Notes under the pieces: model-generated
Database searches by the model: none
What the model was told of the DNA's origin: nothing
Seen by the model: only the letters and a program-made list of their open reading frames with translations
Translations under genes and position numbers: made by a program
NCBI GenBank assembly: GCA_963851005.1
Contig: CAWKNI010000008.1
Coordinates: 155,199-219,198, forward strand
DNA length: 64,000 nucleotides
Direction of reading: 5' to 3'
Source of the DNA: an uncultured delta proteobacterium
GTDB taxonomy: Bacteria > Desulfobacterota > Syntrophia > Syntrophales > Smithellaceae
In this document: piece after piece, positions 1 through 64,000 of the stretch
Layout of the letters: each line of letters starts with the position of its first letter
How positions within the stretch are numbered: the first letter of the stretch is position 1

Positions 1-70
1 CAAAACGCGACATCCCGCGATTGGCAGAAAGCCCCCAGCGGGAGCTGGGGGCTTTCTGCAGCGGGGTAAA
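1..70. repeat. G-type GC-rich hairpin repeat, copy 1 (may be cut by window edge)
   Basis: aaaacgcgacatcccgcgattggcagaaagc...gctttctgcagcggggtaaa recurs at 45381-45456; internal inverted repeat cagaaagc/gctttctg. Confidence 0.8.
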
Positions 71-130
71 TACTGCCTTGACATACAATGCCAAACTTCT
101 TATGTCTCCTTATGTGAGAAATAACATCTT

Positions 131-274
131 ATACCATTTCTAAATCAAAGATGATATTGAGGCGGCTAGGCGGAGGCAACGAGACGTATTATACACGCGT
201 GACCTTCAGGTTATACGTTGAGGAGGCCGACAACAACGCCAACAAAAATAGCGCTTTGATTTAGAATTGGAATT
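131..274. repeat. A-type long-hairpin intergenic repeat, copy A1 (extra central insert)
   Basis: ataccatttctaaatcaaag...acgtattatac..tacgttgaggaggccgacaac..gccaacaaaaatagcgctttgatttagaattgg; same unit at 5386-5504 and 34947-35072; outer arms are reverse complements. Confidence 0.9.
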
Positions 275-325
275 ATTTAAGAAAAGTGATTTTACCTTGG
301 AACATATTCAACAGGAGCAAAACAT

Positions 326-1420
326 ATGTTAGGTTTTGTCGACAATAGCTCGCTTTTCATAATTGCAATAATATTTATATTTGCCAGTGCAGTCACTTGG
401 GTTGCTGGCATCACCTTGGCTAAGGCCACCGACACTCTTGATACCCGATGGAAAATTGGAGACGCACTGGGTGGGTTGGTGCTGCTGGGGATTGCCGGAA
501 GCTTGCCTGAAATAGCTGTGGTTTGGAGCGCTGCGGCAAATCACCATATACCTGTTATTATCGGCAACTTGATCGGCGGTCTTGCCATTCAGACCCTGGT
601 CATCGTAATTTTTGACATAGCGGTGAAAGGAAAGCAACCGCTTGCTTATCATGCTGGTTCAAAAATGTTATCATTTGAAACAATATTTGCCATGTTAATT
701 ACAGCACTGGCACTGGTGGGATTTTTCATTCCCGCGAGGGCAGCGGTGTTTCAAATCAATCCGATGTCGATAGCAATAGTGGTGGCATGGATTGGAGGTC
801 TTTTCCTCATCAATAAAGCGCGTAAGAATCCTGCCTTTAATGTAACTTCCGATAGCAAAGAGAAACTTCCAGGACGCAAACATCAAGAGCGCCGGACGGT
901 AGAAAATCATGTATTTTTTGCCAAGAAATCTACTTTGCACGTGGTCATAATCTTCCTTATTGCTTCCATTGCCACACTGATTTCCGGCGTGTTGTTGGAA
1001 GAAACCGGCACCAAAATAGCGGATACGCTACACATCGGCAGTGGACTTTTCGCTGCGACGGCGATTGCCCTGGTTACTTCGCTGCCCGAGATCAGCACTG
1101 GTTTAGAATCAATATTCATTGGTGATAACCACCTGGCGATTGCTGACATTATGGGTGGCAATGCCGTCATGTTATTGATCTTCCTGATGGCCGACCTGGT
1201 GGCAGGGCAGCCGGTTTTATCTTATGATCTGGGATTGCCAACACTTACTTCTTTGCATACGGATGTACTTCTTACCATCCTTTCGATCGTAATGATGGGT
1301 ATATATGCCATTGCTTTCATTCACCCCCCACAATTTAGAATTCTGCGTATGGGTTGGGATTCGATATGGCAAATCATCGTCTATATTGCAGGGATGATAG
1401 GTTTTAATACGATACAATAG
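326..1420 (+). CDS. CaCA-family cation/Ca2+ exchanger membrane protein
   Basis: 364-aa polytopic ORF with two alpha-repeat signatures (GSLPEIAVV and TSLPEISTG) typical of Na+/Ca2+ exchanger (YrbG/ChaA-like) proteins. Confidence 0.75.
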   Translation: MLGFVDNSSLFIIAIIFIFASAVTWVAGITLAKATDTLDTRWKIGDALGGLVLLGIAGSLPEIAVVWSAAANHHIPVIIGNLIGGLAIQTLVIVIFDIAVKGKQPLAYHAGSKMLSFETIFAMLITALALVGFFIPARAAVFQINPMSIAIVVAWIGGLFLINKARKNPAFNVTSDSKEKLPGRKHQERRTVENHVFFAKKSTLHVVIIFLIASIATLISGVLLEETGTKIADTLHIGSGLFAATAIALVTSLPEISTGLESIFIGDNHLAIADIMGGNAVMLLIFLMADLVAGQPVLSYDLGLPTLTSLHTDVLLTILSIVMMGIYAIAFIHPPQFRILRMGWDSIWQIIVYIAGMIGFNTIQ

Positions 1421-1496
1421 TTGATATTGAATATAAGTTAAATAATTTCTTTCTTCCTCTTCTAAGGTTGTTTTATCCTTCTGCAAGTTTATACAA

Positions 1497-1556
1497 CATT
1501 TCAATTTGCCATAATCAAAAATGGCTGAATTTTAACTGGACATGTGGTACAAATAC
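1497..1556 (+). repeat. Conserved upstream module U1 (aatcaaaaatggctgaa...tgtggtacaa)
   Basis: Shares the aatcaaaaa-TKGCTGAA-N15-TGTGGTA core with modules at 5531, 9170, 52780(-), 57847(-), 62811(-). Confidence 0.6.
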
Positions 1557-1581
1557 TTTGGGGGGGGAAGTGGAGGTAACC

Positions 1582-2007
1582 ATGAAAAGGCGTTTCATCA
1601 TTTTTCCCCAAGTATTTCTTATTTGCACACTATTTACAAATGCATGGGGGTTGACCAATTATGAGCGGTGTGTGGAAGCTTATTTAGATAAAGACTTCAC
1701 TAATGCATACCATTTCTGCAAAGAAGACGAGAGCCCCAATGCTCAGTATATCATCGGCGAAATGTACTATTATGGCTTGGGAGGGAAAGAAGACCATGCA
1801 GAGGCGGCAATATGGTTTCGCAAAGCCGCTGAGCAGGGTAATCCCGAGGCCCAATTTCTAATCGGCAAAATGTACTATTATGGCTTGGGAGTGAAAGAAG
1901 ACCATGCAGAGGCGATAATATGGCTTCGTAAAGCCGCTGATCAGGGTCACATACAGGCTAGTAGGTTATTACATGACAAATTACTCGATAAAGATAAGAG
2001 CAAGTAA
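1582..2007 (+). CDS. Secreted Sel1-like repeat protein
   Basis: ATG 1582 preceded by GGAGGT. Signal-peptide-like N-terminus. Tandem Sel1 units GEMYYYGLGGKEDHAEAAIWFRKAAEQG / GKMYYYGLGVKEDHAEAIIWLRKAADQG. The longer track ORF from 1468 reads through the U1 repeat. Confidence 0.8.
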   Translation: MKRRFIIFPQVFLICTLFTNAWGLTNYERCVEAYLDKDFTNAYHFCKEDESPNAQYIIGEMYYYGLGGKEDHAEAAIWFRKAAEQGNPEAQFLIGKMYYYGLGVKEDHAEAIIWLRKAADQGHIQASRLLHDKLLDKDKSK

Positions 2008-2075
2008 ACAAGTTTTAAAGACTTCATGCTATTTATGAGCAACAGTCTCACCAATAGATTTTAATAAGGAGATTC

Positions 2076-3602
2076 ATGATGGAGCGGATACTTATCAAAG
2101 GAGCCTGCGTGCTAACCATGGACGCAAAGCTTGGGGACTTTGACAAAGCCGATGTTCTCGTGGAAGGTGGTAAAATTGTTCAAGTAGGACCAGGACTGAA
2201 AGTCGAAGATGTTAAGGTAATCAATGCGCACGAAAAAATCCTTATGCCGGGCTTTGTGGACTGTCACCGGCATATGTGGCAGACGCAGCTTAGAGGAATT
2301 ACAGCAGACTGGAGTTTGTTCGACTATTCTGTAGGAATCCGTTCCGTGTACAGTTCGTTCTATGAATCTGAAGACGCCTACCTGGGATGTTATGCCGGAT
2401 TCCTTGAAGCGCTAAATGCAGGGACCACCACGATAGTCGATCATTGTCACATCATGAATTCACCTGAGCATTCAGATGCAGCGGTGAAAGCATTCAAGGA
2501 TTCAGGTATGCGGGGGATATTCTGCTATGGCCTGTTCAACAATCCCAAACCGGATGACGCCGTCGTTACCGACGCACTAATAGAGCCGCCCCAGGAAATG
2601 CTGAAAGATGTCCGACGGGTGAAAAAAGAACACTTTTCGTCAGTCGATGATCTCGTGACCATGGGATTGGGCATGATCGAAACCGAGTGGTTCCCCATGG
2701 AGTATACCCGTTGGCAGGTTGACCTGGCACGGGAGATTGGCGCCCGCAAAATCAGTTCCCATGTGGGCATGGCTGCCCTGAATCAGCGTACATGGTACAT
2801 TGACAGACTGCACCGTGCCAGCCTTTTGGGGCCGGATTTCCTCTTCATCCATGGTTCGGGCCTGAGCGATTCCGATCTGAAACTGATCGCTGACGCAGGC
2901 GCTTCTGTTATCAGCACGCCAGATACCGATCTACAGATGGGAATGGGCTATCCTGTTCTTCCCCGGCTTATGGATGCAAAGGTCAAGGGAGGTTTAGGAA
3001 TTGATATTGTGTCTAATAACAGTGCTGACATGTTCACCCAGATTCGTCTCTGTCTACAAGTGCAGCGAAGCCTGGAAAACTATAAACTGGAGCAATCCGG
3101 GATAGCCCCTAAGGTCATAAATCGCAAAGTTAGGGATTTTCTGGAAATCGCTACTATCGGCGGCGCTAGAGCGCTGAGTCTTGATTCTAAGATCGGCTCC
3201 ATAACGCCAGGCAAAGACGCTGATTTGATCCTCATCAGGACTGATACTGTGAACATGGTACCTGTTATTGATCCGGTTGCGTCAGTTACTTTCTATGCCA
3301 ATGTTGGCGATGTGGATACCGTAATGGTGCAGGGAAGGATATTGAAACAGAATGGACAGTTAGTGGGAGTTGACTGGCCGGAAACTGCTCGTAAGCTAAA
3401 AGAATCCAGCGATCGAATTGTAGGCAAAGGCCGAGCTAAAGGTTTCGAAGCCCCCAAAAAAATAATGGAGATGATTTTTCCGCTGACCAGCGTGACTGCT
3501 TTTCAGGCCAGAATTGTAGGCACCATAATGCGCGTACCCATACTGCGCGAACCGCTGCTGCACATTGTGGCCCAACAGATGATAAATAAAGTAAGGAAAT
3601 AA
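2076..3602 (+). CDS. Amidohydrolase-family metal-dependent hydrolase (deaminase/chlorohydrolase-like)
   Basis: 508-aa ORF, RBS aaggag upstream; N-terminal PGFVDCHRHMWQ (HxH metal motif) and overall amidohydrolase-like layout. Confidence 0.7.
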   Translation: MMERILIKGACVLTMDAKLGDFDKADVLVEGGKIVQVGPGLKVEDVKVINAHEKILMPGFVDCHRHMWQTQLRGITADWSLFDYSVGIRSVYSSFYESEDAYLGCYAGFLEALNAGTTTIVDHCHIMNSPEHSDAAVKAFKDSGMRGIFCYGLFNNPKPDDAVVTDALIEPPQEMLKDVRRVKKEHFSSVDDLVTMGLGMIETEWFPMEYTRWQVDLAREIGARKISSHVGMAALNQRTWYIDRLHRASLLGPDFLFIHGSGLSDSDLKLIADAGASVISTPDTDLQMGMGYPVLPRLMDAKVKGGLGIDIVSNNSADMFTQIRLCLQVQRSLENYKLEQSGIAPKVINRKVRDFLEIATIGGARALSLDSKIGSITPGKDADLILIRTDTVNMVPVIDPVASVTFYANVGDVDTVMVQGRILKQNGQLVGVDWPETARKLKESSDRIVGKGRAKGFEAPKKIMEMIFPLTSVTAFQARIVGTIMRVPILREPLLHIVAQQMINKVRK

Positions 3603-3711
3603 CTATAGCGCACCACTTGTGGTTCAAAAGACTCACACCACATATAGCAGCTCGGATAACGGATGTAATTATCTTGCTAATATTACATAGATTTTTATTA
3701 GAAGGGATAAC

Positions 3712-4038
3712 ATGAGAAAACTTATTTTGTTGATGATGGTAGTGTCCTTGACCCTTATAGGATTCTCTGAAATGAAGTCTTATGCTTCTGATGGGAAAGA
3801 TAATTCTGATTTACATTATCTTGAAAATGCAACAATTAAGGGGGTAAAAATCTATGTCGGTCAAAAACAGGAAGATATGTTAAATGCCCTTGGCGTTCCT
3901 GATATGGCTTGGATGGGTTCTATTCCAAAAGTATTCCGCTATCAATATAAAGACAACAAATATACATATGATATTATCACTAAGGATGGGGTTATCCAAT
4001 CTATAGCCATATCTAAAATCTCTAAAACGAATAACTAA
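3712..4038 (+). CDS. Small secreted hypothetical protein
   Basis: 108-aa ORF with hydrophobic signal-like N-terminus MRKLILLMMVVSLTLIGF; no recognisable family. Confidence 0.45.
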   Translation: MRKLILLMMVVSLTLIGFSEMKSYASDGKDNSDLHYLENATIKGVKIYVGQKQEDMLNALGVPDMAWMGSIPKVFRYQYKDNKYTYDIITKDGVIQSIAISKISKTNN

Positions 4039-4165
4039 AATTAATTAAGTGGGATTAAAAAAGCCTCCAGATTTTGACTAATTATTGAATCGATTATGTT
4101 GCACTTTTCTTCCACAGAAATTGAATTATTGGAAAAATACGGGACTACCCCCAGCAATATTGCCA

Positions 4166-5029
4166 CTATGAATTAGAGTTTTCCAGCAAAATATCTTCTT
4201 TTTGTGCAAATTCCTTCGGCGTGAGAAAATCCAGCGTGCTGTGAGGCCGGTTTTCATTGTAATCTATCCGCCAGTCTTCAATTACTTTTCTTGCATGTTC
4301 AATGCTTCTAAACCAGTTTACGTTCAGACACTCTTCTCTGAACCTCGCATTAAAACTTTCCATAAATGCATTATCAACCGGTTTCCCAGGTCTGATAAAG
4401 TGCAGTTTCACTTTCTGACGGTAGGCCCACTCATCCATTGCGTTGCTGATAAACTCGGGACCATTATCTACTATAATATTCTCCGGCAGCCCATGCATCA
4501 ATGATGCTTCGCTCAACAATGAAGTCACTCGCCTGCCTCCTATGGATCGGTCCACCTCTATTCTGTGGCATTCCTTTGTAAAAGTATCAATGATCGGCAG
4601 TATTCTTATTTTCATCCCGCTGCCCAGTGAATCATGCAGGAAATCCAGTCCCCATAACTCATTCCGCTTCTTAGCTCTTGGTATCGCTACCCTTGCATAT
4701 GATGCTCTCTTCTTCCGCCTGCGTATGGTTAATGACAACCTTTCTTCTTTGTAAATCCGCTCTGTACGTTTATGATTTATTACTAATCCTTCCCGTTTTG
4801 CTATGGCATGAAACATCTGGCAACCGGATCGTCGCCTCTGCTCAGCAAGTTCCCTTAATCGCTTTCTCAACGCAGCGTCTTTGTCCGCTTTTGCCTCATA
4901 CCGCAACGTGTCTCTGCTTAATCCTATCAACCTGCATGATCGCCTTATGCTCAACCCAAAGCTCTTTATTATAAATTCGACAGCTTCCCTACGAACTCTG
5001 GGCTTAAAACTTTTTTTCGATGACCGCCT
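4166..5029 (-). CDS. IS3-family transposase OrfB (DDE/rve integrase core)
   Basis: D..D..E context WGLDFLHD, IIVDNGPEF, ESFNARFREE. The frame is open up to 5029 with no ATG of its own (track start is TTG 4954). It overlaps orfA across an A7 run. Confidence 0.85.
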   Translation of the reverse strand, partial: RRSSKKSFKPRVRREAVEFIIKSFGLSIRRSCRLIGLSRDTLRYEAKADKDAALRKRLRELAEQRRRSGCQMFHAIAKREGLVINHKRTERIYKEERLSLTIRRRKKRASYARVAIPRAKKRNELWGLDFLHDSLGSGMKIRILPIIDTFTKECHRIEVDRSIGGRRVTSLLSEASLMHGLPENIIVDNGPEFISNAMDEWAYRQKVKLHFIRPGKPVDNAFMESFNARFREECLNVNWFRSIEHARKVIEDWRIDYNENRPHSTLDFLTPKEFAQKEDILLENSNS

Positions 5030-5267
5030 TTAATGCCTGATTATCTAAAGTCAGATCGGCAACGATATGTTTTAGCCGCCGGTTCTCTTCTTCAAGTGCC
5101 CTCAACTTCCTGGCATCGCTTACGGTCATTCCTCCATACTTGGCCTTCCAGTTGTAATATGTTGCGTCGCTGATTCCATGTTTGCGGCATACATCCATTA
5201 CCTTCATCCCTGTTTCCGCTTCCTGCAAAATACCTATAATCTGCTCCTCCGTAAATCGCTTCTTCAT
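5004..5267 (-). CDS. IS3-family transposase OrfA (HTH)
   Basis: 87 aa, MKKRFTEEQIIGILQEAE...GISDATYYNWKAKYGGM, typical IS3/IS911 OrfA with leucine-zipper tail. Confidence 0.9.
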   Translation of the reverse strand: MKKRFTEEQIIGILQEAETGMKVMDVCRKHGISDATYYNWKAKYGGMTVSDARKLRALEEENRRLKHIVADLTLDNQALKAVIEKKF

Positions 5268-5385
5268 CTGTGCCTCCTTTAAAGTGTTTTTTTATTCTAC
5301 ACTCTAATTACTTCTGGCACAACTTGCAGGGGGAATTCCCATACACCCCCCTATAAATAGATCATTTATATTCTTATACCATTTC

Positions 5386-5504
5386 TAAATCAAAGATGAT
5401 ATTGAGGCGGCTAGGCGGAGGCGACGAGACGTATTATACATACGTTGAGGAGGCCGACAACGACGCCAACAAAAATAGCGCTTTGATTTAGAATTGGAAT
5501 TATT
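5386..5504. repeat. A-type long-hairpin repeat, copy A2
   Basis: Near-identical to 34947-35072; sits directly beside the IS3 copy 1 right end. Confidence 0.9.
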
Positions 5505-5530
5505 TGTGCCGACAGGTCGGCATGAGGGTC

Positions 5531-5585
5531 TTCAATCGTAAATCATCATAAATTGCTGAACTCTAACTTAACATATGGGTACAAG
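5531..5585 (+). repeat. Conserved upstream module U2 (in mgtA-like leader)
   Basis: ttcaatcgtaaatcatcataaattgctgaactctaacttaacatatgggtacaag, nearly the same as 9170-9223. Confidence 0.7.
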
Positions 5586-5663
5586 TATTATGTGCAGATC
5601 ACTTTCATGTCTCATTATCATTTTCATTGACAAGGGTCATCTGTCTCTTTAACATGCGGTTAT

Positions 5664-8186
5664 ATGATCCAGCAGCCACCTAAATATTGGGGTGTTCCCC
5701 AATCTGATTTGTTGACTCAGCTTAATGCAAAGATGGAAGGATTAAGCGTTGAGGAAGCAAAACAACGACTGATACAGTATGGTGCAAACCTTCTGAAGCC
5801 AGCGAAAAGTTCAGACACGCTGGCTCTGCTCATTTCCCAATTCAAAAGTCCTATTATCCTGACCTTGATTTTTGCGGCGGGGCTTTCTGCTTTTCTTCAT
5901 GACCCGGCAGACGCCATTATTATTATTACAATCGTTTTAATCAGCGGCCTTCTGGGATTCTGGCAGGAAAAGGGCGCTGTTGATGCTCTGGAAAAGATGC
6001 TGGCGATAGTCAAGATCAAGACTACTGTACTGCGAAACAGCAGCCAGCAAGACATTGCGCTGGAAGATGTTGTTCCGGGTGACGTCGTTATATTGAATGC
6101 CGGAGATGCGATTCCCGCCGACAGCCTGATTCTGGAATCCAGGGATCTCTTCGTGGATGAGGCAACCCTGACAGGTGAAAGCTTCCCTGTCGAAAAAAAT
6201 GCCGGTCTTCTACCCACGGAAACACCTCTTGCCAAACGCACCAACAGTCTTTTTATGGGAACACATGTTATCAGCGGCACAGCCACGGCTGTTGTGATTT
6301 TCACGGGGAAGCAGGCGGAGTTCGGCAAAATCTCCGAGAAGTTGAAACTGAGACCTCAGGAGACCGAGTTTGAGCATGGCATCCGGAAGTTTGGTTATTT
6401 ACTGCTTGAAGTAACTTTGTTGCTTGTCATTGCCGTTTTTGCCATAAATGTCTTTTTTCACCGGCCTGTTCTCGAATCCTTCCTTTTTTCTCTGGCCCTC
6501 GCTGTCGGACTGACGCCGCAGTTGCTGCCGGCCATTATCAGCATCAACCTGGCCCATGGCGCTAAAATAATGGCTCAGCAAAAGGTCATTGTAAAGCGGC
6601 TAGCCTCCATAGAAAACTTCGGGAGCATGAACGTTCTATGTTCAGATAAAACGGGAACTTTAACTGACGGAACGGTGCGCCTGCATTCGGCAATAGGCTT
6701 CGACGGAAATCCCAGCGATCGGGTTTTCTTGCATGCCTATCTGAATTCTTTCTATGAAAAAGGTTTTTCCAATCCTATCGATGAAGCGATCCGTTCTTAT
6801 AAGCAGCAGGATATTTCCGGTTATGAAAAAGTTGATGAGGTCCCCTATGATTTTATCCGCAAGAGATTGAGTATTCTGATCAAAAAGGATGGCCGGTATT
6901 TCATGGTTACGAAAGGCGCACTCTCGAATGTGCTTGCTGTCTGTCCTTTTGTGGAAAACAAGGCCGGGGACAAGATAGATACAAACACAGCGGGGCAAAT
7001 GATCCAGCAGAAGTTCGAGGAACTCAGTAATCAGGGCTTCCGCGTACTTGGCGTTGCCATGCGGGATATGGGAACAGAGTCTGTCATCAATAAAGATTCC
7101 GAACGGGATATGACATTCCTCGGTTTCCTGCTTTTCTTCGATCCGCCTAAAAAAGGAGTTTTGGAAACGATTGGCCGTCTCAAGCAACTTGGCGTTTCCC
7201 TGAAAGTTATCACCGGAGATAACCGCCTCGTAGCCGCCAAGATAAGTCAGGATGTGGGAATGCCCGATGCCAAAATCCTCACCGGCACCGAACTGCGTGA
7301 AATAAGTGATGCCGCTCTATTGCAAAAAGTAACCCAAACGGACATCTTCGCGGAAGTAGAGCCCAATCAAAAAGAACGCATTATTATTGCGCTCAGGAAG
7401 GCCGGATATGTTGTGGGTTATATCGGAGACGGCATCAATGACGTTTCCGCGCTCCATGCCTCGGATGTAAGTATTTCTGTTGATACGGCGGTGGATGTGG
7501 CCAAAGAATCGGCCGATATCGTGCTTCTGGAAAAGAATTTGGAGGTGCTCGTGCAAGGCGTCCATCAAGGAAGGACTACGCTGGCCAATACTATGAAGTA
7601 CGTTTTTATGGCTACCAGCGCTAATTTCGGAAACATGTTCAGCATGGCTGGCGCTTCTCTGTTTCTGTCTTTTCTTCCTCTGCTACCCAAACAAATTCTG
7701 TTGACGAACCTGATGACTGATTTTCCGGAAATGACCATTGCCACGGATCGGACAGACGTCGAAATGGTAAATCAACCGAAACGGTGGAATATTTCCTTTA
7801 TTAAAAAATTCATGATCACTTTTGGCTTGATCAGTTCGGTTTTTGATTATCTAACTTTTGGTGTTTTGTTGTTCATCCTTCACGCTTCACCGGAACAATT
7901 CCGAACAGGATGGTTCGTGGAATCTGTTATTTCCGCTTCAATTATAGTGCTTGTCATTCGCAGCAGAAAACCATTCTTTAGAAGCCGGCCGGGAAAATAT
8001 TTATTCATCGCCACAATTGCTGTTGTTGTTGCAACGCTCATCCTCCCTTTTACACCTATAGGGAAGATATTTGATTTTGTACACCTGCCCATGTCGTTTC
8101 TTATGATACTGGCAATCATTATGGCGCTTTATATTTTAATGGCGGAACTGGCAAAAAAAATATTCTATCAAAAGATAAACTATTGA
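5664..8186 (+). CDS. mgtA: Mg2+-type P-type ATPase (MgtA-like)
   Basis: 840 aa; TGES, DKTGTLT phosphorylation site, GDGINDVSAL hinge, 10-TM layout and N-terminal YGANLL motif resembling MgtA-class pumps. Confidence 0.75.
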   Translation: MIQQPPKYWGVPQSDLLTQLNAKMEGLSVEEAKQRLIQYGANLLKPAKSSDTLALLISQFKSPIILTLIFAAGLSAFLHDPADAIIIITIVLISGLLGFWQEKGAVDALEKMLAIVKIKTTVLRNSSQQDIALEDVVPGDVVILNAGDAIPADSLILESRDLFVDEATLTGESFPVEKNAGLLPTETPLAKRTNSLFMGTHVISGTATAVVIFTGKQAEFGKISEKLKLRPQETEFEHGIRKFGYLLLEVTLLLVIAVFAINVFFHRPVLESFLFSLALAVGLTPQLLPAIISINLAHGAKIMAQQKVIVKRLASIENFGSMNVLCSDKTGTLTDGTVRLHSAIGFDGNPSDRVFLHAYLNSFYEKGFSNPIDEAIRSYKQQDISGYEKVDEVPYDFIRKRLSILIKKDGRYFMVTKGALSNVLAVCPFVENKAGDKIDTNTAGQMIQQKFEELSNQGFRVLGVAMRDMGTESVINKDSERDMTFLGFLLFFDPPKKGVLETIGRLKQLGVSLKVITGDNRLVAAKISQDVGMPDAKILTGTELREISDAALLQKVTQTDIFAEVEPNQKERIIIALRKAGYVVGYIGDGINDVSALHASDVSISVDTAVDVAKESADIVLLEKNLEVLVQGVHQGRTTLANTMKYVFMATSANFGNMFSMAGASLFLSFLPLLPKQILLTNLMTDFPEMTIATDRTDVEMVNQPKRWNISFIKKFMITFGLISSVFDYLTFGVLLFILHASPEQFRTGWFVESVISASIIVLVIRSRKPFFRSRPGKYLFIATIAVVVATLILPFTPIGKIFDFVHLPMSFLMILAIIMALYILMAELAKKIFYQKINY

Positions 8187-8237
8187 AAAATTCATTCCGC
8201 AATACTGTATCATTTTATATTGTTAAGGAGAAATACT

Positions 8238-9038
8238 ATGAAAGTTCTAGCGCTCAATGGAAGCCTAAGAGGCGCCAGGGGAGCTACAGGTAAGATTCTT
8301 CAGAGCATGAAAACGGGCATCGAGAGGGCAGGTGGAATTTGGAATGTGGTACATCTTTCGGAACTGAAGATTGAATCTTGCCGCGCATGTAATCATTGTC
8401 AGAGGACAAAATCGTATAAATGTATTTTCGACGGCACAGACAACACGGAAGAAGTTTTCAGCAAAATGGCAGATTCCGATGTATTGATTTATGCATCTCC
8501 CGTTTATGTGTTTGGTGTGTCAAGTCTTCTCAAATGTTTTCTTGAGAGACTTCATTCTCGCGCTCCTGTTGCGGAGATTCTATTAACGAAATCCGGATTA
8601 TTCTTTCATGCCACAGATCAATCACTTTCAGGCAAACCTTTCATCTCCATAGTAGTGTGCGATAATATTGAGAACCTCACAGTTCGCAATGCGAAAGAAT
8701 ACTTCCGAATTTTTGGGCGCTTCATGGACGCGCCACATGTAGCGCATTTGGAACGTCGGAGTGCGGCGGCATGGATAGCCGCACTGGAAGGAACCGGCAA
8801 ACAGGCGAAAGAGAATGCGGAAAGTGTTCTGGCTGCGTATGTACGCGCTGGAGAGGAATTGGTGTTAAAAGGATGTATTTCGAGAAGAACAAAGAAAATC
8901 ACAGAGCGGCCTTTCATAAAAATTCCATTTCCGGTGCGTATGGCGCGGCACATTTCAGCATTCAAGCCTTTTATTGGAAAGGAAGTTCGCAGGCGCTCAA
9001 GTAATATAAGCAGCATGATTGGAGTAAAAGAAGAGTAA
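8238..9038 (+). CDS. Flavodoxin-fold NAD(P)H-dependent oxidoreductase / iron-sulfur flavoprotein-like
   Basis: ATG 8238 after aaggag; MKVLALNGSLR N-terminus, compact Cys motif CRACNHCQRTKSYKC as in Isf-type flavoproteins. Confidence 0.6.
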   Translation: MKVLALNGSLRGARGATGKILQSMKTGIERAGGIWNVVHLSELKIESCRACNHCQRTKSYKCIFDGTDNTEEVFSKMADSDVLIYASPVYVFGVSSLLKCFLERLHSRAPVAEILLTKSGLFFHATDQSLSGKPFISIVVCDNIENLTVRNAKEYFRIFGRFMDAPHVAHLERRSAAAWIAALEGTGKQAKENAESVLAAYVRAGEELVLKGCISRRTKKITERPFIKIPFPVRMARHISAFKPFIGKEVRRRSSNISSMIGVKEE

Positions 9039-9169
9039 AAGAGGAAAGTAATAGGGGCCGGTTCTACTTAAAAAATATTAAAATCAATCCAGTCGATCGC
9101 CACTCTCCATTTGATTTTTACTTTGCACCTTGCTTCCTCAAATTGTCAATACTGACAATCATCCAACTT

Positions 9170-9223
9170 TTCAATCGTAAATCATCAAAAATTGCTGAAC
9201 TCTAATTTAACTTGTGGTACAAG
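9170..9223 (+). repeat. Conserved upstream module U3
   Basis: ttcaatcgtaaatcatcaaaaattgctgaactctaatttaacttgtggtacaag, 19 nt before the ATG of 9242. Confidence 0.7.
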
Positions 9224-9241
9224 CATCGCCGGTAGGTCGCT

Positions 9242-11068
9242 ATGCTAAATAAAATAAATATCAGTCCAAACAAACAGAAACTGATTGTTTATATCGTTCT
9301 TACTGTCGTTACCCTTGCTGTTTTTTGGCAGGTGAATCAATATAACTTCGTCAATTTTGATGATAACATGTATATCACAAGGAACAGTCATATCCTGTTA
9401 GGATTAACGACAGAAGGAGTTCGCTGGGCTTTCAGCACAATAAGCATAAAACAGACCGGTTTATGGAACCCTCTGGTCTGGCTTTCCTTCATGATCGATT
9501 ATCAACTTTATAGCTTGAATGCCGGGGGTTATCATCTTACCAATCTTATTCTGCATGTAATGAGCGCTTTGCTGTTATTCTGGCTTTTCAACCGCATGAC
9601 CGGGGCGATCTGGCGCAGCGCCTTTGTTGCGGCTCTTTTTGCCCTTCATCCTCTTCATGTGGAATCTGTCGCCTGGATTGCTGAACGCAAAGATGTTTTG
9701 AGCGCGTTTTTCTGGATGCTGACACTTTGCCTGTATGTCTATTACACGGAAAAGCCAGTTATAATGAGGTTTCTGCTGGTTCTTTTGAGTTTTGCCTGCG
9801 CTCTTATGAGCAAGCCTATGGTTATCACTCTGCCTGTTGTGATGATACTTCTGGATTACTGGCCGCTAGACCGTCTTCAATCGCGGAAAATCGTTACAAA
9901 TATGCCGGAAGTTATGTCTGTTTCAAGTCAAGGGAAAAAGAAAAACAAGTTAAAAACAGAATCTATAAAGAAAAATACATCTTCACGCCATGACCGAAAG
10001 TTATCAGAAACTAAGATTGGGGGAATAATTCCAATATGGCAATTGTGGGAAAAAATACCCTTTTTTGTTCTTTCCTCAGTTCTTACTATCAGCATACTTT
10101 ATGCTCCAAACGAGCAGCGCGTAAAACATTTTCCCCTAGGTGCCCGTATTGAAAACGCGCTTGTTTCTTTTGTTATATATTTAAAGAAAACATTTTGGCC
10201 TGATGACATGGCCGTTTTCTATCCTTTTCCAGATCAAATTCAGGCAAGGGAAGTTTTGTTTGCTTTTTTGCTTATCCTCATTATCAGCGCTGTCGCCATT
10301 GCAATGGTGAAACGTAAGCCATATCTCTTTGTCGGATGGCTATGGTACGCAATAACTATTCTGCCGGTTATTGGGATCATTCAGATCAGCGCATACGCAA
10401 TGGCCGATCGCTATACTTATTTGCCCTCTATCGGCATTGCCATAATGTTGGCTTGGAGTATTCCGCTTTTATTCCCACGCGAAGATATGCGCAAAAAGAT
10501 TTTATTCCCATTAAGTATAGCCGCCTTGGCCATCCTGGCAGTTTTAGCGTGGCAGCAATGCGGCTACTGGAAAAACAGCATCACTCTTTCTAACCACGCT
10601 TGGCAGATAACAAAAGATAACTATGTTGCGCATACCAGCCTCGGCGCCGTCCTGTTTTCTGAAGGAAAAACCGAGGAGGCTATTGATCATTATAACAAGG
10701 CCATCAGCATAGCGCCCGATTATTTCCTGCCCTACAATAACAGGGGAATTGCTTATGTTAAACTCGGTCAATATCAACTTGCCATTGAGGATTCGAATAA
10801 AGCCATTAGTCTCAAACCGGATTATGCCGATGCTTACAATAACAGGGGAAACGCTTACAATAAACTCGGTCAATATCAACTTGCCATTGAGGATTACAAT
10901 AATGCCATCCGCATAAAACAAGATTATGCTGATGCCTACAGCAACCGGGGTGTTGCTTATTTATTGCAAGGCAACAAAAAGCTTGGCTGTCTTGATGCAC
11001 AAAAAGCATGTGAATTAGGAAATTGCAAAATATTAGAAATAGCCAAAAGTAAGGGCGACTGCCGTTGA
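9242..11068 (+). CDS. TMTC-like GT-C membrane glycosyltransferase with C-terminal TPR repeats and 4-Cys tail (paralog 1)
   Basis: 608 aa. First-loop NFVNFDD, HPLHVESVAWIAERKD (DUF1736/TMTC-like) and multi-TM N-domain. Four 34-aa TPR units NRG.AY..LGQYQLAIED. Tail GCLDAQKACELGNCKILEIAKSKGDCR. Confidence 0.7.
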   Translation: MLNKINISPNKQKLIVYIVLTVVTLAVFWQVNQYNFVNFDDNMYITRNSHILLGLTTEGVRWAFSTISIKQTGLWNPLVWLSFMIDYQLYSLNAGGYHLTNLILHVMSALLLFWLFNRMTGAIWRSAFVAALFALHPLHVESVAWIAERKDVLSAFFWMLTLCLYVYYTEKPVIMRFLLVLLSFACALMSKPMVITLPVVMILLDYWPLDRLQSRKIVTNMPEVMSVSSQGKKKNKLKTESIKKNTSSRHDRKLSETKIGGIIPIWQLWEKIPFFVLSSVLTISILYAPNEQRVKHFPLGARIENALVSFVIYLKKTFWPDDMAVFYPFPDQIQAREVLFAFLLILIISAVAIAMVKRKPYLFVGWLWYAITILPVIGIIQISAYAMADRYTYLPSIGIAIMLAWSIPLLFPREDMRKKILFPLSIAALAILAVLAWQQCGYWKNSITLSNHAWQITKDNYVAHTSLGAVLFSEGKTEEAIDHYNKAISIAPDYFLPYNNRGIAYVKLGQYQLAIEDSNKAISLKPDYADAYNNRGNAYNKLGQYQLAIEDYNNAIRIKQDYADAYSNRGVAYLLQGNKKLGCLDAQKACELGNCKILEIAKSKGDCR

Positions 11069-11261
11069 TTAATTTGGGGAATTCCAAAACTGATTACGAA
11101 TAGTAATCCTCAATTCTAATAACTGCCTACCACTAAACAGTTGTAGGTGCAAGATTCGAGTATTTTTTAGTCTTGAATTTTGTCAGTAATTAGTAGCGTT
11201 TAATATGAGGTTGCTTTGATTATTTTTTTACCTCGCAAATATAATCGTGTTTTCTAGTGAA

Positions 11262-11440
11262 ACCCCTTCCGGCAGGAGCCGGAGGCTCCCTTTAATAATG
11301 AGTCCCAAATTTCAGAAGCGTAGCACACTGAAACTTGCTGGACGAATTATCCCGCGAAGCAGAGGATAATGCGACCTCCCGCGTCCTACGGCGCGACCCC
11401 CCGGCAGAAGCCGGGGGATTGCACGTAGCGGGATTCGTTC
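11262..11440. repeat. F-type composite GC-rich repeat, copy F1
   Basis: ccttccggcaggagccggaggctccc and ataatgcgacctcccgcg...cggcagaagccggggg modules recur at 45343-45380 and 50575-50700. Confidence 0.75.
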
Positions 11441-13614
11441 ATCGCGGCGACTTTTGTTCGGGCTTCATCGTTGAGAAATTCCCACAGGCCGATTTTTTTG
11501 AGAGTTTCGACTCTGGGAATGCCGGCCGCACTCCAACCGCGCTGGGTGTAATATATACTAATTAATTTCTTCAGTTCTTCTTTCCGATGCTTCATCAGGA
11601 TGTCGCGCTTCTCGGCGGTTTTCATTTTTTGTATTTCATCAAGCGGCTTTTTCAGAATGGAGCCGAGTTGCCGATCGTTATAATCTTTTTCTTTCTCATA
11701 AAGGATATCTTCCGTGGGACCGATCGCCCTATCCGGAATCCAGTCACGCTCACCTGTTTCTTTATCATAGGCCATAACGTTCATTACCCGTTGCAAATTG
11801 ATGTCCCTGTCCGTCTGTTCGAAAATCTGCTCCCAGGTCATATTTGTTCCCAGCATGCCGTTGTAGAAATCGGCATATATTTCCTGCGAGGCGGGATTGA
11901 TGTAGATATCCGTATTCTTGTAACTGCTGGAATCGGGATTGAAGACATCCACCCACGGCAGTTTGCACAAGCCAAGATTGTCGTTGCCCAGACGCACACG
12001 CGGATAAGTGATCAGCGCCTGCGCCTTGGCTTCAAAAGTGGGAAACGCGCCCAGTAAATCAACCTTGATAAGCCAGGCGGCGGCATGATGCGCGCCGATA
12101 TCGCTGGCTGCCGCGTAAGAACCCTGCATGGATAAAGACCGGTGCGTCCGGTAAAGAGAGAAAGGCAGTCCCTTGACCTGCATGGCAAATTGTTCCAGTT
12201 CTTTGCGGGGATTTGGTTTGCCGGTTCGAGAGGTGTATCCTTCGCCGATCCATTTGATAAGTTCCAGCATGCCCAGGCCTGCGATGCTTGTCAGCGCCGT
12301 CTTGCGGTAAGCAATATCATGGATAAACTGTAACGCGGCCTGTTCATCTCCCCATTCAAGTTCAAAGCCGTCTGTGTCTTCCTTGGTCAGATAACCTCGC
12401 TGATAGCATTCCATGACAAAAGCCATGATTACCGCGGTGGTAATCGTATCTATTCCGTAATTATCGCAGTGCCAGTTGGCTTCCATAATGAATTCAGGAT
12501 TCCACATGCCCAGGTTGGAGCCGAAACCGGCCGCAGTTTCATATTCGGGGCCGTCCACCCAAACCTTTTTGCCTTTGTGCTCGCCGGAAGTCAGAGTTAC
12601 CCAACCTCCCTTGGTGCATCTCAGATTACAGCCGGGGAAACAGCCGTCCATGCCCCGATGGTCAAAAAGATGTTCGGCGTAATTTTTCCCGCAGATTTGT
12701 CCCGCCCGCGGGTCTGAACCATACTGGTAGTTATTTACAGGCAGTGACTGGTAATTGTCTTTATTCATGAAAGCAATGAGGCCTGCCGAGCCTTTGCGGT
12801 ACATTTTAAGTGATTGGGGATCGACCTCTTTGACAATCTTGTGAAGTTTTGCGCCGGCCAGCTTTACTTTCTCCCAATCCGCCGCCCCATAAGGATTTTC
12901 ACCATGCGGAAAACCGGCCAGCACCACAATCGCCCGGATGTTTTTATTTATCATGACGGTGCCCAAACCGGTGCGGCCTGCCTGCTTGGTCCTGAATAAT
13001 CCTTTTGTTCCATCCACGGGTTTTACGGCATCATAGTAATGGCTGTTGATACAGCCATACATAGTATTGGCGGCGCCGATGCCCGTCGTTAGAAAGACGA
13101 TATCTTTCTTTTCATGTCCGGCATGAAGAAACTGTTCGACAATTGCTTTTTCCAGATCGAAGACCTGATCCATCACCGGAGCTTCGGTTATATATATCTC
13201 TCTTTTAAAACCGTCGATTACAATCATGACATTTTTTTCGCTAATGCCTGTAATCTCGAGGGCATCAAAGCCCGCGTATTTCAGGTAAGCTCCAAAATGG
13301 CCGCCAAAATTAGATACACCCGGAATGCGCGTCAGAGGCGATAAGGAAACAGCCATACACTTGCTTGTTCCCGGAAATTGCGGAATTCCGCCCAGCGGCC
13401 CCGGCGCAAAGATCAGCGGATTTTCCGCATCGTCAGCAGTTGTTTGGGCATTAACTTTTTTATGCAGAAGATAAAGCCCCAGACCACGGCCGCCAATGAA
13501 AAAATCGCGAATCTTCTCATCAAGCGGCTGCGGATTGATTTTGCCGGTTCCCAAATCAATGGTCAGGATTTGATTGGCATAACCATGGCAAAGCTGCTTT
13601 TGCGTGTATTTCAT
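11386..13614 (-). CDS. aor: Aldehyde:ferredoxin oxidoreductase family (tungsten/molybdopterin) enzyme
   Basis: 742 aa; AOR N-domain (ILTIDLGTGK..., GGRGLGLYLL) and C-domain with Fe-S/pterin-binding regions; last ~16 codons and the stop lie inside repeat F1. Confidence 0.85.
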   Translation of the reverse strand: MKYTQKQLCHGYANQILTIDLGTGKINPQPLDEKIRDFFIGGRGLGLYLLHKKVNAQTTADDAENPLIFAPGPLGGIPQFPGTSKCMAVSLSPLTRIPGVSNFGGHFGAYLKYAGFDALEITGISEKNVMIVIDGFKREIYITEAPVMDQVFDLEKAIVEQFLHAGHEKKDIVFLTTGIGAANTMYGCINSHYYDAVKPVDGTKGLFRTKQAGRTGLGTVMINKNIRAIVVLAGFPHGENPYGAADWEKVKLAGAKLHKIVKEVDPQSLKMYRKGSAGLIAFMNKDNYQSLPVNNYQYGSDPRAGQICGKNYAEHLFDHRGMDGCFPGCNLRCTKGGWVTLTSGEHKGKKVWVDGPEYETAAGFGSNLGMWNPEFIMEANWHCDNYGIDTITTAVIMAFVMECYQRGYLTKEDTDGFELEWGDEQAALQFIHDIAYRKTALTSIAGLGMLELIKWIGEGYTSRTGKPNPRKELEQFAMQVKGLPFSLYRTHRSLSMQGSYAAASDIGAHHAAAWLIKVDLLGAFPTFEAKAQALITYPRVRLGNDNLGLCKLPWVDVFNPDSSSYKNTDIYINPASQEIYADFYNGMLGTNMTWEQIFEQTDRDINLQRVMNVMAYDKETGERDWIPDRAIGPTEDILYEKEKDYNDRQLGSILKKPLDEIQKMKTAEKRDILMKHRKEELKKLISIYYTQRGWSAAGIPRVETLKKIGLWEFLNDEARTKVAAMNESRYVQSPGFCRGVAP

Positions 13615-13695
13615 TTTTTAGTTCCTTAAAGAATAATCTCTGCACATTGGAAAAAAGGACAGGATTTAAATAATTTTATATCGATGTTATCTTGA

Positions 13696-14556
13696 CTAGA
13701 AGTCGCGCGGCAGTTCTTCCAACTCTGCCAGGGAGAAAACGGGACCGTCGCTGCAAACGTATTTGTATCCGACATTGCAACGCCCGCATTTACCGATACC
13801 GCATTTCATCCGCATTTCCAGCGACGTGAGAATGTTTTCTTTGGAAAAACCGAGATCGAAAAACACCGGCAGTGTGAATTTAATCATGATGGGCGGCCCG
13901 CAGATCACGGCCACGGAATTTTTCGGCGACGGGGCGACATCCTTGCACACTGCCGGCACAAAGCCTTCTCTGCCCTTCCATATGTCATCACGCTTGTCCA
14001 CGGTAATGATGGTTTTGATATCGTCTCTTTTCTCCCAGGCGGCCAGTTCATCCTTATACAAAAGCAGGCCGGGAGTTCTCGCGCCGTAAATCACCGTGAT
14101 TTCGCCGAAGCGCGAACGGTTGTCTTTATGCAGCATATAATTGATTAGAGAACGCAAAGTCGTGAAAGCGAATCCGCCGCCAACAACGACAATATTCTTT
14201 TTCTCCAAAAATTCAATCGGCCAGGAATTGCCCAACGGTCCGCGCAGGCCGATTTTCGCGCCTTCATCCATATCATGCAAGGCTGCCGTCACTAAACCGG
14301 GCTGGATGGCGCCTGCTCTTTGAACCGTAAATTCCACATAACCCGGTTCGGTCGGCGACGAGACAATGCCTATGGGTGATTCACCTTGCCCATAAATAGA
14401 CAGTTCGGAAAATTGGCCGGGCAAATACTTGAATTGGGCTTCGTCTTCTTTATTCAGAAATTCCAAACGAAACGATTTGATGTCATGGGTATCCACTTCG
14501 TCGATGATTTTTATGATTTCAACCGGCATGGGAATGTATGGATTATTTGAACACAT
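13696..14556 (-). CDS. FlxA-like FAD/NAD(P)-binding oxidoreductase with C-terminal [2Fe-2S] (HydG/AsrB-like)
   Basis: ATG 14556 after GAGGA (track start 14568 is TTG); VVGGGFAFTTLRSL nucleotide-binding fold, CGIGKCGRCNVG..C cluster; paralog of 24786-25625. Confidence 0.8.
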   Translation of the reverse strand: MCSNNPYIPMPVEIIKIIDEVDTHDIKSFRLEFLNKEDEAQFKYLPGQFSELSIYGQGESPIGIVSSPTEPGYVEFTVQRAGAIQPGLVTAALHDMDEGAKIGLRGPLGNSWPIEFLEKKNIVVVGGGFAFTTLRSLINYMLHKDNRSRFGEITVIYGARTPGLLLYKDELAAWEKRDDIKTIITVDKRDDIWKGREGFVPAVCKDVAPSPKNSVAVICGPPIMIKFTLPVFFDLGFSKENILTSLEMRMKCGIGKCGRCNVGYKYVCSDGPVFSLAELEELPRDF

Positions 14557-14577
14557 ATTTTTCCTCAACTATTTTAT

Positions 14578-14665
14578 TGTGAAACTCAAATTTCAAAAAC
14601 GAAGTGCATTGAAATTTGTAAGTTGAACAATCCCGCTACAAGCGGAGGGTACTATAGTACCCGTG
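14578..14665. repeat. D-type double-hairpin repeat, copy D4
   Basis: gtgaaactcaaatttcaa..ttgaaatttgtaagttgaacaatcccgctacaagcggaggg parallels 43020-43100, with different but still complementary stems. Confidence 0.75.
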
Positions 14666-14684
14666 ATTTCTGTTCTTTTTCGCG

Positions 14685-15722
14685 CTACGCCTTCAATGCC
14701 TCGTCCACAATAGAAAAGATATCGATATTCACCGGGCAGTGGCGCGTGCACCGGCCGCAGCCGACGCAGGAAATCACGCCATATTTACGGATGTGGAATG
14801 AATATTTGTGACAGACTTTCTGGCGCAGACGCTGATAGACTTTCGTGCGGGGGTTGTGACCGCTGGCCTCCAGCGTGAAATCCGTAAACATGCAGGCGTC
14901 CCAAACGCGGCGTCTTGTGCCTCTGCTGAAAAGCGTCTCATCGCAAATGTCAAAACAGTAACAGGTGGGACAGACAAAAGTGCAGACGCCGCAACTTAAG
15001 CAAGCATCGGACACCTTCTCCCAGAATTCTGTTTTATGGAAAAGGTCTTCCAATTTCTTGGCGACAACCTTCGTATCGACACAGATAAAGCGGGTTTTGA
15101 ACAAACGTCCCGCGGCAACGGTTTCATCGAAATACTTCAGTTCATCTGTTGAAACGTCCGCGAGTGAACTTAATCCTACCAGCAGATTTTCTCCCTTGGG
15201 TGTGACGGCTTTTAAAAGCAGATCACCGCCTTTTTTAATCATGAAGATGTCGCTTCCTTCCGGATCAGCCGCGCCAATTCCCAGCGTCGAATAAAAATCC
15301 GCTGTGTCAGCCGGCATGTTCGGGTCAAAGGCATAACCGAAAATGGTTGTAGCTTCTCTTCTTTTTTTCCAATACGGATCCACAGCTCCTGTGCCGGAAA
15401 AATGAATATCCATGATTTCAAAGCTCTTCACGTCGCAGGGGCGGACGCCAAAAAGAAAAACCGGTTTTAAATTCAAATCCACACACTGCGCGTCCAGAAC
15501 GGATTTGTTTTTATTATAAAGCACAAAATCTTCCGTCTGCGGAAAGAAGGCCGACTTGGGACTCATTAACGTATTGTAGAAATCCAAGTCCATTTTTTTG
15601 GCATCGGAAATTTCGCGGAAATTGAAGCCCGCTTCTTCCCGGACGGGCGCGACAAGCGTCCCTTTCTCCATCAGTTGCGCGGCCAGATCAGATATTTTTT
15701 GAAATGCTGTTTTCTTCAACAC
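14685..15722 (-). CDS. FlxB-like 2x[4Fe-4S] protein (sulfhydrogenase beta/AsrA-like)
   Basis: 345 aa; CLSCGVCTFVCPTCYCFD and CVGCGRCTRHCPVNI motifs; paralog of 25640-26662. Confidence 0.8.
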   Translation of the reverse strand: MLKKTAFQKISDLAAQLMEKGTLVAPVREEAGFNFREISDAKKMDLDFYNTLMSPKSAFFPQTEDFVLYNKNKSVLDAQCVDLNLKPVFLFGVRPCDVKSFEIMDIHFSGTGAVDPYWKKRREATTIFGYAFDPNMPADTADFYSTLGIGAADPEGSDIFMIKKGGDLLLKAVTPKGENLLVGLSSLADVSTDELKYFDETVAAGRLFKTRFICVDTKVVAKKLEDLFHKTEFWEKVSDACLSCGVCTFVCPTCYCFDICDETLFSRGTRRRVWDACMFTDFTLEASGHNPRTKVYQRLRQKVCHKYSFHIRKYGVISCVGCGRCTRHCPVNIDIFSIVDEALKA

Positions 15723-15735
15723 AACAAATCTCTCC

Positions 15736-16602
15736 TTAGTCTAAAATTTTATCGGAATCATCCACGCGGAAATTGACCAGCACGGGCTTATCTTCAATGC
15801 TCATGCCGGCGGCCTGACCGAACATTTCCTCACATCCCTTCGCCACTTTTTTGTGGAACAGATAAAGCGGAATGTCCACCGGGCAGGCGCGTGAACATTC
15901 GCCGCAATCAATACATCGGCCGGCCAGATGATGGAATCTCGTTAGATGATACATCAGATTGCCGTGTGATTCCGGCGATTTTTCTCCCCACTTGGGCTTG
16001 TTCTGATCGATAAAGCAGGGATCGCAGTAACACATCGGACAAGCCTTGCGGCACGCGTAACAACGGATGCAGCGATCCAATTCCTTTTTCCAGAAAGCCC
16101 AGCGCGCGTCCTTATCCATCGCTTCATATTCGGCAAGAACATCATAAGGCGAAACCACGGGCTGACCGTGCACTTCCTCACCCAGCAGGATATCGTAAAT
16201 CACCGGATTATAAATCCCGCCGGTGGTTTTGCTGTCGATAATTTCGCCTGTTTTGAAATTCTTCATTCCATAAACCGGAATGCCCAAAATGACCAGGTCA
16301 TCACGTTTCACCTTCTCTTCCTGAATCAGCTGAATCACCGCGCGGCTGTCAGCAGCTTTCACCGCAATGGCAATTTTTGTTCCGCGCGGATAACGAACCA
16401 GATAACGCGCCATGTTGGCCGTGCAGTATTCGTTAAAGACAATATTCTCTATGTCGGAAGTTTTTCTGGCAACATAGGGCATGGGGTGTTTTTCATCATA
16501 GCCTTTACAGTAGGCCATTACAACGCTTACCTTGCCTTCCTCCAGTAACTTCCCGGCTTCAGTCTTTAATTTATCTTCAATTTGCTTAAAATTGATGCTC
16601 AT
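15736..16602 (-). CDS. FlxC-like 2x[4Fe-4S] protein
   Basis: 288 aa; CIRCYACRKACPMCYC and CIDCGECSRACPV motifs; 4-nt overlap with the upstream mvhD-like gene; paralog of 28104-29114. Confidence 0.75.
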   Translation of the reverse strand: MSINFKQIEDKLKTEAGKLLEEGKVSVVMAYCKGYDEKHPMPYVARKTSDIENIVFNEYCTANMARYLVRYPRGTKIAIAVKAADSRAVIQLIQEEKVKRDDLVILGIPVYGMKNFKTGEIIDSKTTGGIYNPVIYDILLGEEVHGQPVVSPYDVLAEYEAMDKDARWAFWKKELDRCIRCYACRKACPMCYCDPCFIDQNKPKWGEKSPESHGNLMYHLTRFHHLAGRCIDCGECSRACPVDIPLYLFHKKVAKGCEEMFGQAAGMSIEDKPVLVNFRVDDSDKILD

Positions 16603-17042
16603 ATCTTCTCCAGCGTGGGCTGTTGTTCTATCTTAAACTTGTTTTGCGACCCCAGTTTTTTCACCTGCCCGGTGAACTCGGTCACAACCTCGGCAAATTT
16701 GTTGCCTTCAGATGCGGAAATCCATTCGACCCGGAACCGTCCCGGTTCCATGCCGGCAAACTCCAGTATTTTTTTGGTCACAGCCAGCCTTCTGCGCGCG
16801 TATAGATTCCCTGTGTTGTAATGGCAATCTCCCGGATGACAACCGCCGATCAGCACGCCGTCCGCTCCCAGTTGAAAAGCGCGAAAGATAAATGAAGGAT
16901 TGATGCGGCTGGAGCACATTACGCGGACAACCCGCACATTTTGCGGATATTGAAGCCTTGTCGTTCCGGCCAGATCCGCTCCGGTATAAGTACACCAGTT
17001 GCAGGCTATGCCCAGTATTTTCGGTTCAAATGACATAAACAT
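16599..17042 (-). CDS. mvhD: MvhD/FlxD-like protein (methyl-viologen-reducing hydrogenase delta subunit family), Cys form
   Basis: 147 aa; ACNWCTYTGADLAG...GADGVLIGGCHPGDCHY signature. Confidence 0.85.
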   Translation of the reverse strand: MFMSFEPKILGIACNWCTYTGADLAGTTRLQYPQNVRVVRVMCSSRINPSFIFRAFQLGADGVLIGGCHPGDCHYNTGNLYARRRLAVTKKILEFAGMEPGRFRVEWISASEGNKFAEVVTEFTGQVKKLGSQNKFKIEQQPTLEKI

Positions 17043-17080
17043 TTCCTTTCCCTATAGAAAAAAACCTACCTTTAAATATA

Positions 17081-17203
17081 TGTCGTTCAAAAATGTCCCG
17101 TATGCGCGGCGCGCAAGGCTTTCGGAGTGAGGCGTATATTCTAATACGCCGCAGCGACGAAAGGCCGAAGCGCAACAAAGCAGATGGGCGTTTTTCAACG
17201 ACA
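17081..17203. repeat. C-type long-hairpin repeat, copy C1
   Basis: tgtcgttcaaaaatg...gaggcgtatattctaatacgcc...gaagcgcaac..cgtttttcaacgaca fills the flxD-hdrA intergenic gap; related copies at 20521-20646 and 24596-24652. Confidence 0.8.
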
Positions 17204-17206
17204 TAC

Positions 17207-19156
17207 CTAGAATTCCATTAAACCTTCCATCTCAGCCAATACCTGATCATTCGTAAAGTGCCGCGCAATAATTGCCGAGGCAGGACAAACGGACGCGCAA
17301 AGACCGCAGCCTTTGCACAACGCTTCATTGATCTCAGAAACGCCTTTTTGCTCATTAAAAAACGGCGCACCGTACGGGCACACCCGCACGCAGTTCTGAC
17401 AGGCACAGCAGGATGCCGGATTGACCATCGCCGTGGTCGCTTCCAGTTCCATTTTATCTTTCACAACAATCGTCAGAGCTTCAGCCGCCGCGCCGTTGGC
17501 CTGCGCCACGGTATCGGGAATATCTTTCGGACTCTGGCAAACACCGGCAATGAAGATTCCCTCCGACATTGTGGACAGAGGAGCAAGTTTCGGATGCCGC
17601 TCCATGAAGAAACCATTCTTGTCCGTGCTCAAATTAAAGAGCCTCGCGATATTCTTGGAATCTGCCCTCGGAATCATCGCCGGTGAAAGCACAACCATAT
17701 CCACCGGCAGTTTAATGAATTTACCGGTAATCGTATCTTCCGCTTCCACGATCAGACGCCCCTGTTCATCAACGCTTTCGGCCACGCGCGCACCTTTGCC
17801 GCGGATGAATTTAACATCCTCTTCAATGATACGGTTGTAAAATTCTTCATAGCCTTTGCCGGCTGCGCGCATATCAATGTAGAACTGATAGATATCAGCG
17901 GACGTCTTTTCTTTAAAAAGATGGGCGAACTTTAGTGAATACATGCAACACACCCGGCTGCAATGTTCATAATTATTTTTATCGCGGCTGCCTATACAGT
18001 GCATAATGGCGATGGCCTGCGGCTCTTTGCCGTCGCGCAGTGTCACCTTGCCACCAGTGGGACCGGCGGAATTAAAGAGTCTCTCCACTTCCAATGCGCT
18101 GTAAACCCCCGGATATTTGCCATAGCCGTATTGAACGAGCGGTTTTGTATCCATCAGATCAAAGCCTGTGGCCACGATAACCGCGCCAACTTTTACTGTT
18201 GTAAAAGTATCCTGCTGTTCATAGTCAATCGCTTTTTGTTCGCAAACCTTCTGACAGAGTTTGCATTTCCCTTTGATAAAATAAGTACAAGATTCTCTGT
18301 CGATAACCGGTTTTTGCGGCACGGCCTGCGGGAAGGGAATATAAATGGCTTTCCTTTTCACCAGACCTTCATCCCATTCGGAGACGCCCTTACCGGGACA
18401 CTTCTCCGTACAGGCCAGACAGGCATTGCATTTGCTGTGATCGATATAACGCGCTTTCTGTTTAACGGTAATATCAAAATTACCGACATATCCCTTGACC
18501 TCACTTACTTCGCAATAGGTCATCATAGTTATATTTTTGTGCTGCAATACTGCATCCATCTTGGGCGTCAGAATACAGGCTGAGCAATCCAGCGTAGGAA
18601 ATGTTTTGTCGAACTGGGCCATGTGCCCGCCGATGGTGGAATTCTTTTCAACCAGATAAACTTTCTTGCCGGTATTGGCGAGCTCGAGCGCGGCCTGAAT
18701 TCCGGCAATGCCGCCTCCGATAACCATAACGTCAGGATTGACATCAATTACGCGCGATGTGAGCGGCGACAAAAGCCTTGCGCGGTAAACCGCGCCGTTG
18801 AGCAGGGCCTTGGACTTTGCTGTTCCTTCTTCAATGTCATGCGTGACCCAGGATACCTGTTCGCGAATATTGACAATCGTCAAAAGGTATTTATTCAGGC
18901 TGGCGTTTTCGATGACTTTGCGGAATGTCTGCTCGTGCATCAACGGCGAACAGGCCGCCACGATCACGCGATCCAGCTTATGCTCCTTGATGTCGCTGGC
19001 AATCATTTCCTGGCCGGGCGTGGAACACATGAATTTGTAATCTTTCGCGACGACAACATCAGGCAGTGTGGAAGCGAACTGCGCCAGTTCGCTTACCCGA
19101 ATCGTTTTGGCTATATTCAAACCGCAGTGGCAAACAAAAACACCAATTCTGCTCAT
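17207..19156 (-). CDS. hdrA: Heterodisulfide reductase subunit A (HdrA)
   Basis: 649 aa; GVFVCHCGLNI N-domain, VIGGGIAGIQAALELA FAD fold, CSACILTPK, CIGSRD...CSRVCCMY, C-terminal 2x[4Fe-4S]. Confidence 0.9.
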   Translation of the reverse strand: MSRIGVFVCHCGLNIAKTIRVSELAQFASTLPDVVVAKDYKFMCSTPGQEMIASDIKEHKLDRVIVAACSPLMHEQTFRKVIENASLNKYLLTIVNIREQVSWVTHDIEEGTAKSKALLNGAVYRARLLSPLTSRVIDVNPDVMVIGGGIAGIQAALELANTGKKVYLVEKNSTIGGHMAQFDKTFPTLDCSACILTPKMDAVLQHKNITMMTYCEVSEVKGYVGNFDITVKQKARYIDHSKCNACLACTEKCPGKGVSEWDEGLVKRKAIYIPFPQAVPQKPVIDRESCTYFIKGKCKLCQKVCEQKAIDYEQQDTFTTVKVGAVIVATGFDLMDTKPLVQYGYGKYPGVYSALEVERLFNSAGPTGGKVTLRDGKEPQAIAIMHCIGSRDKNNYEHCSRVCCMYSLKFAHLFKEKTSADIYQFYIDMRAAGKGYEEFYNRIIEEDVKFIRGKGARVAESVDEQGRLIVEAEDTITGKFIKLPVDMVVLSPAMIPRADSKNIARLFNLSTDKNGFFMERHPKLAPLSTMSEGIFIAGVCQSPKDIPDTVAQANGAAAEALTIVVKDKMELEATTAMVNPASCCACQNCVRVCPYGAPFFNEQKGVSEINEALCKGCGLCASVCPASAIIARHFTNDQVLAEMEGLMEF

Positions 19157-19190
19157 ACTATCTCCCTAATTTGACCTTTGAATAATCATC

Positions 19191-19282
19191 TGTCATTTCG
19201 ACCGTAGGGAGAAATCTTATAAAATAATAATATAAAAAAGATTTCTCGTCATCCCGACTCGTCGGGACTCCTCGAAATGACA
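19191..19282. repeat. E-type hairpin repeat, copy E1
   Basis: tgtcatttcga...gagaaatct...agatttctc...tcgaaatgaca; related units at 48352-48462 and inside both MITE copies. Confidence 0.75.
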
Positions 19283-19326
19283 CAGACAAATGTTTTTCAA
19301 AGGTCTCATATTTTTATATCTTACAT

Positions 19327-20505
19327 TCAACCGACGCTGCAGACATCAACCACAAGCTCGTCAATATTTATATCAAGGCTTTCCAGGAAAATCTCACTTA
19401 CGTCCTTAACTTTAATTTTATCATCGGCATTAAGTGTTCTAATACTGTCTTCAAACATTGTTATACAATATGGACAAGACGTGGCCAGAACGGAAGCGCC
19501 GGTTGCCAATGCTTCTTCGATTCTCAGATCGCTTAAGCGCTCGCCTTTGAGTTTTTCCATCCAGAGTCCGCCGCCTCCGCCGCCACAGCACATGCTCTGC
19601 TCGCGATTTCTTCCCATTTCGACAAAATCAATGCCCGGAATAGATTTAAGAATATCGCGGGGGGCATCGTAAACGCCGCTGTGCCTGCCCAGATAACAGG
19701 GATCATGATAGGTGACTTTGACACCGCCAAAATCTTTCTTGGGTGTCAGTTTTCCTTCTTTTACCCATCCGGCAATGAGTTGACTCAAGTGCAGGACTTC
19801 ATAATCTTCGCCGTATTCTTTTTTAAAAGTGGCTAAACAATGAGGCGATACCGTTATTACTTTGCCAACACTGTTAGCTTTGAAATAATTCAAATTATTC
19901 TGTTTAAGCCGCTCGAAAAGTTCCAGATCGCCCACCTTTCTCAAGCTCTCACCGCAGCAATTGACTTCCACTGAAGGAAGTCCCCAACTCAAGCCGGCTA
20001 GATTTAATATTTCAGCGGACGCTTTGGCCAATCTGATATTGCGGGGATCATAGCAGACCGTGCAGCATGTCCAAAATAGATATTCCTTATCATTGGCATA
20101 CAGGGGATATTTTTCTTTGACCCAATCGTTTCTTTTTGCCTGATCGCCCGACCAGGGGTTGCCGCGCGCCGACATAGAACCGACGAAGGCGCGCAAGCTC
20201 TGCGGAAGCATGCCTCCGCCGCTGTATACGTTGCGGATAGCGGTAACGACGTCTATCAGTTCAACACCACGGGGACAGCGATCCACGCAGAATTTACAAG
20301 TGGAACAGCCCCACATAAAATCTTCAATACCGTCCAGGCCGAGTTGTCCGTAACGCACCAGTTTGCGGATATTAAAATGGGTAATAGACGTCCATGGACA
20401 AGTGCCCGTGCATGTTCCGCACTGATAGCATTTTTTCAGCGCTTCACCGCCCGCATCCACGATAGCCTGCGACATCTCCAGATAGGGTGTGACTGTTTGT
20501 GACAT
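19327..20505 (-). CDS. HdrD-like fused HdrC/HdrB protein (2x[4Fe-4S] + two CCG domains)
   Basis: Start taken as ATG 20505 (GGGAG RBS), because the track start 20571 reads through repeat C2. Motifs CYQCGTCTGTCPW, CSTCKFCVDRCP, then NCCGESL...SPHC and SMCCGGGGG...SCPYC. Confidence 0.8.
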   Translation of the reverse strand: MSQTVTPYLEMSQAIVDAGGEALKKCYQCGTCTGTCPWTSITHFNIRKLVRYGQLGLDGIEDFMWGCSTCKFCVDRCPRGVELIDVVTAIRNVYSGGGMLPQSLRAFVGSMSARGNPWSGDQAKRNDWVKEKYPLYANDKEYLFWTCCTVCYDPRNIRLAKASAEILNLAGLSWGLPSVEVNCCGESLRKVGDLELFERLKQNNLNYFKANSVGKVITVSPHCLATFKKEYGEDYEVLHLSQLIAGWVKEGKLTPKKDFGGVKVTYHDPCYLGRHSGVYDAPRDILKSIPGIDFVEMGRNREQSMCCGGGGGGLWMEKLKGERLSDLRIEEALATGASVLATSCPYCITMFEDSIRTLNADDKIKVKDVSEIFLESLDINIDELVVDVCSVG

Positions 20506-20520
20506 CAAAATCTCCCGTTG

Positions 20521-20646
20521 GACGACCTTGTAAAAAGCCCACATACTGCGTTGCGCTTCATCATTCGTCACTGCGACCTACACAAAAGTAGGCCTCGTTC
20601 CTCATGATTCGCGCGCCTTGTCTTTGGAACTTTTTACAAGGTCGTC
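20521..20646. repeat. C-type long-hairpin repeat, copy C2
   Basis: 17-bp perfect terminal inverted repeat gacgaccttgtaaaaag / ctttttacaaggtcgtc; interior resembles C1 (aaggcgcgc..., gaagcgcaacgcag). Confidence 0.8.
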
Positions 20647-20806
20647 TTTGGCATTTATTTGACTTATAAATGTTCCATTGAACTTTATAGAACATATAAG
20701 AGTTTATGCCATGTTATTTAATGCGCATTTTACTAACATATCAGCGTGGAAATCGCAAATTCAAATTACCGCCACGCGCAAACCTTCATTTCATTGTTTT
20801 GTAAAG

Positions 20807-22082
20807 TTATAAACAGGAGCTCTCGCATAAATATTTCAATTGCCGATAAATCACTTCCATTGCAAGAATATCGTCCCTGTTGTATGCGATGATTTTCTTC
20901 TTCAACATTTCATCTTTTGTTTTGAGCCATTTGCCATACCATGCTTCGCAATTCATGCCTCCGGCATCTTCGGCTTGCCAATGGAAACCTAGAACCGGAG
21001 CCACCTCCTTGATGCTATAGCTTCTTGTCGGAAAAGCGAAGTGGGTGCTCGTCCAATTACACTGGTCTGTTAGTCCGGTCATTAAAACATTGTAGGCTTT
21101 TTCGTTTCCGCCGAATCTTTCCAAACATTCCCTAGCCCGCGCTTGTTCAAAAAATGTCCAGCAGTAAATAACCGGTCCCTTATCATGGGCGATGAAATCC
21201 AAAAACTCATGCCATACCATTTCGGCACCCTCTAGTGAATCGGCAAAGAAAAACTTTTCTTCCCGCTTATCTTCAAATAACCGAATAAGTCCATGAAGAA
21301 AAACAGTGTTCCCGTAGGTTTCCACATCATAGAAGATGATGGGGACATTTTCAGAGAATTTTGGCTTTTTGATAACGATGGGTTTGCCTTGAACTCTGGC
21401 TTGAGCATGACGCCACAGCTTATCGGTGGATTTTTCAGACATATTTGCCATAGCAGCGATGCGTTTCGGATCGGATTGAGCCAAAGCGGTTATTGTTTTT
21501 ATCCCAATAGCTTGAAGTTTTTGCGTCGAGCTCTTGCCGCCACCAGGAAGTAAAGAAATACTCCCTTTCTTGTTCCAAGTATCTTTGCAGAAATCCAACC
21601 ACTGGCATAAAGAGCACGCACTGCACCAAATAGGGGCGGTCTCCAGTTGTTTGGAACGAATCTGTTCCATCTGGATTTTAACGAGTTCGAAAGCTGGAAG
21701 ATGGTCGGCAATTTCAAACTCTTCGATTTCATTTGTATTCAGCCATACCCCTCCATTAGTACATGGTTTACCAATGACTTCTCCCAGCATGATGCTGTAT
21801 GCCACAACCTGAAGGATGTCCTTTTTCTGAACCTGTTTGTGAGCCTTGATCTCAATGGGAATGTAAGAATAGAGTCCGAATTTAGATCGTTCAGACACCT
21901 TTTTCAGAAGGTCGGGAATACCAACCAGTTTTACATCCATCAGTACGCCGCCATGAATCCACGGGACACCTTTTTCCATGAGTTTTACAGTGATTAAATA
22001 ACCATTTTTCAGATCCTTTTGATCCCATACGGGTTCTTCGACCCCTTTCAAGGTTGCGACCACCTGTCGCTCGAATTCCAGT
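20807..22082 (-). pseudogene. 5'-truncated RecB-like nuclease of the TM0106 type (PD-(D/E)xK + Cas4-like Cys cluster + RNase H-like exonuclease domain)
   Basis: GIPDLL...YIPIEIKAHK nuclease motifs, CSACSLCQWLDFC, then IIFYDVETYG exonuclease-like domain. The apparent start (GTG 22108) and first 9 codons are IS3 terminal sequence. No N-terminus is found beyond the IS. Confidence 0.7.
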
Positions 22083-22107
22083 GGGACTACCCCCAGCAAT
22101 ATTGCCA

Positions 22108-22971
22108 CTATGAATTAGAGTTTTCCAGCAAAATATCTTCTTTTTGTGCAAATTCCTTCGGCGTGAGAAAATCCAGCGTGCTGTGAGGCCGGTTTTCATT
22201 GTAATCTATCCGCCAGTCTTCAATTACTTTTCTTGCATGTTCAATGCTTCTAAACCAGTTTACGTTCAGACACTCTTCTCTGAACCTCGCATTAAAACTT
22301 TCCATAAATGCATTATCAACCGGTTTCCCAGGTCTGATAAAGTGCAGTTTCACTTTCTGACGGTAGGCCCACTCATCCATTGCGTTGCTGATAAACTCGG
22401 GACCATTATCTACTATAATATTCTCCGGCAGCCCATGCATCAATGATGCTTCGCTCAACAATGAAGTCACTCGCCTGCCTCCTATGGATCGGTCCACCTC
22501 TATTCTGTGGCATTCCTTTGTAAAAGTATCAATGATCGGCAGTATTCTTATTTTCATCCCGCTGCCCAGTGAATCATGCAGGAAATCCAGTCCCCATAAC
22601 TCATTCCGCTTCTTAGCTCTTGGTATCGCTACCCTTGCATATGATGCTCTCTTCTTCCGCCTGCGTATGGTTAATGACAACCTTTCTTCTTTGTAAATCC
22701 GCTCTGTACGTTTATGATTTATTACTAATCCTTCCCGTTTTGCTATGGCATGAAACATCTGGCAACCGGATCGTCGCCTCTGCTCAGCAAGTTCCCTTAA
22801 TCGCTTTCTCAACGCAGCGTCTTTGTCCGCTTTTGCCTCATACCGCAACGTGTCTCTGCTTAATCCTATCAACCTGCATGATCGCCTTATGCTCAACCCA
22901 AAGCTCTTTATTATAAATTCGACAGCTTCCCTACGAACTCTGGGCTTAAAACTTTTTTTCGATGACCGCCT
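22108..22971 (-). CDS. IS3-family transposase OrfB, copy 2
   Basis: Identical protein to 4166-4954. Confidence 0.85.
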   Translation of the reverse strand, partial: RRSSKKSFKPRVRREAVEFIIKSFGLSIRRSCRLIGLSRDTLRYEAKADKDAALRKRLRELAEQRRRSGCQMFHAIAKREGLVINHKRTERIYKEERLSLTIRRRKKRASYARVAIPRAKKRNELWGLDFLHDSLGSGMKIRILPIIDTFTKECHRIEVDRSIGGRRVTSLLSEASLMHGLPENIIVDNGPEFISNAMDEWAYRQKVKLHFIRPGKPVDNAFMESFNARFREECLNVNWFRSIEHARKVIEDWRIDYNENRPHSTLDFLTPKEFAQKEDILLENSNS

Positions 22972-23209
22972 TTAATGCCTGATTATCTAAAGTCAGATCG
23001 GCAACAATATGTTTTAGCCGCCGGTTCTCTTCTTCAAGTGCCCTCAACTTCCTGGCATCGCTTACGGTCATTCCTCCATACTTGGCCTTCCAGTTGTAAT
23101 ATGTTGCGTCGCTGATTCCATGTTTGCGGCATACATCCATTACCTTCATCCCTGTTTCCGCTTCCTGCAAAATACCTATAATCTGCTCCTCCGTAAATCG
23201 CTTCTTCAT
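22946..23209 (-). CDS. IS3-family transposase OrfA, copy 2
   Basis: Identical protein to 5004-5267. Confidence 0.9.
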   Translation of the reverse strand: MKKRFTEEQIIGILQEAETGMKVMDVCRKHGISDATYYNWKAKYGGMTVSDARKLRALEEENRRLKHIVADLTLDNQALKAVIEKKF

Positions 23210-23316
23210 CTGTGCCTCCTTTAAAGTGTTTTTTTATTCTACACTCTAATTACTTCTGGCACAACTTGCAGGGGGAATTCCCAGTCCATCAACGCTATAG
23301 TATTCAAATTTTAAAA

Positions 23317-24309
23317 TTATTTTATTTCCTTAATAGCACTTTCTAATAAAGATATAAGCCTATTTACGTCATCTTTATTTTTAATAGATCTATCGAATTG
23401 TTTTATCTTAGTTAGGGTTTGTTGCGAAATATTTAATTGTTCCCAACCCTCTAGCCCAAAGGCAACTCCTGCTTTTTCTGGATAAATTCCAACTAGTCCA
23501 ATTATCTTAGACCTAGGTTTACTTGATAATAAATATTCCAACCCAATTTCTTTACTTCGATAGCGAATCCTAAAGTTTTTATTTTCACGTGCTATTCTCT
23601 TAAGTTCATCTTTCCCAAAGCATAAACTTTCATAAATCTCATTTGGGTGTTTTTGAGCATTTTTTATAAAATCAGCTTCGGTGATTTTGAATGATTTGAT
23701 AGTTGATTTGAAATTTTGACATTAAGCAATAAATTGTTTCTTTGCATTTTCTAATGAATCTGAGGTTTGTAATTGTTTAGCTATTTTTTCGTATAATTTT
23801 ATTGAACCATTTAATAATTTATCTTTAGATATTAACTTTTCAAGTTCTTTTAAATATTTTTTACCATCTTTCCCAATCAAATCATTAAAACTATAATCCC
23901 AAAGAGGTGTTGTCTCTTCAAGGTTATATGGATTGATCAAGCTAGAATATAAAGATGTATGCTGGCCCGATGAAATAAGAATTAATGGAGTTTTTAGTTT
24001 TAAGGTATATTCCAGACATTGGTTGAGATAATGAGATAACTGTTGTTCCCATGCTTTTGTTTCTATAATTAAAATTGGAGTATTATTTTCATCTACTATT
24101 ACAATATCTGCTCCAATAAATTCAAAATCCATATCATTAATTACATCGTAACCTAAGAATTGGAGCAGTGGAATGACTATTTTTATTTTAACGTTTTCTT
24201 CAGAGCCCCTTCTCCCACTATTAATATTATCTGGTTTTATAGTTATAGATAATAATATTTTATTAAATTCCTCGTATTGCATAATATTAAACATATTTTC
24301 CCCTTCCAA
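23317..24309 (-). pseudogene. HsdR_N-like PD-(D/E)xK domain gene interrupted by one in-frame TAA (195-aa N-part + 134-codon C-part)
   Basis: N-part has IPLLQFLGYD...ADIVIVDENNTPILIIETKAW, as in type I restriction R-subunit N-terminal domains. The TAA at 23722-23724 is followed by 60 sense codons in the same frame that join ORF 23317-23541. The region is AT-rich. Confidence 0.6.
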
Positions 24310-24595
24310 ATCGTCGAAGGCAATAAAAATTGATATGATATTGCCTTTTCATGGATGAACTATAAGAAACTCAGTCTAGTATGTCAATAAATTCGTGGCC
24401 ATTGACTTTAGAAAACTTTTGTGGAGGGTATCCGCTTTAGGTCGATTGACTGACTGCCATAGTCGCCAATAGTTACAGATTTCTCGCTTATAAAAAAACT
24501 GGATTACCGGATCAAGTCCGGCAATGACAAAGAAAAAGTAGGATAATACATCATGCGGACTTAATTAAGAAGACAGCCTCTTAAAAAGCTCCAGA

Positions 24596-24652
24596 GGCAA
24601 GGCGCGCAAGGCCTGAAGAGTGAGGCGTACCTCTCGAAAACAAGATGATTTT
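24596..24652. repeat. C-type repeat fragment, copy C3
   Basis: caaggcgcgcaaggcctgaagagtgaggcgta matches the left half of C1. Confidence 0.55.
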
Positions 24653-24664
24653 AAAAGATGTAAA

Positions 24665-24788
24665 TACCATTTCGATTTCAAAGGATAACGCGGCGGTAAG
24701 GAGGAGGCTCCGCAGGCGTATTGCTAATACGTTGAGGAAGCCAACGACGCTGCCAACAAAGTTAGCCGAAGAAAGCGAATTGGTATTA
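24665..24788. repeat. B-type long-hairpin repeat (variant of A), copy B1
   Basis: taccatttcgatttcaaagg...ggctccgcaggcgtattgctaatacgttgaggaagccaacgacgctgccaacaaagttagcc...gcgaattggta; overlaps the stop codon of 24786-25625. Confidence 0.85.
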
Positions 24789-25625
24789 GTATTCCGGTGT
24801 CAACTTATCCAATTCCGCCAGAGAAAAGACGGGGCCGTCTTTGCACACGTATTTACTGCCTACATTGCAGCGTCCGCATTTGCCGATGCCGCATTTCATC
24901 CGCATTTCCAGAGAAGTGATAATATTTTCCTTGGAAAAACCCAAATCGAAAAATACCGGCAGGGTAAAACGGATCATTATGGGAGGCCCGCAGATCACAG
25001 CCACAGCGTTTTCCTTGCTGGGGGCGACTTCCTTGCATACGGCGGGCACAAAACCTTCTCTGCCTTTCCAAGTGGCATCACCCTTATCCACGGTTACATT
25101 CAAATTTAAATCGGTTCTCTTGCCCCATTCTATTAATTCATCCTTGTAAAGCAACAAGCCTGGATTTCGCGCGCCGTAAATAACGGTGATATTGCCGAAG
25201 CGTTTGCGGTTGTCGCCGTAAATCATATAATTTATCAGAGACCGCAGGGTCGTGAAAGCGAATCCGCCGCCTACAATAACGATATTCTTTCCCGCCAGAA
25301 ATTCCAGCGGCCAGGAATTGCCCAATGGACCACGGATACCCATTAGGGTGCCTTCTTCCATTTCATGAAGCGCTGAGGTTACCACGCCGGCTTTCTGTAC
25401 GGTAAATTCCACATAACCTTTCTGTGTCGGAGATGAGGCAATGCCGATGGGCGATTCGCCTTTGCCGTAAATGGAAAGTTCGCCGAACTGTCCGGGAATG
25501 TAGCTGTATTTTGCTTCGTCTTCCGGATGAACGAACTTAAAACGAAAAGTTTTGATGTCTTTGGTGTCGACCTCGGTAATGATTTTATCCACCACAACAG
25601 GATAAGGTATATACGGGTTTTGCAT
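24786..25625 (-). CDS. FlxA-like FAD/NAD(P)-binding [2Fe-2S] oxidoreductase, paralog 2
   Basis: 279 aa; long identical runs with 13696-14556 (GREGFVPAVCK, VAVICGPPIMI, LEMRMKCGIGKCGRCNVG). Confidence 0.8.
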   Translation of the reverse strand: MQNPYIPYPVVVDKIITEVDTKDIKTFRFKFVHPEDEAKYSYIPGQFGELSIYGKGESPIGIASSPTQKGYVEFTVQKAGVVTSALHEMEEGTLMGIRGPLGNSWPLEFLAGKNIVIVGGGFAFTTLRSLINYMIYGDNRKRFGNITVIYGARNPGLLLYKDELIEWGKRTDLNLNVTVDKGDATWKGREGFVPAVCKEVAPSKENAVAVICGPPIMIRFTLPVFFDLGFSKENIITSLEMRMKCGIGKCGRCNVGSKYVCKDGPVFSLAELDKLTPEY

Positions 25626-25639
25626 TACTGACTCCCTGA

Positions 25640-26662
25640 TTATAATTTTGAAATATCTTCAACTATTTTTCGAATGTCAATATTCACGGGACAAGACATG
25701 ACGCATCTGCCGCAACCGACACAGGCAATCGAGTTGAACATGTCCACATAATACTTGAACTTGTGCATTGTGCGCTGACGCCATCTTTCCTTTTGCGAAG
25801 AGCGCGGATTGTGACCGGATGTTTCCTTGGTAAATATCGGGAACATACAGGAATCCCACGATCGGATGCGCACACCGTCGCTGCCTTTCACTTCGTCACT
25901 GATATCGAAACAATGACAGGTGGGGCATAAATAGGTACAGGTGCCGCAAGCCAGACATTTGCCGTGAATCGTGTTCCAGAAGGGATTGTCGAAATTCTTA
26001 TCCAGAATCGGTTTGACTTCATGGGCGGGAATTTTCGACTTAATTGCCGCTTTGGCTTTGGCCGCTATTTCAGATTTCTTGGTATCGGCGGCGGCATCCG
26101 CTTTGGCATCGCCAAAATACTTGGTCAGTTTTTCTCCCTTGGAAGTAATAAACTCAGCCAGATAGTCTGAACCGATATCTGTCAGGAGAATGTCCGCGCC
26201 TTCGGAAGAAACAGGTTCCCCGTCAACCGATGTGCAAAAGCAACTCGTATAAGGAGGCTTAACGCAGGCCAGAGAAATAACCGTTGTTTTCTCTCTTTTG
26301 GCTATATAGTAACCGTCCTTGTATTTTTCCTGGTCAAAAAGCTTATCCAGCAGGGCAAAACTATGAGCGTCACAGGGACGCACACCGAACAATACCGATT
26401 CATCCGCTTTGTTTTCGTCCGCTGAAAAGACCATTCCCTTTTCCGTGCGGGTAAATTTCATCATAGCTTCCGTGTGCGGAAAGAAAACATTTTTCGGCGC
26501 GTTCTTCGAATTCAAATAAGCAAAGAACGGCTCGGCGCCTTTTTGCAGAGGTTCAAACAGAATATTATCTTCTTTTTTTACCGGCGCCCAAACGAGTAAA
26601 TCATCGGCCATTTTCTTGGCAATGCCCGCTAGTGCATCTTTTTTTATTAAACGTTTTTCCAT
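25640..26662 (-). CDS. FlxB-like 2x[4Fe-4S] protein, paralog 2
   Basis: 340 aa; CLACGTCTYLCPTCHCFD and CVGCGRCVMSCPVNI. Confidence 0.8.
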   Translation of the reverse strand: MEKRLIKKDALAGIAKKMADDLLVWAPVKKEDNILFEPLQKGAEPFFAYLNSKNAPKNVFFPHTEAMMKFTRTEKGMVFSADENKADESVLFGVRPCDAHSFALLDKLFDQEKYKDGYYIAKREKTTVISLACVKPPYTSCFCTSVDGEPVSSEGADILLTDIGSDYLAEFITSKGEKLTKYFGDAKADAAADTKKSEIAAKAKAAIKSKIPAHEVKPILDKNFDNPFWNTIHGKCLACGTCTYLCPTCHCFDISDEVKGSDGVRIRSWDSCMFPIFTKETSGHNPRSSQKERWRQRTMHKFKYYVDMFNSIACVGCGRCVMSCPVNIDIRKIVEDISKL

Positions 26663-26681
26663 AATTTTCCCTTACAATTTA

Positions 26682-27530
26682 TTAAATCAGCCCCAATTGT
26701 TTCAGCAGAGGCTGCGGATCAAACATGTGTGTTTTAAAGGTTTCTTTTGATCCAGGCAGACCCATTGCCAGAGCAATCAATTCCGTAAAATAAAAAATCG
26801 GCAGTTTTAATCCGCTGCTGGGACGCATATCCAGGTTGGCCATGCAAAGAGGACAGGCTGTTACGACACAGTTGGCTCCGGCCTCTTTGGCCGCATTCAT
26901 AAGTTTGTCGCACATCTCCACAACAATGGCGGTTTTGCTTATCGACAGAGAACCGCCGCAGCAATCTGTCTTGTACGACCAGTTTTTTACATCAGCGCCG
27001 ATCGAATTCAGAATTTTGTCCATCATAAAAGGATTTTCGTAATTTTCAAACTCGCAAATTTCCGGCGGTCTGAGCAACAGGCAGCCGTAGTAAGAAACCG
27101 GCTTCAACCCGGTCAGGGGCTTCACGATTTTTGCCGTCAGTGTGTCAATGCCAATATCATTAAAAATGACATCAATGGGATTGCGGATGGCGATGCCGCC
27201 CTGATATTTGGCTCCCACCACGCCTTCAATTTTTGTTTTTAATTCCTTATCGTCCTTTAAATGATATTCGGCCATTTTGAAACGGTTGAAACAGGCCGCG
27301 CAGGGAACCATCACATCCAGCGCGTTTTTTTCCGCGGCAATCAGGTTGCGCGCAGACAGGGCGATGGATAAATCAAAATTCGTGCTGTGCGCGGATGACG
27401 CTCCGCAGCAAGACCAATCTTCAACTTCTTTCAGTTCGATGCCCAGAGCGTGACTTACCGACTTCATGGACTGATCATATTCTTTTCCCGTCGCGTGCAG
27501 CGAGCAGCCCGGATAGTATGAAACTTTCAA
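26682..27530 (-). CDS. hdrB: Heterodisulfide reductase subunit B (two CCG domains)
   Basis: 282 aa; YYPGCSL...WSCCGAS...PCAACF and YYGCLL...DCCGGS...ACPLC. Confidence 0.85.
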   Translation of the reverse strand: MKVSYYPGCSLHATGKEYDQSMKSVSHALGIELKEVEDWSCCGASSAHSTNFDLSIALSARNLIAAEKNALDVMVPCAACFNRFKMAEYHLKDDKELKTKIEGVVGAKYQGGIAIRNPIDVIFNDIGIDTLTAKIVKPLTGLKPVSYYGCLLLRPPEICEFENYENPFMMDKILNSIGADVKNWSYKTDCCGGSLSISKTAIVVEMCDKLMNAAKEAGANCVVTACPLCMANLDMRPSSGLKLPIFYFTELIALAMGLPGSKETFKTHMFDPQPLLKQLGLI

Positions 27531-27551
27531 CTCTAGCCTCCTTAGCCTTCT

Positions 27552-28079
27552 TTATGAGTGCTTTGTTTTCTCAAAAATATTTTTTACCGACTTCATGTCC
27601 TTCGTCCGCGGAGACAGAAGCGACAGCTTTCCTTTCAGGAACATACCCGGGGCCAAGGCAACATCCGAGAACAGATCTCCCGATGTGAGTTTATACTGGG
27701 CCATCATCATGGGTTCATTGATACGGCCGCCACGCTTAATTCCGGCAAGGAATGCTTCATGAAATTTCAAAATATTCTTCTCCCGGGCGCCGACGCCGGA
27801 TTCAATGGCCATCTGCCTTAACGCATCCATCATGCGCGCGATGTCCACCTGATTCGGACAGCGGGTAATGCAGGTTTCGCAGGACAGGCAAATCCAGATG
27901 GTCGAACTGTTGAGAACCTTATCACGTTGACCGTTCTGTATCATTTTAATAACCTTGTTGGGGTTATATTCCATGTGGGAAGCCACGGGGCAACCGGCAG
28001 TGCATTTACGGCAATGATAGCATCTTTGCAGCGGCACACCGTCAATCTTTTTGTTTACTTCTTCCAGAAAAGTTTCCAT
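27552..28079 (-). CDS. hdrC: Heterodisulfide reductase subunit C
   Basis: 175 aa; CYHCRKCTAGCPV and CLSCETCITRCP ferredoxin motifs, located directly upstream of hdrB. Confidence 0.85.
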   Translation of the reverse strand: METFLEEVNKKIDGVPLQRCYHCRKCTAGCPVASHMEYNPNKVIKMIQNGQRDKVLNSSTIWICLSCETCITRCPNQVDIARMMDALRQMAIESGVGAREKNILKFHEAFLAGIKRGGRINEPMMMAQYKLTSGDLFSDVALAPGMFLKGKLSLLSPRTKDMKSVKNIFEKTKHS

Positions 28080-28103
28080 GTAAACTCCATTATTTCGAAC
28101 TAA

Positions 28104-29114
28104 TTATGGGTTGTAGATAAAGTCTCCTTTATCGTGATGTTCATTGTACTTGCCAAGCGGCGGCATATCTTCCATAGAAGAACCGGCGCGGTTGCCGAAA
28201 AACTCCCAGCAATCCTTGTCGATCTTCTTGAGGAACTTGCGTAAATCAACGCCCATCGGACAAACAGCGACACAAGAACCGCAATCAACGCAACGGCCAA
28301 CCATATGATAGAGACGCATCAGTTGAAATACCTGGGTATCGGACTTGTCCTCGCCGATACCCACCCACTGCGGCTGACTCTGTTCCACAAAACAGGTCGG
28401 ACAATAACAGGAAGGACAGGCCTGACGGCAAGCGTTGCAACGCATGCACTTTTCCATTTCCTTGATGAAATACGCCCAGCGTTCTTCAATCGGTTTGGCT
28501 TCGAATTCTTTTACTTCGTTATATTCCGCGTCGGGATTCATCGCCGGAGCGTTTTGTCCGATCATGACATCGGAAATTATGGGATTATTGAACCGGCAGG
28601 TGAGGCAACTGTCCGCCAGCGCATCTTTGAGAGCAACGGTTTTATCGCCATCGGATGTTTTCATCTTAATCTGGCCGCCGTCCAGCGACCCGTCCACGAC
28701 GTCCGCGCCGCCTATAGCCACTTTCAAACCTTTGCCGTCCACATAACCATCGCAGGGAACACCGATAATCACCAATTCATCCCGACCATATTGTCTTTCC
28801 TGCAGATGAATAATCAGCGAACGGGTTGTACAGCCTCGGGCGACAACACCGATAATTTTTTTCTTCCGGTCTTCCGGCTTGACCCGCTTTTGTGAATTTT
28901 TGTGCGCGGTGATCAAATCGTGAACATACTTGGCCAGATTCTGCGTGCAGAAATTATTCCAGACAAACTTGTCGGCTTCCTCGGGCGCCGTGATAAAGCA
29001 GGGCGTTGCCGTCAACGGTAGCGTGCCTTTTTCATAACCGACGATCACGTCGGCCTTCTTTTCCAAAAGCAGTCTTTTTGCTTCTTCCCGTAATTTTGTT
29101 TCAATGTTTTCCAC
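28104..29114 (-). CDS. FlxC-like 2x[4Fe-4S] protein, paralog 2 (longer)
   Basis: 336 aa; CMRCNACRQACPSCYCPTC and CVDCGSCVAVCPMG. Confidence 0.75.
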   Translation of the reverse strand: MENIETKLREEAKRLLLEKKADVIVGYEKGTLPLTATPCFITAPEEADKFVWNNFCTQNLAKYVHDLITAHKNSQKRVKPEDRKKKIIGVVARGCTTRSLIIHLQERQYGRDELVIIGVPCDGYVDGKGLKVAIGGADVVDGSLDGGQIKMKTSDGDKTVALKDALADSCLTCRFNNPIISDVMIGQNAPAMNPDAEYNEVKEFEAKPIEERWAYFIKEMEKCMRCNACRQACPSCYCPTCFVEQSQPQWVGIGEDKSDTQVFQLMRLYHMVGRCVDCGSCVAVCPMGVDLRKFLKKIDKDCWEFFGNRAGSSMEDMPPLGKYNEHHDKGDFIYNP

Positions 29115-29152
29115 AGTGATGATTCCCCGTTTTTTATTATCTTTAAATGATA

Positions 29153-29593
29153 TTAACCAATCTTCTTAATCATCTTGTTGGCCGGTCCCAGTGCCTTTAT
29201 TTTCTCTGTAGCGCCTTTGATGACCTGTGCCCATCTGTCGCCTTCGGACGCGGAAACCCATGTAAATATGGTTCTGTCGCCTTCCACACCAATGTAGTTC
29301 AGGAAACTTTTTAACGTCGCAAACTTGCGCCGTGCCACGAGATTTCCTGAGATATAGTGGCATTCACCCGGGTGTCAACCCGAAACCAGAACGCCATCGG
29401 CTCCGGTCTGCAGGGCTTTCACTATATAAAAAGGATTTATTCTTCCCGTGCAGGGAACGCGGATGATGCGGACATTTGTCGGATACTGAATTCTGCTGAT
29501 ACCCGCCAGATCGGCTCCTGCGTAAGTACACCAGTTGCAGACAATGGCAACGAATTTCGGTACCCATTCTTTGTTTGCTAATTTTTCAGCCAT
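29153..29593 (-). CDS. mvhD: MvhD/FlxD-like protein with in-frame TGA (candidate selenocysteine at residue 73)
   Basis: Track ORFs 29375-29593 and 29153-29338 are in the same frame. Reading through TGA 29375-29377 gives [17 protein letters not shown], collinear with [17 protein letters not shown] of paralog 16599-17042. Confidence 0.75.
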
Positions 29594-29637
29594 ATATTCT
29601 CCTTACAGCGGTAATGCGGCTTTATCAGCCGTTTACC

Positions 29638-32600
29638 TTAGTTTAAATTAAATATCTGTGCCAGCACTTCTTCGTTATTGAATCCGTTGAGATCAACGGC
29701 GTTCATACGGCAGGACGCCGTGCATACGCCGCAACCCTTGCATAAAACTGTATTAACTTCAGCGCAGCCTTCCGCAACATTGACCTGAATTGCACTGTAG
29801 GGACAATTGATTTCGCAAAGACCGCAGGCCGCACATCTATCCTTATTGACATAAGCTGTTTTGCCTTCCGCCTCGATGAAATCAAGACACAGAACCATGA
29901 CGGCACGTGAAACGGCGGCGTTAGCCTGAGTTATTGATTCGTCACTGAACTTGGGCGAATGCGACATGCCGCACATAAAGACACCATCGGTCTGGAAATC
30001 AACCGGGCGCAGTTTAACGTGCGCTTCAAGGAAGAAGCCGTCCTGATTGGTAGGTACTTTCAGCATCTGGCCGATGGCTGCGTTTTCCGGATTCGGCACA
30101 ACACCAATGCTCAGAGCCACTATATCAGCAGGAAGATTTACCTTCTCATTCAGAATCGGGTCAAACACTTTGACTTCCACCTTATCTCCGGCTGCAACAA
30201 CTTCCGGTTTACGATCTTCTTCATAAGAGATAAATTTGATATTCATTTCACGCGCTTTCTTATAATAATCTTCTTTGAAAGCAAATGTCCGGATATCGCG
30301 ATAAAGGATGGTTATGTCGCGGGACGGATCGGCGGCCTTGAGTTCCAGAGCATTCTTAACCGCTTCGGAGCAGCAGTAACGGCTGCAGTAAGGCCTTTCT
30401 TTGTCGCGGCTGCCCACACACTGAATCATGACTACGTTTTTCACAGAAGCCAGTTTGGGATCTTTTTCGTAAATCAGAGTTTCAAGTTCTCTTTGTGTCT
30501 TCACACTGGCGTTTTGACCGTAGAGATATTCTTTGGGCTTGTTTTCAGAAGCGCCGGTAGCCACAATCACTATACCGTGTTCAAATACTTTCTCGCCATC
30601 CTTGACCTTGACTGTAGTCTTGTAATTTCCGATGAAACCTTCGATCTTATCGATCTTGGCGCCGGTGGCAACCGTAATCAAAGGATTTTTGTAAACTTTT
30701 TCCAGGAGGCCTTTTAAATGAGCTTGCGCATCAAGACCTTCGAGTGTTTTATAGAGATGATTGTAATTGCCGCCGAGACGGTCTTCTTTTTCCACGATGA
30801 ATGAAGCAAAACCCTGATCGGCCAGCGACAGAGCCGCGGTTATGCCTGCCAGTCCGCCGCCGATAATCAAAGCCTGATGATTGACGGAAAGCTGACCCGG
30901 TTTCAAAGGTTTCAAATATTGAGCTTTGGCTACAGCCATGCGCAGCAAATCTTTCGCTTTTTCGGTGGCTGCTTCCGGTTCGTGCATATGTACCCAGGAG
31001 TTCTGGTCGCGAATGTTGGCCATCTCGAACAGATATCTGTTCAAACCGGCCTTTTCGCAGTTTTCCTGGAACAGGCCTTCATGCGTGCGGGGCGAGCAGG
31101 ATGCCACAACAACTCTCGTGAGATCTTTTTCCTTGATAACTTCGGCCATCTTCACCGCCGTATCCTGCGAGCAGGTAAAGAGGTTATCCGCCGTATAAAC
31201 AACAGTGGGCAGTGTCGCGGCATAATCACGGACTGCCGGAACGTCAACAACACCGCCGATATTGATACCGCAGTGGCAGACAAACACACCGGTGCGCACG
31301 CCCGTGCCGCGCATATCTTTTTCTTCCGGATTATCCACCGGAGTAATCATCGTTCCGCGTCTTGAGGCCAGTAACCCTTCCGCGCAGGCGGCCGCGGCGC
31401 TTGCTTCCATAACTGTTTCGGGAATATCTTTCGGTCCGCCGAAAGCTCCGCAGACAAACACGCCGGGGCGCGAGGTCTGAACCGGATTTTCCAGTTTTGT
31501 TTTGCAGAAACCATGATCTTCAAGCTCAACACCAAGACTGGACGCCAGCTTTTTGGCTTCCTTGGGCGGCATCAAACCGACAGAAAGAACCACCATGTCG
31601 AATTCTTCATCCGTGAAGGTTCCATCCTGATTAACATATTTAATCAGCAGATTATTGGTCTGCTGCATTTCTTTAATGACTGAAGGCATTGAACGGATAT
31701 AACGAATGCCGTATTCTTCCTTGGCGCGGTTGACGAACCTGTCGAAATCCTTGCCGTGAGCGCGAATATCCATATAGAAAATTGTCGGCTCCAGACCCTT
31801 GGCGTGCTCCTTCCCGATAATTGCTTCTTTGGTTGCGTACATGCAGCAAACCGAAGAGCACCAGCTGTTGTCGCAGGAAGTGTCGCGCGAACCTACGCAT
31901 TGAATAAAGGCGACTTTCTTCGGCTCCTTGCCGTCGGATATTCTCTGAACATGGCCGAAGAAAGGACCGGATGCAGAAAGGATTCTTTCAAACTGAATCG
32001 CCGAAACCACGTTCTTGTATATGCCGTAACCGAATTCGCCGCGCAGACGCGCGTCAAATATTTCAAAACCGGGCGAAGCGATGACCGCGCCGACTTCGAT
32101 GGTTTCTTCTTCGATCGTCATATCATGGTCAATTGCCTTGGCAATACAGGCATCAACGCACTGATAACATTCGGAACAGATACCACAATTTAAACAGCGC
32201 AGCGCTTCCGCTTTGGCCTGCGCTTCATCAAAACCCAAGCCCACTTCCTTGAAGTTGGTGCGACGTTCTTCCGGCTTCATGAAGGGATATTTTTCACGCG
32301 CGACCTTAGCAACATTGGAAACATCACCCTTATCCGCCAGGTCTTTGGTCCAGTCTTTTTCGCGACCCGCCTTGATGTCTTCGCCCATGAGATAACGGTT
32401 GATGGACTTGGCCGCTTCCTTGCCGGCGAAAACAGCTTTGACGACCGTCTGGGGACCGGTAGCTACGTCACCACCGGTGAATATGCCGGCGACATTCGTC
32501 GCGTAAGTGACCTTATCGAAATCCACATTATTCCATTTATTGATGGATACGCCGCTTTCTTTGGTAATGAAAGATAAATCGGCTTCCTGACCGATGGCGG

Positions 32601-34065
32601 GAACGATAGAATCGCATTCAACTATAAATTCAGAACCCTTAATTTCGATGGGCCGGCGGCGTCCGCTCGCGTCCGGCTCGCCCAGTTCCATGCGTGTGCA
32701 CTCGATGCCGGTAACTTTTCCGTCCTTGCCCACGACGCGTTTCGGGGCAACGAGGAATTTCATTTCGATTCCTTCTTCAATGGCCTCTTCGATTTCTTCG
32801 GGTGCTGCGGGCATTTCCGCGCGGGTCCGGCGATAGAGAATAAAAACTTCCCTCGAACCGGTTCGGACAGCCGTGCGCACAGCGTCCATAGCCACATTGC
32901 CGCCGCCGACAACAGCAACCTTGTCGCCCAGGGAAACTTTCTTGCCCAGATTGATCTGCATCAGATAATCGACACCGTGAATCACGCCCTGCATATCCTC
33001 ACCGGGAATGTTGAGCTTGCTGCTCTTCATCGTGCCGCAGCCGATGAAAATCGCACTGTAATCTTTCTTAAGCTGATCAAAGGAAATATCTTTGCCGATT
33101 TTTGTATTGAGATGAATCTTCACGCCCAGGTCTTCCATGACCTTGATTTCCGCATTGAGGACTTTTTTGGGAAGACGGTATTCGGGAATGCCAACAGCCA
33201 TCCAGCCGCCGGCCACAGGCAGCGCTTCAAAAACTTCCACTTCATAGCCTTCGATGGCCAGATAATAAGCGCAGGTTAGTCCGGAAGGACCGGCGCCGAC
33301 AACGGCGACTTTCTTGCCCTTGCTTTCCTTCTTTTCAGGCAGATAACGGGTATCGCTGTTTAAATCCAGATCAGCGACAAACTGCTTCAGATGCATAATA
33401 TCGATGGGATCATCAACCTTGCCCCGCATACAGGCCGTCTCGCAGGGATGGTTGCAAACGCGTCCGCAGACGATGGGGAAAGGGTTATCCTGTTTGATGA
33501 GTTTGAGAGCTTCTTTGAATTTGCCCTGGCCGATCAACGCCACGTAGCCTTGAACGCTGATGTGAGTCGGACAATTGGCTTTACAGGGAGACGTCCCCAG
33601 TTTATCGATAGCAAAGCCGCTGGGAATGGCTTGTGGAAAGTGCCGGTAGATCGCTTTTCTTTCACTTAAATTTCCGTTGAAACCGGCCGGAACGGAAACC
33701 GGACAGACATTGGCGCAATCACCGCAGCCGGTGCATTTGTTCAGATTGACAAATCGCGGAGCGTTTGTTAATTTAACTTTGAATTTTCCAGGCTCACCTT
33801 CGACCGACTCGACAGTCCGCCGGGTTTTTATTTCCACGTTAGGATGACGCCCTACTTCAACCAGTTTTGGCGACAAGATACAGGCGGAACAGTCATTCGT
33901 GGGAAAAGTCTTGTCCAGTTGCGCCATGACGCCGCCGATACTGATCCCGTTTTCGACCAAATATACTTTCATTCCGGAATTGGCTAAATCGAGAGACGCC
34001 TGAATGCCGGCGATTCCCGCGCCAACTACCATTACCGCACCAACTTTTTCGTTATCTTTTAGCAC
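29638..34065 (-). CDS. Giant HdrA-like fusion (HdrL-type): HdrA module with inserted GltD/NfnB-like NAD(P)H module, followed by a second complete HdrA module
   Basis: 1475 aa. Module 1 has VVGAGIAGIQASLDLA..CSACILSPK. The insert has GRVCNHPCETACMRG and VVGAGPSGLTCAYYLA..GIPEYRLP. Module 1 then resumes with CVGSRD..CSSVCCMY. Module 2 has GVFVCHCGINI..IIGGGLAGITAALSLA..CVGSRD..CSRYCC..2x[4Fe-4S]. Confidence 0.85.
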   Translation of the reverse strand: MLKDNEKVGAVMVVGAGIAGIQASLDLANSGMKVYLVENGISIGGVMAQLDKTFPTNDCSACILSPKLVEVGRHPNVEIKTRRTVESVEGEPGKFKVKLTNAPRFVNLNKCTGCGDCANVCPVSVPAGFNGNLSERKAIYRHFPQAIPSGFAIDKLGTSPCKANCPTHISVQGYVALIGQGKFKEALKLIKQDNPFPIVCGRVCNHPCETACMRGKVDDPIDIMHLKQFVADLDLNSDTRYLPEKKESKGKKVAVVGAGPSGLTCAYYLAIEGYEVEVFEALPVAGGWMAVGIPEYRLPKKVLNAEIKVMEDLGVKIHLNTKIGKDISFDQLKKDYSAIFIGCGTMKSSKLNIPGEDMQGVIHGVDYLMQINLGKKVSLGDKVAVVGGGNVAMDAVRTAVRTGSREVFILYRRTRAEMPAAPEEIEEAIEEGIEMKFLVAPKRVVGKDGKVTGIECTRMELGEPDASGRRRPIEIKGSEFIVECDSIVPAIGQEADLSFITKESGVSINKWNNVDFDKVTYATNVAGIFTGGDVATGPQTVVKAVFAGKEAAKSINRYLMGEDIKAGREKDWTKDLADKGDVSNVAKVAREKYPFMKPEERRTNFKEVGLGFDEAQAKAEALRCLNCGICSECYQCVDACIAKAIDHDMTIEEETIEVGAVIASPGFEIFDARLRGEFGYGIYKNVVSAIQFERILSASGPFFGHVQRISDGKEPKKVAFIQCVGSRDTSCDNSWCSSVCCMYATKEAIIGKEHAKGLEPTIFYMDIRAHGKDFDRFVNRAKEEYGIRYIRSMPSVIKEMQQTNNLLIKYVNQDGTFTDEEFDMVVLSVGLMPPKEAKKLASSLGVELEDHGFCKTKLENPVQTSRPGVFVCGAFGGPKDIPETVMEASAAAACAEGLLASRRGTMITPVDNPEEKDMRGTGVRTGVFVCHCGINIGGVVDVPAVRDYAATLPTVVYTADNLFTCSQDTAVKMAEVIKEKDLTRVVVASCSPRTHEGLFQENCEKAGLNRYLFEMANIRDQNSWVHMHEPEAATEKAKDLLRMAVAKAQYLKPLKPGQLSVNHQALIIGGGLAGITAALSLADQGFASFIVEKEDRLGGNYNHLYKTLEGLDAQAHLKGLLEKVYKNPLITVATGAKIDKIEGFIGNYKTTVKVKDGEKVFEHGIVIVATGASENKPKEYLYGQNASVKTQRELETLIYEKDPKLASVKNVVMIQCVGSRDKERPYCSRYCCSEAVKNALELKAADPSRDITILYRDIRTFAFKEDYYKKAREMNIKFISYEEDRKPEVVAAGDKVEVKVFDPILNEKVNLPADIVALSIGVVPNPENAAIGQMLKVPTNQDGFFLEAHVKLRPVDFQTDGVFMCGMSHSPKFSDESITQANAAVSRAVMVLCLDFIEAEGKTAYVNKDRCAACGLCEINCPYSAIQVNVAEGCAEVNTVLCKGCGVCTASCRMNAVDLNGFNNEEVLAQIFNLN

Positions 34066-34318
34066 CTGATTACACCTCGCTATTCTATGTAAAAAAAACC
34101 TGAAAAATACTATCTAAACAAGCACGGTTCGGCTAACATAAAATACCTTCCCTGTCAAGAGCACAAGCTTAATTTATTTAATTTTTTTCGCTAAATATTT
34201 GATATGACAAGACTAAAAAATGACTGACGTTCAGTGACCGGTATACATAATGGTTTTTGAATAATTTAAGCCGTTAGTACTTTGTTTACATACTAATATT
34301 AAATAAAAAATTCTATGA

Positions 34319-34918
34319 CTATTGAGTAGGAAGTGAACTTAAATGTTTTCCTAAAAACTGCCAGATATCATCCTTGCCCTTATGCGTTATTGCTGAAAAA
34401 AGGATAGGCTTTTTGTCAGTCGATACGTCGAGAGTTTTTTCAATCGCGCGTTTACGGGCAATAGCCTGATTGTTGGATAATTTATCAGCCTTGGTCAAAA
34501 TGTACAGATAAGGTATGCGGTAATGCGCAAGCCAGTCACGCAAAGACAAATCATCTTCACTGGGATCGCGCCGGATATCCAGAATTAAAACTACCAGACA
34601 AAGACTTTGCCTCTCCCGCAAATAGGCTTCAATCATATCACCCCAGTCTTTTTTCACCGACTGGGAAACTTTGGCGAAACCATAGCCGGGAAGATCAACA
34701 AAAGATATTTTTTCGTTAATCGTAAAAAAATTAATCAACTGCGTCCGGCCGGGAGTATTGCTCGTCTTCGCCAGATTCTTACGCCCGACAAGCGTGTTGA
34801 TCAAAGATGACTTGCCGACGTTGGAACGCCCAACAAAAGCGATCTCCGGCAATATCGCCGGCGGATACTGAGGCGGCCAAACGGCGCTTTTTACAAATTT
34901 CGCACTGGTAATTTTCAT
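34319..34918 (-). CDS. engB: Ribosome-biogenesis GTPase EngB/YsxC/YihA
   Basis: 199 aa; GRSNVGKSSLIN (G1), DLPGYG (G3), TKADK (G4). Confidence 0.9.
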   Translation of the reverse strand: MKITSAKFVKSAVWPPQYPPAILPEIAFVGRSNVGKSSLINTLVGRKNLAKTSNTPGRTQLINFFTINEKISFVDLPGYGFAKVSQSVKKDWGDMIEAYLRERQSLCLVVLILDIRRDPSEDDLSLRDWLAHYRIPYLYILTKADKLSNNQAIARKRAIEKTLDVSTDKKPILFSAITHKGKDDIWQFLGKHLSSLPTQ

Positions 34919-34946
34919 GTTTAGAAATAATCCTTGATTATGCTTT

Positions 34947-35072
34947 ATACCATTTCTAAATCAAAGATGATATTGAGGCGGCTAGGCGAAGGCGACGAGA
35001 CGTATTATACATACGTTGAGGAAGCCGACAACGACGCCAACAAAAATAGCGCTTTGATTTAGAATTGGTATT
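34947..35072. repeat. A-type long-hairpin repeat, copy A3
   Basis: Full unit ataccatttctaaatcaaag...ctttgatttagaattggtat; abuts the toxin gene stop. Confidence 0.9.
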
Positions 35073-35343
35073 AATAGGCATCTTTCCTCTTCACTATATC
35101 CATGATGAAAATCAATATTTGTTTTTCATCAATCTGATAAAACAAACGATATTCACCGATCCGATACCGGTATACATCTTTAAATTCACCTTTGAGTTTT
35201 TTGATATTCTTGCCAAAGAAAGGACTGATTCTTAGTTGAGGATAAACGTATGTCTTTATTTTATTATATATCTTACTGAATTCTTTTTTAGAAATGGAAC
35301 GCTGAAATGTTTCGGTCTCCGCAATTTCAAATCTATTTGACAA
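35071..35343 (-). CDS. RelE/ParE-family type II toxin
   Basis: 90 aa; ...KLKGEFKDVYRYRIGEYRLFYQIDE.QILIF..V.KRKDAY pattern; 11-nt overlap with the upstream antitoxin. Confidence 0.8.
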   Translation of the reverse strand: MSNRFEIAETETFQRSISKKEFSKIYNKIKTYVYPQLRISPFFGKNIKKLKGEFKDVYRYRIGEYRLFYQIDEKQILIFIMDIVKRKDAY

Positions 35344-35575
35344 TTCTATATTTCCCCTTCTTAATATCTTCCTTTGCTTTTCTTAATGATGAAACCAGTT
35401 CTTTGCTCCTCAATATTTCGGTCATTTCATGATCATCAACAAAAGCTTCTTCTGTCACATGAGAAAGTGTGGCATATTCGATAAAGTTTGATATTGTCCG
35501 CCTCTGCGCCTGGGCAGCCGTTCTGAAGATATCATAGGTATCGTCATCTATTCGCAATGTTATTGTTTTACCCAT
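35333..35575 (-). CDS. RHH/CopG-like type II antitoxin
   Basis: 80 aa; N-terminal beta-strand KTITLRIDDDTYD followed by helices, positioned as antitoxin. Confidence 0.7.
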   Translation of the reverse strand: MGKTITLRIDDDTYDIFRTAAQAQRRTISNFIEYATLSHVTEEAFVDDHEMTEILRSKELVSSLRKAKEDIKKGKYRIVK

Positions 35576-35826
35576 AATGCAACCTCTTCATTTTTATTCA
35601 ATTATAAACTATTTGCCGCATTCCATCAAGCATCTTCTTCATAACTTTCTCTTCAGCGTTTTGAGGTCAACTGTTTCTCATTGAGAAATAGAATTTAAAT
35701 GAGCATTACCGCGTAAATGAAGTCAGGTCTTGAAATATCAATAATTGTATTTTTTCTGGATTCCCTTGTCTCATTTCATTCGCAAGGGAATGACAACGTT
35801 TAGGGGCTGTTCATAATATCCATTAC

Positions 35827-35935
35827 TATACCATTTCGATTTCAAAGGGTAACGAGGAAGGAGGAGGCTCCGCAGGCGTATATAATAATACGTTGAGGAA
35901 GCCGACGACGCTGCTAACAAAGTTAGCCAAAGACC
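35827..35935. repeat. B-type repeat, copy B2 (3' arm replaced by another module)
   Basis: taccatttcgatttcaaaggg...ggctccgcaggcgtatataataatacgttgaggaagccgacgacgctgctaacaaagttagcc, then ggaagcgcatcccgcaggggagcgca (also at 40753-40780). Confidence 0.8.
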
Positions 35936-35986
35936 GGAAGCGCATCCCGCAGGGGAGCGCATAATAAATCAAATTCTACCTTACCG

Positions 35987-36015
35987 GTAATTACCACCTG
36001 CAAGGTGGTAATTAC
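35987..36015 (-). terminator. Hairpin downstream of the sigma-54 regulator gene
   Basis: 12-bp stem gtaattaccacc / ggtggtaattac with 5-nt loop, 22 nt past the stop at 36038; weak U-tract. Confidence 0.45.
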
Positions 36016-36037
36016 AAGCGGAATGGAATCGGAAGCC

Positions 36038-37420
36038 CTACTCCCGCTCAAAGGTAATGCCGTATTTTTCGAGCTTCCTCTCCAAAGTCGGACGGGAGAC
36101 TCCCAATATATCGCAAATCTCCCCTTTGTTTTTATCCGTCTCTTTGATGACTTTTCTGATGTAGCGCTCTTCCACTTCATCGAGGGTCAGAAATTTGCCC
36201 GGTTCCGACGGTTTGAAAAAACCGACTGACGCATCGTCAGATATTTTAGAAGCCTCTTCCTTGCCTAGTTCGGGGAAATCACTGACTCCCAGAACCTGCC
36301 CTTTGGCCACAACACAGGCGCGCACGAGCAGATTTTCCAGTTCCCGGACATTGCCCGGCCAGTTGTAGTTCATGAATATTTCCATCATCTCTTCGGAAAC
36401 ACCGATGATTTTTTTGTGCAGATCCAAATTAATTTTGGCAAGCAAATAATCTATCAACTGCGGTATATCCTGATGGCGCGCACGCAGCGGCGGTAAGTTA
36501 ATGGCTACGATATTCAGACGGTAATATAAATCGTCGCGGAATTTTCCTTCATTAACCAAAGTCTTTAAATCTTTGTTTGTCGCGGCCATAATCCGGGCGT
36601 TAACCTTGACCTTGTCTTTCCCTCCCACTCTGTCGAATTCCATTTCCTGCAAAACACGCAGAAGTTTGGCCTGAAGATTGACGGACATTTCGCTTATTTC
36701 ATCAAGGAAAACAGAACCGAATCGCGCCAGTTCAAACTTGCCGAGTTTTCTAGCGATAGCGCCGGTGAAAGAACCCTTTTCATGGCCGAACAATTCCGAC
36801 TCCAGCAGGGTTTCGACAATGGCGGAACAGTTCACGGCAATAAAAGGTTCGTCCGGCGAAGTATTATTGTGAATTACTTTGGCGATTAATTCTTTTCCGG
36901 TGCCGCTCTCTCCCTGAATCAGCACGGTGGTGCGGCTCTGAGAAACAGTGCCGATGGTTTTGAAAATTTCCCGCATTTCATTGCCGGCGCCGATGATATC
37001 GCCGACACGGAAATTTCTTGACGGTTCCATTAAGAGTCCATCAATCCTTTTTTCCATTTCTATTGATTTCAGGGCTTTCTTAATCGCCAGATCCAGTTCA
37101 TCAACATTGACCGGTTTATGAATATAATCAAAAGCGCCGCTCTTCATTGCGTTAATGGTTGTTTCCATGTCATGAAAAGCGGTAATCATGATGACTTTGA
37201 CATTTTCATTTTCTTCCTTGAGATCTTCCAGAACGATAAATCCGCTGATATCCGGCAGGCGGATATCCAAAATGACGACATCGGATTGTTCCTGCACATA
37301 CTTATTCAAACCTTCCGTGCCGGTCAGCGCGGTGCGAACTTTATAACCTTCCTCAGTCAGATACAGATCCAGTGTCTCCGCAATCGAAGCATCATCATCA
37401 ATAACAAGAATACTCGGCAT
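36038..37420 (-). CDS. Sigma-54-dependent response regulator (NtrC family: REC + AAA+ + Fis HTH)
   Basis: 460 aa; ILVIDDD..D..LPD REC, GESGTGKE Walker A, GSFTGA (GAFTGA variant), C-terminal ICDILGVSRPTLERKL. Confidence 0.9.
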   Translation of the reverse strand: MPSILVIDDDASIAETLDLYLTEEGYKVRTALTGTEGLNKYVQEQSDVVILDIRLPDISGFIVLEDLKEENENVKVIMITAFHDMETTINAMKSGAFDYIHKPVNVDELDLAIKKALKSIEMEKRIDGLLMEPSRNFRVGDIIGAGNEMREIFKTIGTVSQSRTTVLIQGESGTGKELIAKVIHNNTSPDEPFIAVNCSAIVETLLESELFGHEKGSFTGAIARKLGKFELARFGSVFLDEISEMSVNLQAKLLRVLQEMEFDRVGGKDKVKVNARIMAATNKDLKTLVNEGKFRDDLYYRLNIVAINLPPLRARHQDIPQLIDYLLAKINLDLHKKIIGVSEEMMEIFMNYNWPGNVRELENLLVRACVVAKGQVLGVSDFPELGKEEASKISDDASVGFFKPSEPGKFLTLDEVEERYIRKVIKETDKNKGEICDILGVSRPTLERKLEKYGITFERE

Positions 37421-37434
37421 AATATTATATTACC

Positions 37435-40050
37435 TTATTCGTTATTTGTAACGGTTGAACGGGCGCTTTCGATTCCCAGAGGCAGAATTATAAGCACCTT
37501 CGTCCCCTCATTTTTTTCACTTAGAATGTCAATCGTTCCCTGGTGAATATCAATTATTTTCTTTACCAGAGAAAGTCCCAACCCGGTACCATAATTTTTT
37601 CGCGTAAAGAAAGGATTAAATATGTGCGGCATATCCTCCACATCGATTCCGCCTCCATCATCCTTAATCTCCACAACAACCGACTGATGAGTTTCATAAG
37701 CATAGCGCAGCGAAACTTTGATTTTGCCATACACCTCCGACGCCTCCACGGCGTTGCGGATAACGTTTAAAAATGCGTCAGCCATCATCGCCGCGTCTAC
37801 CGCCACGAGGGGAATATCGGCAAATTCCGTTTGCACCTCAATTTTTTTATCGCTAATCCCTTTTTCCGCCAAGGCTATGGCCTGTTCCAATACTTTGGAC
37901 AAGTCTGCCGGCGCCTTTTGGGGCTCCACCGGCTTGGCAAAAGCTAAAATGTTACTAACCAGCATTTCCAGATGGTCCACTTCTTTTTCCGCAATCTTGA
38001 ATCTTTTCAAATCGTTTCCTTCAGGGTTCATTCGTTTTGTCAATATCTGCAGACTCATTTTGATCGAAGAAAGAGGATTGCGTATTTCATGAGCTATGCC
38101 CGCCGAAAGCTGACCCAAAGCCGCCAGTTTCTGACTGTCGTAAAGCTGTCTCTCCAGATTTTTGAATTCCGTAATATCACGTTGAACCAGTATATAATGA
38201 TTGGTTCCCATCACTGGAGAGGTGGTAATCAAAAGATTATGCTTGCGGCCATCATTATCTTTTGCTTCAATTTCATACGGTTTGTAAATGCCTTTTTTCG
38301 CTTCTTCCCATTTAGAGGACACGAAATCTTCATATCCGGAAGCGACAAATTCCAAAAAATGTTTGTTTTTAAATTCACGGGAAGATGGTCCGCCTTTTTT
38401 CCTTAAACCGCGGCTCACGAAATTGATAATGCCGTTTTCATCAATCTCATAAATTTTATCCGGCAGACTGTTTACTATCGACTGCAAATAGTTATAAAGA
38501 TCTTCAATCTGACGCCGCAGTTCAATATTCTCAACCAATTCATTTTGCAGTGTTTCGGCATACTCATTTAAACTTTTAGTCATTTCTTTTTCGCGTGAAA
38601 CGTCCTGCAGTGTTTCTATTGCGGCTATAATTTCACCTTTTTCATCATAAATAGGAGCTGCCAGAAAATACAGAATCCGGCTGCGGCCGCCAAGATTTTC
38701 AAAATGATCAGTCGCTTCATAGGCGCCCAACAACTTTTCGGCTTTTTTTAATTTTTTATCGCCATAATATTTATCTAAATCTTCCACGTTTTTATCAACG
38801 ATTAAGTCAGCGATAATCGGCCTTTTAACCGAATAAAAAGGTTTATAGTGATTACTGGTGCCGAGCATTTCCCGGGCGGAATAGCCGGTGAGCTCCGTGC
38901 AGGCGCGATTCCATAATATGACCTTATGTTCATTGTTGATGACAAAACTGGGGATCGGCGAACCTTCAATAATGCCATCCATGGTTTTCTTTTCCCGCAG
39001 AAGTTTTTCCTGCCATAACTCCCGCTCCTTCAATCTTTCCTTCTCTTCTTTTATACGCAGCCTTTTCCCCTCTTTATAGGCAAAAGACATGCCTGTAACT
39101 ATAACTACTCCAATGAGCAATAATGAAACGAAAAGCGTGTAAATAAACGTTTTACGAACGGGTGAAATTACCTTATTATATGGGGCAACAACGAAAAGAA
39201 CCCATGTTTTATCTCCAGCCTGCAAAGGATAATAAGCAACTATACTTCGTTGCTGTTTTTTATCACTCTGCCGTACCATTGCTTCAAAATAATCCCCCTT
39301 TGCCGATGAAAAATCAATTTTCGCTTCCCAGTCATCGCCAAACAGATATTTTATGTTTTTTCCAATCAAAGCTGCATTACGATGAAGAATTATCTGTTGT
39401 TTTTCATCTAATAAACAAATATTTCCCCATTCATTATTCCCGGCTTGTTTTTCATATTTATCCACAACAGCCGAAAGAGAAAAAGAAATCAGCCATGCTC
39501 CGTTAAATTTGCCGTCGTGGCGCTTCAGCGGACAACCAATCACCAAATACCGGTCTATATTTTGTTTTGAATCGACATCATTTGATCGCTCCGGTAAAGC
39601 CAAACCTAAATATGGTTTTTGATTTTCCCGGATAATCTTAAAATGATCAGATAAATTTATTGCCTGGAAATTATGCCGCGGGTATATGCTCTTTATCCTG
39701 CCTTCGTCATCAACAACAACAATTGCGTTAAGAGTGCTTTCCCAGCCGGAAGACAATATTTTGTAATAACTGTTAAGTTCTTCCGGTGGTATTTGCAGGT
39801 GGCGATCAAACCGGGAAAGTAAAGAGACATTTTTTTGGACTTGCAAAAAAGTATCGGTCATTCTTGTCGCGGTATTTTGGACATTAGCAAGCTGCTGCCG
39901 GCTGAAGAACTCCACCATATCCTTTTCTCGGGCGCTGTTCACTGTCAACGCTAAAAGCAGAATCAGGATGATCACAGTTATGCTGGCCAGCCAAATGCGC
40001 GCTTCTATAGCCTTCTGAAGAATTTTATTAATTTTACTTAAAAAAGTCAC
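37435..40050 (-). CDS. Sensor histidine kinase with periplasmic Cache-like domain, PAS domains, HisKA and HATPase_c
   Basis: 871 aa; two TM segments bracket a ~270-aa extracytoplasmic domain; AHEIRNPLSSI H-box; GTGLGLSLVKKII G2 box. Confidence 0.85.
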   Translation of the reverse strand: MTFLSKINKILQKAIEARIWLASITVIILILLLALTVNSAREKDMVEFFSRQQLANVQNTATRMTDTFLQVQKNVSLLSRFDRHLQIPPEELNSYYKILSSGWESTLNAIVVVDDEGRIKSIYPRHNFQAINLSDHFKIIRENQKPYLGLALPERSNDVDSKQNIDRYLVIGCPLKRHDGKFNGAWLISFSLSAVVDKYEKQAGNNEWGNICLLDEKQQIILHRNAALIGKNIKYLFGDDWEAKIDFSSAKGDYFEAMVRQSDKKQQRSIVAYYPLQAGDKTWVLFVVAPYNKVISPVRKTFIYTLFVSLLLIGVVIVTGMSFAYKEGKRLRIKEEKERLKERELWQEKLLREKKTMDGIIEGSPIPSFVINNEHKVILWNRACTELTGYSAREMLGTSNHYKPFYSVKRPIIADLIVDKNVEDLDKYYGDKKLKKAEKLLGAYEATDHFENLGGRSRILYFLAAPIYDEKGEIIAAIETLQDVSREKEMTKSLNEYAETLQNELVENIELRRQIEDLYNYLQSIVNSLPDKIYEIDENGIINFVSRGLRKKGGPSSREFKNKHFLEFVASGYEDFVSSKWEEAKKGIYKPYEIEAKDNDGRKHNLLITTSPVMGTNHYILVQRDITEFKNLERQLYDSQKLAALGQLSAGIAHEIRNPLSSIKMSLQILTKRMNPEGNDLKRFKIAEKEVDHLEMLVSNILAFAKPVEPQKAPADLSKVLEQAIALAEKGISDKKIEVQTEFADIPLVAVDAAMMADAFLNVIRNAVEASEVYGKIKVSLRYAYETHQSVVVEIKDDGGGIDVEDMPHIFNPFFTRKNYGTGLGLSLVKKIIDIHQGTIDILSEKNEGTKVLIILPLGIESARSTVTNNE

Positions 40051-40236
40051 CTAATCTTCTTTGTCCTTTTTACCTTCTTTATGGGAAAGCTTAATGCCTA
40101 TCAAGACATAAACCAGAATTGCTGCTGTAAGTGAAATAAGAAGCTTCGCCAAACCGCTTTCAATTTTTAAAATATAAGAACAAATAAGCCATACGATGGG
40201 ATAGGTAACTGCCGTTAAAATCTCCTGCATGATCAT
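40051..40236 (-). CDS. Small two-TM membrane protein, translationally abutting the kinase gene
   Basis: 61 aa hydrophobic ORF whose stop codon directly precedes the kinase start at 40050. Confidence 0.45.
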   Translation of the reverse strand: MIMQEILTAVTYPIVWLICSYILKIESGLAKLLISLTAAILVYVLIGIKLSHKEGKKDKED

Positions 40237-40290
40237 CCTTTATTAAAAGCTTCTCGTGGGTATTTTATCATAAAGAAACATTTTTTTATG

Positions 40291-40319
40291 ATACTAACGA
40301 CCTTAACGGAAAATTTCAA
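40291..40319 (-). promoter_or_regulatory. Candidate sigma-70 promoter for the small-protein/kinase/regulator operon
   Basis: Minus strand reads TTGAAA-17 nt-TAGTAT about 55 nt upstream of 40236. Confidence 0.4.
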
Positions 40320-40360
40320 TAGAAATTAGTGAGACAAGCTGAAAACAAGTGAAACGAAGT

Positions 40361-40461
40361 TTGTCCCTGCCACCTGAAGGTGGCGGGATAATTCGCTCTA
40401 AGATTTTCCGAGCACTATGTTTCGGCGAAGTGCCCTTTGGGTGAAAATCAAGGCTCATTAA
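40361..40461. repeat. D-type repeat, copy D1
   Basis: ccctgccacctgaaggtggcgggataattcgctctaagattttccgagcac..gtttcggcgaagtgccctttgggtgaaaatcaaggctcattaa. Confidence 0.85.
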
Positions 40462-40525
40462 AGCGTAAGTCGAACTATCCCCGAAGAGAAGTGGGAAAAC
40501 GAGTCCCGATTTGTCGGGACGACGT

Positions 40526-40607
40526 TCGTCCCTGCCACCAAAGGTGGCGGGATAATTCGCTCTAAGATTTTCCGAGCACTACGTTTCGGAAAATCAAGGC
40601 TCATTAA
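40526..40607. repeat. D-type repeat, copy D2 (tandem to D1, lacks an 18-nt segment)
   Basis: ccctgccaccaaaggtggcgggataattcgctctaagattttccgagcactacgtttcggaaaatcaaggctcattaa. Confidence 0.85.
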
Positions 40608-40637
40608 TTTGCACTCAAAATTTCCTCAGAGTTCATG

Positions 40638-40876
40638 CTAGTGTGGTGTTACGCTGAAATCTTGTCATATCGACCAACGGAAGATATCTTGTATATTCTA
40701 ATGATCATTAAGATTTCTCCCCAGCAGAGCTGGACTATAGGCTTCGCTTCGATCGGAAGCGCATCCCGTAGGGGAGCGCAAAAAAAAAGATATCCTTTCC
40801 TTTTCCGAGAATCCGCATTCCGTTTGTGTGGATTCCAATGACATACTGTAAAGATATTTATGTAACACTACACTAG
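40638..40876. mobile_element. MITE-like element with 15-bp terminal inverted repeats, copy 1 (carries nested insertions)
   Basis: ctagtgtggtgttac...gtaacactacactag; interior equals the reverse complement of 43502-43635 plus ~105 extra nt; track ORF 40635-40841 lies inside it. Confidence 0.8.
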
Positions 40877-41102
40877 CAATTTTAATGTTTTATAGCAGCC
40901 TATTTAACAAAATATTAAATAAGGCCACAAATTGTGATGGTTCACAGTTTGGAAAAAATAAGTTGCTGATATTTATTCACATGAAATATTTTTTATCGTT
41001 GTATTATTAAACGAAACAATCTCAACAAATTAGATGGACATTTTTCCATAGTTACGTTCTTTAAATAAAATATTTAGAAATAACGCCTTCATGCTAAAGC
41101 CA

Positions 41103-41118
41103 TGGCATAAGTCATGCA
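41103..41118 (+). promoter_or_regulatory. Sigma-54 (-24/-12) promoter
   Basis: TGGCATAAGTCATGCA versus consensus TGGCACG-N4-TTGCW: GG and GC at the exact canonical spacing, 110 nt upstream of ATG 41228. Confidence 0.65.
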
Positions 41119-41227
41119 ATAGGTCTGCCCGAATAAAAGTTAAATTATTTCTCTTTCCCTCGACTGCTTATTTATGTTATGGAAACAAGAAGTAATAATA
41201 AACAATTTATTATGAAAGGAGATAAAA

Positions 41228-41602
41228 ATGTTACACAAATTTGGTAAAAAAATCTTAACGGCAATTACATCCGCAGCGGCTGTGCTTTTGGCAAGTCCGG
41301 TTGTATTTGCGGCAGAGGCTATTCCTTCCGGTGATCTTTCTGCCAAAGCCACTTTTGCGGTAGGAGCAATGATTGCCGCTGGTTTAGCCATTGGTATAGG
41401 AGCCGTAGGCGCAGGTTTGGGTATTGGAACAGCAGCCAGTGGAGCTTGCTCCGCGGTAGGAAGAAATCCAGGCGTTCAGGGTAAAATCATGATGACCATG
41501 CTGGTTGGTATGGCCATGGCTGAATCCATCGCTATTTACGCGCTGGTCGTTTCTCTGGTTCTTCTATATGCTAACCCTTACATGCGTTATTTTTTGGGTT
41601 AA
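41228..41602 (+). CDS. atpE: F-type ATP synthase c-subunit homolog with N-terminal signal-peptide-like extension, orphan (no atpB/atpF nearby)
   Basis: 124 aa; residues ~45-120 read GAVGAGLGIGTAASGACSAVGRNPG...LVGMAMAESIAIYALVVSLVLLYANP (c-subunit hairpin with carboxylate E); first ~30 aa MLHKFGKKILTAITSAAAVLLASPVVFAAEA. Confidence 0.85.
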   Translation: MLHKFGKKILTAITSAAAVLLASPVVFAAEAIPSGDLSAKATFAVGAMIAAGLAIGIGAVGAGLGIGTAASGACSAVGRNPGVQGKIMMTMLVGMAMAESIAIYALVVSLVLLYANPYMRYFLG

Positions 41603-41652
41603 TACTAAAATAAATTAACTACAAAATTAACAAACGTTAGGGGGAAATAGTA

Positions 41653-42966
41653 ATGTCAAAAACTAATAAAGATAAGCGGTTTTTTAATATAGGAGGAGTG
41701 TTCTTCCTGCTTATCGTAATCCCCTTATCATTAATGGCTTTCTTAATTGCCAACGGCATGTTTAAGCTGGGGGTTACCATAAAGCAGAGTACCATATCTG
41801 CTATAGACCAAAAATCTCAGGAAGATATAAGAGCTAGGGCCGTCAATACAGCAAACGAAGTTGCCAGTTTCCTCATGGAATGCAATAAAGATTTACAAGT
41901 TGCAACAATCATTCCCACAACAGAAACTGTATATAAACAGTTTGTTTCTGAAAACAAGAAACCGGTATGGGTCAAACGTGACGGTAAAATACAACAGATA
42001 TTGATTCCGCTGTACAAAGAAATGGCTTTGCTTGACAAAAACGGCAACGAAAAAATTAAAATCGTTGACGGTCAGGTTGTGCCGTCGACAAAACTGGTTA
42101 ATGTCAGCAATCCGGCTAATACAACATATAAAACTGAAGATTATTTTGCTAAGACAAAAAATCTGAATAAAGGCGAAGTTTATGTTTCCCCGGTAACAGG
42201 TTTATATGTCAATAAAGCAGCGTTTGAAAAGGGACAGAGATTTTCAGGAGTCGTCCGTTTTGCGACACCGGTATTTAATCAAAATGGCTTTGCCGGTGAA
42301 ATTATACTGTCCTTGGATTATCGTCATCTGGCAGAGTTTACCGACCATCTTGTTCCTACGCAGGCCGAGAAAGTATTTGAAACGGATGCATCCACCGGCA
42401 ATTATGCCTACATGGTGGACCACCGCGGTTTTGTAATTGTGCATCCTGCTGATTACCATATTGTTGGACTCACCCATGATGGGAAAATCGTTCCGACTGT
42501 TACGGCTCAGAACGCAACGGAACTGGCAAAGAAAGGAGCAGAAGCGTTGAACCTCTTCCAGTTGGGTTTTATGGATCCCAATTTATTTAATATTGCGAAA
42601 GACGCTGCTCAAGGAAAATCAGGAGTTTTAATGTATAAATTTGCTGGAATCAGCAAGTTCGTTGCCTATGCGCCGATCAAGTTTTATTCTTCAAACCTTA
42701 CTGCGCCTGATGGTTTTGGCTGGATAGGTCTGGGACTGGAAGTTGAGAAATATAACGAAGCGGCAATGAAGGTATCTCAGAAGATTGAGAAGGAATCAAA
42801 AGCATGGACTGCGACAGTCATCTTTATTCTTATCGCTGCCATGATTATTCTTTTCTTCATTATGCTACTTTTGGTTCGTGGAATAACCCGTTCATTGCAG
42901 GCGGAAGTTCCGGAAGGTTCGGAAGGTCCGGCATCATTTGACGATGATGACGACGACGATAAATAA
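41653..42966 (+). CDS. Membrane-anchored double-Cache-like extracytoplasmic domain protein without an output domain; poly-Asp C-terminus
   Basis: 437 aa. TM1 at ~15-37, a ~340-aa extracellular domain with Cache-like features (YVSPV..., LSLDYRHL, YAYMVDHRGFVIVHP), TM2 at ~385-410. The tail of ~25 aa ends DDDDDDDK. Confidence 0.65.
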   Translation: MSKTNKDKRFFNIGGVFFLLIVIPLSLMAFLIANGMFKLGVTIKQSTISAIDQKSQEDIRARAVNTANEVASFLMECNKDLQVATIIPTTETVYKQFVSENKKPVWVKRDGKIQQILIPLYKEMALLDKNGNEKIKIVDGQVVPSTKLVNVSNPANTTYKTEDYFAKTKNLNKGEVYVSPVTGLYVNKAAFEKGQRFSGVVRFATPVFNQNGFAGEIILSLDYRHLAEFTDHLVPTQAEKVFETDASTGNYAYMVDHRGFVIVHPADYHIVGLTHDGKIVPTVTAQNATELAKKGAEALNLFQLGFMDPNLFNIAKDAAQGKSGVLMYKFAGISKFVAYAPIKFYSSNLTAPDGFGWIGLGLEVEKYNEAAMKVSQKIEKESKAWTATVIFILIAAMIILFFIMLLLVRGITRSLQAEVPEGSEGPASFDDDDDDDK

Positions 42967-42989
42967 TTAAACTTAAAATAAATTAACCC

Positions 42990-43019
42990 AAAGGCCGAAT
43001 TTCAATTCGGCCTTTTTTT
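42990..43019 (+). terminator. Rho-independent terminator after the Cache gene
   Basis: aaaggccgaa tttcaa ttcggccttt followed by TTTTTT. Confidence 0.75.
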
Positions 43020-43168
43020 GTGAAACTCCAATTCTGCAAGCGAAGCACAGCGGAATTGGTAAGTTGAACAATCCCTGTCGCGAAGCGACATGGGATAATT
43101 CGCTCTAAGATTTTCCGAGCACTTCGTTTCGGCGAAGTGCCCTTTGGGTGAAAATCAAGGCTCATTAA
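43020..43168. repeat. D-type double-hairpin repeat, copy D3 (full length)
   Basis: gtgaaactccaattc..gaattggtaagttgaacaatccctgtcgcgaagcgacatgggataattcgctctaag...ggctcattaa; track ORF 42983-43165 lies inside it. Confidence 0.85.
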
Positions 43169-43283
43169 AAATAGAATGGACTTTAATCAAATACAATATA
43201 TAATAACTCTCATATTTATTTAAGCAAACTGCAAAAGCTTGTATTCTGTTAAGTGGACTTTACTACAAAAAAAGGAGACAAGA

Positions 43284-43478
43284 ATGAACTATTTCCCGCA
43301 TCTGATCGCATTGTTTGCAGGTGGCATTGTTCTTTGGATAATAAAAAGAAGATATAAGAAAATACGCACCCGCGAATTGATTATAGTAGTCATTCTTTTT
43401 ATTATATTAGTTGCCATCTTTACAGCTCCCGGAATGGATCTGATAAAAAAATTAATAAATCTTATTCAAGTAGAGTAA
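43284..43478 (+). CDS. Small two-TM membrane protein
   Basis: ATG 43284 after aaggag; 64 aa MNYFPHLIALFAGGIVLWII... Confidence 0.45.
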   Translation: MNYFPHLIALFAGGIVLWIIKRRYKKIRTRELIIVVILFIILVAIFTAPGMDLIKKLINLIQVE

Positions 43479-43501
43479 CTGACGCCTGTGTAATAGCTAT
43501 C

Positions 43502-43635
43502 TAGTGTAGTGTTACATAAATATCTTTACAGTATGTCATTTCGAAGCGAAGCGAGAAATCTTAATGATCATTAGAATATACAAGATATCTCCCGTTGGTC
43601 GATATGACAAGATTTCAGCGTAACACTACACTAGG
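43502..43635. mobile_element. MITE-like element, copy 2 (134 bp, inverted relative to copy 1)
   Basis: ctagtgtagtgttac...gtaacactacactag perfect 15-bp TIRs; contains an E-type module. Confidence 0.8.
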
Positions 43636-43692
43636 TATAAAAATTTTGTTAAACGCGTTTTCATGTTCATATTTTGATGTGGATTGAGTGAA

Positions 43693-43947
43693 ATGAAGGG
43701 TTACCTGATAGGGAAAAAACCAAAGGAAAACCGTGAGAAGTTCAACTCTCTCGGCGGCATAATGATGTTATCGGCCTGGGGGCTGGCGATGGTGTTGTCT
43801 TCTTTCCTGTTTCTTTATATCGGTTATCTTGTGGATGAACTCCTGGGAACCACACCTAATTTCATGCTGTGTTCTTTTTTTCTGGCAGTCGGTCTCTGCA
43901 TATGGCGGATTTATAAGGAAGCAAAGGAAAAAGGTAAGAATTTATAA
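43693..43947 (+). CDS. AtpZ/AtpI-family small membrane protein (ATP synthase gene-1 type)
   Basis: Two-TM protein with SAWGLAMVLSSFLFLYIGYLVDELLGTTPNFML..FFLAVGLCIWRIYKE, the AtpZ pattern; ATG 43693 preferred over TTG 43684. Confidence 0.6.
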   Translation: MKGYLIGKKPKENREKFNSLGGIMMLSAWGLAMVLSSFLFLYIGYLVDELLGTTPNFMLCSFFLAVGLCIWRIYKEAKEKGKNL

Positions 43948-43980
43948 CAAACCCCTTCTCTAAACGAACACCCTCCGTTT

Positions 43981-44010
43981 GATCGAGTCTTTTTGACTCG
44001 ATTAATTTTC
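43981..44010 (+). terminator. Hairpin terminator between atpZ-like gene and rnpB 3' end
   Basis: gatcgagtc ttttt gactcgat then taattttc. Confidence 0.45.
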
Positions 44011-44020
44011 AAAACAGGTT

Positions 44021-44078
44021 ACGCGGGGAAGCCGACGACGACGCCAACAAAGATAGCGCTTTGATTTAAAGTGGTATA
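44021..44078. repeat. A-type repeat, 3' half only (A4)
   Basis: acgcggggaagccgacgacgacgccaacaaagatagcgctttgatttaaagtggtata. Confidence 0.7.
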
Positions 44079-44085
44079 AACAGGC

Positions 44086-44459
44086 TCTGGAGAAGATCGT
44101 AAGCCGAGTTCTGTCCCGCGCTTCGGTTACCCTACGTGCGGTGATGATCATTCATCTGGGACATCAGTTGCCTGCTGCCTCAAGCGACACTACCCGAGAA
44201 CATCAGGCGGGCCGCCCTTAAACGTTCTCCTATTTGGTCTTGCTCCGGATGGGGTTTACCATGCCTTTCCTGTCACCAGCAAAGCGGTGAGCTCTTACCT
44301 CGCCTTTTCACCCTTACCCGGCATTCGCCGGGCGGTATATTTTCTGTGGCACTTTCCTTAGGGTCGCCCCCAGTCGCCGTTAGCGACCATCCCGCCCTGT
44401 GGAGCTCGGACTTTCCTCCAGCAGATAAATTCTGCCGGCGATCATCTGATCTTCTCCGG
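44086..44459 (-). ncRNA. rnpB: RNase P RNA, bacterial type A
   Basis: Minus strand reads GGAGAAGAUC...GGAGGAAAGUCCGAGCUCC...GGAAAGUGCCACAGAAAAUAUACCGCC...GGGUAAGGGUGAAAAGG..GGUAAGAGCUCACC...GGUAAACCCCAUCCGGAGCAAGACCAAAUAGG...ACAGAACUCGGCUUACGAUCUUCUCC. All universal P4/J-region blocks are present and P1 pairs 5' GGAGAAGAUC with 3' GAUCUUCUCC. Confidence 0.95.
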
Positions 44460-44471
44460 CCTGATGGTTTT

Positions 44472-44500
44472 AGTCTACACTTGATCGATTTTTCTTTCAA
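44472..44500 (-). promoter_or_regulatory. Candidate sigma-70 promoter of rnpB
   Basis: Minus strand TTGAAA-17 nt-TAGACT ending ~12 nt before the predicted mature 5' end. Confidence 0.45.
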
Positions 44501-44531
44501 GATATCTTCCTTATAATACAGCAATTTAATC

Positions 44532-44562
44532 TTGACAAATAAATACTGCTATGCTTTATAAG
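44532..44562 (+). promoter_or_regulatory. Candidate sigma-70 promoter of rpmH-rnpA operon
   Basis: TTGACA-17 nt-TTTATAAG, ~30 nt upstream of rpmH ATG. Confidence 0.45.
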
Positions 44563-44590
44563 CTTCCCTATTACTTTTAAAGGATTAATT

Positions 44591-44728
44591 ATGAAAAAGA
44601 CTTTGACCAATAAAACAAATACCAAAAGAAAGAGGACCCACGGCTTTCTCGTTCGTATGGCTTCAAAATCTGGAAGGCAAGTTTTAAGCCGCAGAAGAGC
44701 TAAGGGAAGAAAACGTTTAGCTGTATAA
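44591..44728 (+). CDS. rpmH: 50S ribosomal protein L34
   Basis: 45-aa ORF below the track cutoff: [45 protein letters not shown]. Confidence 0.95.
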
Positions 44729-44769
44729 ATCAGGGATTTTATTATTTTAAGGATGGTCGGTCGATATGC

Positions 44770-45117
44770 ATGAAAGAACAATCTTATCGGAAATTAGAAA
44801 GGATAACTAATCGCAGCAGATATAGAGCCATTTACCAACAGGGGGTTTGGAGAAGCTCTCAACACTTTACGACTATAACATGCATTAATGCTCAAGGGGC
44901 TAGAAGGCTGGGAATTACCGTAACCAAAAAAATGGGAAACTCTGTAAGAAGAAACAGAATTAAACGGTTAATCAGAGAATTTTTCCGCCTCAATAAGGCC
45001 TTGTTTCCCAGTGAGCATGATGTTGTCGTCATGGCCAAAAGAAATATGCCGCCCCTAACTTATCTCGAAGCATGCAAGGAATTGACGGAACTCTTCACGC
45101 GGAAAGCTAATATATAA
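44770..45117 (+). CDS. rnpA: RNase P protein component
   Basis: 115 aa basic protein, ...RLGITVTKKMGNSVRRNRIKRLIRE.. (RNR motif), directly after rpmH. Confidence 0.9.
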   Translation: MKEQSYRKLERITNRSRYRAIYQQGVWRSSQHFTTITCINAQGARRLGITVTKKMGNSVRRNRIKRLIREFFRLNKALFPSEHDVVVMAKRNMPPLTYLEACKELTELFTRKANI

Positions 45118-45120
45118 TCT

Positions 45121-45417
45121 ATGTTCAGAACAATTTTGGTAAAATTTTTTGTTTCCATAATTCGTTCATATCAGATTTGCGTGTCACCTTTCTTTTTTGC
45201 TCCGTGTTGCCGCTTCTATCCCTCATGCTCCGAATATACCATATCGGCGATTAAACTGCATGGACCGGCAAGAGGATCTTTCATGGGCGTAAAAAGGATT
45301 CTGCACTGCCACCCTTTACATCCCGGCGGTTACGATCCCGTCAAGTGGAGCCCCTCCGGCAGGAGCCAGAGGCTCCTTTCTAAAACGCAACATCCCGCGA
45401 TTGGCAGAAAGCATTGA
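45121..45417 (+). CDS. yidD: Membrane protein insertion efficiency factor YidD, with repeat-derived C-terminal extension
   Basis: YQ..VSP......[10 protein letters not shown]...AI..HG...G......[14 protein letters not shown] core; final ~24 codons and the stop lie in F/G-type repeats (45343 onward). Confidence 0.85.
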
Positions 45418-45456
45418 ACCCCCAGCGGGAGCTGCGGGCTTTCTGCAGCGGGGTAA
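45381..45456. repeat. G-type GC-rich hairpin repeat, copy 2
   Basis: taaaacgcaacatcccgcgattggcagaaagc...gctttctgcagcggggtaaaa, the counterpart of 1-70. Confidence 0.8.
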
Positions 45457-45478
45457 AAAATGAAATTGGAGGCTTTTA

Positions 45479-47179
45479 ATGGATAAAAGGACAATTCTGG
45501 CCGTAGTCCTGTCACTTGCCGTACTTTTGATATATCAGATATTTTTTTTCAAACCACCGGCGCAAAAACAAACGATCCCAGTTCAGGAATCAAAGCAGGC
45601 AAGTATTGGTACGGCTGCCAAATCGCCCATGACTCCGGTAACGGCGGCAGCGCCGAAATCTGCAGCAAAACAAATCTCCTTTAAAAAAGAGGCCGCACCG
45701 AAAGATATCAAGGTGGAAACCGAAAATTACACGGCGATATTTTCCACCAGAGGCGCGGCCTTGAAATCGTTTCAACTCAAAAAGTATCAAAAAGAATGTG
45801 TTAAATGCGTTGACGATATTTATCCCGCAATTAAGAATTTCTTAGCCGGCACGAAGCAACCTGCCAAATCAAAAAACAAAGATTCGATAGAACTTGTCAC
45901 CGTTAATGAATCCATGCCTTATCCTTTGGCAATTACCTTTCCCGAATCAGCCCCTGAGATCTCCGCCGATTCCATTTACAATGCTGATACAACCAGCCTG
46001 GATATGAAAAACACCAAAGAAAAACAGCGTTTGGTATTTTCCATGATTTTTAATGGCAAAATTAAAGTGGAAAAGATTTTTACATTCAATCCCGATAATT
46101 ATTCGATCGCGCTGGATGTAAAAATATCTAACCTTACAGATTCCACTCTGACCCAGATACCGCATCTTAACTGGTATGAGTATGTTGATCCGAAGCAAGT
46201 AATAGATAGATACAGTAAAGAAGGGCCTGTAGCCTACGTGTCCAAATCCATTAAGCGTAAGAAGGTCTCGGATCTGTCGGCTGATACAAGTCTCGGTCCT
46301 GATGTTTCCTGGGGCGGATTTGAAAAGAAGTATTTTATGGCCGTAGCGATACCGCAAGATCCGTCTCTGACCAGCATGAACATGTCCAAAGACAGCAATA
46401 ACATGGTCTCTGTAGATATTAAAGGAAACAAAAGTATCATCCCGCCGAACCAGTCTGATTCGTTGAATTACACGCTGTTTATCGGCCCCAAGGATTATAC
46501 TCTACTCAAGAAACAAGGTATATCACTGGAAGAAGCTATTGAGTTTGATTCATTTATACCGGGATTGAAATGGCTTTCCATTGGATTGCTGATTTTCATC
46601 AAATTTTTATATCAGTATATCAGTAATTATGGAGTTGCCATTATCTTACTTACCATCCTGATCAAACTTATCTTCTGGCCGCTAGGTAATATGAGTTATA
46701 AATCCATGAAGGAAATGCAAAAACTTCAGCCAAAACTTAACGAGTTAAAAGAGAAATACAAAAATGATCAGGCCAAAATCGGTCAGGAAACCATGGCTCT
46801 TTACAAAGCGCATAAAGTCAACCCCCTTAGCGGATGCCTGCCGATGTTAATTCAGATTCCGGTGTTTATCGGCCTATACAATACACTCCTTTACGCCATC
46901 GAACTGCGCCACTCGCCGTTTTTCTGGTGGATTCAGGATTTATCGGCCAAAGACCCTTATTACATAACGCCGATTATCATGGGTGCAACACAATTTATTC
47001 AACAGAAAATGACCCCCACTACAGGTGATCCGGCCATGGCAAAGATGATGTTGATTATGCCGATTGTATTCACTTTTATATTTTTAAATTTTCCGGCAGG
47101 CTTGGTCATTTACTGGTTATTAAATAATATTTTAAGCATAGGTCAGCAAATTTACATTAATAAAAAATTAGTTGATTGA
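45479..47179 (+). CDS. yidC: Membrane protein insertase YidC
   Basis: 566 aa; N-terminal TM, large periplasmic domain, C-terminal 60-kDa IMP core (GCLPMLIQIPVFIGLY..., GLVIYWLLNNILSIGQQ). Confidence 0.9.
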   Translation: MDKRTILAVVLSLAVLLIYQIFFFKPPAQKQTIPVQESKQASIGTAAKSPMTPVTAAAPKSAAKQISFKKEAAPKDIKVETENYTAIFSTRGAALKSFQLKKYQKECVKCVDDIYPAIKNFLAGTKQPAKSKNKDSIELVTVNESMPYPLAITFPESAPEISADSIYNADTTSLDMKNTKEKQRLVFSMIFNGKIKVEKIFTFNPDNYSIALDVKISNLTDSTLTQIPHLNWYEYVDPKQVIDRYSKEGPVAYVSKSIKRKKVSDLSADTSLGPDVSWGGFEKKYFMAVAIPQDPSLTSMNMSKDSNNMVSVDIKGNKSIIPPNQSDSLNYTLFIGPKDYTLLKKQGISLEEAIEFDSFIPGLKWLSIGLLIFIKFLYQYISNYGVAIILLTILIKLIFWPLGNMSYKSMKEMQKLQPKLNELKEKYKNDQAKIGQETMALYKAHKVNPLSGCLPMLIQIPVFIGLYNTLLYAIELRHSPFFWWIQDLSAKDPYYITPIIMGATQFIQQKMTPTTGDPAMAKMMLIMPIVFTFIFLNFPAGLVIYWLLNNILSIGQQIYINKKLVD

Positions 47180-47359
47180 TATTTTATTAACAGTTTCGAA
47201 ATAGACATGGCAAAGAAATCTCCCCCTCCCCCTCTTTTACCCTAAAGGGCACGCGAGAAAAGAGGGGAGTACCTCCCTTTCGTAAAGGGAGGTTAGGAGG
47301 GATTTTATAAACCAGATGTCGTTTCTATTATGTGACCATTTATAACACGAGGTTAGGAA

Positions 47360-48280
47360 ATGAATTCAAAAGTTTTGGAGATAGAAGGAAAATCAATTGA
47401 CGAAGCCATTGAAAAAGCTTGCCTAGAATTCGGCGTGCAACGGGAAAAATTAAATATTGAAATTATTTATGAAGAAGCTGGAGGTTTTTGGGGCATATTT
47501 TCCAAAAAAGCAAAGATAAAAGCATCTCTTCTTTCTTTGGATATGGATTTCAACTTCAAGAATCAGCCGGAAGCTAAAAGCGAGTCAAAAATAGAGTCAC
47601 CAGAAAAGCCGGGAAAAGAATTTATACCTGAGAAAAAGGTTGTGACGGATAAGAAGAAAAAGCGCATAGCGCCTACAGTTTCCAATTTCAACGCTGGTCC
47701 GGTGTCGAAGGCGAACGGGTCAAATAAAAAAATAGAACCACGGGAAAAACAGGAAGAGAAGAAAGCGCCGGAAGTTTCCAATTCCGACGGCTCTACAGCT
47801 TTAAAGGCGAAGGAGCTGCTGGATGGTATCTTGCAGAGAATATCACCGGAATGTAAGGTGACTGTCAATGAAACGCCGGAAAAAATAATTCTCGATATTG
47901 AAGGCGACGACAGCGGTTTGCTTATCGGCAAACGCGGACAAAATATCGATGCTCTTCAGTACATATTGAACAAAGCCATCAATAAATTTGATAATGGACA
48001 CAAAATGATCCTGATCGATTCGGGAGAGTACAGAAAAAGAAGGGAAGAATTCCTGCTTGGTTTAGCGGAAAAAATAAGGGAAAGAGTAAAAAAGACCCTG
48101 AAGCCGGTATCGCTTGCCCATATGAATGCCCATGACAGGCGACTTATCCATCTGGTTCTGCAAGAAGATGAATCGCTAATCACGCAAAGCCGCGGCGAAG
48201 GTAAGTACAGAAAAATTGTCATTCTCCCGGCGAAAACAGGCAATAACAAGAATGTCCGAGAAAAAAAATCACGGGTATGA
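47360..48280 (+). CDS. jag: Jag/KhpB RNA-binding protein (Jag_N + KH + R3H)
   Basis: 306 aa; N-terminal EGKSIDEAIEKA.., LIGKRGQNIDALQYI KH motif, C-terminal HMNAHDRRLIHL R3H motif; follows yidC as usual. Confidence 0.85.
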   Translation: MNSKVLEIEGKSIDEAIEKACLEFGVQREKLNIEIIYEEAGGFWGIFSKKAKIKASLLSLDMDFNFKNQPEAKSESKIESPEKPGKEFIPEKKVVTDKKKKRIAPTVSNFNAGPVSKANGSNKKIEPREKQEEKKAPEVSNSDGSTALKAKELLDGILQRISPECKVTVNETPEKIILDIEGDDSGLLIGKRGQNIDALQYILNKAINKFDNGHKMILIDSGEYRKRREEFLLGLAEKIRERVKKTLKPVSLAHMNAHDRRLIHLVLQEDESLITQSRGEGKYRKIVILPAKTGNNKNVREKKSRV

Positions 48281-48351
48281 AGGAAACAGATTCCGCAGCA
48301 AGCTACGTGGTATTATACCTTACACTTTCAGACTGTGTCACAATAGAAAAA

Positions 48352-48462
48352 ATGTCATTCCGGTGAACCGAAGCCCTGAGCAAAGCGAAGGGGTATGTGA
48401 GGAATCTTAAAACTTTGAAATTATTAGAATAAAGATTTCTCGCTTCGCTTCGAAATGACATA
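48352..48462. repeat. E-type hairpin repeat, copy E2
   Basis: atgtcattcc...gaggaatct...agatttctcgcttcgcttcgaaatgacat. Confidence 0.7.
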
Positions 48463-48499
48463 AAAGTTAATTATGTCACAGTCTCATGCGCCGGGCTTC

Positions 48500-48538
48500 G
48501 CTGCCAACAAAAATAGCGCTTTGATTTAGAATTGGAAT
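48500..48538. repeat. A-type repeat, 3' fragment (A5)
   Basis: gctgccaacaaaaatagcgctttgatttagaattggaat. Confidence 0.7.
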
Positions 48539-48562
48539 AATTTAAAGAGGAATTTTTTTGCT

Positions 48563-49942
48563 TTGCTAAACCAAGACACTATAGCCGCTATAGCAACTCC
48601 TTTCGGTATGGCCGGAGTCGGAATCATCAGGATCAGCGGTCCCGAATCTCTCAAAATTGCGCGTCGTATTTTTCAACCTGCCCATGCAAACTGCCCTTGG
48701 GAAACACACCATCTGTATCATGGCGATATTATTTCCGCCGACGGAAATACCATCCTCGATGAAGTTTTGATATCTTTCATGCGTAAACCTCACTCTTTCA
48801 CTGGAGAAGATGTTATAGAAATAAACTGCCACGGCAACCCGTTAATTATCGGTTCTATTCTGACACAATTACTGGAATTGGGTTGCCGCCTCGCCCGGCC
48901 CGGCGAATTTTCCCAGCGCGCTTTTTTCAATAACCGGATTGATTTATCGCAAGCGGAGGCGCTCGCTTCAATGGTTGCTGCCAAATCGGCAAAAGCTTAC
49001 GCCATCGGTCTTGCCCAGTTAAAGGGATCACTAAGTAAAGAAATAGAAACCCTGCGAGCTTTGGTGATTGACGCGCTGGCCGGACTTGAGGCAGCCATTG
49101 ATTTCACCGAAGATACATCCACGGAAGAAATTCCAAAATTGCCGCCGCAAATTGATTCGGCGTTAGAACATATCCAATCGCTTTTGTCTTCCTATCGCTC
49201 GGCAAAAGCATACACCGAAGGCATCAATGTCATCATCACGGGCAAACCCAATGTGGGGAAATCGAGTCTGCTCAATACTCTGACGGGCAAGAAAAAAGCG
49301 ATTGTTACCGATATACCGGGCACAACGCGCGATTTAATCACGGATACCATCAACATCAGCGGCATTCCTGTGAATTTGGCGGATACCGCAGGCATTAGAG
49401 AACCGCAAAACCTCATCGAAAAAGAAGGAATCGATCTGGTTTGGGAAAGTATGACCGATGCTGATGTTGTGATCATACTATTGGATTGCAGTAAACCGTT
49501 AACAAATGAGGATAAAGTTATTATTAATAAGAATAGAAATAGCAATGTTATTGCCGCGATCAATAAAATCGATCTGCCGCCTGTATGGGATATAAACACT
49601 ATTGAACACTTGTTTCCACTAAAGAAAAATGTTCTTAAAATATCAGCCAAATTCGGCACCGGACTGGAAGAATTGAAAAAAACCATCATCGATTTATCCG
49701 GCGGCGGCGATGACAAAAATACCTGCGGCGCTATGATCACTAATATGCGCCATAAACTGACCATGGAAAAAACTCTTAAAAATATTCAGGCCGCGAAAAA
49801 AAGCGTCGAAGACGGCATGTCTTCGGAATTCGCCGCCTTTGACCTGCGCGAAGCGTTGGACAATCTGGATGAAATAACCGGCAAAAAAATAAATGATGAA
49901 ATATTGGATAAGATTTTTTCCAGTTTTTGCATCGGCAAGTAA
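48563..49942 (+). CDS. mnmE: tRNA modification GTPase MnmE (TrmE)
   Basis: 459 aa (TTG start); DTIAAIATP N-terminus, GKPNVGKSSLLN G1, DTAGIRE G3, C-terminal FCIGK motif. Confidence 0.9.
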   Translation: MLNQDTIAAIATPFGMAGVGIIRISGPESLKIARRIFQPAHANCPWETHHLYHGDIISADGNTILDEVLISFMRKPHSFTGEDVIEINCHGNPLIIGSILTQLLELGCRLARPGEFSQRAFFNNRIDLSQAEALASMVAAKSAKAYAIGLAQLKGSLSKEIETLRALVIDALAGLEAAIDFTEDTSTEEIPKLPPQIDSALEHIQSLLSSYRSAKAYTEGINVIITGKPNVGKSSLLNTLTGKKKAIVTDIPGTTRDLITDTINISGIPVNLADTAGIREPQNLIEKEGIDLVWESMTDADVVIILLDCSKPLTNEDKVIINKNRNSNVIAAINKIDLPPVWDINTIEHLFPLKKNVLKISAKFGTGLEELKKTIIDLSGGGDDKNTCGAMITNMRHKLTMEKTLKNIQAAKKSVEDGMSSEFAAFDLREALDNLDEITGKKINDEILDKIFSSFCIGK

Positions 49943-50123
49943 TATCAATCAGCCTGTAAGTTACCGCTATTGTTCCAACAAATTGATTAATAATGATAAC
50001 TCTCTTTACAATCTAGTTTGACAAACCATATGTTTTAATATATTGAACACCACGTCCATTTATAAAGAGGTTGGTTCAGCTAGAAGGCATATTACTGTTG
50101 TTACAAAAAAATGATTAAAGGAG

Positions 50124-50567
50124 ATGAAAATGGTTAACAAAAGAAATTTTATAGGATTGTTTTTGGTCGTACTTATGGTTCTGGGTGCAATGATGCTTTT
50201 CCTGGGATGTGACAAACAAGGCGGTACGAAGGAAAATCTCACTTTCACTACGGAATATCAGTTTGTTCTTTTAAACAGTGGCCAGATCTTTTTTGGAAAA
50301 ATGGAGAAAGCGGGATCGGCGTTTCCTGTGCTTAAGAATGTTTATTACGTCCGTCAGCAGATGGATCCAAACACGAAAGAAATGAGGTCAACACTGTTCA
50401 AACGCAACATGGAACCACATGCCCCCGATATGATGTATATCAACGCCAACTCAATTGCCTTCATCGAGCCCGTATCGCCGAATTCAAAAGTGGCGCAACT
50501 GATCAAGCAGACTGAATATCAGAGTATGGGCATGTTACCGCCTCCAGCAGGTCCAATGAAGAAATAG
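50124..50567 (+). CDS. Lipoprotein, unknown function
   Basis: Signal peptide with lipobox LFLGC; ATG 50130 has better RBS spacing than 50124. Confidence 0.55.
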   Translation: MKMVNKRNFIGLFLVVLMVLGAMMLFLGCDKQGGTKENLTFTTEYQFVLLNSGQIFFGKMEKAGSAFPVLKNVYYVRQQMDPNTKEMRSTLFKRNMEPHAPDMMYINANSIAFIEPVSPNSKVAQLIKQTEYQSMGMLPPPAGPMKK

Positions 50568-50574
50568 CTCTAAG

Positions 50575-50790
50575 TGGAGCTTTCCTTCCGGCAAGGAACC
50601 GGAGGCTCCCAAAATAATGCGACCTCCCGCGGATTACACCGCATTCATTACGGCTGAAGCCGGGGCATTCCTAACCGCGGGAATGAACTCTCCCCGCAGC
50701 AAGCTGCGGGGTATCACGTCGGCTCAACTTCGTTTCGCCGATAATATGGAAAGATGATTTTTCTTTATCCATCCCCGCTGCAAGCAACGG
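50575..50790. repeat. F-type composite GC-rich repeat, copy F3
   Basis: ggagctttccttccggcaaggaaccggaggctccc, ataatgcgacctcccgcgg..., ccccgcagcaagctgcgggg hairpins; shares modules with 11262-11440 and 45343-45380. Confidence 0.7.
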
Positions 50791-50872
50791 GGAATTCCAA
50801 GTTAAATTCTATGGTCAGGCAGGATCGAAAATGGTCCTGCCTGATTTTTACCAATAGAGTATGCCTACTAAA

Positions 50873-52732
50873 TCAGCGGCATAATCCTCTAGTAGTTGCT
50901 ACTTTCAATAATTCACAATCCCTCAATTCACATGCTTTTCGCGCATCTCGACAACCGGAGATGTTATCGCCTTGAGTTAGATAAACATTACCCCTGTTCA
51001 AATAGGCATAGGAAAAGTCTGGGTTGATTTTGATTGCCCTGTCATAATCTTCAATCGCCTGCCTGTAATTGCCGAGGTGTTTATAGGTAACACCCCGGTT
51101 AATATACGCATCTGCATAACTCGGATCGATTTTGATTGCCCTGTCATAATCCTCAATCGCCTGCCCGTGATTGCCGAGGTCATCATAGACATTGCCCCTG
51201 TTATAGTAGGCCGTTGCATAGTGGGGATAAATTTTGATCGTCCTGTCATAATCTTCAATCGCCTGCCTGTAATTGCCGAGATCAGCATAGACAACACCCC
51301 TGTTATGATAAATGAACCAATTATTATCAGTAACTTTCAAAGTGTGATCATACAATGTAATGCTGTTCTGCCAGTACCCGACCTGTTGCCATGTAATAAT
51401 TGAAAGGCACAAAATGCTCAATACAGATGATGTCAAAAGTATTTCTTTCCGGTAGTTCCATTTTTTCAGGAGATCAGGAACACCCCATGCCACCACGATG
51501 AATAACCCTATCAGGGGAATATAAGTGTATCGGTCCGCCATGGCTTGAGCGCCGGCCTGCACTATGCCGATGACAGGCACAAGCGTACCCGCATACCATA
51601 GCCAACCTGTTGCTAAATAAGAGAATTTCTTTGCCCTCCAGATAACTACTACGGTTATAGCGATAAGGATGAATACCGATCCCAAAACTTGCCAGGACAG
51701 CAACAACCCTGGATAAGGATAAAGGACAGCGAGATTACTCGGCCAGATCATCTTCCCAATGTAAGCAGTATAGGAAATGAAGGCATTCCCAATATGAACA
51801 ACCGGTGGAAGATTTTCAATATATGTGAGGGTTACTGTACTTTGTGGGGATATGTATACGATACTTAAAAGCATTGCCAGGACAAAAAGGGGAACTTTTT
51901 CCCAGAGCAGAGGATAGATCAATGACCATTTATGTTCGGGATCGGCTGGTTTCTTTACTTCCAATGGTTCCTTTACCACCTGCTTTTTTGTAGATTTCTT
52001 TTTTTGTTTGTCAGAAGTCAGGAGCTTAGACACTTCAGGCTGAACTTTATGATCCGGTTTTATTTCCTGAAAACGATGCAGGGGCCAGTAATCCAGAAGC
52101 AGCAATACAAATGGGAGGGTTACCAGCATAGGTTTCGACATCAGGCCCAAGATAAAAAACAGAAGGACAAAGAAATATCTCCGAAATCCCGGATTTTCAA
52201 CATAATAACTGTACGCTCCCATGGTAAGCATCCAGAAGAAAGTGGAAAGAACATCCTTGCGCTCTGTTATCCAGGCAACAGACTCTACATGAAGGGGATG
52301 TATTGCAAACAGGGCGGCCACAAAGGCGCTTGGCCAGAGTTTCTTTGTCATCCGGCGTAATATAAGAAAAAGGAGTATGGTGTTCAGAACATGGAAAAGA
52401 AGATTTATCAGGTGATAACCGTGGGGATTAAGGCCAAAGATCTGATAGTCAAGCATTAATGACAGCCATGTTACTGGATGCCAATGGCCGCTTTTCTTCA
52501 TTAATTCAGAGGAAAAGGAAAAGGCTTGTCCTATACTATTCCAACTAAGACCGGATTGTACGTAAGCATTTTCATACACGTAGGCAGTATCATCAAGGGT
52601 GATAAAGCCGCAGTCCTTGAGGGACCAAAAGGTGATAACCGTGAGTATTGCCAAAGCCAGGCAAATCAAGACCGGCATCAAATTCTTCTGTTGGCTTGCT
52701 TCCGAGCTTAACGTTCCTTTTGAAGTCGTCAC
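50873..52732 (-). CDS. TMTC-like GT-C glycosyltransferase/TPR protein, paralog 2
   Basis: 619 aa, GTG start aligned to paralog ATGs; GFITLDD, HPLHVESVAWITERKD, 4 TPR units, tail GCRDARKACELRDCELLKVATTRGLCR. Confidence 0.7.
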   Translation of the reverse strand: MTTSKGTLSSEASQQKNLMPVLICLALAILTVITFWSLKDCGFITLDDTAYVYENAYVQSGLSWNSIGQAFSFSSELMKKSGHWHPVTWLSLMLDYQIFGLNPHGYHLINLLFHVLNTILLFLILRRMTKKLWPSAFVAALFAIHPLHVESVAWITERKDVLSTFFWMLTMGAYSYYVENPGFRRYFFVLLFFILGLMSKPMLVTLPFVLLLLDYWPLHRFQEIKPDHKVQPEVSKLLTSDKQKKKSTKKQVVKEPLEVKKPADPEHKWSLIYPLLWEKVPLFVLAMLLSIVYISPQSTVTLTYIENLPPVVHIGNAFISYTAYIGKMIWPSNLAVLYPYPGLLLSWQVLGSVFILIAITVVVIWRAKKFSYLATGWLWYAGTLVPVIGIVQAGAQAMADRYTYIPLIGLFIVVAWGVPDLLKKWNYRKEILLTSSVLSILCLSIITWQQVGYWQNSITLYDHTLKVTDNNWFIYHNRGVVYADLGNYRQAIEDYDRTIKIYPHYATAYYNRGNVYDDLGNHGQAIEDYDRAIKIDPSYADAYINRGVTYKHLGNYRQAIEDYDRAIKINPDFSYAYLNRGNVYLTQGDNISGCRDARKACELRDCELLKVATTRGLCR

Positions 52733-52779
52733 TGTTTCTTAGTCCTTCGTACACTCCAAATTCTGAAAACTTTTTAGAA

Positions 52780-52830
52780 GTGCTTACCACACATTAAGCT
52801 GGATTTCAGCAGTTTTTGATTATTTCTGAG
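52780..52830 (-). repeat. Conserved upstream module U4
   Basis: Minus strand aataatcaaaaactgctgaaatccagcttaatgtgtggtaagcac, then a conserved leader cttctaaaaagttttcagaatttgga. Confidence 0.7.
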
Positions 52831-53130
52831 TAATCAGTTTTATAATCCTCCATTAAATCAGCAATGCGACGCGAAACATTCTTTTGTCACCATAGAAATA
52901 GCCGTCTGTCAAAAGGATGTGGCAGTGCGGATTGAATCCGAGGACGCCGCCGAAGGTTTGACGGCAGTGACTGCGCCGGGGATTGGGTCATTTTCAGGCA
53001 CTGAATGCTAGAGAAACACTTTCAGTGATTATTTTCACTTTCTCTTGACATTTCAATACGGTGCGTATAGAAAAAAGCCTATTGATTTTTCGACTATATT
53101 CGCAAAAAAAAGAAAAAGTGGAGTAGACTT

Positions 53131-53670
53131 ATGAGATCATATGTTGTTATTTCCTCCATGGGTCCGGATCGTCCTGGTCTGGCCAAAGAAATCGCTGAAT
53201 TTTTTACCGCCCGGGGCATTAATATCGAACGGTCCCGCGGTTGTGTGTTGGGCAATGAATTCGGCATGATCATCCTCACATCGGGAAAGACTGACGACAT
53301 CGAGCGTCTGATTAAAGATTTGGACAGCCTACGCGAAAAAACAAAGCTGGAGATCTACGTTCGGAAAACCAAAGCGCCCAGCCATCGCGACGTTTTGCCG
53401 TCGATTCCCTACAAGCTCATTGCCACGTCCATTGATCATCCGGGGATCATCCATCAAATCTGCAAATCACTTCAACTGCGGGGAGTCAACATTGAAGACA
53501 TATCCACCAATGTGGATAATAATCCCTTTTCGGGAGCAAATGTGTTCCATATGGTCTGCTACTTTTCTCTGCCGCCGGCTGTTAAAATTATCGATCTTAA
53601 AAACGATTTTAACCGCATCAGCGATGAATATAATATTGATATCCGGTTTGAAGCTGTAATCAGTAAGTAG
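53131..53670 (+). CDS. Tandem ACT-domain protein (GcvR-like)
   Basis: 179 aa; two ACT units beginning VVISSMGPDRPGLAKEI and YKLIATSIDHPGIIHQI. Confidence 0.7.
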   Translation: MRSYVVISSMGPDRPGLAKEIAEFFTARGINIERSRGCVLGNEFGMIILTSGKTDDIERLIKDLDSLREKTKLEIYVRKTKAPSHRDVLPSIPYKLIATSIDHPGIIHQICKSLQLRGVNIEDISTNVDNNPFSGANVFHMVCYFSLPPAVKIIDLKNDFNRISDEYNIDIRFEAVISK

Positions 53671-53674
53671 CGCT

Positions 53675-55345
53675 ATGAAGAAAACCAAACAACACAACCC
53701 GGAAAAAAACCTGCGGTCCATTGTTGACATTGCCTCAACGCTCGGATTGATGGAAAATGATCTGGAATTATACGGCCGTTACAAGGCCAAAGTAAGGCTA
53801 GAAGTAATCCGGCGATTTCCACGCAGGAACAATTCATCTTTGATTCTTGTGTCGGCCATGACGCCGACCCCTGCCGGTGAAGGAAAGACCACCGTGTCCA
53901 TCGGGCTTGCGCAGGCTCTGGCTAAAATCGGCAAGTCCACCATCGCGGCTTTGAGGGAACCATCACTCGGGCCTGTTTTCGGCATCAAAGGCGGGGCCAC
54001 CGGTGGCGGACTTTCCCGCGTTCATCCGGTCGATGACATTAATCTCCATTTCACAAACGACTTCCCAGCAGTAGAAAGTGCGCACAATCTGCTTTCCGCC
54101 ATCGTTGACAATTCCATTTTTCACGGTAATCCTTTAAATATCGATCCGCGTAAAATCACCTGGCGTAGGGTTATAGACATGAATGACCGCTCGCTTCGGG
54201 ATATTGTTATTGGTCTGGGCGGTTCCACTAACGGAGTACCCCGGGAAACAGGATTTGATATTGTTCCCTCCAGTGAAATTATGGCAATTCTCTGCCTTTC
54301 ACGCTCCTATGAAGAATTGAAAGACAGGATACGCAAGATTCTGGTGAGTTATACTTATGACGACCATCCGGTGATTGCCGGCGACCTGAAGGTAGAAGGA
54401 GCGGTCACGGCACTCTTGAAATATGCGTTACTACCCAATCTTGTGCAGACCACCGAAGGCGTTCCGGCCGTTATACACGGCGGTCCATTCGCCAACATTG
54501 CCCAGGGTACCAACAGTATCATGGGCACGGACCTGGCGCTTCGTCTGGCGGATTATGTGGTAACCGAAGCCGGATTTGGCTTTGATCTCGGCGCAGAGAA
54601 GTATTTCGACATCGTTGCGCCCTACGGCAATTTTAATCCCCGAATTGTTATTTTGGTTGCCACTGTTCGTGCGTTGAAATATCACGCGGGCATTGCGCGA
54701 GAAGAACTGAACGATCCCAACCCCCATGCGGCCGTTCTGGGAATGGCAAATCTGCGCAAGCACTATGAAAATATAGACAAATTCAACGTCCCCTGCATTG
54801 TTGCTTTAAACCGGTTTCCTTCTGACGCGGATGAAGAAATAAAGGTGGTTGTGGAAGCTGCTGAAAATGAAGGTATGAACATCGCCCCGGTGGATATCTT
54901 TAGTCTGGGAGGCGAGGGCGGTTTGGAGCTTGCAGAAAAGACAGTCCGGTTGATAGCCGAAGCCAAAGGAACATTTAAGCCGCTCTATGACTGGAAACTG
55001 CCGGTGGAAGATAAAATATTTAAAATTGCGAGCGAAATCTACGGCGCTGTTTCCATTGATTACCAATCGCAGGCTAGACGCAATCTCGATATGATCAAAA
55101 AAATTGGATACGATAAACTGCCGGTCTGCATTGCCAAAACCCAGCAATCGCTGTCCGACAACCCGAGCCTTTTGGGTCTTCCCAGCAACTTTGTCGTTAC
55201 TGTGCGGGAAATTAAAATCGCTGCCGGCGCGGGCTTTTTGGTCCCCATTACCGGAGAAATTCTCCGGATGCCCGGCCTTTCCAAAGAGCCCGCCGCCTAC
55301 AATATTAATATTGACGATACCGGAAATATAACGGGAATTTTATAG
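53675..55345 (+). CDS. fhs: Formate-tetrahydrofolate ligase
   Basis: 556 aa; TPTPAGEGKTT P-loop, GIKGGATGGG, PNLVQT.EG.PA.IHGGPFANIA blocks. Confidence 0.95.
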   Translation: MKKTKQHNPEKNLRSIVDIASTLGLMENDLELYGRYKAKVRLEVIRRFPRRNNSSLILVSAMTPTPAGEGKTTVSIGLAQALAKIGKSTIAALREPSLGPVFGIKGGATGGGLSRVHPVDDINLHFTNDFPAVESAHNLLSAIVDNSIFHGNPLNIDPRKITWRRVIDMNDRSLRDIVIGLGGSTNGVPRETGFDIVPSSEIMAILCLSRSYEELKDRIRKILVSYTYDDHPVIAGDLKVEGAVTALLKYALLPNLVQTTEGVPAVIHGGPFANIAQGTNSIMGTDLALRLADYVVTEAGFGFDLGAEKYFDIVAPYGNFNPRIVILVATVRALKYHAGIAREELNDPNPHAAVLGMANLRKHYENIDKFNVPCIVALNRFPSDADEEIKVVVEAAENEGMNIAPVDIFSLGGEGGLELAEKTVRLIAEAKGTFKPLYDWKLPVEDKIFKIASEIYGAVSIDYQSQARRNLDMIKKIGYDKLPVCIAKTQQSLSDNPSLLGLPSNFVVTVREIKIAAGAGFLVPITGEILRMPGLSKEPAAYNINIDDTGNITGIL

Positions 55346-55600
55346 CTTTTAAAATCGTTTTAAAATCTTGACAGCATTTTCTCGTTTAATGCATCAGGCC
55401 TAAAAAAAGAAGCTTTTGATAAGAACTTCCTTTTATACCAATTTGCAGTCAACAGTATACCGAGACGGCAGTGAAACTCGAATTACAGTTACGCAGTAAA
55501 CTTGTAATTCGTTAGTTGTAATGAGCCTCAAAATTCAGGAACAAAATGAACTGAATTTTGTAAGCCGAATTATCCAATGGCTTTTGGCTATTGGAAACTG

Positions 55601-55732
55601 TCCCAATTTTGTGGGGCAAGGAAGAAGCGACGCAGGCGTATTATTACATACGTCGAGGAGTCGATGACCCCGGCCTTCGCCGGGGCAGGCTGTGCCGACA
55701 AAGGTAAACGAATGAATGCGAATTGGTATTAG
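55601..55732. repeat. B-type repeat, divergent copy B3
   Basis: gcgacgcaggcgtattattacatacgtcgaggag...gccgacaaaggtaaacgaatgaatgcgaattggtattag. Confidence 0.6.
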
Positions 55733-55832
55733 TGGTTTGCAATATAGGAAGCGTGGTCTTATGTGTCAATGAAATCTTGTGGTGTGAATTGTTTGTTTCC
55801 GATTTAATGAATTATAGAGTATGCCTCCTAAA

Positions 55833-57797
55833 TTAGCGGCATAATCCTCTGCCTTGAGCGGCTTCTAATAATTTACAATTCCCCAATTCACATGCTTTTC
55901 GCGCGTCGCGACAGCCGGAAATATTATCACTCTGAGTTAGATAAACACGAGCCCTGTTGTTGTAAGCGTCGGCATAATCAGATTTCAAGCGGATGGCTTC
56001 ATTGAAATCCTCTAAGGCTTTTTGATAAATATCCATCTGGGTATAGACGATTCCTCTATTGTTGTAAGCTTTTATATAATAAGGATTAAGGACGATCGCC
56101 CTGTTAAGATCCTCAATAGCCAGTTGATACTGACCATGTTTGGCATAAAGAGTCCCCCTGTCGTAATAGATTCGGTCAGAATCAACTTTCAGGCGGATTG
56201 CCTCGCCATAGTCTTCAATCGCCTGCCTGTAATTGTCGAGGCCACCATAGGCATTACCCCTGTTAGTATAGGCCTCTGCATAATTTGGTTTGATTTCGAT
56301 CGCCCTGTTTAAGTCCTCAATCGCCTGCCTATAATTGCCGAGACCATTATAGGCAAAACCCCGGTTAGTATAAGCGAGCCAATTATTATCAGTAACTTTC
56401 AAAGTGTGATCATACAATGTAAAGTTATTCTGCCAGCACCCGATCTGTGTCCATGTTTTAATTGATAGGCACAAAACGATCAATATAGATATTGTCAAAA
56501 GTATTTCTTTCCGGTAGTTCCATTTTTTCAAGAGATCCGGAACACCCCATGCCACCACGATGAATAACCCTATCAGGGGGATATAAGTGTATCGGTCCGC
56601 CATGGCTTGAGCGCCGGCCTGCACTATACCGATGACAGGCACAAGCGTGCCTATATACCATAGCCAACCCATTGCCAAATAAGGAGATCTCTTAACCCTC
56701 CGGATAACTACTAAGGTTATAGCGATAAGGAGGAATACCGACCCCAAAACCTGCCAGGGAATCAAGAACTTTGGATAAGGATAAAAGACGGCAAGATTAT
56801 TCGGCCAGATCATCTTTCCAATGTAAGCGATATAGGAAATGAAGGCATTCCCAATACAAACACCCAGAGGAGGGACTTCAAAATATGAGACAGCTCCTGC
56901 AATTTGTGGGGCGACTAATGTTATGATACTTGAAAAGATTGACAGGATAAAAAGGGGAACTTTTTCCCAGAGTAGAGGATAGATCAATGACCATTTGTAT
57001 TCGAGATCGGCTGGTTTCTTTACTTCCAATATTTCCTTTACCGTTTGCTTACTTTTAAACTTCTTTTTTTGTTTATCAGAAGTAACTTGTTTAGACACTT
57101 CAGGCTGCATTTTGTGGTCCGGTGTTGTTTCCTGAAAACGCTGCAAGGGCCAGTAATCCAGAAGCAGCAGTACAAAAGGAAGGGTTACCAACATGGGTTT
57201 TGACATCAGGCCCAGGACAAAAAACAGAAGGACAAAGAAATATCTCCGAAATCCCGGATGTTCAACATAATAACTGTACGCTCCCATGGTGAGCATAAAG
57301 AAGAAAGTAGAAAGAACATCCTTGCGCTCTACTATCCACGCAACAGATTCTGCATGGAGGGGATGTATTGCAAACAGACAGGCTACAAAGGCACTTGGCC
57401 AGAGTGTCTTTGTCATCCGGCGTAATATAAGAAAAAGGAGTATGGTGTTCATAACATGGAAGAGAAGATTAATCAGGTGATAACCGGAAGGGTTGAGGCC
57501 AAAGATTTGATAATCAAGCATCAATGACAGCCATGTTACCGGATGCCAATGACCGCTTTCATTCACTAATTCAGAAGAAAAGAAAAAGGCTTGTCCTATA
57601 CTATGCCAATTCAGGCCTGATTGTACATAAGCATTTTCATACACGTAGACATTATCATCAAGGTTGATAAAGCCGCAGTCTTTGAGTGACCAAAAGGTGA
57701 TAACCGTGAGTATCGCCAGAGCCAGGCAAATCAAGACCGGAAGCAAAATCTTATGTTGGGTTGCTTTTGAGCTTAACATTCCTTGTGAAGTTGGCAT
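55833..57797 (-). CDS. TMTC-like GT-C glycosyltransferase/TPR protein, paralog 3 (6 TPR units)
   Basis: 654 aa; GFINLDD, HPLHAESVAWIVERKD, tail GCRDARKACELGNCKLLEAAQGRGLCR. Confidence 0.7.
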   Translation of the reverse strand: MPTSQGMLSSKATQHKILLPVLICLALAILTVITFWSLKDCGFINLDDNVYVYENAYVQSGLNWHSIGQAFFFSSELVNESGHWHPVTWLSLMLDYQIFGLNPSGYHLINLLFHVMNTILLFLILRRMTKTLWPSAFVACLFAIHPLHAESVAWIVERKDVLSTFFFMLTMGAYSYYVEHPGFRRYFFVLLFFVLGLMSKPMLVTLPFVLLLLDYWPLQRFQETTPDHKMQPEVSKQVTSDKQKKKFKSKQTVKEILEVKKPADLEYKWSLIYPLLWEKVPLFILSIFSSIITLVAPQIAGAVSYFEVPPLGVCIGNAFISYIAYIGKMIWPNNLAVFYPYPKFLIPWQVLGSVFLLIAITLVVIRRVKRSPYLAMGWLWYIGTLVPVIGIVQAGAQAMADRYTYIPLIGLFIVVAWGVPDLLKKWNYRKEILLTISILIVLCLSIKTWTQIGCWQNNFTLYDHTLKVTDNNWLAYTNRGFAYNGLGNYRQAIEDLNRAIEIKPNYAEAYTNRGNAYGGLDNYRQAIEDYGEAIRLKVDSDRIYYDRGTLYAKHGQYQLAIEDLNRAIVLNPYYIKAYNNRGIVYTQMDIYQKALEDFNEAIRLKSDYADAYNNRARVYLTQSDNISGCRDARKACELGNCKLLEAAQGRGLCR

Positions 57798-57846
57798 TTT
57801 TTCTTCGTCTTTCGTTCAATCCAAGTTCTGAAAACTTTTCGGAAGT

Positions 57847-57900
57847 GTTTACCACACATTCAGTTGGAGTTCAGCCATTTTTTGATTATTATCGATTGAA
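57847..57900 (-). repeat. Conserved upstream module U5
   Basis: Minus strand ttcaatcgataataatcaaaaaatggctgaactccaactgaatgtgtggtaaac; abutted by the IS91-like element. Confidence 0.7.
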
Positions 57901-58076
57901 GAACTAAACCGCTACGCGGTAGCCATCTAATCGTTTTTTCATCGGATCACAACAAACCAGTCCTTATAAATTCAACAAGGTATTTTAGCGCTTGTTGATC
58001 AAGCGGAATCCCCATACAGCTTCCTTTGCTATACCGCCTTCATGAACAGGCGGAATTTATAATCAAAGGAGATTGT

Positions 58077-58925
58077 ATGATGGGAAAGTTAAGAGATCAG
58101 ATGCTTGTAGATTTACAGTTGAGCGGAGCAAAGCCGAGGACGCAAAAGACCTACCTGCGGGAAGTTGAGAACCTGACAAAACACTTTAACCGGTCCCCGG
58201 AGGAACTGGGAGAAGCCGAACTCAAGGAGTACATGCTTTATCTTATCAATGAGCGACATTTGTCTGAAGGGACATTCCGGTTTTATGTAGCGGGCCTTAA
58301 ATTTTTCTACAGAACGACGCTGAAACGCGACTGGCCAGTGGAGAAGATCAGGCATCCCCGGAGCAAGAGAAAACTACCGGTTGTTCTGGATTTATCGGAA
58401 GTGGAATCCCTTTTTTCAGTCACGAGGAACCTCAAGCACAAGGTGATCCTGATGATGACGTATTCTTCGGGACTGAGGGTAAACGAAACCGCCCGCCTTA
58501 AGTTGACTGATATCGATAGCAAACGGATGACGGTCAAGGTAAATGATGGCAAGGGCGGCAAAGATCGCTACTCCATTTTGTCCAAGACGACCCTTGAGCA
58601 TTTGCGGCAATACTGGAGAAAATATCGCCCCACGGAGTGGTTGTTTGAAGGGCAAAAGAAGGATGATCACATCACCGTCCATTCGATTCAGTTGATGTTT
58701 TATGCTGCAAGAAAGCGTGCCGGAATCATCAAGGCGGCCAGCGTGCATACGTTAAGACATAGTTTTGCCACCCACCTGATTGAAGCGGGAACGAGCCTCC
58801 ACCATGTTCAACTGCTTCTTGGCCACAGATCCCCGACGACGACCACCATCTATCTGCATGTCAGCCGGTTGAATCTGTCTCAGGTCATTTCTCCTCTCGA
58901 TAAAGCAACACAACAGATTTCGTAA
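58077..58925 (+). CDS. Tyrosine recombinase (phage-integrase family)
   Basis: ATG 58077 after aaaggag; SAM-like N-domain; catalytic RVNE..., HTLRHSFATHL, LLGHRS...T..YLH (R-H-R-Y set). Confidence 0.85.
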   Translation: MMGKLRDQMLVDLQLSGAKPRTQKTYLREVENLTKHFNRSPEELGEAELKEYMLYLINERHLSEGTFRFYVAGLKFFYRTTLKRDWPVEKIRHPRSKRKLPVVLDLSEVESLFSVTRNLKHKVILMMTYSSGLRVNETARLKLTDIDSKRMTVKVNDGKGGKDRYSILSKTTLEHLRQYWRKYRPTEWLFEGQKKDDHITVHSIQLMFYAARKRAGIIKAASVHTLRHSFATHLIEAGTSLHHVQLLLGHRSPTTTTIYLHVSRLNLSQVISPLDKATQQIS

Positions 58926-58930
58926 GCCGG

Positions 58931-60124
58931 ATGCGAACATCTGGAGGTTTTGAAGTAGCGGACATTTTTCGTCAACAGGGTACTGCTTATAGATCATCCC
59001 ATCGGTTGCCCCGCAATCATCTGCGGGTCATGCACGCCATTGAGCTCTGCAGAACCTCTGTCCTGGGCGGTCATAAGGATAAGTGCGATAACTGCGGCCA
59101 TCTGGAGATATCTTATAACTCCTGCCGGAACCGGCACTGTCCCAAATGTCAGACCCTGGCGAAGGAAAAATGGATCGAGGCTCGCGGTGAAGATCTTCTG
59201 CCAATTGAATATTTTCATGTGGTCTTCACCATACCCTCGGAACTTAATCTCCTGGTATCGATGAACCAAAAGGTCATGTACGATCTTCTTTTCCGTTCGG
59301 TTTCCGAAACGGTCATTGAACTTGCCAACGACCCGAAACATCTCGGCGCAAAAATAGGCGTCATTAGTATTCTGCACACCTGGGGGCAGAATCTTATGGA
59401 TCATCCCCACATCCACTGTATTGTCACCGGGGGTGGGCTTTCCTCTGATGGAAACCGCTGGGTGTCTTGCCGGAAAGGTTTCTTCCTCCCCGTAAGGGTC
59501 TTGTCGGCGTTGTTCAGCGGGAAGTTTCTGGATTACCTCAAGCATTGTTTCAAAAACGGTGTTCTGGTATTCGATGGTACGATCCGTCATCTCAAGGTAC
59601 CCGGCAACTTCAATCTTTTCAGGAAACAGCTCTATGAAAAGAAATGGGTTGTTTACTGCAAACCGCCATTTGGCGGTCCCGAAGGTGTTCTCAAGTATCT
59701 CGGCCGATATACCCACCGGATCGCCATCAGTAACAACCGCATCCTTTCCAACCGGGATGGCAGGGTCTCCTTCTTATGGCGGGATTATGCCGACGATAAC
59801 CGTCAAAAGACCATGACGCTCAAGACAGATGAATTTATCAGAAGGTTCCTTCTTCACGTATTACCCGAACGCTATGTGCGGATACGCCACGTCGGTCTCC
59901 TGGCAAACAGAAACCGCCAAGATAATATCGCATTATGCCATACGATGATGGGTGGTGTTAAAAAGGCAACAAAAGAAAAGAGGCGGGAAACCTGGCAGGA
60001 GCAGTTGCTCAGAATTACCGGAATCGATGTCACGGTCTGTCCCTTCTGCCAGAAAGGCAAAATGTGCAGAATAGAACGGCTACTTCCCGTCAGGTGCAAC
60101 AGTCCGCCGGAGTTACTCAGATGA
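58931..60124 (+). CDS. IS91-family HUH/Y2 rolling-circle transposase
   Basis: 397 aa; N-terminal Zn-binding CDNCGH...CRNRHCPKC, HTWGQNLMDHPHIHCIV (HUH), YLGRYTHRIAISNNRI (Y2). Confidence 0.85.
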   Translation: MRTSGGFEVADIFRQQGTAYRSSHRLPRNHLRVMHAIELCRTSVLGGHKDKCDNCGHLEISYNSCRNRHCPKCQTLAKEKWIEARGEDLLPIEYFHVVFTIPSELNLLVSMNQKVMYDLLFRSVSETVIELANDPKHLGAKIGVISILHTWGQNLMDHPHIHCIVTGGGLSSDGNRWVSCRKGFFLPVRVLSALFSGKFLDYLKHCFKNGVLVFDGTIRHLKVPGNFNLFRKQLYEKKWVVYCKPPFGGPEGVLKYLGRYTHRIAISNNRILSNRDGRVSFLWRDYADDNRQKTMTLKTDEFIRRFLLHVLPERYVRIRHVGLLANRNRQDNIALCHTMMGGVKKATKEKRRETWQEQLLRITGIDVTVCPFCQKGKMCRIERLLPVRCNSPPELLR

Positions 60125-60912
60125 GGTTCACGCACAATGTAAAAATCATATCTTCGGTTTCCTGCGAAAAAAATACTCCTTTTCGCCTTGGTGTCCTATT
60201 GTCCAAAATCAAATCTACGCTCAGAAGCTTATCAAGAAGCGCTCAATCTATAACGTTCCCGGCTCACATTACGGATCAGGTTCAACTCAAAACAGACATC
60301 CGTCATCGTGTTCTATCTGTCAGGCAGTACAAAAGCAGCGCAAACACCCCATTGAAACCCCATAGCTCACGACACGCGGCTTAGTTCTTCAAGCGTCAAT
60401 CCAAAATTGAACCAACTCCTCGAACCTCATCGCACTCCTTCGCTTTATCAACTTTGGATTGACGCTTATTTCGAAACATACATGACAGTATTCTGTCACA
60501 AAGGAGAATGAAAATATTGACCTATCTGTAGCTTTTAGTATATTCATGACTATCGATATAATAGAATAACGAATGATTCAACAGGGTAAAGGTCGAACCT
60601 TACTGGTGGTTACAACCCCGTGGTTGAAACTGACATGGCCAGGCGTAAGAACAAAAGAATGTTGCCACGAGCACGCAGATGAAATTTTTACACTCTGCCC
60701 GGCCTCCTGTTGATCATATAGCTCTTTAAAAAAGTTAACAATATTAGTTTCTTTTAGGCACATTTTCAGATGAAGGTTGTGTGAATTGGGAAAATAAGAA
60801 AAACAACATTACAGGAAAAAGTGCTTGCTGAGTTTACCTACAACTATTCAGTGATGGGCAGTTGTCAGACCTTATTGCCATTCATAATGAATGATAGATT
60901 ATGCCTCCTAAA

Positions 60913-62763
60913 TCAGCGGCATAATCCCCTGCCTCTAGCGGCTTCTAATGTTTTACAGTTTCCCAGTTCACATGCTTTTCGCGCGTCAAAGCAGCCCAGT
61001 TCCTTGATGTCATGAGTTAAATAAATTACCGCTCTGTTTTTGTAGGCATCTGTATAACCCGGTTTTATTTCGATCGCCCTGTTTAAATCCTCAATCACTT
61101 GCCTGTAATTGCCGAGGCCGTAAAAGCTTATACTCCTAGCATAATAGGCCTCTGCATGAACCGGTTTTATTTCGATCTCCCTGTCATAATCCTCAATCGC
61201 TTGCCTGTAATTGCCGAGGTCATTATAGATATTACCCCTGTTATGATAGATGAGCCAATTATTATCAGTCACTTTCAAAGTGTGATCAAACAATGTAATG
61301 CTGTTCTGCCAGTACCCGACCTGCGTCCATGCAATAATACAAAAGCACAAAATGATCAATACTGATAATGTCAAAAGTATTTCCTTCCGGTATTTCCATT
61401 GTTTCAAGAGTTCCGGAACACCCCATGCCATCATGATTAATAACCCTATCAGGGGGATATAAGTGAATCTGTCCGCCCTGGCTTGACCGCCAGCCTGCAC
61501 TATACCAATGACAGGAATTAGTGTGCCTATATACCACAGCCAACCTGTTGCCAAATAAGGGGATCTCTTAACCATCCAGATAACTACTAAGGTTATAGCG
61601 ATAATGAATAATACCGACCCAAAAACCTGCCAGGGAACTAACAACACCGGATGAGGATACAAGACGGCAAGATTATTCGGCCAGATCATCTTTCCAATGT
61701 AAGAGATATAGGAAACAACGGCATTCCCGATGCGAAGAAATAGTGGAAACAATTCAGATTTGACAGCTCCTACTTTTTGCTCGGCAACGTATGTTACGAT
61801 GCTAAAAAGTATTGACAGGATAAAAAGGGGAACTTTTTCCCAGAGTAGAGGATAGATCAATGACCATTTATGTTCAGGATCAGCTGGTTTCTTTACTTCC
61901 AATGTTTCCTTTACCACCTGCTTTTTTGTAGATTTCTTTTTTTGTTTGTCAGAAGTCACGGACTTATATACTTCAGTCTGGATTTTCTGATCTGGTTTTA
62001 TTGTTGAAACTCCAATTCTAATGAGACTCGCTGAAAACGAATCCCGACAAGTCGGGACGAAGTTTGAAGCGTTAGTCGAATTATCCCGTGTAGCGGAGAG
62101 TTTAATACCCATGATTTTCTGAAAACGCTGCAGAGGCCAGTAATCCAGAGGCAGCAGCACAAAAGGGAGAGTGACCAACATGGGTTTAGCCATCAGGCCA
62201 AGGACAAAAAAATGTCTCCGAAATCCCGGATGTTCAACATAATAGCTGTACGCTCCCATGGTAAGCATCCAGAAGAAAGTGGAAAGAACATCCTTGCGCT
62301 CTGCTATCCAGGCAACAGACTCCACATGGAGGGGATGTATTGCAAACAGAGCGGCTACAAAGGCGCTTGGCCAGAGTGTCTTTGTCATCCGGTGGAATAT
62401 GAGAAAAAGGAGGATGGTGTTCATTACATGGAAAAGAAGGTTTATCAGGTGATAACCGTGGGGATTGAGGCCGAAGATTTGATAGTCAAGCATCAATGAC
62501 AGCCATGTTACTGGAAGCCAAAGACCGCTTTTACCCCCAGCTAATTCAGAAGAAAAGGCTTGTCTTATACTATTCCAATTCAGACCGGATTGTACAGAAG
62601 CATTTTCATACACATAGATATTGTCATCAAGGTTGATAAAGCCGTAATCCTTGAGGGACCAAAAGGTAATTACCGTTAGTATCGTTAAAGCCACGCAAAT
62701 CAAGGCCGGAATCAAAATCTTCTGTTGGGTTGTTTCCGAGTTTAACGTTCCTTGGATTGGCAT
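60913..62763 (-). CDS. TMTC-like GT-C glycosyltransferase/TPR protein, paralog 4, carrying an in-frame 114-nt repeat insertion
   Basis: Start at ATG 62763 aligns with the paralogs (track start 62781). Motifs GFINLDD, HPLHVESVAWIAERKD and tail GCFDARKACELGNCKTLEAARGRGLCR. It has 38 extra residues, MGIKLSATRDNSTNASNFVPTCRDSFSASLIRIGVSTI. Confidence 0.7.
   Translation of the reverse strand: MPIQGTLNSETTQQKILIPALICVALTILTVITFWSLKDYGFINLDDNIYVYENASVQSGLNWNSIRQAFSSELAGGKSGLWLPVTWLSLMLDYQIFGLNPHGYHLINLLFHVMNTILLFLIFHRMTKTLWPSAFVAALFAIHPLHVESVAWIAERKDVLSTFFWMLTMGAYSYYVEHPGFRRHFFVLGLMAKPMLVTLPFVLLPLDYWPLQRFQKIMGIKLSATRDNSTNASNFVPTCRDSFSASLIRIGVSTIKPDQKIQTEVYKSVTSDKQKKKSTKKQVVKETLEVKKPADPEHKWSLIYPLLWEKVPLFILSILFSIVTYVAEQKVGAVKSELFPLFLRIGNAVVSYISYIGKMIWPNNLAVLYPHPVLLVPWQVFGSVLFIIAITLVVIWMVKRSPYLATGWLWYIGTLIPVIGIVQAGGQARADRFTYIPLIGLLIMMAWGVPELLKQWKYRKEILLTLSVLIILCFCIIAWTQVGYWQNSITLFDHTLKVTDNNWLIYHNRGNIYNDLGNYRQAIEDYDREIEIKPVHAEAYYARSISFYGLGNYRQVIEDLNRAIEIKPGYTDAYKNRAVIYLTHDIKELGCFDARKACELGNCKTLEAARGRGLCR
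62003..62116. repeat. D/E-type mosaic repeat inserted inside a CDS (114 nt, in frame)
   Basis: gttgaaactccaattct.. (cf. 43020), gaatcccgacaagtcgggacgaagtt (cf. 40501-40525, 19244-19268), gcgttagtcgaattatccc (cf. 40463-40481). Flanked by att/att. Absent from paralogs at the homologous point. Confidence 0.8.
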
Positions 62764-62810
62764 TGTATCTTTCTCTTTCATTCAATCCAAATTCTAAAAA
62801 GTTTTTAGAA

Positions 62811-62878
62811 GTATTTACCATATATTAAGTAATAGTTCAGCAATATTGTATGTCAATTAAATATTGATTATCGATTGT
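62811..62878 (-). repeat. Conserved upstream module U6
   Basis: Minus strand ttacaatcgataatcaat...attgctgaactattacttaatatatggtaaatac, then the leader cttctaaaaactttttagaatttgga. Confidence 0.65.
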
Positions 62879-62905
62879 AATGAATGATAGATTATGCCTA
62901 CTAAA

Positions 62906-64000
62906 TCAGTGGCATAATCCTCTAGTAGTTGCTACTTTCAATAATTCACAATCCCTCAATTCACATGCTTTTCGCGCATCTCGACAGCCGGAGATGTTAT
63001 CGCCCTGATTTAGATAAAGAAGCCCCCTGTTGAAGAAGGCATTTACATGATTCGGTTTGATTTCGATCGCCCTGCCATAATCCTCAATCGCCTGCTTGTA
63101 ATTGCCGAGTCCGTTATAGGAAAAGCCCCTATTCAAATAGGCCTCTGCATAATCCGGTTTGATTTCGATCGCTCTGCTTAAATCTTCGATCGCTTGCTTG
63201 TAATTGCCGAGTCTGTTATATGCATTACCCCTGTTAATATATACATCTGCAAAACCCCTGTTGATTTCGATCGTCCTATCAAAATCTTCAATTGCTGGTT
63301 TGTAATTGCCGATGTCAACATAGGCAGCACCCCTCATATTATAAATGAGCGCATTATAATCAGTAACCTTCAAAGTGTGATCATACAATGTAATACTGTT
63401 CTGCCAGTACCCGACCTGTTGCCATGTAATAATTGAAAGGCACAAAATGCTCAATACAGATGATGTCAAAAGTATTTCTTTCCGGTAGTTCCATTTTTTC
63501 AGGAGATCAGGAACACCCCATGCCACCACGATGAATAACCCTATCAGGGGAATATAAGTGTATCGGTCCGCCATGGCCTGATTGCCAGCCTGCACTATGC
63601 CGATGACAGGCACAAGCGTACCCGCATACCATAGCCAACCTGTTGCTAAATAAGAGAATTTCTTTGCCCTCCAGATAACTACTACGGTTATAGCGATAAG
63701 GATGAATACCGATCCCAAAACTTGCCAGGACAGCAACAACCCTGGATAAGGATAAAGGACAGCGAGATTACTCGGCCAGATCATCTTCCCAATGTAAGCA
63801 GTATAGGAAATGAAGGCATTCCCAATATGAACAACCGGTGGAAGATTTTCAATATATGTGAGGGTTACTGTACTTTGTGGGGATATGTATACGATACTTA
63901 AAAGCATTGCCAGGACAAAAAGGGGAACTTTTTCCCAGAGCAGAGGATAGATCAATGACCATTTATGTTCGGGATCGGCTGGTTTCTTTACTTCCAATGG
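62906..64000 (-). CDS. TMTC-like GT-C glycosyltransferase/TPR protein, paralog 5 (5' end beyond window)
   Basis: The open frame runs to the window edge. 63370-64000 is almost identical to 51340-51970 and the last ~90 nt to 50873-50965, but the TPR core differs. Tail GCRDARKACELRDCELLKVATTRGLCH. Confidence 0.7.
   Translation of the reverse strand, partial: PLEVKKPADPEHKWSLIYPLLWEKVPLFVLAMLLSIVYISPQSTVTLTYIENLPPVVHIGNAFISYTAYIGKMIWPSNLAVLYPYPGLLLSWQVLGSVFILIAITVVVIWRAKKFSYLATGWLWYAGTLVPVIGIVQAGNQAMADRYTYIPLIGLFIVVAWGVPDLLKKWNYRKEILLTSSVLSILCLSIITWQQVGYWQNSITLYDHTLKVTDYNALIYNMRGAAYVDIGNYKPAIEDFDRTIEINRGFADVYINRGNAYNRLGNYKQAIEDLSRAIEIKPDYAEAYLNRGFSYNGLGNYKQAIEDYGRAIEIKPNHVNAFFNRGLLYLNQGDNISGCRDARKACELRDCELLKVATTRGLCH

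Follow-up and report, generated by a model that had tools for sequence, protein, structure and literature searches.

The window analysed here, a stretch of 64,000 nucleotides considered over its full length, carries on its minus strand an mvhD/flxD-type gene that the ORF list renders as two pieces, 29375-29593 (72 aa) and 29153-29338 (61 aa), and the question raised by this locus is whether the TGA between them ends a broken gene or encodes selenocysteine (Sec). Both pieces lie in the same frame, separated by the TGA (29375-29377) and 12 sense codons. The minus strand from 29593 to 29153 holds this single internal TGA, and translation through it yields a product of 146 aa, in agreement with the initial annotation, which had described one gene split in a single frame. 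The features of the gene are as follows.

29153-29593, minus strand: mvhD/flxD-type gene for a [2Fe-2S] adaptor subunit, 146 codons plus TAA, with the proposed Sec at codon 73
29375-29377, minus strand: UGA codon 73, very probably read as Sec, aligned with Cys67 in both the window paralog and M. marburgensis MvhD
29599-29604, minus strand: Shine-Dalgarno sequence AAGGAG, 5 nt 5' of the ATG at 29593-29591, as read from the sequence

The read-through product forms a complete FlpD domain (Pfam PF02662, E 1e-50, residues 15-136), with a score of 171.3 bits against a curated cut-off of 22.3 and coverage of profile positions 2-123 of 123. Residues 8-139 match the solved MvhD chains 7BKB_F (E 5e-47) and 5ODC_D (E 7e-45), and also align with 9SW2_D. 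The five conserved Cys positions of MvhD/FlpD proteins, carried by the motifs CxxC, VxC, GC-H and GxC-H, correspond to C19, C22, C48, U73 and C78, all of which align with Cys in these three chains; the fourth is the one encoded by UGA. The TGA had been described as collinear with a Cys of the paralog encoded at 16599-17042, and this is borne out by a gapless alignment at 55% identity, in which Cys67 of the paralog stands opposite the TGA. Alignment with MvhD homologs accordingly places Cys at the TGA column both in the paralog and in the PDB homologs.

Of the 150 best matches among 339 genomes of the order, 82 contain a single in-frame TGA, and the TGA column is identical in all 36 orthologous TGA forms that were read. 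A six-frame search of 61 relatives found orthologs with exactly one in-frame TGA in 14 species of the genus, sharing 91-99% identity. Where relatives of the locus are named, they are MAGs of Smithella, Smithellaceae and Syntrophaceae. In each of the 24 named TGA loci, hdrL lies upstream of mvhD and the gene order is hdrL-mvhD-flxC. Among the 36 Sec forms, dN/dS is 0.06 before the TGA (codons 4-72) and 0.10 after it (codons 74-144), and no further stop is present; the part downstream of the TGA is thus a protein sequence under selection. In homologs, the residue aligned with UGA73 is always Cys. These comparative data, together with the Sec machinery and the RNA-level constraint described below, argue that mvhD 29153-29593 is very probably a genuine selenoprotein gene in which UGA73 is recoded as Sec, as the initial annotation had suggested on account of the TGA at a conserved Cys.

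Could the TGA instead be a nonsense mutation, a sequencing or assembly error or a plain terminator, leaving a 72-aa fragment or no product at all? A single third-base change is enough to turn TGC or TGT into TGA, and close Cys forms exist with up to 95% protein identity. However, the same TGA recurs in at least 36 independently assembled species genomes as well as in the 82 best matches mentioned above, the half of the gene 3' of it is under strong purifying selection, and the nucleotides that follow it are more conserved, not less. Furthermore, only three of the five conserved Cys would be present in the 72-aa product, and a shared systematic error is implausible across long-read and short-read MAGs originating from many studies. 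This explanation is effectively refuted by the comparative data and retains a very low probability, so that the earlier opinion that the split ORFs are unlikely to be a pseudogene holds, the TGA being retained by dozens of species of the Smithella group. Still more improbable, to the point of being negligible, is a genome-wide reassignment by which this organism would read TGA as Trp or Gly. Such reassignments occur in some uncultured bacteria, but TGA terminates nine of the 31 long ORFs of the window, and is therefore not a general sense codon here. In-frame TGAs were seen solely at the canonical Sec/Cys positions of SelD, FdhA and MvhD, and the Cys invariably aligned with the codon in homologs does not fit Trp or Gly. 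A scan of the window for other TGA-split genes gave out-of-frame noise only; in the same scan, a stretch of 56 codons 5' of yidC (45479) was considered as a Sec extension and rejected.

With regard to the Sec machinery, the genome (3.4 Mb in 9 contigs, 98% complete) encodes a tRNA-Sec at C1:65849-65946 (73.8 bits, anticodon UCA, discriminator G), and selA, selB and selD score 631, 370 and 378 bits, respectively, all above curated cut-offs. A search for selA, selB, selC and selD has therefore found all four genes. In selD itself (C3:46146), an in-frame TGA occupies the canonical position (QSAG-U-ACKIG), and 8 nt further on lies a hairpin of 8 bp with a CGGGC loop. The formate dehydrogenase alpha subunit gene fdhA (C3:83881-85893) has the classic CARL-U-HS site, with a 7-bp hairpin and a GGUCU loop 11 nt after the UGA. 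The presence of two genes with their own in-frame TGA and textbook hairpins indicates that the Sec system is in use.

A recoded UGA in bacteria is expected to be accompanied by an RNA element within the coding sequence, and the region 3' of UGA73 was compared between 36 Sec forms and 15 Cys forms of the gene. Three features are of concern here.

29300-29374, minus strand: candidate SECIS region, codons 74-98, with extra synonymous constraint in Sec forms only
29333-29362, minus strand: hairpin H1, separated from the UGA by a 12-nt spacer, compared in the 36 Sec and 15 Cys forms
29315-29332, minus strand: hairpin H2, abutting H1, CGNCGCA-AGUU-UGCGRCG with a tetraloop containing G-U

Synonymous diversity is 0.36 in Sec forms and 0.41 in Cys forms over codons 7-72, and 0.43 and 0.48, respectively, over codons 99-143. 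Over codons 74-98 it is 0.18 in the Sec forms and 0.56 in the Cys forms, the synonymous sites of this region being about twice as conserved as those of the remaining gene in TGA forms only. The six 25-codon windows with the lowest synonymous diversity all start at codons 72-77 (permutation p < 1e-5). A hairpin UGCCAC/GUGGCA had been noticed previously in this place; it is found at 29362-29357 / 29338-29333, begins at the 13th nucleotide after the UGA, and corresponds to H1, thus forming part of the region that is under RNA-level constraint in Sec forms only. Its position is confirmed; the fold energy speaks neither for nor against it, a single-sequence fold of the SECIS region being no better than shuffled sequences (z about +0.4). 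An Rfam scan of the gene returned chance snoRNA matches and none to any SECIS family.

In relatives, H1 consists of an 8-bp stem, UGCCACUA/UNNGUGGCN, closing a 14-nt loop in which GGAAA is invariant. The stem of the window copy consists of 6 bp together with a U-C mismatch and a single A-U pair. At 29344, its Leu85 codon is CUC, which is unique among the 36 Sec forms, the others having CUG, UUA, UUG, CUA or AUG, all of which pair; CUC breaks the seventh pair of H1. The Sec forms have 99% of the H1 cells paired, the Cys forms 78%. The changes among Sec forms are one-sided only (U:G to U:A) and the stems are otherwise invariant, so that two-sided compensatory covariation is absent. The H1 loop of 14-18 nt differs from the loops that follow the UGA of fdhA and selD in this genome, which are the compact GGUCU and CGGGC, respectively. 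As for H2, its stem pairs are invariant in the 36 Sec forms except for a central 1x1 mismatch (87% paired overall), and 58% paired in Cys forms. The compact loop of H2 with its G-U resembles SelB-binding loops, but lies about 50 nt from the UGA, past the usual range. Since H1 is a closed helix, however, the base of H2 would be drawn near the 12-nt spacer. The minimal SECIS element of E. coli fdhF needs about 11 nt, and H1 has the right spacing from the UGA for a bacterial SECIS. Overall, conservation supports a candidate SECIS after UGA73.

Two other pairings were noticed in this part of the gene. A long-range helix H3, pairing GGAAAU with GUUUCC (29342-29349 and 29300-29307), is paired at 96% in Sec forms and 81% in Cys forms, and competes with the H1 loop. 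An upstream hairpin CGGGU/ACCCG, with the UGA in its loop, was rejected as a Sec-specific element, as it results from Gly/Pro codons and occurs equally in Cys forms.

In the proposed mechanism, Sec-tRNASec would be made by SerRS, SelA and SelD, all of them encoded by the genome, and a complex of SelB-GTP and Sec-tRNASec would bind the mRNA just 3' of UGA73 during translation. The bound element would be H1, with its 12-nt spacer from the UGA, or the adjoining H2, or both, and SelB would then deliver Sec at the UGA.

Which of the Cys of an MvhD protein is replaced is of interest, since the Sec is not in the CxxC motif. Both Cys of this motif (C19 and C22) are intact, and Sec occurs 51 residues later, within G-U-H-P-G-E-C. 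According to the alignment, residue 73 corresponds to Cys67 of M. marburgensis MvhD, directly before His68, and in that protein His68 and Asp71 adjoin an unknown ligand held by a Cys pair of HdrA (PMC13580544). As for the explicit [2Fe-2S] ligands of MvhD, the open literature gave indirect statements only; it describes the second Cys of the MvhD CxxC as the single 'additional', non-ligand Cys. Five Cys being conserved and one of them being no ligand, residue 73 would by elimination be a ligand of the [2Fe-2S] cluster, as we infer from these sequence comparisons. If this is the case, the protein would contain a natural Se-ligated [2Fe-2S] centre at the entry to the bifurcating flavin, and such a centre, if true, would be a useful system for investigating the role of selenium in electron transfer. 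Three distant MvhD paralogs of the order, L051 (G047:C23), L052 (G059:C9) and L053 (G056:C19), with 41-44% identity, have a single in-frame TGA at CxxU (CQW-U, CEY/H-U). Compared with the G-U-H of mvhD, this indicates that the family uses two Sec sites, that is, two distinct Sec positions within one small Fe-S protein family. Archaeal VhuD has two Sec sites.

The gene belongs to an operon running from 34065 to 24786, all on the minus strand, with intergenic gaps of 14-44 nt (14-38 nt among the genes from 24786 to 29114). Besides mvhD, it comprises the following genes, as assigned from Pfam domains.

29638-34065, minus strand: hdrL (1475 aa), a fusion of two HdrA units into which a GltD/NfnB-like NAD(P)H module is inserted
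28104-29114, minus strand: FlxC-like protein
27552-28079, minus strand: HdrC
26682-27530, minus strand: HdrB
25640-26662, minus strand: FlxB-like protein
24786-25625, minus strand: FlxA-like protein

The hdrL gene ends 44 nt upstream of mvhD and is without in-frame TGA, and adjacency to an HdrA-type flavoprotein gene is kept in 71 of 78 related loci. HdrL is thus the presumed partner of MvhD 29153-29593. Co-transcribed with HdrL, MvhD would presumably dock on this large HdrA-type flavoprotein and act as a one-electron relay connecting the bifurcating FAD with the Flx-type NAD(P)H/Fe-S module, a proposal based on the role of MvhD in solved Hdr complexes. Both the partner and the direction of electron flow are presumptive. 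With regard to annotation, standard gene callers split or truncate mvhD in dozens of Smithella-group genomes, in which one selenoprotein annotation is due. Otherwise, the HdrL/Flx complex, thought to be important for syntrophic electron bifurcation/confurcation, is scored as incomplete.

A second cluster of this type is present in the window.

20571-11386: HdrCB-like protein, HdrA (649 aa), Cys-type FlxD, FlxC, FlxB, FlxA and aldehyde:ferredoxin oxidoreductase
16599-17042, minus strand: Cys-type FlxD paralog of this HdrA-FlxDCBA-AOR cluster, 55% identical to mvhD 29153-29593

Subunit identities between the two clusters range from 30% to 75%, the FlxD value being 55%. The clusters are old paralogs with different architecture, one having HdrL of 1475 aa and the other HdrA of 649 aa, and not isoenzymes. 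The earlier idea that the HdrL cluster represents the selenium-dependent version of a duplicated system is therefore not supported, and neither is the pairing of mvhD with the in-window paralog as a Sec/Cys couple, given their 55% identity and different partners. Between the hdr/flx clusters, at 20807-22896, the window contains an IS3-family transposase (rve domains) adjoining an ORF with a RecB-like RNase_H_2 fold.

The genome harbours five PF02662 genes, none of which is more than 55% identical to mvhD 29153-29593, and this implies that the in-window Cys paralog is not a functional back-up. A Sec/Cys isoenzyme pair of the Vhu/Vhc type was thus not found in this genome, which has no orphan close Cys copy. 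Many sister species do carry such a Cys copy, with 86-91% identity, besides the Sec gene in the hdrL operon. The six named examples of these orphan copies are beside neither hdrL nor flxC. At two loci, the neighbours are a radical-SAM protein and HGD-D in one case, and a chromate transporter and a porin in the other, that is, unrelated genes which are also unlike each other. In an approximate nucleotide tree of mvhD, based on a short alignment, the Sec clade encloses both the orphan Cys copies and a clade of Cys forms located in the operon; in the same approximate tree, deeper Syntrophales and outgroups are all Cys.

Over codons 74-92, the orphan Cys copy L038 (G011:C5) has retained H1 and nearly all of H2, and in the Cys-type mvhD of L043 (G046:C49) the H1 and H2 sequences are almost intact. 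These fossil SECIS elements in Cys forms point to recent Sec-to-Cys conversion. The mvhD case can be seen as a well-sampled example of frequent Cys-Sec-Cys switching, with fossil SECIS elements in Cys copies.

While the Sec reading of the UGA in the initial annotation stands, a tRNAReC-like gene that might insert Cys at this codon had been missed. This second tRNASec-like gene is located about 200 kb from the window, at C8:416648-416741 on the minus strand, and was detected by Rfam and ARAGORN with 47.4 bits. Its anticodon is UCA and its discriminator U; the D and T stems measure 6 bp and 4 bp, respectively, the variable arm is paired, and the acceptor stem consists of 8 bp with an A-C mismatch that is A-U in relatives. 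The published features of selC*/tRNAReC, namely, a length of at least 80 nt, 8/4 acceptor/T arms, anticodon UCA or GCA and discriminator U73 (PMC13582414, PMC7609411), are all found in it. Insertion of Cys by such a tRNA at UGA codons under the direction of a SECIS has been reported (PMC7609411, PMC13582414). A tRNAReC-like gene with the published features makes Cys at residue 73 under selenium shortage a live possibility. Among 25 genomes of the genus, 17 possess the gene, and its acceptor stem shows compensatory changes. It is flanked on one side by a TusA/DsrE fusion and a PF11823 Se/S-carrier, and on the other by a class-V aminotransferase of the cysteine desulfurase/selenocysteine lyase type.

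It may then be asked whether UGA73 is read mainly or conditionally as Cys by a SelB-delivered tRNA of the selC*/tRNAReC type, the gene yielding a Cys protein under scarcity of selenium and a Sec protein under sufficient supply. The UCA anticodon and discriminator U of the second tRNA, its conservation in the genus and its location among selenium- and sulfur-handling genes speak for this option, as does the lack in this genome of the orphan Cys copy that many sister species carry. Nevertheless, the full Sec pathway is encoded, and selD itself requires Sec or recoding. Neither selB* nor CysRS* was seen in the genome, in which no second SelB scores above the cut-off and the next-best SelB match covers the GTPase domain only and is of EF-Tu size. 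Moreover, the presence of the tRNA shows no anticorrelation with that of the orphan Cys copy across the genus. On balance, from what the genomes encode, we judge this decoding unlikely, and prefer the reading of UGA73 as Sec. A broader proposal, tentative and in our opinion only slightly less doubtful, would combine three elements, namely, Se at the cluster-ligating G-U-H site instead of CxxU, a UGA decoded as Sec or Cys depending on selenium supply via a tRNAReC-type tRNA, and orphan Cys spares in sister species. The tRNAReC-type tRNA would then be embedded in a selenium-handling operon, and sister species would rely on an orphan Cys spare for this one subunit, with the Sec gene as its origin.

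In two relatives, the tRNA and the orphan gene occur in the same stretch. In L160 (G024:C187), an orphan Cys mvhD (1644-2078) and a selC*-like tRNA(UCA, U73) at 2364-2457 are 290 bp apart. In L161 (G013:C82), a selC*-like tRNA(UCA, U73) at 1019-1112 and an orphan Cys mvhD at 5773-6204 are separated by 4.6 kb, and the stretch also contains an ABC transporter and a Cys-type HesB-like gene. These stretches could constitute a selenium-shortage module; at six other orphan Cys loci, no tRNA is present within 1.5 kb.

Comparison with known systems shows what is common and what is particular in this locus. Ramos et al. reportedly described in 2015 the FlxABCD-HdrABC NADH dehydrogenase/heterodisulfide reductase of Desulfovibrio. 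The window operon resembles that system in having a FlxA-like protein (FAD/NAD), FlxB/C-like Fe-S proteins, a FlxD that is an MvhD homolog, and homologs of HdrA, HdrB and HdrC, but differs from it by a 1475-aa HdrL in place of HdrA, another gene order and Sec in FlxD. Sec-MvhD/FrhD beside hdrA or hdrL is long known in Deltaproteobacteria including Syntrophus, the family having been known for about 20 years, and is among the commonest bacterial selenoprotein families. In 2006, 19 members were listed, four of them in Syntrophus aciditrophicus and eight in Syntrophobacter fumaroxidans (PMC1794560). The gene studied here shares with the Sec-FrhD/MvhD/VhuD family of Deltaproteobacteria, Clostridia and methanogens the PF02662 domain and an in-frame UGA at a conserved Cys, as well as a host from an anaerobic, selenoprotein-using deltaproteobacterial lineage. 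Desulfobacterium autotrophicum possesses four Sec-mvhD genes (mvhD1/2/3/5), each following hdrA or hdrL (PMC2702500), which is the arrangement seen in the window, mvhD being directly downstream of hdrL. HdrL1 and HdrL3 of D. autotrophicum contain Sec, whereas the HdrL of the window does not. A 2026 review gives CxxU as the motif of the PF02662 selenoprotein family (PMC13188914); in contrast, the window MvhD keeps both Cys of the CxxC and has its Sec at G-U-H-P-G-E-C. The mvhD case leaves the overall picture of bacterial selenoproteomes unchanged; the unusual place of the Sec adds a little to its interest, as do the orphan Cys spares and the tRNAReC-like gene.

In Methanococcus, the MvhD homolog VhuD/VhcD exists as Sec and Cys isoforms, the Cys form being used under selenium limitation (PMC13518236, PMC6019823). 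Sister species of the Smithella group are similar in carrying Sec and Cys copies with 86-91% identity, but their Cys copy is a lone gene in unrelated neighbourhoods and not part of a duplicated operon, and the genome studied here is without a close Cys copy. The location of the SECIS element is also different, being inside the coding sequence in bacteria and in the 3' UTR in the methanogen VhuD type. Another relevant case is BamF of the class II benzoyl-CoA reductase of Geobacter metallireducens, likewise an MvhD-type [2Fe-2S] adaptor with one Sec, which docks on the fused double-HdrA BamE and connects the bifurcating FAD with an NADH/Fd input module (bioRxiv 10.64898/2026.04.10.717634). In BamF, Sec19 replaces the non-ligand Cys of the CxxC, whereas the window MvhD keeps that Cys (C22) and has Sec at the inferred ligand position. 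BamF is more than 100 residues longer than the window MvhD, and its input module is BamGHI (HydBC-like), whereas that of the window is Flx-like.

What the first reader, a model, noticed from the sequence alone, without database searches (positions are those of the whole stretch)
34947..35072. A/B family of ~120-145-nt long-hairpin intergenic repeats with compensatory arm changes (at least 8 copies in 64 kb)
Copies:
- A-type: 131-274, 5386-5504, 34947-35072, plus 3' fragments at 44021-44078 and 48500-48538.
- B-type: 24665-24788, 35827-35935, 55601-55732.

All copies share the core cgtat..atacgttgagga(a/g)gccgac(a/g)acg..gc(c/t)aacaaa.

The outer arms differ between types yet stay complementary. 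A-type pairs ccatttctaaatcaaag with ctttgatttagaattgg. B-type pairs ccatttcgatttcaaagg with ccgaagaaagcgaattgg.

This covariation argues for selection on a folded DNA or RNA structure rather than simple decay. Copies sit at gene ends, touching the stops of 24786-25625 and of the toxin gene. One lies beside an IS3 insertion.

Possible roles are REP/BIME-like elements mobilised by a RAYT-type transposase, a MITE, or a family of terminator/sRNA modules.
Basis: seen in the sequence. Interest (0 to 1): 0.6.

Follow-up and report, generated by a model that had tools for sequence, protein, structure and literature searches.

The report
Small hairpin jumping element of Smithella
The repeats are copies of an apparently undescribed 123-base non-coding jumping element (a MITE) of Smithella-type syntrophic bacteria. 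Its two ends really do change in matched pairs, but it is an ordinary kind of bacterial repeat, and the enzyme that moves it was not found.

Summary
All eight window copies exist, within a few bases of the stated coordinates, except that the last copy is only part of a 293-nt composite. The genome (3.42 Mb, Smithella-like) holds 141 matches to the family.

The element is a MITE:
- The unit is 123 nt, TACC…GGTA, and folds into a long imperfect hairpin.
- It is flanked by a 3-bp direct duplication: 51 of 75 copies, almost always TAA/TAA or TTA/TTA.
- Filled and empty orthologous sites exist. One copy sits in frame inside DNA polymerase I in two species and is absent from the 10 same-genus orthologues aligned.

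The compensatory arm changes are confirmed: 95.4% of cells pair against 84.8% in shuffles, and 17 pairs change on both sides. They do not show RNA function, because matched transposon ends or palindrome self-correction predict the same pattern.

Evidence against the other readings:
- No orientation bias relative to genes.
- No terminator T-tract and no Rfam match.
- Not REP/RAYT-like.
- Not a fragment of any IS in the genome.

No cognate transposase was found in this genome or the relatives searched.

Two odd features remain: a conserved inner core beside variable, co-varying stems, and a central hairpin shared with a second repeat family. Verdict: new member of a known kind, of modest interest.

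The parts
129..275 (+). A-type copy, 141 nt (132-272), with an 18-nt module (CACGCGTGACCTTCAGGT) in the apical loop. Flanked by TTA/TTA.
   Evidence: nhmmer hit C8:155330-155472. Sequence and flanks. TSD table.
5374..5502 (+). A-type copy, 123 nt (5377-5499), flanked by TTA/TTA. It lies 26 nt from an IS3-family copy (4141-5350).
   Evidence: IS boundaries.
24665..24788 (+). B-type copy, 121 nt (24665-24785). The right flank TTA (24786-24788) is the TAA stop of the minus-strand oxidoreductase ORF 24786-25625. The left flank is AAA, so the duplication has decayed.
34945..35073 (+). The copy named in the finding: A-type, 123 nt (34948-35070), flanked by TTA/TTA. The right TTA is the stop of the ParE-like toxin ORF (35071-35343, minus strand). 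The GTPase gene 34319-34918 lies to the left.
35829..35933 (+). B-type copy lacking its 3' end (model positions 1-109). It is joined to another repeat (CCGGAAGCGCATCCCGCAGGGGAGCGCAT...). The same junction recurs at two other places in the genome.
44020..44077 (+). 3' half-copy (model positions 64-123), 7 nt from the RNase P RNA gene (44085-44457, minus strand).
48498..48538 (+). 3' terminal fragment of about 41 nt.
   Evidence: (family D19).
55433..55731 (+). C-type composite copy, 293 nt (55436-55728), flanked by TTA/TTA. It carries the 70-nt arm module, a further insert and the 27-nt GC-hairpin module.
   Evidence: (C8:210634-210926).

Best explanation
These repeats are copies of a non-autonomous DNA transposon (a MITE) that is specific to Smithella and related Syntrophales.

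**Anatomy**
- The basic unit is 123 nt. It starts with TACC and ends with GGTA.
- About 25 nt at each end form inverted repeats.
- The middle is a conserved, purine-rich core around a small hairpin (CGTAT-N5-ATACG).

**How it moves (inferred)**
- A transposase supplied in trans cuts at the TACC/GGTA ends and inserts the element at a TWA (TTA/TAA) trinucleotide.
- That trinucleotide is duplicated on both sides.
- Element plus duplication add 126 nt, so the reading frame is kept. This allowed one copy to persist inside polA.
- TAA is a target, so some copies land on stop codons and leave the stop intact.

**History**
- The family has diversified into at least three subtypes (A, B, C) and has picked up optional hairpin modules.
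- The A-type copies in this genome are 93% alike on average, which indicates fairly recent amplification.

**The co-varying arms**
The matched changes in the two arms most likely reflect a need for both ends to stay mutually complementary. Two mechanisms fit: recognition of paired ends or a hairpin by the mobilising enzyme, or copy-correction between the arms of a quasi-palindrome.

**Shown versus inferred**
- Shown: copy number, ends, duplication, filled/empty sites, covariation, lack of orientation bias.
- Inferred: the type of transposase (a DDE enzyme of the IS5 / PIF-Harbinger kind, judged only from the 3-bp TWA duplication) and the cause of the covariation.
For: **Copy number and folding**
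- 141 genomic matches, 89 full length.
- The fold is far more stable than shuffled sequence.

**Target duplication**
- 51 of 75 scorable copies have identical 3-bp flanks: 27 TAA/TAA, 20 TTA/TTA, 3 TCA/TCA, 1 TGA/TGA.
- Only 3 are mixed TAA/TTA. That excludes the flanks being a mere extension of the palindrome.

**Filled versus empty sites**
- A copy in a Syntrophaceae MAG (L003) has an empty counterpart at own C7:1367604, with matching flanks.
- A C-type copy lies in frame inside polA in this genome and in relative G015, giving a 930-aa ORF.
- Sixteen other same-genus polA matches are unsplit, in open frames of 851-894 aa, mostly 886. The 10 that were aligned lack the 44-aa insert.

**Location**
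- Convergent intergenic regions hold 37 of 106 classifiable copies. They make up only 14% of intergenic regions.
- The duplicated triplet coincides with a stop codon in 10 of 83 copies, against about 5% expected (p = 0.009).

**Covariation.**

**Distribution**
- The core 23-mer occurs in more than 107 loci of Smithella, Smithellaceae and Syntrophaceae MAGs.
- A B-type query matches 37 of 151 genomes and 20 of 63 genera of the order.

**Negative database results**
- No Rfam family matches.
- No match in E. coli genomes or plasmids.
- No paper on Smithella mentions such an element.
Against: **No cognate transposase was found.**
- No long element in this genome is bounded by these ends. TIR pairs more than 400 bp apart enclose ordinary host genes.
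- The IS families present all have unrelated termini: IS21, two rve/IS481-like, IS110, IS3, IS4-like, one IS200 (by inspection, 47, 48, 75).
- The only IS5-type element found in a relative has GAGAC ends.
- IS427/IS1031-type domains occur in only 2 of 61 genomes of the family.
- Two candidate long pairs in relatives hold rimP/nusA-type host genes.

**The conservation pattern is the reverse of the textbook MITE.** The inner core is more conserved than arm positions 6-13. The central hairpin is shared with a second 123-nt family whose ends are unrelated. Both features hint at a constraint beyond transposase binding.

**Some sampling is biased.** The copies from other species were collected with the core motif itself, so their core conservation is partly ascertainment.
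Confidence: 0.85

Rival explanations
1. The element is primarily a structured RNA module (sRNA, mRNA-stability element or terminator). It is selected for its fold on the + strand, and mobility is secondary or extinct.
For: - The stems covary strongly.
- The + strand folds better than the - strand: -47 against -39.5 kcal/mol.
- Several conserved G-U pairs (columns 56:79, 57:78, 33:97, 21:114) would be A-C mismatches on the other strand.
- The inner core is conserved across families of the order.
- ERIC and Correia elements, which look similar, are known to affect mRNA processing (review PMC10969869).
Against: - There is no orientation bias relative to flanking genes: 47 same versus 53 opposite downstream of stops, and 31 versus 23 between tandem genes.
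- There is no T-tract or terminator-like site.
- There is no Rfam match.
- Copies are inserted in both orientations at TTA/TAA.
- One copy sits inside a protein-coding gene.
- Covariation is equally expected for transposon ends.
Confidence: 0.08
2. The compensatory changes arise without any selection. Intramolecular template switching (quasi-palindrome correction) during replication copies a mutation from one arm to the other.
For: - The element is a long imperfect palindrome, which is the substrate for this well-established mutational mechanism (established knowledge, not tested here).
- Many different arm variants exist, each with its matched partner.
- The changes are concentrated in the contiguous outer helix.
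Against: - It does not explain why the extreme 4-5 nt and the core stay constant while positions 6-13 vary.
- It does not explain why B and C types keep fixed internal mismatches (AAA opposite GAA) in many copies.
- It concerns only the covariation and is compatible with the MITE reading.
Confidence: 0.25
3. The elements are REP/BIME-type repeats mobilised by a RAYT (Y1/HUH) transposase, or IS200/IS605-derived palindromic elements.
For: - One Y1_Tnp gene exists in the genome, and such genes are common in relatives.
- The optional 27-nt GC-hairpin module inside some copies loosely resembles the GC hairpins that flank that gene.
Against: - The element has a 3-bp target duplication and terminal inverted repeats, which HUH transposition does not produce.
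- It is 123 nt, not 20-40 nt.
- The Y1 gene is flanked by its own unrelated hairpins, not by these elements. The nearest copy is 1.7 kb away.
Confidence: 0.02
4. The copies are fragments or solo ends of a larger known insertion sequence.
For: Half-copies and truncated copies exist.
Against: - No long element is bounded by these ends.
- Self-BLAST repeat families longer than 500 bp have different termini.
- There is no match in the plasmid or E. coli collections.
Confidence: 0.03

Closest known systems
ERIC / IRU (enterobacterial repetitive intergenic consensus, about 127 bp)
   Same: - Similar size.
- A long imperfect hairpin.
- Tens to hundreds of intergenic copies.
- Size variants made by internal inserts.
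- Occasional intragenic copies.
- As far as I know, no transposase has been identified.
   Different: - No sequence similarity: blastn against 5,426 E. coli genomes found nothing.
- A different phylum.
- A clear 3-bp TWA duplication here.
Correia elements of Neisseria (MITE, about 100-160 bp)
   Same: - Terminal inverted repeats, a short AT-type target duplication and subtypes.
- As far as I recall, the transposase is unknown.
- Correia carries promoter-like sequences. Here there is a 10/12 sigma-70-like match on the minus strand across the apical loop.
   Different: - Correia duplicates TA (from memory); this element duplicates TWA.
- No sequence relation was seen. That comparison rests on the Correia consensus as I remember it and was not run.
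Rickettsia palindromic elements (RPE)
   Same: An in-frame insertion of a palindromic repeat into an essential protein gene that stays open. Here it adds 44 aa to the 3'-5' exonuclease-like region of PolA in two species.
   Different: - Only one clear internal in-frame case was seen here.
- Most copies are intergenic.
- RPEs are described as unusually often intragenic (PMC10969869).
Tourist-like MITEs / PIF-Harbinger and IS5-family (IS1031/IS427-type) elements
   Same: A 3-bp TWA/TNA target duplication. That property of these families is from memory and was not tested here.
   Different: - The ends (TACC...) do not resemble the GAG/GGC-type ends I recall for IS5 elements.
- Such transposases are nearly absent from the family: PF13586 in 2 of 61 genomes, PF13359 in 3 of 26 relatives.
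Chunjie MITE of Geobacter uraniireducens
   Same: A MITE of a former deltaproteobacterium, forming a very stable hairpin, with size variants and partial copies.
   Different: Chunjie is 178-235 bp with 21-bp TIRs and a 9-bp duplication (PMC3184786).

Membership tests
MITE (miniature inverted-repeat transposable element) | Short (under about 400 bp), non-coding, multi-copy | tested here: met
   - The unit is 123 nt, with variants of 105-293 nt.
- There are 141 matches in 3.42 Mb.
- Only incidental open frames are present.
MITE (miniature inverted-repeat transposable element) | Terminal inverted repeats | tested here: met
   The outer helix (columns 1-27 with 108-133) is 95% paired across 59 copies.
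MITE (miniature inverted-repeat transposable element) | Target-site duplication | tested here: met
   - 51 of 75 copies have identical 3-bp flanks, 47 of them TAA or TTA.
- Only 3 copies show mixed TAA/TTA flanks.
MITE (miniature inverted-repeat transposable element) | Presence/absence at orthologous sites | tested here: met
   - L003 is filled where own C7:1367604 is empty.
- polA is filled in G000 and G015.
- The 10 same-genus polA orthologues aligned lack the insert. Six further ones give unsplit matches.
MITE (miniature inverted-repeat transposable element) | Ends shared with an autonomous IS that supplies the transposase | tested here: not met
   - No IS with these ends was found in the genome or the searched relatives.
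- Several accepted MITEs (ERIC and Correia, as far as I know) also lack a known parent, so this does not exclude membership.
REP/BIME with RAYT | 20-40-nt palindromes, no target duplication, flanking a single-copy RAYT gene | tested here: not met
   - The element is 123 nt and has a duplication.
- The one Y1 gene is IS200-like and is flanked by its own unrelated hairpins.
ERIC | Sequence similarity to the ERIC consensus | tested here: not met
   There was no blastn match (word size 11, E up to 10) in 20,395 E. coli records, a species reported to carry about 30 ERIC copies (copy number from PMC10969869).
Intrinsic terminator | GC-rich stem followed by a T-run | tested here: not met
   No terminator-like site lies in 34850-35150. 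The 3' arm is followed by the TWA duplication and then by unrelated sequence.
Known RNA family (Rfam) | Match to a covariance model | tested here: not met
   At gathering threshold only RNase P matched in the window. The composite copy gave nothing better than E = 1.8.

The most novel reading that the evidence does not exclude
The element may not be an ordinary TIR-recognised MITE. On this reading it is moved, or kept, through a structure-specific mechanism.

Observations that suggest this:
- Only the outer 4-5 nt and a conserved purine-rich core are constant.
- The stem between them is free to change as long as it pairs.
- The same central hairpin (GAGGCGTAT-N5-ATACGTTGAG) sits in a second 123-nt repeat family with unrelated ends.
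- No matching transposase exists in any genome searched.

Two consequences could follow. Either an unrecognised enzyme reads a hairpin, or a host factor binds the core and the core has been co-opted (for example as an RNA or DNA protein-binding site).
Probability: 0.1. Interest if true: 0.7.

Novelty: new member of a known kind. Interest (0 to 1): 0.35.

Why it matters
**Practical value**
- These elements take up about 0.5% of the genome.
- They mark gene ends and explain odd features that a reader meets again and again in this genome: hairpins touching stop codons, 'brackets' around genes, and ORFs that run into repeats.
- A profile of the family would improve the annotation of Smithellaceae MAGs, and filled/empty sites could serve as strain markers.

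**Biological questions**
- The family offers a clean natural data set of about 140 copies per genome, across dozens of species. It could be used to ask why the arms of hairpin repeats covary.
- It is another case of an abundant MITE without a known transposase.
- It shows that a palindromic repeat can survive in frame inside an essential polymerase gene.

None of this overturns current understanding.

Tried and rejected
**ERIC.** My first guess, from the look of the sequence, was an enterobacterial ERIC-like repeat. It was rejected: the organism is Smithella-like and E. coli genomes give no match.

**Parent IS in this genome**
- TIR pairs 200-6000 bp apart are composites of about 215-290 nt, or enclose host genes.
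- All self-BLAST repeat families longer than 500 bp have other ends.
- The PF01609 hits are an IS4-like element with CA(T/C)TACTGTCCGG ends.

**Parent IS in relatives**
- PF13359 hits in G015 are an IS5 element with GAGAC ends.
- PF13586 is nearly absent.
- A TIR pattern scan of G074 and G058 gave two candidate pairs of about 1.2 kb, which hold ordinary genes.

**Orientation bias.** I did not reproduce it. My gene calls are a crude longest-ORF set, which should be adequate for strand.

**Stop-codon targeting.** The enrichment is only modest: 12% against 5%, p = 0.009.

**Empty site for the named copy.** The test failed. The right flank is a mobile ParE toxin-antitoxin module that lies on other contigs in most relatives. 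In G007 the spacing suggests that the site is also filled.

Full report

Yes. The core motif occurs five times in the window, with none expected by chance. The generic repeat finder recovers the family as D15, D16 and D19.

A profile built from the six listed copies finds all eight window copies. Genome-wide it finds 141 matches, 89 of them full length. The genome has 9 contigs, 3.42 Mb and 43.7% G+C; the window is C8:155199-219198.

The copy at 34948-35070 folds into one long interrupted hairpin at -47 kcal/mol. Shuffles give -24.5 +/- 3.2, so z = -7.1. The complementary strand gives -39.5.

The exception is the 'B' copy at 55601-55732. It is the right part of a 293-nt composite (55436-55728) whose ends belong to a third subtype.

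**2. What organism?**

All loci shown are from Smithella, Smithellaceae, Syntrophaceae or 'delta proteobacterium' MAGs, apart from one labelled only Pseudomonadota. My first impression of an enterobacterial ERIC-like repeat was therefore wrong. A sensitive blastn against all complete E. coli genomes found nothing.

**3. Anatomy**

Printing the 89 full copies with flanks shows a sharply bounded unit, TACC...GGTA, usually 123 nt.

The three bases outside each end are identical in 51 of 75 scorable copies:
- 27 TAA/TAA
- 20 TTA/TTA
- 3 TCA/TCA
- 1 TGA/TGA
- only 3 mixed TAA/TTA

If the flanks merely extended the palindrome, the mixed class would dominate. This is therefore a 3-bp target-site duplication at TWA.

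There are three arm subtypes:
- A: TTCTAAATCAAAG
- B: TTCG(A/C)TTTCAAAGG
- C: AATTTGCAGTCAAAAG

Mean pairwise identity is 93% within A in this genome and 80% within B.

There are three optional modules:
- an 18-nt insert in the apical loop;
- a 27-nt GC hairpin replacing part of the 3' arm;
- a 70-nt double hairpin in the 5' arm.

The first two occur only inside these elements. The third also occurs in another repeat family.

**4. Mobility**

Flanks of copies from other species were blasted against this genome. This gave both shared (filled) sites and empty sites.

At C7:1367604 this genome has ...ATCATC-TAA-ACCTTA.... A Syntrophaceae MAG (L003) has ...CATC-TTA-[element]-TTA-AACCTTA... at the same place.

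A cleaner case turned up by accident. One C-type copy lies inside a 930-aa ORF, which is DNA polymerase I by its sequence.

The closest relative, G015, has the same insert. Its neighbouring query segment matches at 92% identity. Sixteen other genomes of the genus give an unsplit match, in open frames of 851-894 aa, mostly 886.

The protein alignment shows a 44-aa insert (...IDGD-TKSQSKVYRGGEEEATQLYSTIRRGADDDANKGRRMNATW-YDVML...). The 10 same-genus orthologues aligned have ...S-GE-DLQL... at this position.

Element plus duplication add 126 nt. The C-type sequence is open in two of its six frames, so the frame is preserved.

**5. Where the copies sit**

I used a crude longest-ORF gene set. On that basis:
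- Copies are over-represented between convergent genes: 37 of 106, against 14% of intergenic regions.
- Copies are under-represented between tandem genes.
- Orientation relative to neighbouring genes is random: 31 versus 23 between tandem genes, 47 versus 53 downstream of stops, 35 versus 22 upstream of starts (p = 0.11).
- The duplicated triplet is itself a stop codon in 10 of 83 copies, against about 5% expected (p = 0.009).

An insertion at a TAA stop regenerates the stop.

There is no terminator-like T-run. There is one 10/12 promoter-like match on the minus strand across the apical loop.

**6. Covariation**

The test used an alignment of 59 distinct copies, three from the window and 56 from other genomes. 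I derived the structure from the single-sequence fold. Results:
- 95.4% of cells pair, against 84.8 +/- 0.4% in shuffles.
- 17 pairs have changes on both sides, against 12.3 in shuffles.
- 205 cells have double changes, against 81 in shuffles.
- 0 of 500 shuffles reach any observed value.
- Sliding the partner by 1-3 columns gives 25-41% pairing.

The signal lies in the outer 24-pair helix, where 15 pairs covary. The inner helices are nearly invariant and so carry no information.

Several conserved G-U pairs exist only on the + strand. That is weak evidence that, if a single strand matters, it is this one.

Caveats:
- The structure came from one of the sequences.
- The foreign copies were collected with the core motif.
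- Copies are related by descent.

The inference to 'selection on a folded RNA/DNA' is not forced. The same pattern would come from both ends having to match for one transposase, or from template-switch correction in quasi-palindromes.

What is unusual for a MITE is the distribution of conservation. Arm positions 6-13 vary freely. The extreme ends and the inner core are conserved, and the core is recognisable in 37 of 151 genomes and 20 of 63 genera of the order. In distant families often only positions about 14-101 match.

**7. The missing transposase**

In this genome:
- No long element is bounded by these ends.
- The multi-copy IS families have unrelated termini. By their translations they are IS21, two rve-type, several IS110-type, IS3 and IS4-like.
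- The single Y1 transposase is an ordinary IS200 with its own flanking hairpins.

In relatives:
- An IS5-type element in G015 has GAGAC ends.
- IS427/IS1031-type domains are almost absent from the family.
- Two candidate TIR pairs in other genomes enclose host genes.

The attribution to an IS5 / PIF-Harbinger-like DDE enzyme therefore rests only on the 3-bp TWA duplication. It is an inference.

**8. Comparison with what is known**

- No Rfam family matches.
- No plasmid matches.
- Searches of the held literature found no paper linking Smithella to MITEs. The one Smithellaceae comparative-genomics paper that came up does not mention such repeats.
- Functionally and structurally the closest analogues are ERIC, Correia and RPE.
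- Chunjie of Geobacter differs in size and has a 9-bp duplication.

The element meets the defining MITE features except for a known parent IS. It fails the REP/RAYT, ERIC, terminator and Rfam tests.

**9. Limits**

- Gene calls were my own simple ORF set.

**10. Verdict**

This is a real, well-bounded and apparently undescribed MITE family, with confirmed co-varying arms. It is an ordinary kind of element, with a few unexplained details worth a note.

Noticed in passing
own genome C7:1829051-1829174 (outside the window); loci L147 and L153: A C-type copy is inserted in frame in the DNA polymerase I gene. It adds 44 aa in the 3'-5' exonuclease-like region. The ORF stays open in this genome and in relative G015 (930 aa). 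The 10 same-genus orthologues aligned lack the insert.
   Followed up: yes
own genome, e.g. C8:42238-42360, C1:27256-27379, C7:228821-228943 (outside the window): A second family, also about 123 nt, has unrelated ends (GGGCTGTTCAAAAATG...CAGCCC) and no obvious target duplication. It shares only the central hairpin GAGGCGTAT-N5-ATACGTTGAG with the family studied here. At least 6 full copies exist. Some relatives of this family also carry the 70-nt arm module.
   Followed up: partly
window 35915-36000, also C7:1122801 and C9:106243 regions: The same junction occurs at three places: a truncated B-type copy joined to another repeat (CCGGAAGCGCATCCCGCAGGGGAGCGCATAATAAAT...TACCTTACCGGTAATTACCACCTGCAAGGTGGTAATTACA). 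This suggests a composite unit that has itself been copied.
   Followed up: no
window 50854-63999: There are four paralogous minus-strand genes of about 620-650 aa. They carry arrays of 102-nt (34-aa) repeats and share 5' and 3' ends (repeat families D1-D12, D17, D20). They look like a tandemly expanded family of TPR/Sel1-like repeat proteins.
   Followed up: no
window 4141-5350 and 22083-23292: Two copies of an IS3-family element of about 1.2 kb are identical over at least 923 nt. Their ends are GGG(G)ACTACCCCCAGCAA..., unrelated to the hairpin element.
   Followed up: partly
own genome C7:2083358-2083810: There is a single IS200-type Y1 transposase (150 aa), flanked on both sides by the hairpin CCCCGCGGCTTGCCGCG(G/T)GGG. 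That hairpin loosely resembles the optional 27-nt GC-hairpin module (CCCCGGCCTTCGCCGGGG...) found inside 21 copies of the element.
   Followed up: no
window 35004-35031, minus strand: A sigma-70-like promoter match (TTGTCG, 16-nt spacer, TATAAT; 10 of 12) spans the apical loop of the A-type element and points towards its 5' arm.
   Followed up: no
window 44085-44457, minus strand: An RNase P RNA gene (bacterial class A, 325.8 bits) has a half-copy of the element 7 nt from one end.
   Followed up: no

Follow-up and report, generated by a model that had tools for sequence, protein, structure and literature searches.

What is an F-type ATP-synthase c-subunit for when its gene stands apart from other atp genes, behind a sigma-54 promoter and ahead of a gene for a sensor-like membrane protein? 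An earlier note had described this arrangement from the letters of the DNA alone, and all six elements of its description are found in the window, the whole 64-kb stretch that was analyzed (Table 1). Comparison with ~170 related loci shows that they form a conserved system. We consider it somewhat probable that this c-subunit, here called c1, is a conditionally expressed alternative F-type rotor subunit with a dedicated dCache partner that acts on it. We found no published description of a c-subunit combined with an output-less sensor-like partner and a sigma-54 promoter.

Table 1. Features of the c1 locus, in window coordinates.
Feature	Position	Strand	Basis or remark
NtrC-family response regulator: REC, sigma-54-interaction AAA+ (GSFTGA loop), Fis-type HTH	36038-37420	-	Pfam
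Sensor histidine kinase: periplasmic dCache, PAS domains, HisKA, HATPase_c	37435-40050	-	Pfam
61-aa two-helix membrane protein, heads kinase operon	40051-40236	-	ORF
Genome-specific insertions, divergent intergenic region	40365-40878	.	Not part of the system
Candidate activator-binding site, inverted repeat AATGTTTT-N17-AAAATATT	40884-40916	+	Conservation
IHF-like site TCAA-N4-TTA, between palindrome and promoter (putative)	41022-41032	+	Conserved block
Sigma-54 (-24/-12) promoter TGGCATAAGTCATGCA	41103-41118	+	Conserved motif; predicted transcription start near 41130
c1, F-type ATP-synthase c-subunit precursor, 124 aa	41228-41602	+	PF00137, TIGR01260
Gene 2, output-less dCache membrane protein, 437 aa	41653-42966	+	Pfam, AlphaFold2 model, fold matches
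Intrinsic terminator closing the two-gene unit	42990-43021	+	11-bp stem, 5 G-C pairs, 4-nt loop, T-run
64-aa two-helix membrane protein, often linked to the locus	43284-43478	+	tblastn
AtpZ-like protein (PF09527)	43684-43947	+	35.1 bits, cut-off 26.6

c1 keeps every functional hallmark of a c-subunit. It scores above the cut-offs of PF00137 (66 bits, cut-off 24) and TIGR01260 (46.7, cut-off 43.95), and its mature hairpin carries GAVGAGLGIG, an RNP loop, and E99. Its closest relatives of solved structure are the c-subunits of Acetobacterium woodii, Spirulina, and chloroplasts, with the 4BEM chains as the best match. The leader is predicted to be of Sec type (residues 1-28, cleavage between VFA and AEA), and both leader and cleavage motif are conserved. 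As the earlier note had it, the gene is an orphan: no atpB or F1 gene is present anywhere in the window, and throughout the ~170 loci c1 is never close to an atpB, b, or F1 gene. c1 itself is highly conserved and present in 80 of 80 recovered species-level Smithellaceae loci.

A second c-subunit gene, c2, forms one clade of 52 sequences without a Cache partner, in clusters that bear Syntrophales and Syntrophus names in NCBI. In 17 contigs it has atpB, confirmed as PF00119, at a distance of 3-8 kb; the gene calls give the order AtpZ-AtpI-atpB, three genes, c2, two genes, and then a 2-oxoacid:ferredoxin oxidoreductase. A search of the regions upstream of c2 found no sigma-54 motif. c1 and c2 are only 47-56% diverged, both carry a leader, and no position cleanly separates them at an 80% threshold. 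In a neighbor-joining tree of this short protein, c1 is not one clade, with the Desulfomonilia c1 falling outside c2 plus the Syntrophales c1. The two genes share a contig in eight cases (L119, L128, L129, L132, L133, L141, L171, and L172). The order at the c2 locus matches contig 4 of Ca. Smithella cisternae, where atpB is 4_23, a c gene is 4_31, and the oxidoreductase is 4_34-36; the other c gene of this organism, 437_33, has Mvh/Hdr neighbors (PMC5606693), which are also seen in the window. Smithella atp genes are dispersed, with F1 and b subunits on one contig, atpB on another, and c genes elsewhere (PMC5606693).

Because a distinct c2 occupies the canonical locus and co-occurs with c1 in Syntrophales, c1 is, judged from gene content, supernumerary in Syntrophales, which speaks against the possibility, raised in the earlier note, that this is the only c-subunit of the genome. 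This evidence comes from Syntrophales relatives, our view of the genome itself being 64 kb of a 574-kb contig. The AtpZ-like gene, which the earlier note had placed downstream without atpB, stays near the c1 locus across Syntrophales. The canonical atpZ-atpI-atpB locus has its own PF09527 gene, and the one here is a second, distinct copy. The 64-aa protein between terminator and AtpZ-like gene gave no match in a family profile search; by tblastn, most Smithellaceae loci have a counterpart of 48-83% identity, and in other Syntrophales it lies beyond EngB.

More than one c-subunit, and a c-subunit with a leader, both have precedents. In A. woodii, the atp operon itself contains the c1 and c2/c3 genes, whose co-expression gives a hetero-oligomeric ring (PDB 4BEM), so that several c-subunit genes serve one F1Fo. 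Its c1 has a duplicated hairpin and a single ion site, whereas c1 here is a normal hairpin with its carboxylate, is encoded away from the rest of the atp genes, is probably under regulation of its own, and has a non-ATPase protein as its pair. The F1Fo c-subunit of Aquifex aeolicus reportedly has a cleavable N-terminal signal peptide, a likeness to the Sec-leader precursor here that extends to atp genes spread over several loci. Here, in contrast, both paralogs bear leaders, and c1 comes with a dedicated dCache partner and probable sigma-54 control, features that, to our knowledge, have not been reported for Aquifex.

Gene 2 comprises TM1, a double-Cache ectodomain (~residues 50-365), TM2, and a disordered 26-aa cytoplasmic tail ending in DDDDDDDK. 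Pfam and the AlphaFold2 model (pLDDT 83) agree with the two-TM, Cache-like protein described earlier; the modeled ectodomain matches solved dCache sensor domains with E down to 2e-11, and no signaling output domain was found in the protein. Most of its homologs at 30-50% identity are kinases, chemoreceptors, or GAF, HAMP, or SpoIIE proteins, and the acidic tail is kept in a homolog at 38% identity.

The neighborhood search that the earlier note had suggested reveals that the pairing is kept well beyond the family, with 104 c genes followed by a Cache gene within 450 nt. A leader-bearing c1 and an output-less dCache protein with an acidic tail are also encoded side by side in Desulfomonilia, at 38% (Cache) and 52% (c) identity, and in Syntrophus sp. 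SKADARSKE-3 (a MAG), in both cases among unrelated flanking genes and with no adjoining kinase or regulator. Desulfomonilia may have no c-subunit gene besides the Cache-linked one, and the pair could hence be a housekeeping unit there. In contig L142, regulator, sigma-54 motif, and c1 are present but the kinase, 61-aa, and Cache genes are all absent, the loss of the Cache gene thus coinciding with that of the kinase; it follows that c1 can exist without its partner. We infer that gene 2 encodes a dedicated periplasmic-domain partner of c1.

The divergent operon is present as described earlier, and the conservation supports its control of c1-Cache. Throughout Syntrophales, the five-gene order, the sigma-54 element, the palindrome, and the IHF-like site are conserved. 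The regulator matches PF00072, PF00158 (219 bits), PF25601, and PF02954 (HTH_8), and its orthologs in Smithellaceae loci covering the gene are 84-97% identical (76% in L081). The stop codon of the 61-aa gene abuts the kinase start codon; its product is 58-95% identical in every kinase-bearing locus and gave no match in Pfam and NCBIfam searches. Regulator, kinase, and 61-aa gene are divergent from c1-Cache in every Smithellaceae locus covering the region, and the same arrangement recurs in Syntrophales that are less closely related, with Cache proteins of 55-62% identity.

The promoter has GG and GC at canonical spacing and is separated from the c1 ATG by 109 nt (110 in the earlier count). It is the sole exact TGGCAY-N6-TGCW match in the window, which in itself proves nothing because chance alone would give about one (0.69 per window). 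The element lies 120-145 nt upstream of the c1 start in 78 of 79 Smithellaceae species and in loci L086, L088, and L090, occurs in several metagenomic Syntrophales contigs as well, and is nearly the sole match within each 21-kb orthologous locus. Across ~90 loci, the spacer varies but GG and GC never do, and the element keeps its place relative to the c1 ATG. The candidate activator site has the family consensus AATGTTTT-N17-AAAACATT; 57 loci have it, 206-224 nt upstream of the sigma-54 element, and an alignment of 72 sequences shows conservation of at least 95% in its columns. The putative IHF-like site owes its name to consensus resemblance. Downstream, the clean terminator noted earlier is indeed an 11-bp stem (42990-43015) with a T-run.

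This layout resembles DctB/DctD-dctA, an NtrC-family two-component system divergent from its sigma-54 target dctA, a transporter gene. Both have a kinase with a periplasmic double-PDC/Cache sensor, an activator of REC, AAA+, and HTH domains, and a divergent target whose -24/-12 promoter is preceded by a palindrome, with an IHF-like site separating the two. The target here is a c-subunit with a sensor-like protein, however, and the kinase operon starts with an additional gene, that of the 61-aa membrane protein.

We propose that a signal is perceived by the dCache/PAS kinase, perhaps together with the 61-aa protein, and that the kinase then phosphorylates the regulator, which would bind the palindrome ~220 bp upstream; with DNA bent at the IHF-like site, sigma-54 RNA polymerase would be activated. 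The transcript, ending near 43020, would encode the c1 precursor, to be cut at its leader, and the dCache protein. c2 would supply the ordinary rotor ring, and under particular conditions c1 may replace or mix with c2 in the Fo rotor. The dCache protein might act on c1 as a ring-specific assembly factor or ligand-responsive accessory subunit, without kinase signaling. In Smithella-group syntrophs, an extra c gene that is followed by the gene of a sensor-like protein and is probably switched on by sigma-54 suggests a conditionally expressed alternative rotor. Membrane proteins tied to proteolipid rings are known: UncI/AtpI acts in bacterial c-ring assembly, and Voa1, ATP6AP1, and ATP6AP2 are V-ATPase subunits with luminal domains and helices inside the c-ring. 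Gene 2 may be analogous to these in its short cytoplasmic tail, and to the V-ATPase subunits in its large extracytoplasmic domain, although they are unrelated to it in sequence and fold, its ectodomain being a dCache sensor.

The Cache protein could instead be a co-sensor of the neighboring kinase that feeds back on its own operon, with c1 merely a regulated target and no direct relation to the c-ring. YycH and YycI, output-less membrane-anchored PDC-fold proteins that modulate the kinase WalK, are the precedent; gene 2 likewise has a sensor-like fold without output and lies beside a two-component system in Syntrophales. We regard this as rather unlikely. It would account for a truncated member of a sensor family with kinase, chemoreceptor, or HAMP outputs, for a vestigial RGIxRS, the start of a HAMP-like helix, after TM2, for the joint losses in L142, and for a WalK-YycH model among the fold matches (rank 47). 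However, the constant neighbor of the Cache gene over its whole range is c1 and not the kinase, and the pair persists in Desulfomonilia and the Syntrophus MAG away from any adjacent sigma-54 two-component system. BLASTP detected no similarity between the kinase sensor domain and gene 2, although the two proteins could make contact through their transmembrane helices.

That c1 is the ordinary housekeeping Fo c-subunit, with atp genes scattered as in Aquifex and the Cache gene a passenger by chance or shared regulation, seems improbable. Dispersed atp genes in Smithella and the retention of c1 in all recovered Smithellaceae loci are consistent with it, whereas a coexisting c2 at the canonical locus argues against it, and enhancer-dependent sigma-54 control would be unusual for such a subunit. 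Passenger status is hard to reconcile with an adjacency that has survived in two classes amid entirely different flanking genes. Very improbable, in our view, is a membrane device outside F1Fo, such as a proteolipid ring gated or assembled by a Cache-bound ligand. The pair does behave as a self-contained two-gene module away from atpB, b, and F1 genes, and the partner has a predicted ligand-binding fold. Against this, c1 has kept all rotor-function residues and its closeness to c2, the linked AtpZ-like gene belongs to a family otherwise found in atp operons, and we know of no bacterial F-type c-subunit with an F1Fo-independent function. Of the functional guesses in the earlier note, a conditionally expressed alternative c-subunit fits better than a free ion-conducting proteolipid.

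The N-ATPase, an alternate F1Fo with AtpQ/AtpR, also brings a second c gene into a genome, with a PF09527-family small membrane protein nearby. c1 scores below the cut-off of the N-ATPase c-subunit model (TIGR03322, 71 bits against 130.85). Only c is duplicated here, with no second atpD, C, B, F, A, G set, and the Na+ signature of c1 is incomplete: the helix-1 Gln/Glu is absent, and Ile replaces Thr after Glu-Ser.

The divergent intergenic region also holds insertions that are missing from most orthologous loci: two copies of a ~100-nt repeat (40365-40462 and 40529-40607) and a 243-bp MITE-like element with terminal inverted repeats (40636-40878). More copies lie at 43072-43169 and, shorter and inverted, at 43498-43637.

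The window carries a two-gene unit in which a leader-bearing c-subunit gene (c1) is directly followed by a gene for a Cache-type membrane protein without an output domain (gene 2). We assigned the open reading frames (ORFs) of this region with Pfam and NCBIfam and, together with a motif scan, found every sequence element listed in the earlier note at its place. These include the terminator that closes the unit, the divergent operon for a membrane protein, a Cache/PAS kinase and an NtrC-type activator, and an AtpZ-like gene downstream. Beyond the RNase P RNA gene, the order continues with rpmH, rnpA, yidD, yidC, jag, and mnmE. Pfam annotation and the motif scan detected no atpB, b, or F1 gene in the 64-kb window, in keeping with the note's remark that c1 has no atpB beside it.

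Features of the c1-Cache region, with window coordinates
Feature	Coordinates	Strand	Basis
NtrC-type regulator	36038-37420	-	Pfam: REC, sigma-54 AAA+ (219 bits), HTH_8
Histidine kinase	37435-40050	-	Pfam: dCache, PAS, HisKA, HATPase_c
61-aa two-helix protein	40051-40236	-	ORF; stop adjoins kinase start
Candidate activator-binding inverted repeat, AATGTTTT-N17-AAAACATT	40884-40916		Conserved in upstream alignment
IHF-like block, TCAA-N4-TTA	41022-41032		Resemblance to IHF site; between repeat and promoter
Sigma-54 promoter motif, TGGCATAAGTCATGCA	41103-41118		Motif match and conservation
c1, 124 aa	41228-41602	+	PF00137, 66.1 bits; TIGR01260 above cut-off
Gene 2 (Cache protein), 437 aa	41653-42966	+	ORF, predicted fold
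Strong terminator	42990-43015	+	Hairpin after gene 2
64-aa membrane protein	43284-43478	+	ORF
AtpZ-like gene	43684-43947	+	PF09527, 35.1 bits (cut-off 26.6)
RNase P RNA, bacterial class A	44085-44457	-	Rfam RF00010, 326 bits; between AtpZ-like gene and rpmH

c1 is an F-type c-subunit, as had been proposed. In profile searches it exceeds the cut-offs of both PF00137 (66.1 bits versus 24) and TIGR01260 (46.7 versus 43.95), while none of the organism-specific NCBIfam equivalogs reaches its cut-off. The hairpin (Gly-rich helix 1, polar loop, and helix-2 carboxylate) aligns residue by residue with solved c-subunits, and the hallmarks GAVGAGLGIG, R79-N80-P81, and E99-S100...Y104 are invariant among c1 orthologues. 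The leader, judged by eye, is predicted to be of the Sec type: MLHKFGKK, then ILTAITSAAAVLLASPVV, then V-F-A before and AEA after the presumed cleavage point, with F27-A28-A29 conserved in all lineages. We rejected assignment of c1 as an N-ATPase c-subunit, based on its TIGR03322 score (71.2 bits versus 130.85) and the lack of both a second atp gene set and an atpDCQRBEFAG context. No atpB, b, or F1 gene occurs within 10 kb of c1 in any c1 locus.

Gene 2 is predicted to have a double PDC/Cache fold between two transmembrane helices. In its AlphaFold2 model (pLDDT 83, pTM 0.74; 37-sequence alignment), two long helices, one of them N-terminal, enclose two PDC modules (residues ~50-365), and the tail is disordered. 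Foldseek matches the model to solved double-Cache ligand-binding domains of kinases and chemoreceptors (E values of 2e-11 to 1e-7), including those of the Vibrio kinases 3LID and 2P7J, Mlp24, TlpA, and PctA. PF02743 (dCache_1) itself scores 38.4 bits, below its gathering threshold of 45, and 44.1 bits on the orthologue from locus L133. The two-membrane-helix, output-less protein with a Cache-like extracytoplasmic domain described previously is borne out by the structure prediction. The protein is 96% identical to an NCBI protein named from ‘Smithella sp.’.

No output domain follows the second transmembrane helix of gene 2, only 26 residues that the model leaves disordered. A search of 1.8 billion representative proteins yielded relatives with 30-50% identity, mostly 500-1200 aa in length, and the long homologues bear HAMP, HisKA/HATPase, MCPsignal, GAF, or SpoIIE outputs. 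Gene 2 has none and is therefore a sensor that has lost its transmitter. Output-less proteins of ~435 aa make up only two 50%-identity clusters among these relatives, each with an acidic C-terminal run (DDDDDDDK, DDLYDDEEEK, or DEDEEDRD). We rejected the idea that gene 2 is a copy of the sensor of the adjacent kinase, as the two show no similarity by BLASTP.

The c1-Cache pair is conserved across two classes of Desulfobacterota. Using the more distant output-less cluster as a query, we examined the contigs that encode it. A gene for a leader-bearing c-subunit of 120-125 aa lies immediately 5' of the Cache gene in three Desulfomonilia loci (L085, L087, and L089) and in Syntrophus sp. SKADARSKE-3 (L086). 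Flanking genes encode a T2SS-type ATPase, PHO4, and Rnf in Desulfomonilia, and Band_7 and pyruvate phosphate dikinase (PPDK) in Syntrophus. No sigma-54 two-component system lies beside the pair in any of these four loci; the OmpR-type kinase and regulator found two genes 5' of it in L089 are unrelated. Throughout the pair's lineages, conservation covers the mature core, the leader, and its cleavage context (FAA, then E or D, then A). Counted over all loci, 104 c-subunit genes have a Cache gene within 450 nt on the 3' side. The neighbourhoods are wholly different and the pair is kept; thus, the constant unit is the c-subunit plus the Cache protein. Judging from this distribution, the pair is probably older than its regulators, and the two-component system would be an addition within Syntrophales.

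The spacing and surroundings of the pair vary. c1 and the Cache gene are ~180-200 nt apart in Desulfomonilia (L085, 9819-10000; L087, 9804-10000) versus ~50 nt in Syntrophales. A stem-loop within the Desulfomonilia gap, GACCCGT...ACGGGTC, might act as an attenuator and so fix the relative amounts of the two proteins. PPDK is a recurrent neighbour of c1-Cache(-c2) in Syntrophales other than Smithella (L086, 11647-14058; L088, 11441-13843; L171, 6773-9481).

Two families of dispersed repeats bracket the c1-Cache unit in the window. A ~100-nt element occurs in three direct copies (40365-40462, 40529-40607, and 43072-43169), and also in the same intergenic regions of the relatives L007, L009, L026, and L038. 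A 243-bp MITE-like element with 28-nt terminal inverted repeats (40636-40878) has a shorter inverted copy at 43498-43637, and an additional partial repeat lies at 35932-35968. We considered whether the pair is a recently mobilized cassette, flanked as it is by these ~100-nt repeats and inverted MITE copies. The repeats are confined to this genome and a few close relatives, and we rejected this reading because the pair and its promoter are conserved in ~90 loci without them.

Syntrophales encode a second, paralogous c-subunit gene (c2) at the atpB locus. We scanned metagenome contigs with a c-subunit alignment, which yielded 80 further loci, and separated c1 from c2 by scripted annotation. The c2 genes have no Cache gene within 450 nt, and 52 of them form one clade in a neighbour-joining tree. 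On 17 contigs, an atpB gene (PF00119, 175-183 bits) is found on the strand opposite c2, at a distance of 3-8 kb. According to gene calls and Pfam, the order in loci L173 and L174 is AtpZ (PF09527), AtpI (PF03899), atpB, three unrelated genes, and c2, followed by genes for an RF-1-like protein, an ACT-domain protein, and the gamma, beta, alpha, and delta subunits of 2-oxoacid:ferredoxin oxidoreductase. NCBI names for c2 clusters include ‘ATP synthase F0 subunit C [Syntrophales bacterium]’ and ‘[Syntrophus sp.]’. The two genes, each matching PF00137, occur together on eight contigs (L119, L128, L129, L132, L133, L141, L171, and L172), in the order c1, Cache, then convergent c2. The two paralogues are 47-56% identical.

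A published Smithella genome fits the same picture. In Ca. Smithella cisternae M82_1, atpB is 4_23 and ‘subunit C’ is assigned to both 4_31 and 437_33; 2-oxoglutarate:ferredoxin oxidoreductase is encoded by 4_34-36, and MvhD, ferredoxin, and Hdr by 437_40-42 (PMC5606693, Table S9). The gene 4_31 matches c2 synteny, and 437_33 matches the Hdr/Mvh neighbourhood of the window. Smithella therefore has both c1 and c2, and homology and synteny indicate that c1 is likewise the extra copy in the window's own genome. The earlier note would have been contradicted had c1 been the only c-subunit of its genome; the c2 gene at the Fo locus, the eight two-gene contigs, and the M82_1 annotation all point the other way. 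We thus rejected the idea that c1 is a sole c-subunit displaced by rearrangement, since c2 sits at the canonical Fo locus and coexists with c1.

The c2 upstream region has features of its own. Its long leader is conserved and includes a perfect hairpin, GAGACATGTGACATGTCTC, immediately 5' of the ribosome-binding site (L133, 11956-12560 on the minus strand; also L132 and L141), so that the housekeeping c-subunit may have a regulatory element of its own. A sigma-70-like pair, TTGACA ... TAGAAT, lies further 5' in L133; its spacing is ambiguous, and we give it little weight.

The two paralogues share leaders and all rotor hallmarks, and differ in helix 1. This helix reads GAVGAGLGIGTA in c1 (GATGAGSGMGAA in Desulfomonilia) versus GTIGTGIGMGNG in c2, with packing motifs of GAxGAGxGxGxA and GTIGTGxGMGxG, respectively. 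The alternating run of c2 has one Gly more, and Thr stands in c2 at an Ala of c1. There is also a tendency toward KIM and ESI in c1 versus KIL and ESL in c2. Neither paralogue has the full Na+ signature: the position equivalent to Gln32 is Ile or Met, and the residue after Glu-Ser is Ile or Leu. Gly/Ala changes in the helix-1 motif alter ring stoichiometry in Ilyobacter and alkaliphilic Bacillus. By analogy, the helix-1 difference suggests that c1 and c2 might form rings of different size; it could change ring size and so the H+/ATP ratio. c1 is not recovered as one clade in the neighbour-joining tree, and no position discriminates between c1 and c2 across the three groups when the threshold is set at 80%. 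On these two analyses, the c1 genes of Syntrophales and Desulfomonilia may have one origin or separate ones.

A sigma-54 promoter motif upstream of c1 is conserved throughout Smithellaceae. The near-consensus -24/-12 element reported previously, TGGCATAAGTCATGCA, has GG at -24, GC at -12, 10 nt between them, and a TGGCAC-N5-TTGCW-like context. It is the sole exact match to TGGCAY-N6-TGCW in the window; a lone match carries little meaning because chance alone predicts 0.69. The promoter assignment thus rests on conservation, and here the comparative result is decisive. We fetched 80 species-level Smithellaceae loci from GTDB representative genomes with the gene-2 protein and added metagenome loci. 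The motif lies 120-145 nt 5' of the c-subunit ATG in 78 of the 79 Smithellaceae loci that cover that region, with a family-wide consensus of TGGCAY-N6-TGCA and invariant GG/GC. The six spacer bases drift between loci (AAGTCA, ATCTCG, GTATAA, and others), and the motif is approximately the sole match per 21-kb locus. More distant Syntrophales share it (L086, with TGGCATGTCTGTTGCA; L088; and L090), as do several metagenomic contigs. It is absent at that position from Desulfomonilia loci and was not found in c2 upstream regions.

When 72 distinct upstream regions are aligned, two further conserved blocks emerge: an inverted repeat, AATGTTTT-N17-AAAACATT, located 206-224 nt 5' of the promoter in 57 loci, and an IHF-like TCAA-N4-TTA. 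Together with the promoter motif, they make up a textbook enhancer-dependent layout, from which we infer activator binding and RpoN dependence. Conservation is only patchy along the 110-nt transcript leader of c1, and a known RNA regulator there was discounted, as Rfam at gathering threshold returns only the RNase P RNA window-wide.

The divergent two-component system is co-conserved with this promoter. Pfam identifies the NtrC-family domain set of REC, sigma-54 AAA+, and HTH in the regulator, whose sequence has a GAFTGA-type loop (GSFTGA) and an intact Walker A (GESGTGKE), and HisKA plus HATPase_c in the kinase. The regulator, kinase, and 61-aa genes are divergent from c1-Cache in every Smithellaceae locus that covers the region. 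The layout recurs in other Syntrophales whose Cache protein is 55-62% identical (L088, L090, L128, L130, L133, L141, L143, L169, and L171). The earlier proposal that this system activates the c1-Cache pair is well supported by co-conservation, and the pairing itself, adjacent in both Syntrophales and Desulfomonilia, has proved to be conserved in relatives.

The reading that we prefer, and consider somewhat probable, is that c1 is an alternative c-subunit with a partner directed at c1. c1 would then be a rotor subunit expressed conditionally alongside a dedicated partner and, in Syntrophales, a Dct-like sigma-54 two-component circuit would control both genes. The role of the partner is the weakest link of this reading. 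The Cache protein might instead be a co-sensor of the kinase, which we regard as rather unlikely. A variant locus (L142, 3746-6456) would fit this: EngB and the regulator are divergent from a c1 with a sigma-54 motif, and the locus retains regulator, promoter, and c1 but has lost the Cache gene along with the genes for the kinase and the 61-aa protein. Adjacency to c1 is the Cache gene's only constant over the two classes, which favours a direct relation to c1. So do two contacts that the protein could make: one between its acidic tail and the basic RNP/K86 crown of a c-ring, and one between its ectodomain and the mature N-terminus of c1, which is unusually long and has an invariant Lys.

That c1 is the housekeeping c-subunit, trailed by a passenger gene, seems a poor prospect given c2 at the Fo locus and the adjacency of c1 and the Cache gene across two classes. 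We give still less credence to a device independent of F1Fo, for which the isolation of c1 from other atp genes might speak. The canonical Fo locus has its own PF09527 gene (L173 and L174), and the AtpZ-like gene of the window, preceded by the 64-aa gene, is a second copy that stays near the c1 locus across Syntrophales, either 3' of the Cache gene or beyond EngB. This argues for ATP-synthase biology and against an unrelated proteolipid function. Extending the alternative-c-subunit reading, we offer one bolder and doubtful proposal: syntrophic Desulfobacterota may build two rotor-ring isoforms for one F1Fo, from constitutive c2 and sigma-54/two-component-induced c1, with the dCache protein as a ligand-sensing accessory subunit or assembly factor of the c1 ring, in an environmentally controlled ‘gear shift’.

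In its regulatory layout, the system is an ordinary NtrC-family one. Aquifex has c-subunits with leaders, A. woodii has multiple c genes, and N-ATPases give other bacteria a second c gene. Literature searches yielded nothing usable on sigma-54 control of atpE or on c-subunit/Cache pairs. To judge from these searches, four features appear to be new: that a paralogous c-subunit gene stands alone, that an enhancer-dependent promoter controls it, that it is consistently paired with a dCache membrane protein lacking an output, and that the pair is conserved across two Desulfobacterota classes.

Energy economy matters to syntrophic Desulfobacterota that live close to the thermodynamic limit. In Smithella and Syntrophus, each reaction yields fractions of an ATP and ATP synthase works in both directions, so the ion-to-ATP ratio, set by c-ring size, is central to survival. 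A separately regulated second c-subunit would be a concrete, testable means of shifting this ratio, and if a membrane protein with a sensor fold is tied to a c-subunit, ATP synthase would gain a kind of accessory factor that is new. In present genome annotation and metabolic models, c1 and c2 both appear as interchangeable ‘subunit C’, and the product of the Cache gene as an unspecific hypothetical or sensor protein. The locus also offers a clean conserved sigma-54 unit (palindrome, IHF-like site, and promoter) in an uncultivated group.

Redox, mobile-element, and other genes lie elsewhere in the window. Two paralogous Hdr/Mvh/Flx-like electron-bifurcation clusters (13696-20571 and 24786-34065) encode HdrA-like, CCG-domain, MvhD/FlpD, Fer4_22, and NAD-binding/DHODB Fe-S proteins, including a 1475-aa HdrA-like plus GltD-like fusion (29638-34065); an aldehyde:ferredoxin oxidoreductase lies at 11386-13614. 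An insertion sequence is present in two 1.2-kb copies that are 99.9% identical (4141-5341 and 22083-23283) and encode identical rve/rve_3 integrase-core proteins, with shorter related fragments at 127-278, 34922-35073, and 48503-48543. A ParE-family toxin gene (PF05016, 30.6 bits) after an 80-aa antitoxin-like ORF (35071-35575, minus strand) is inserted between EngB and the regulator, and is missing from most orthologous loci. A tyrosine recombinase (Phage_integrase) followed by an IS91-family Y2 transposase occupies 58026-60124 on the plus strand, and four large TPR proteins are scattered at 9242-11068, 50873-52732, 55833-57797, and 60913-62781.
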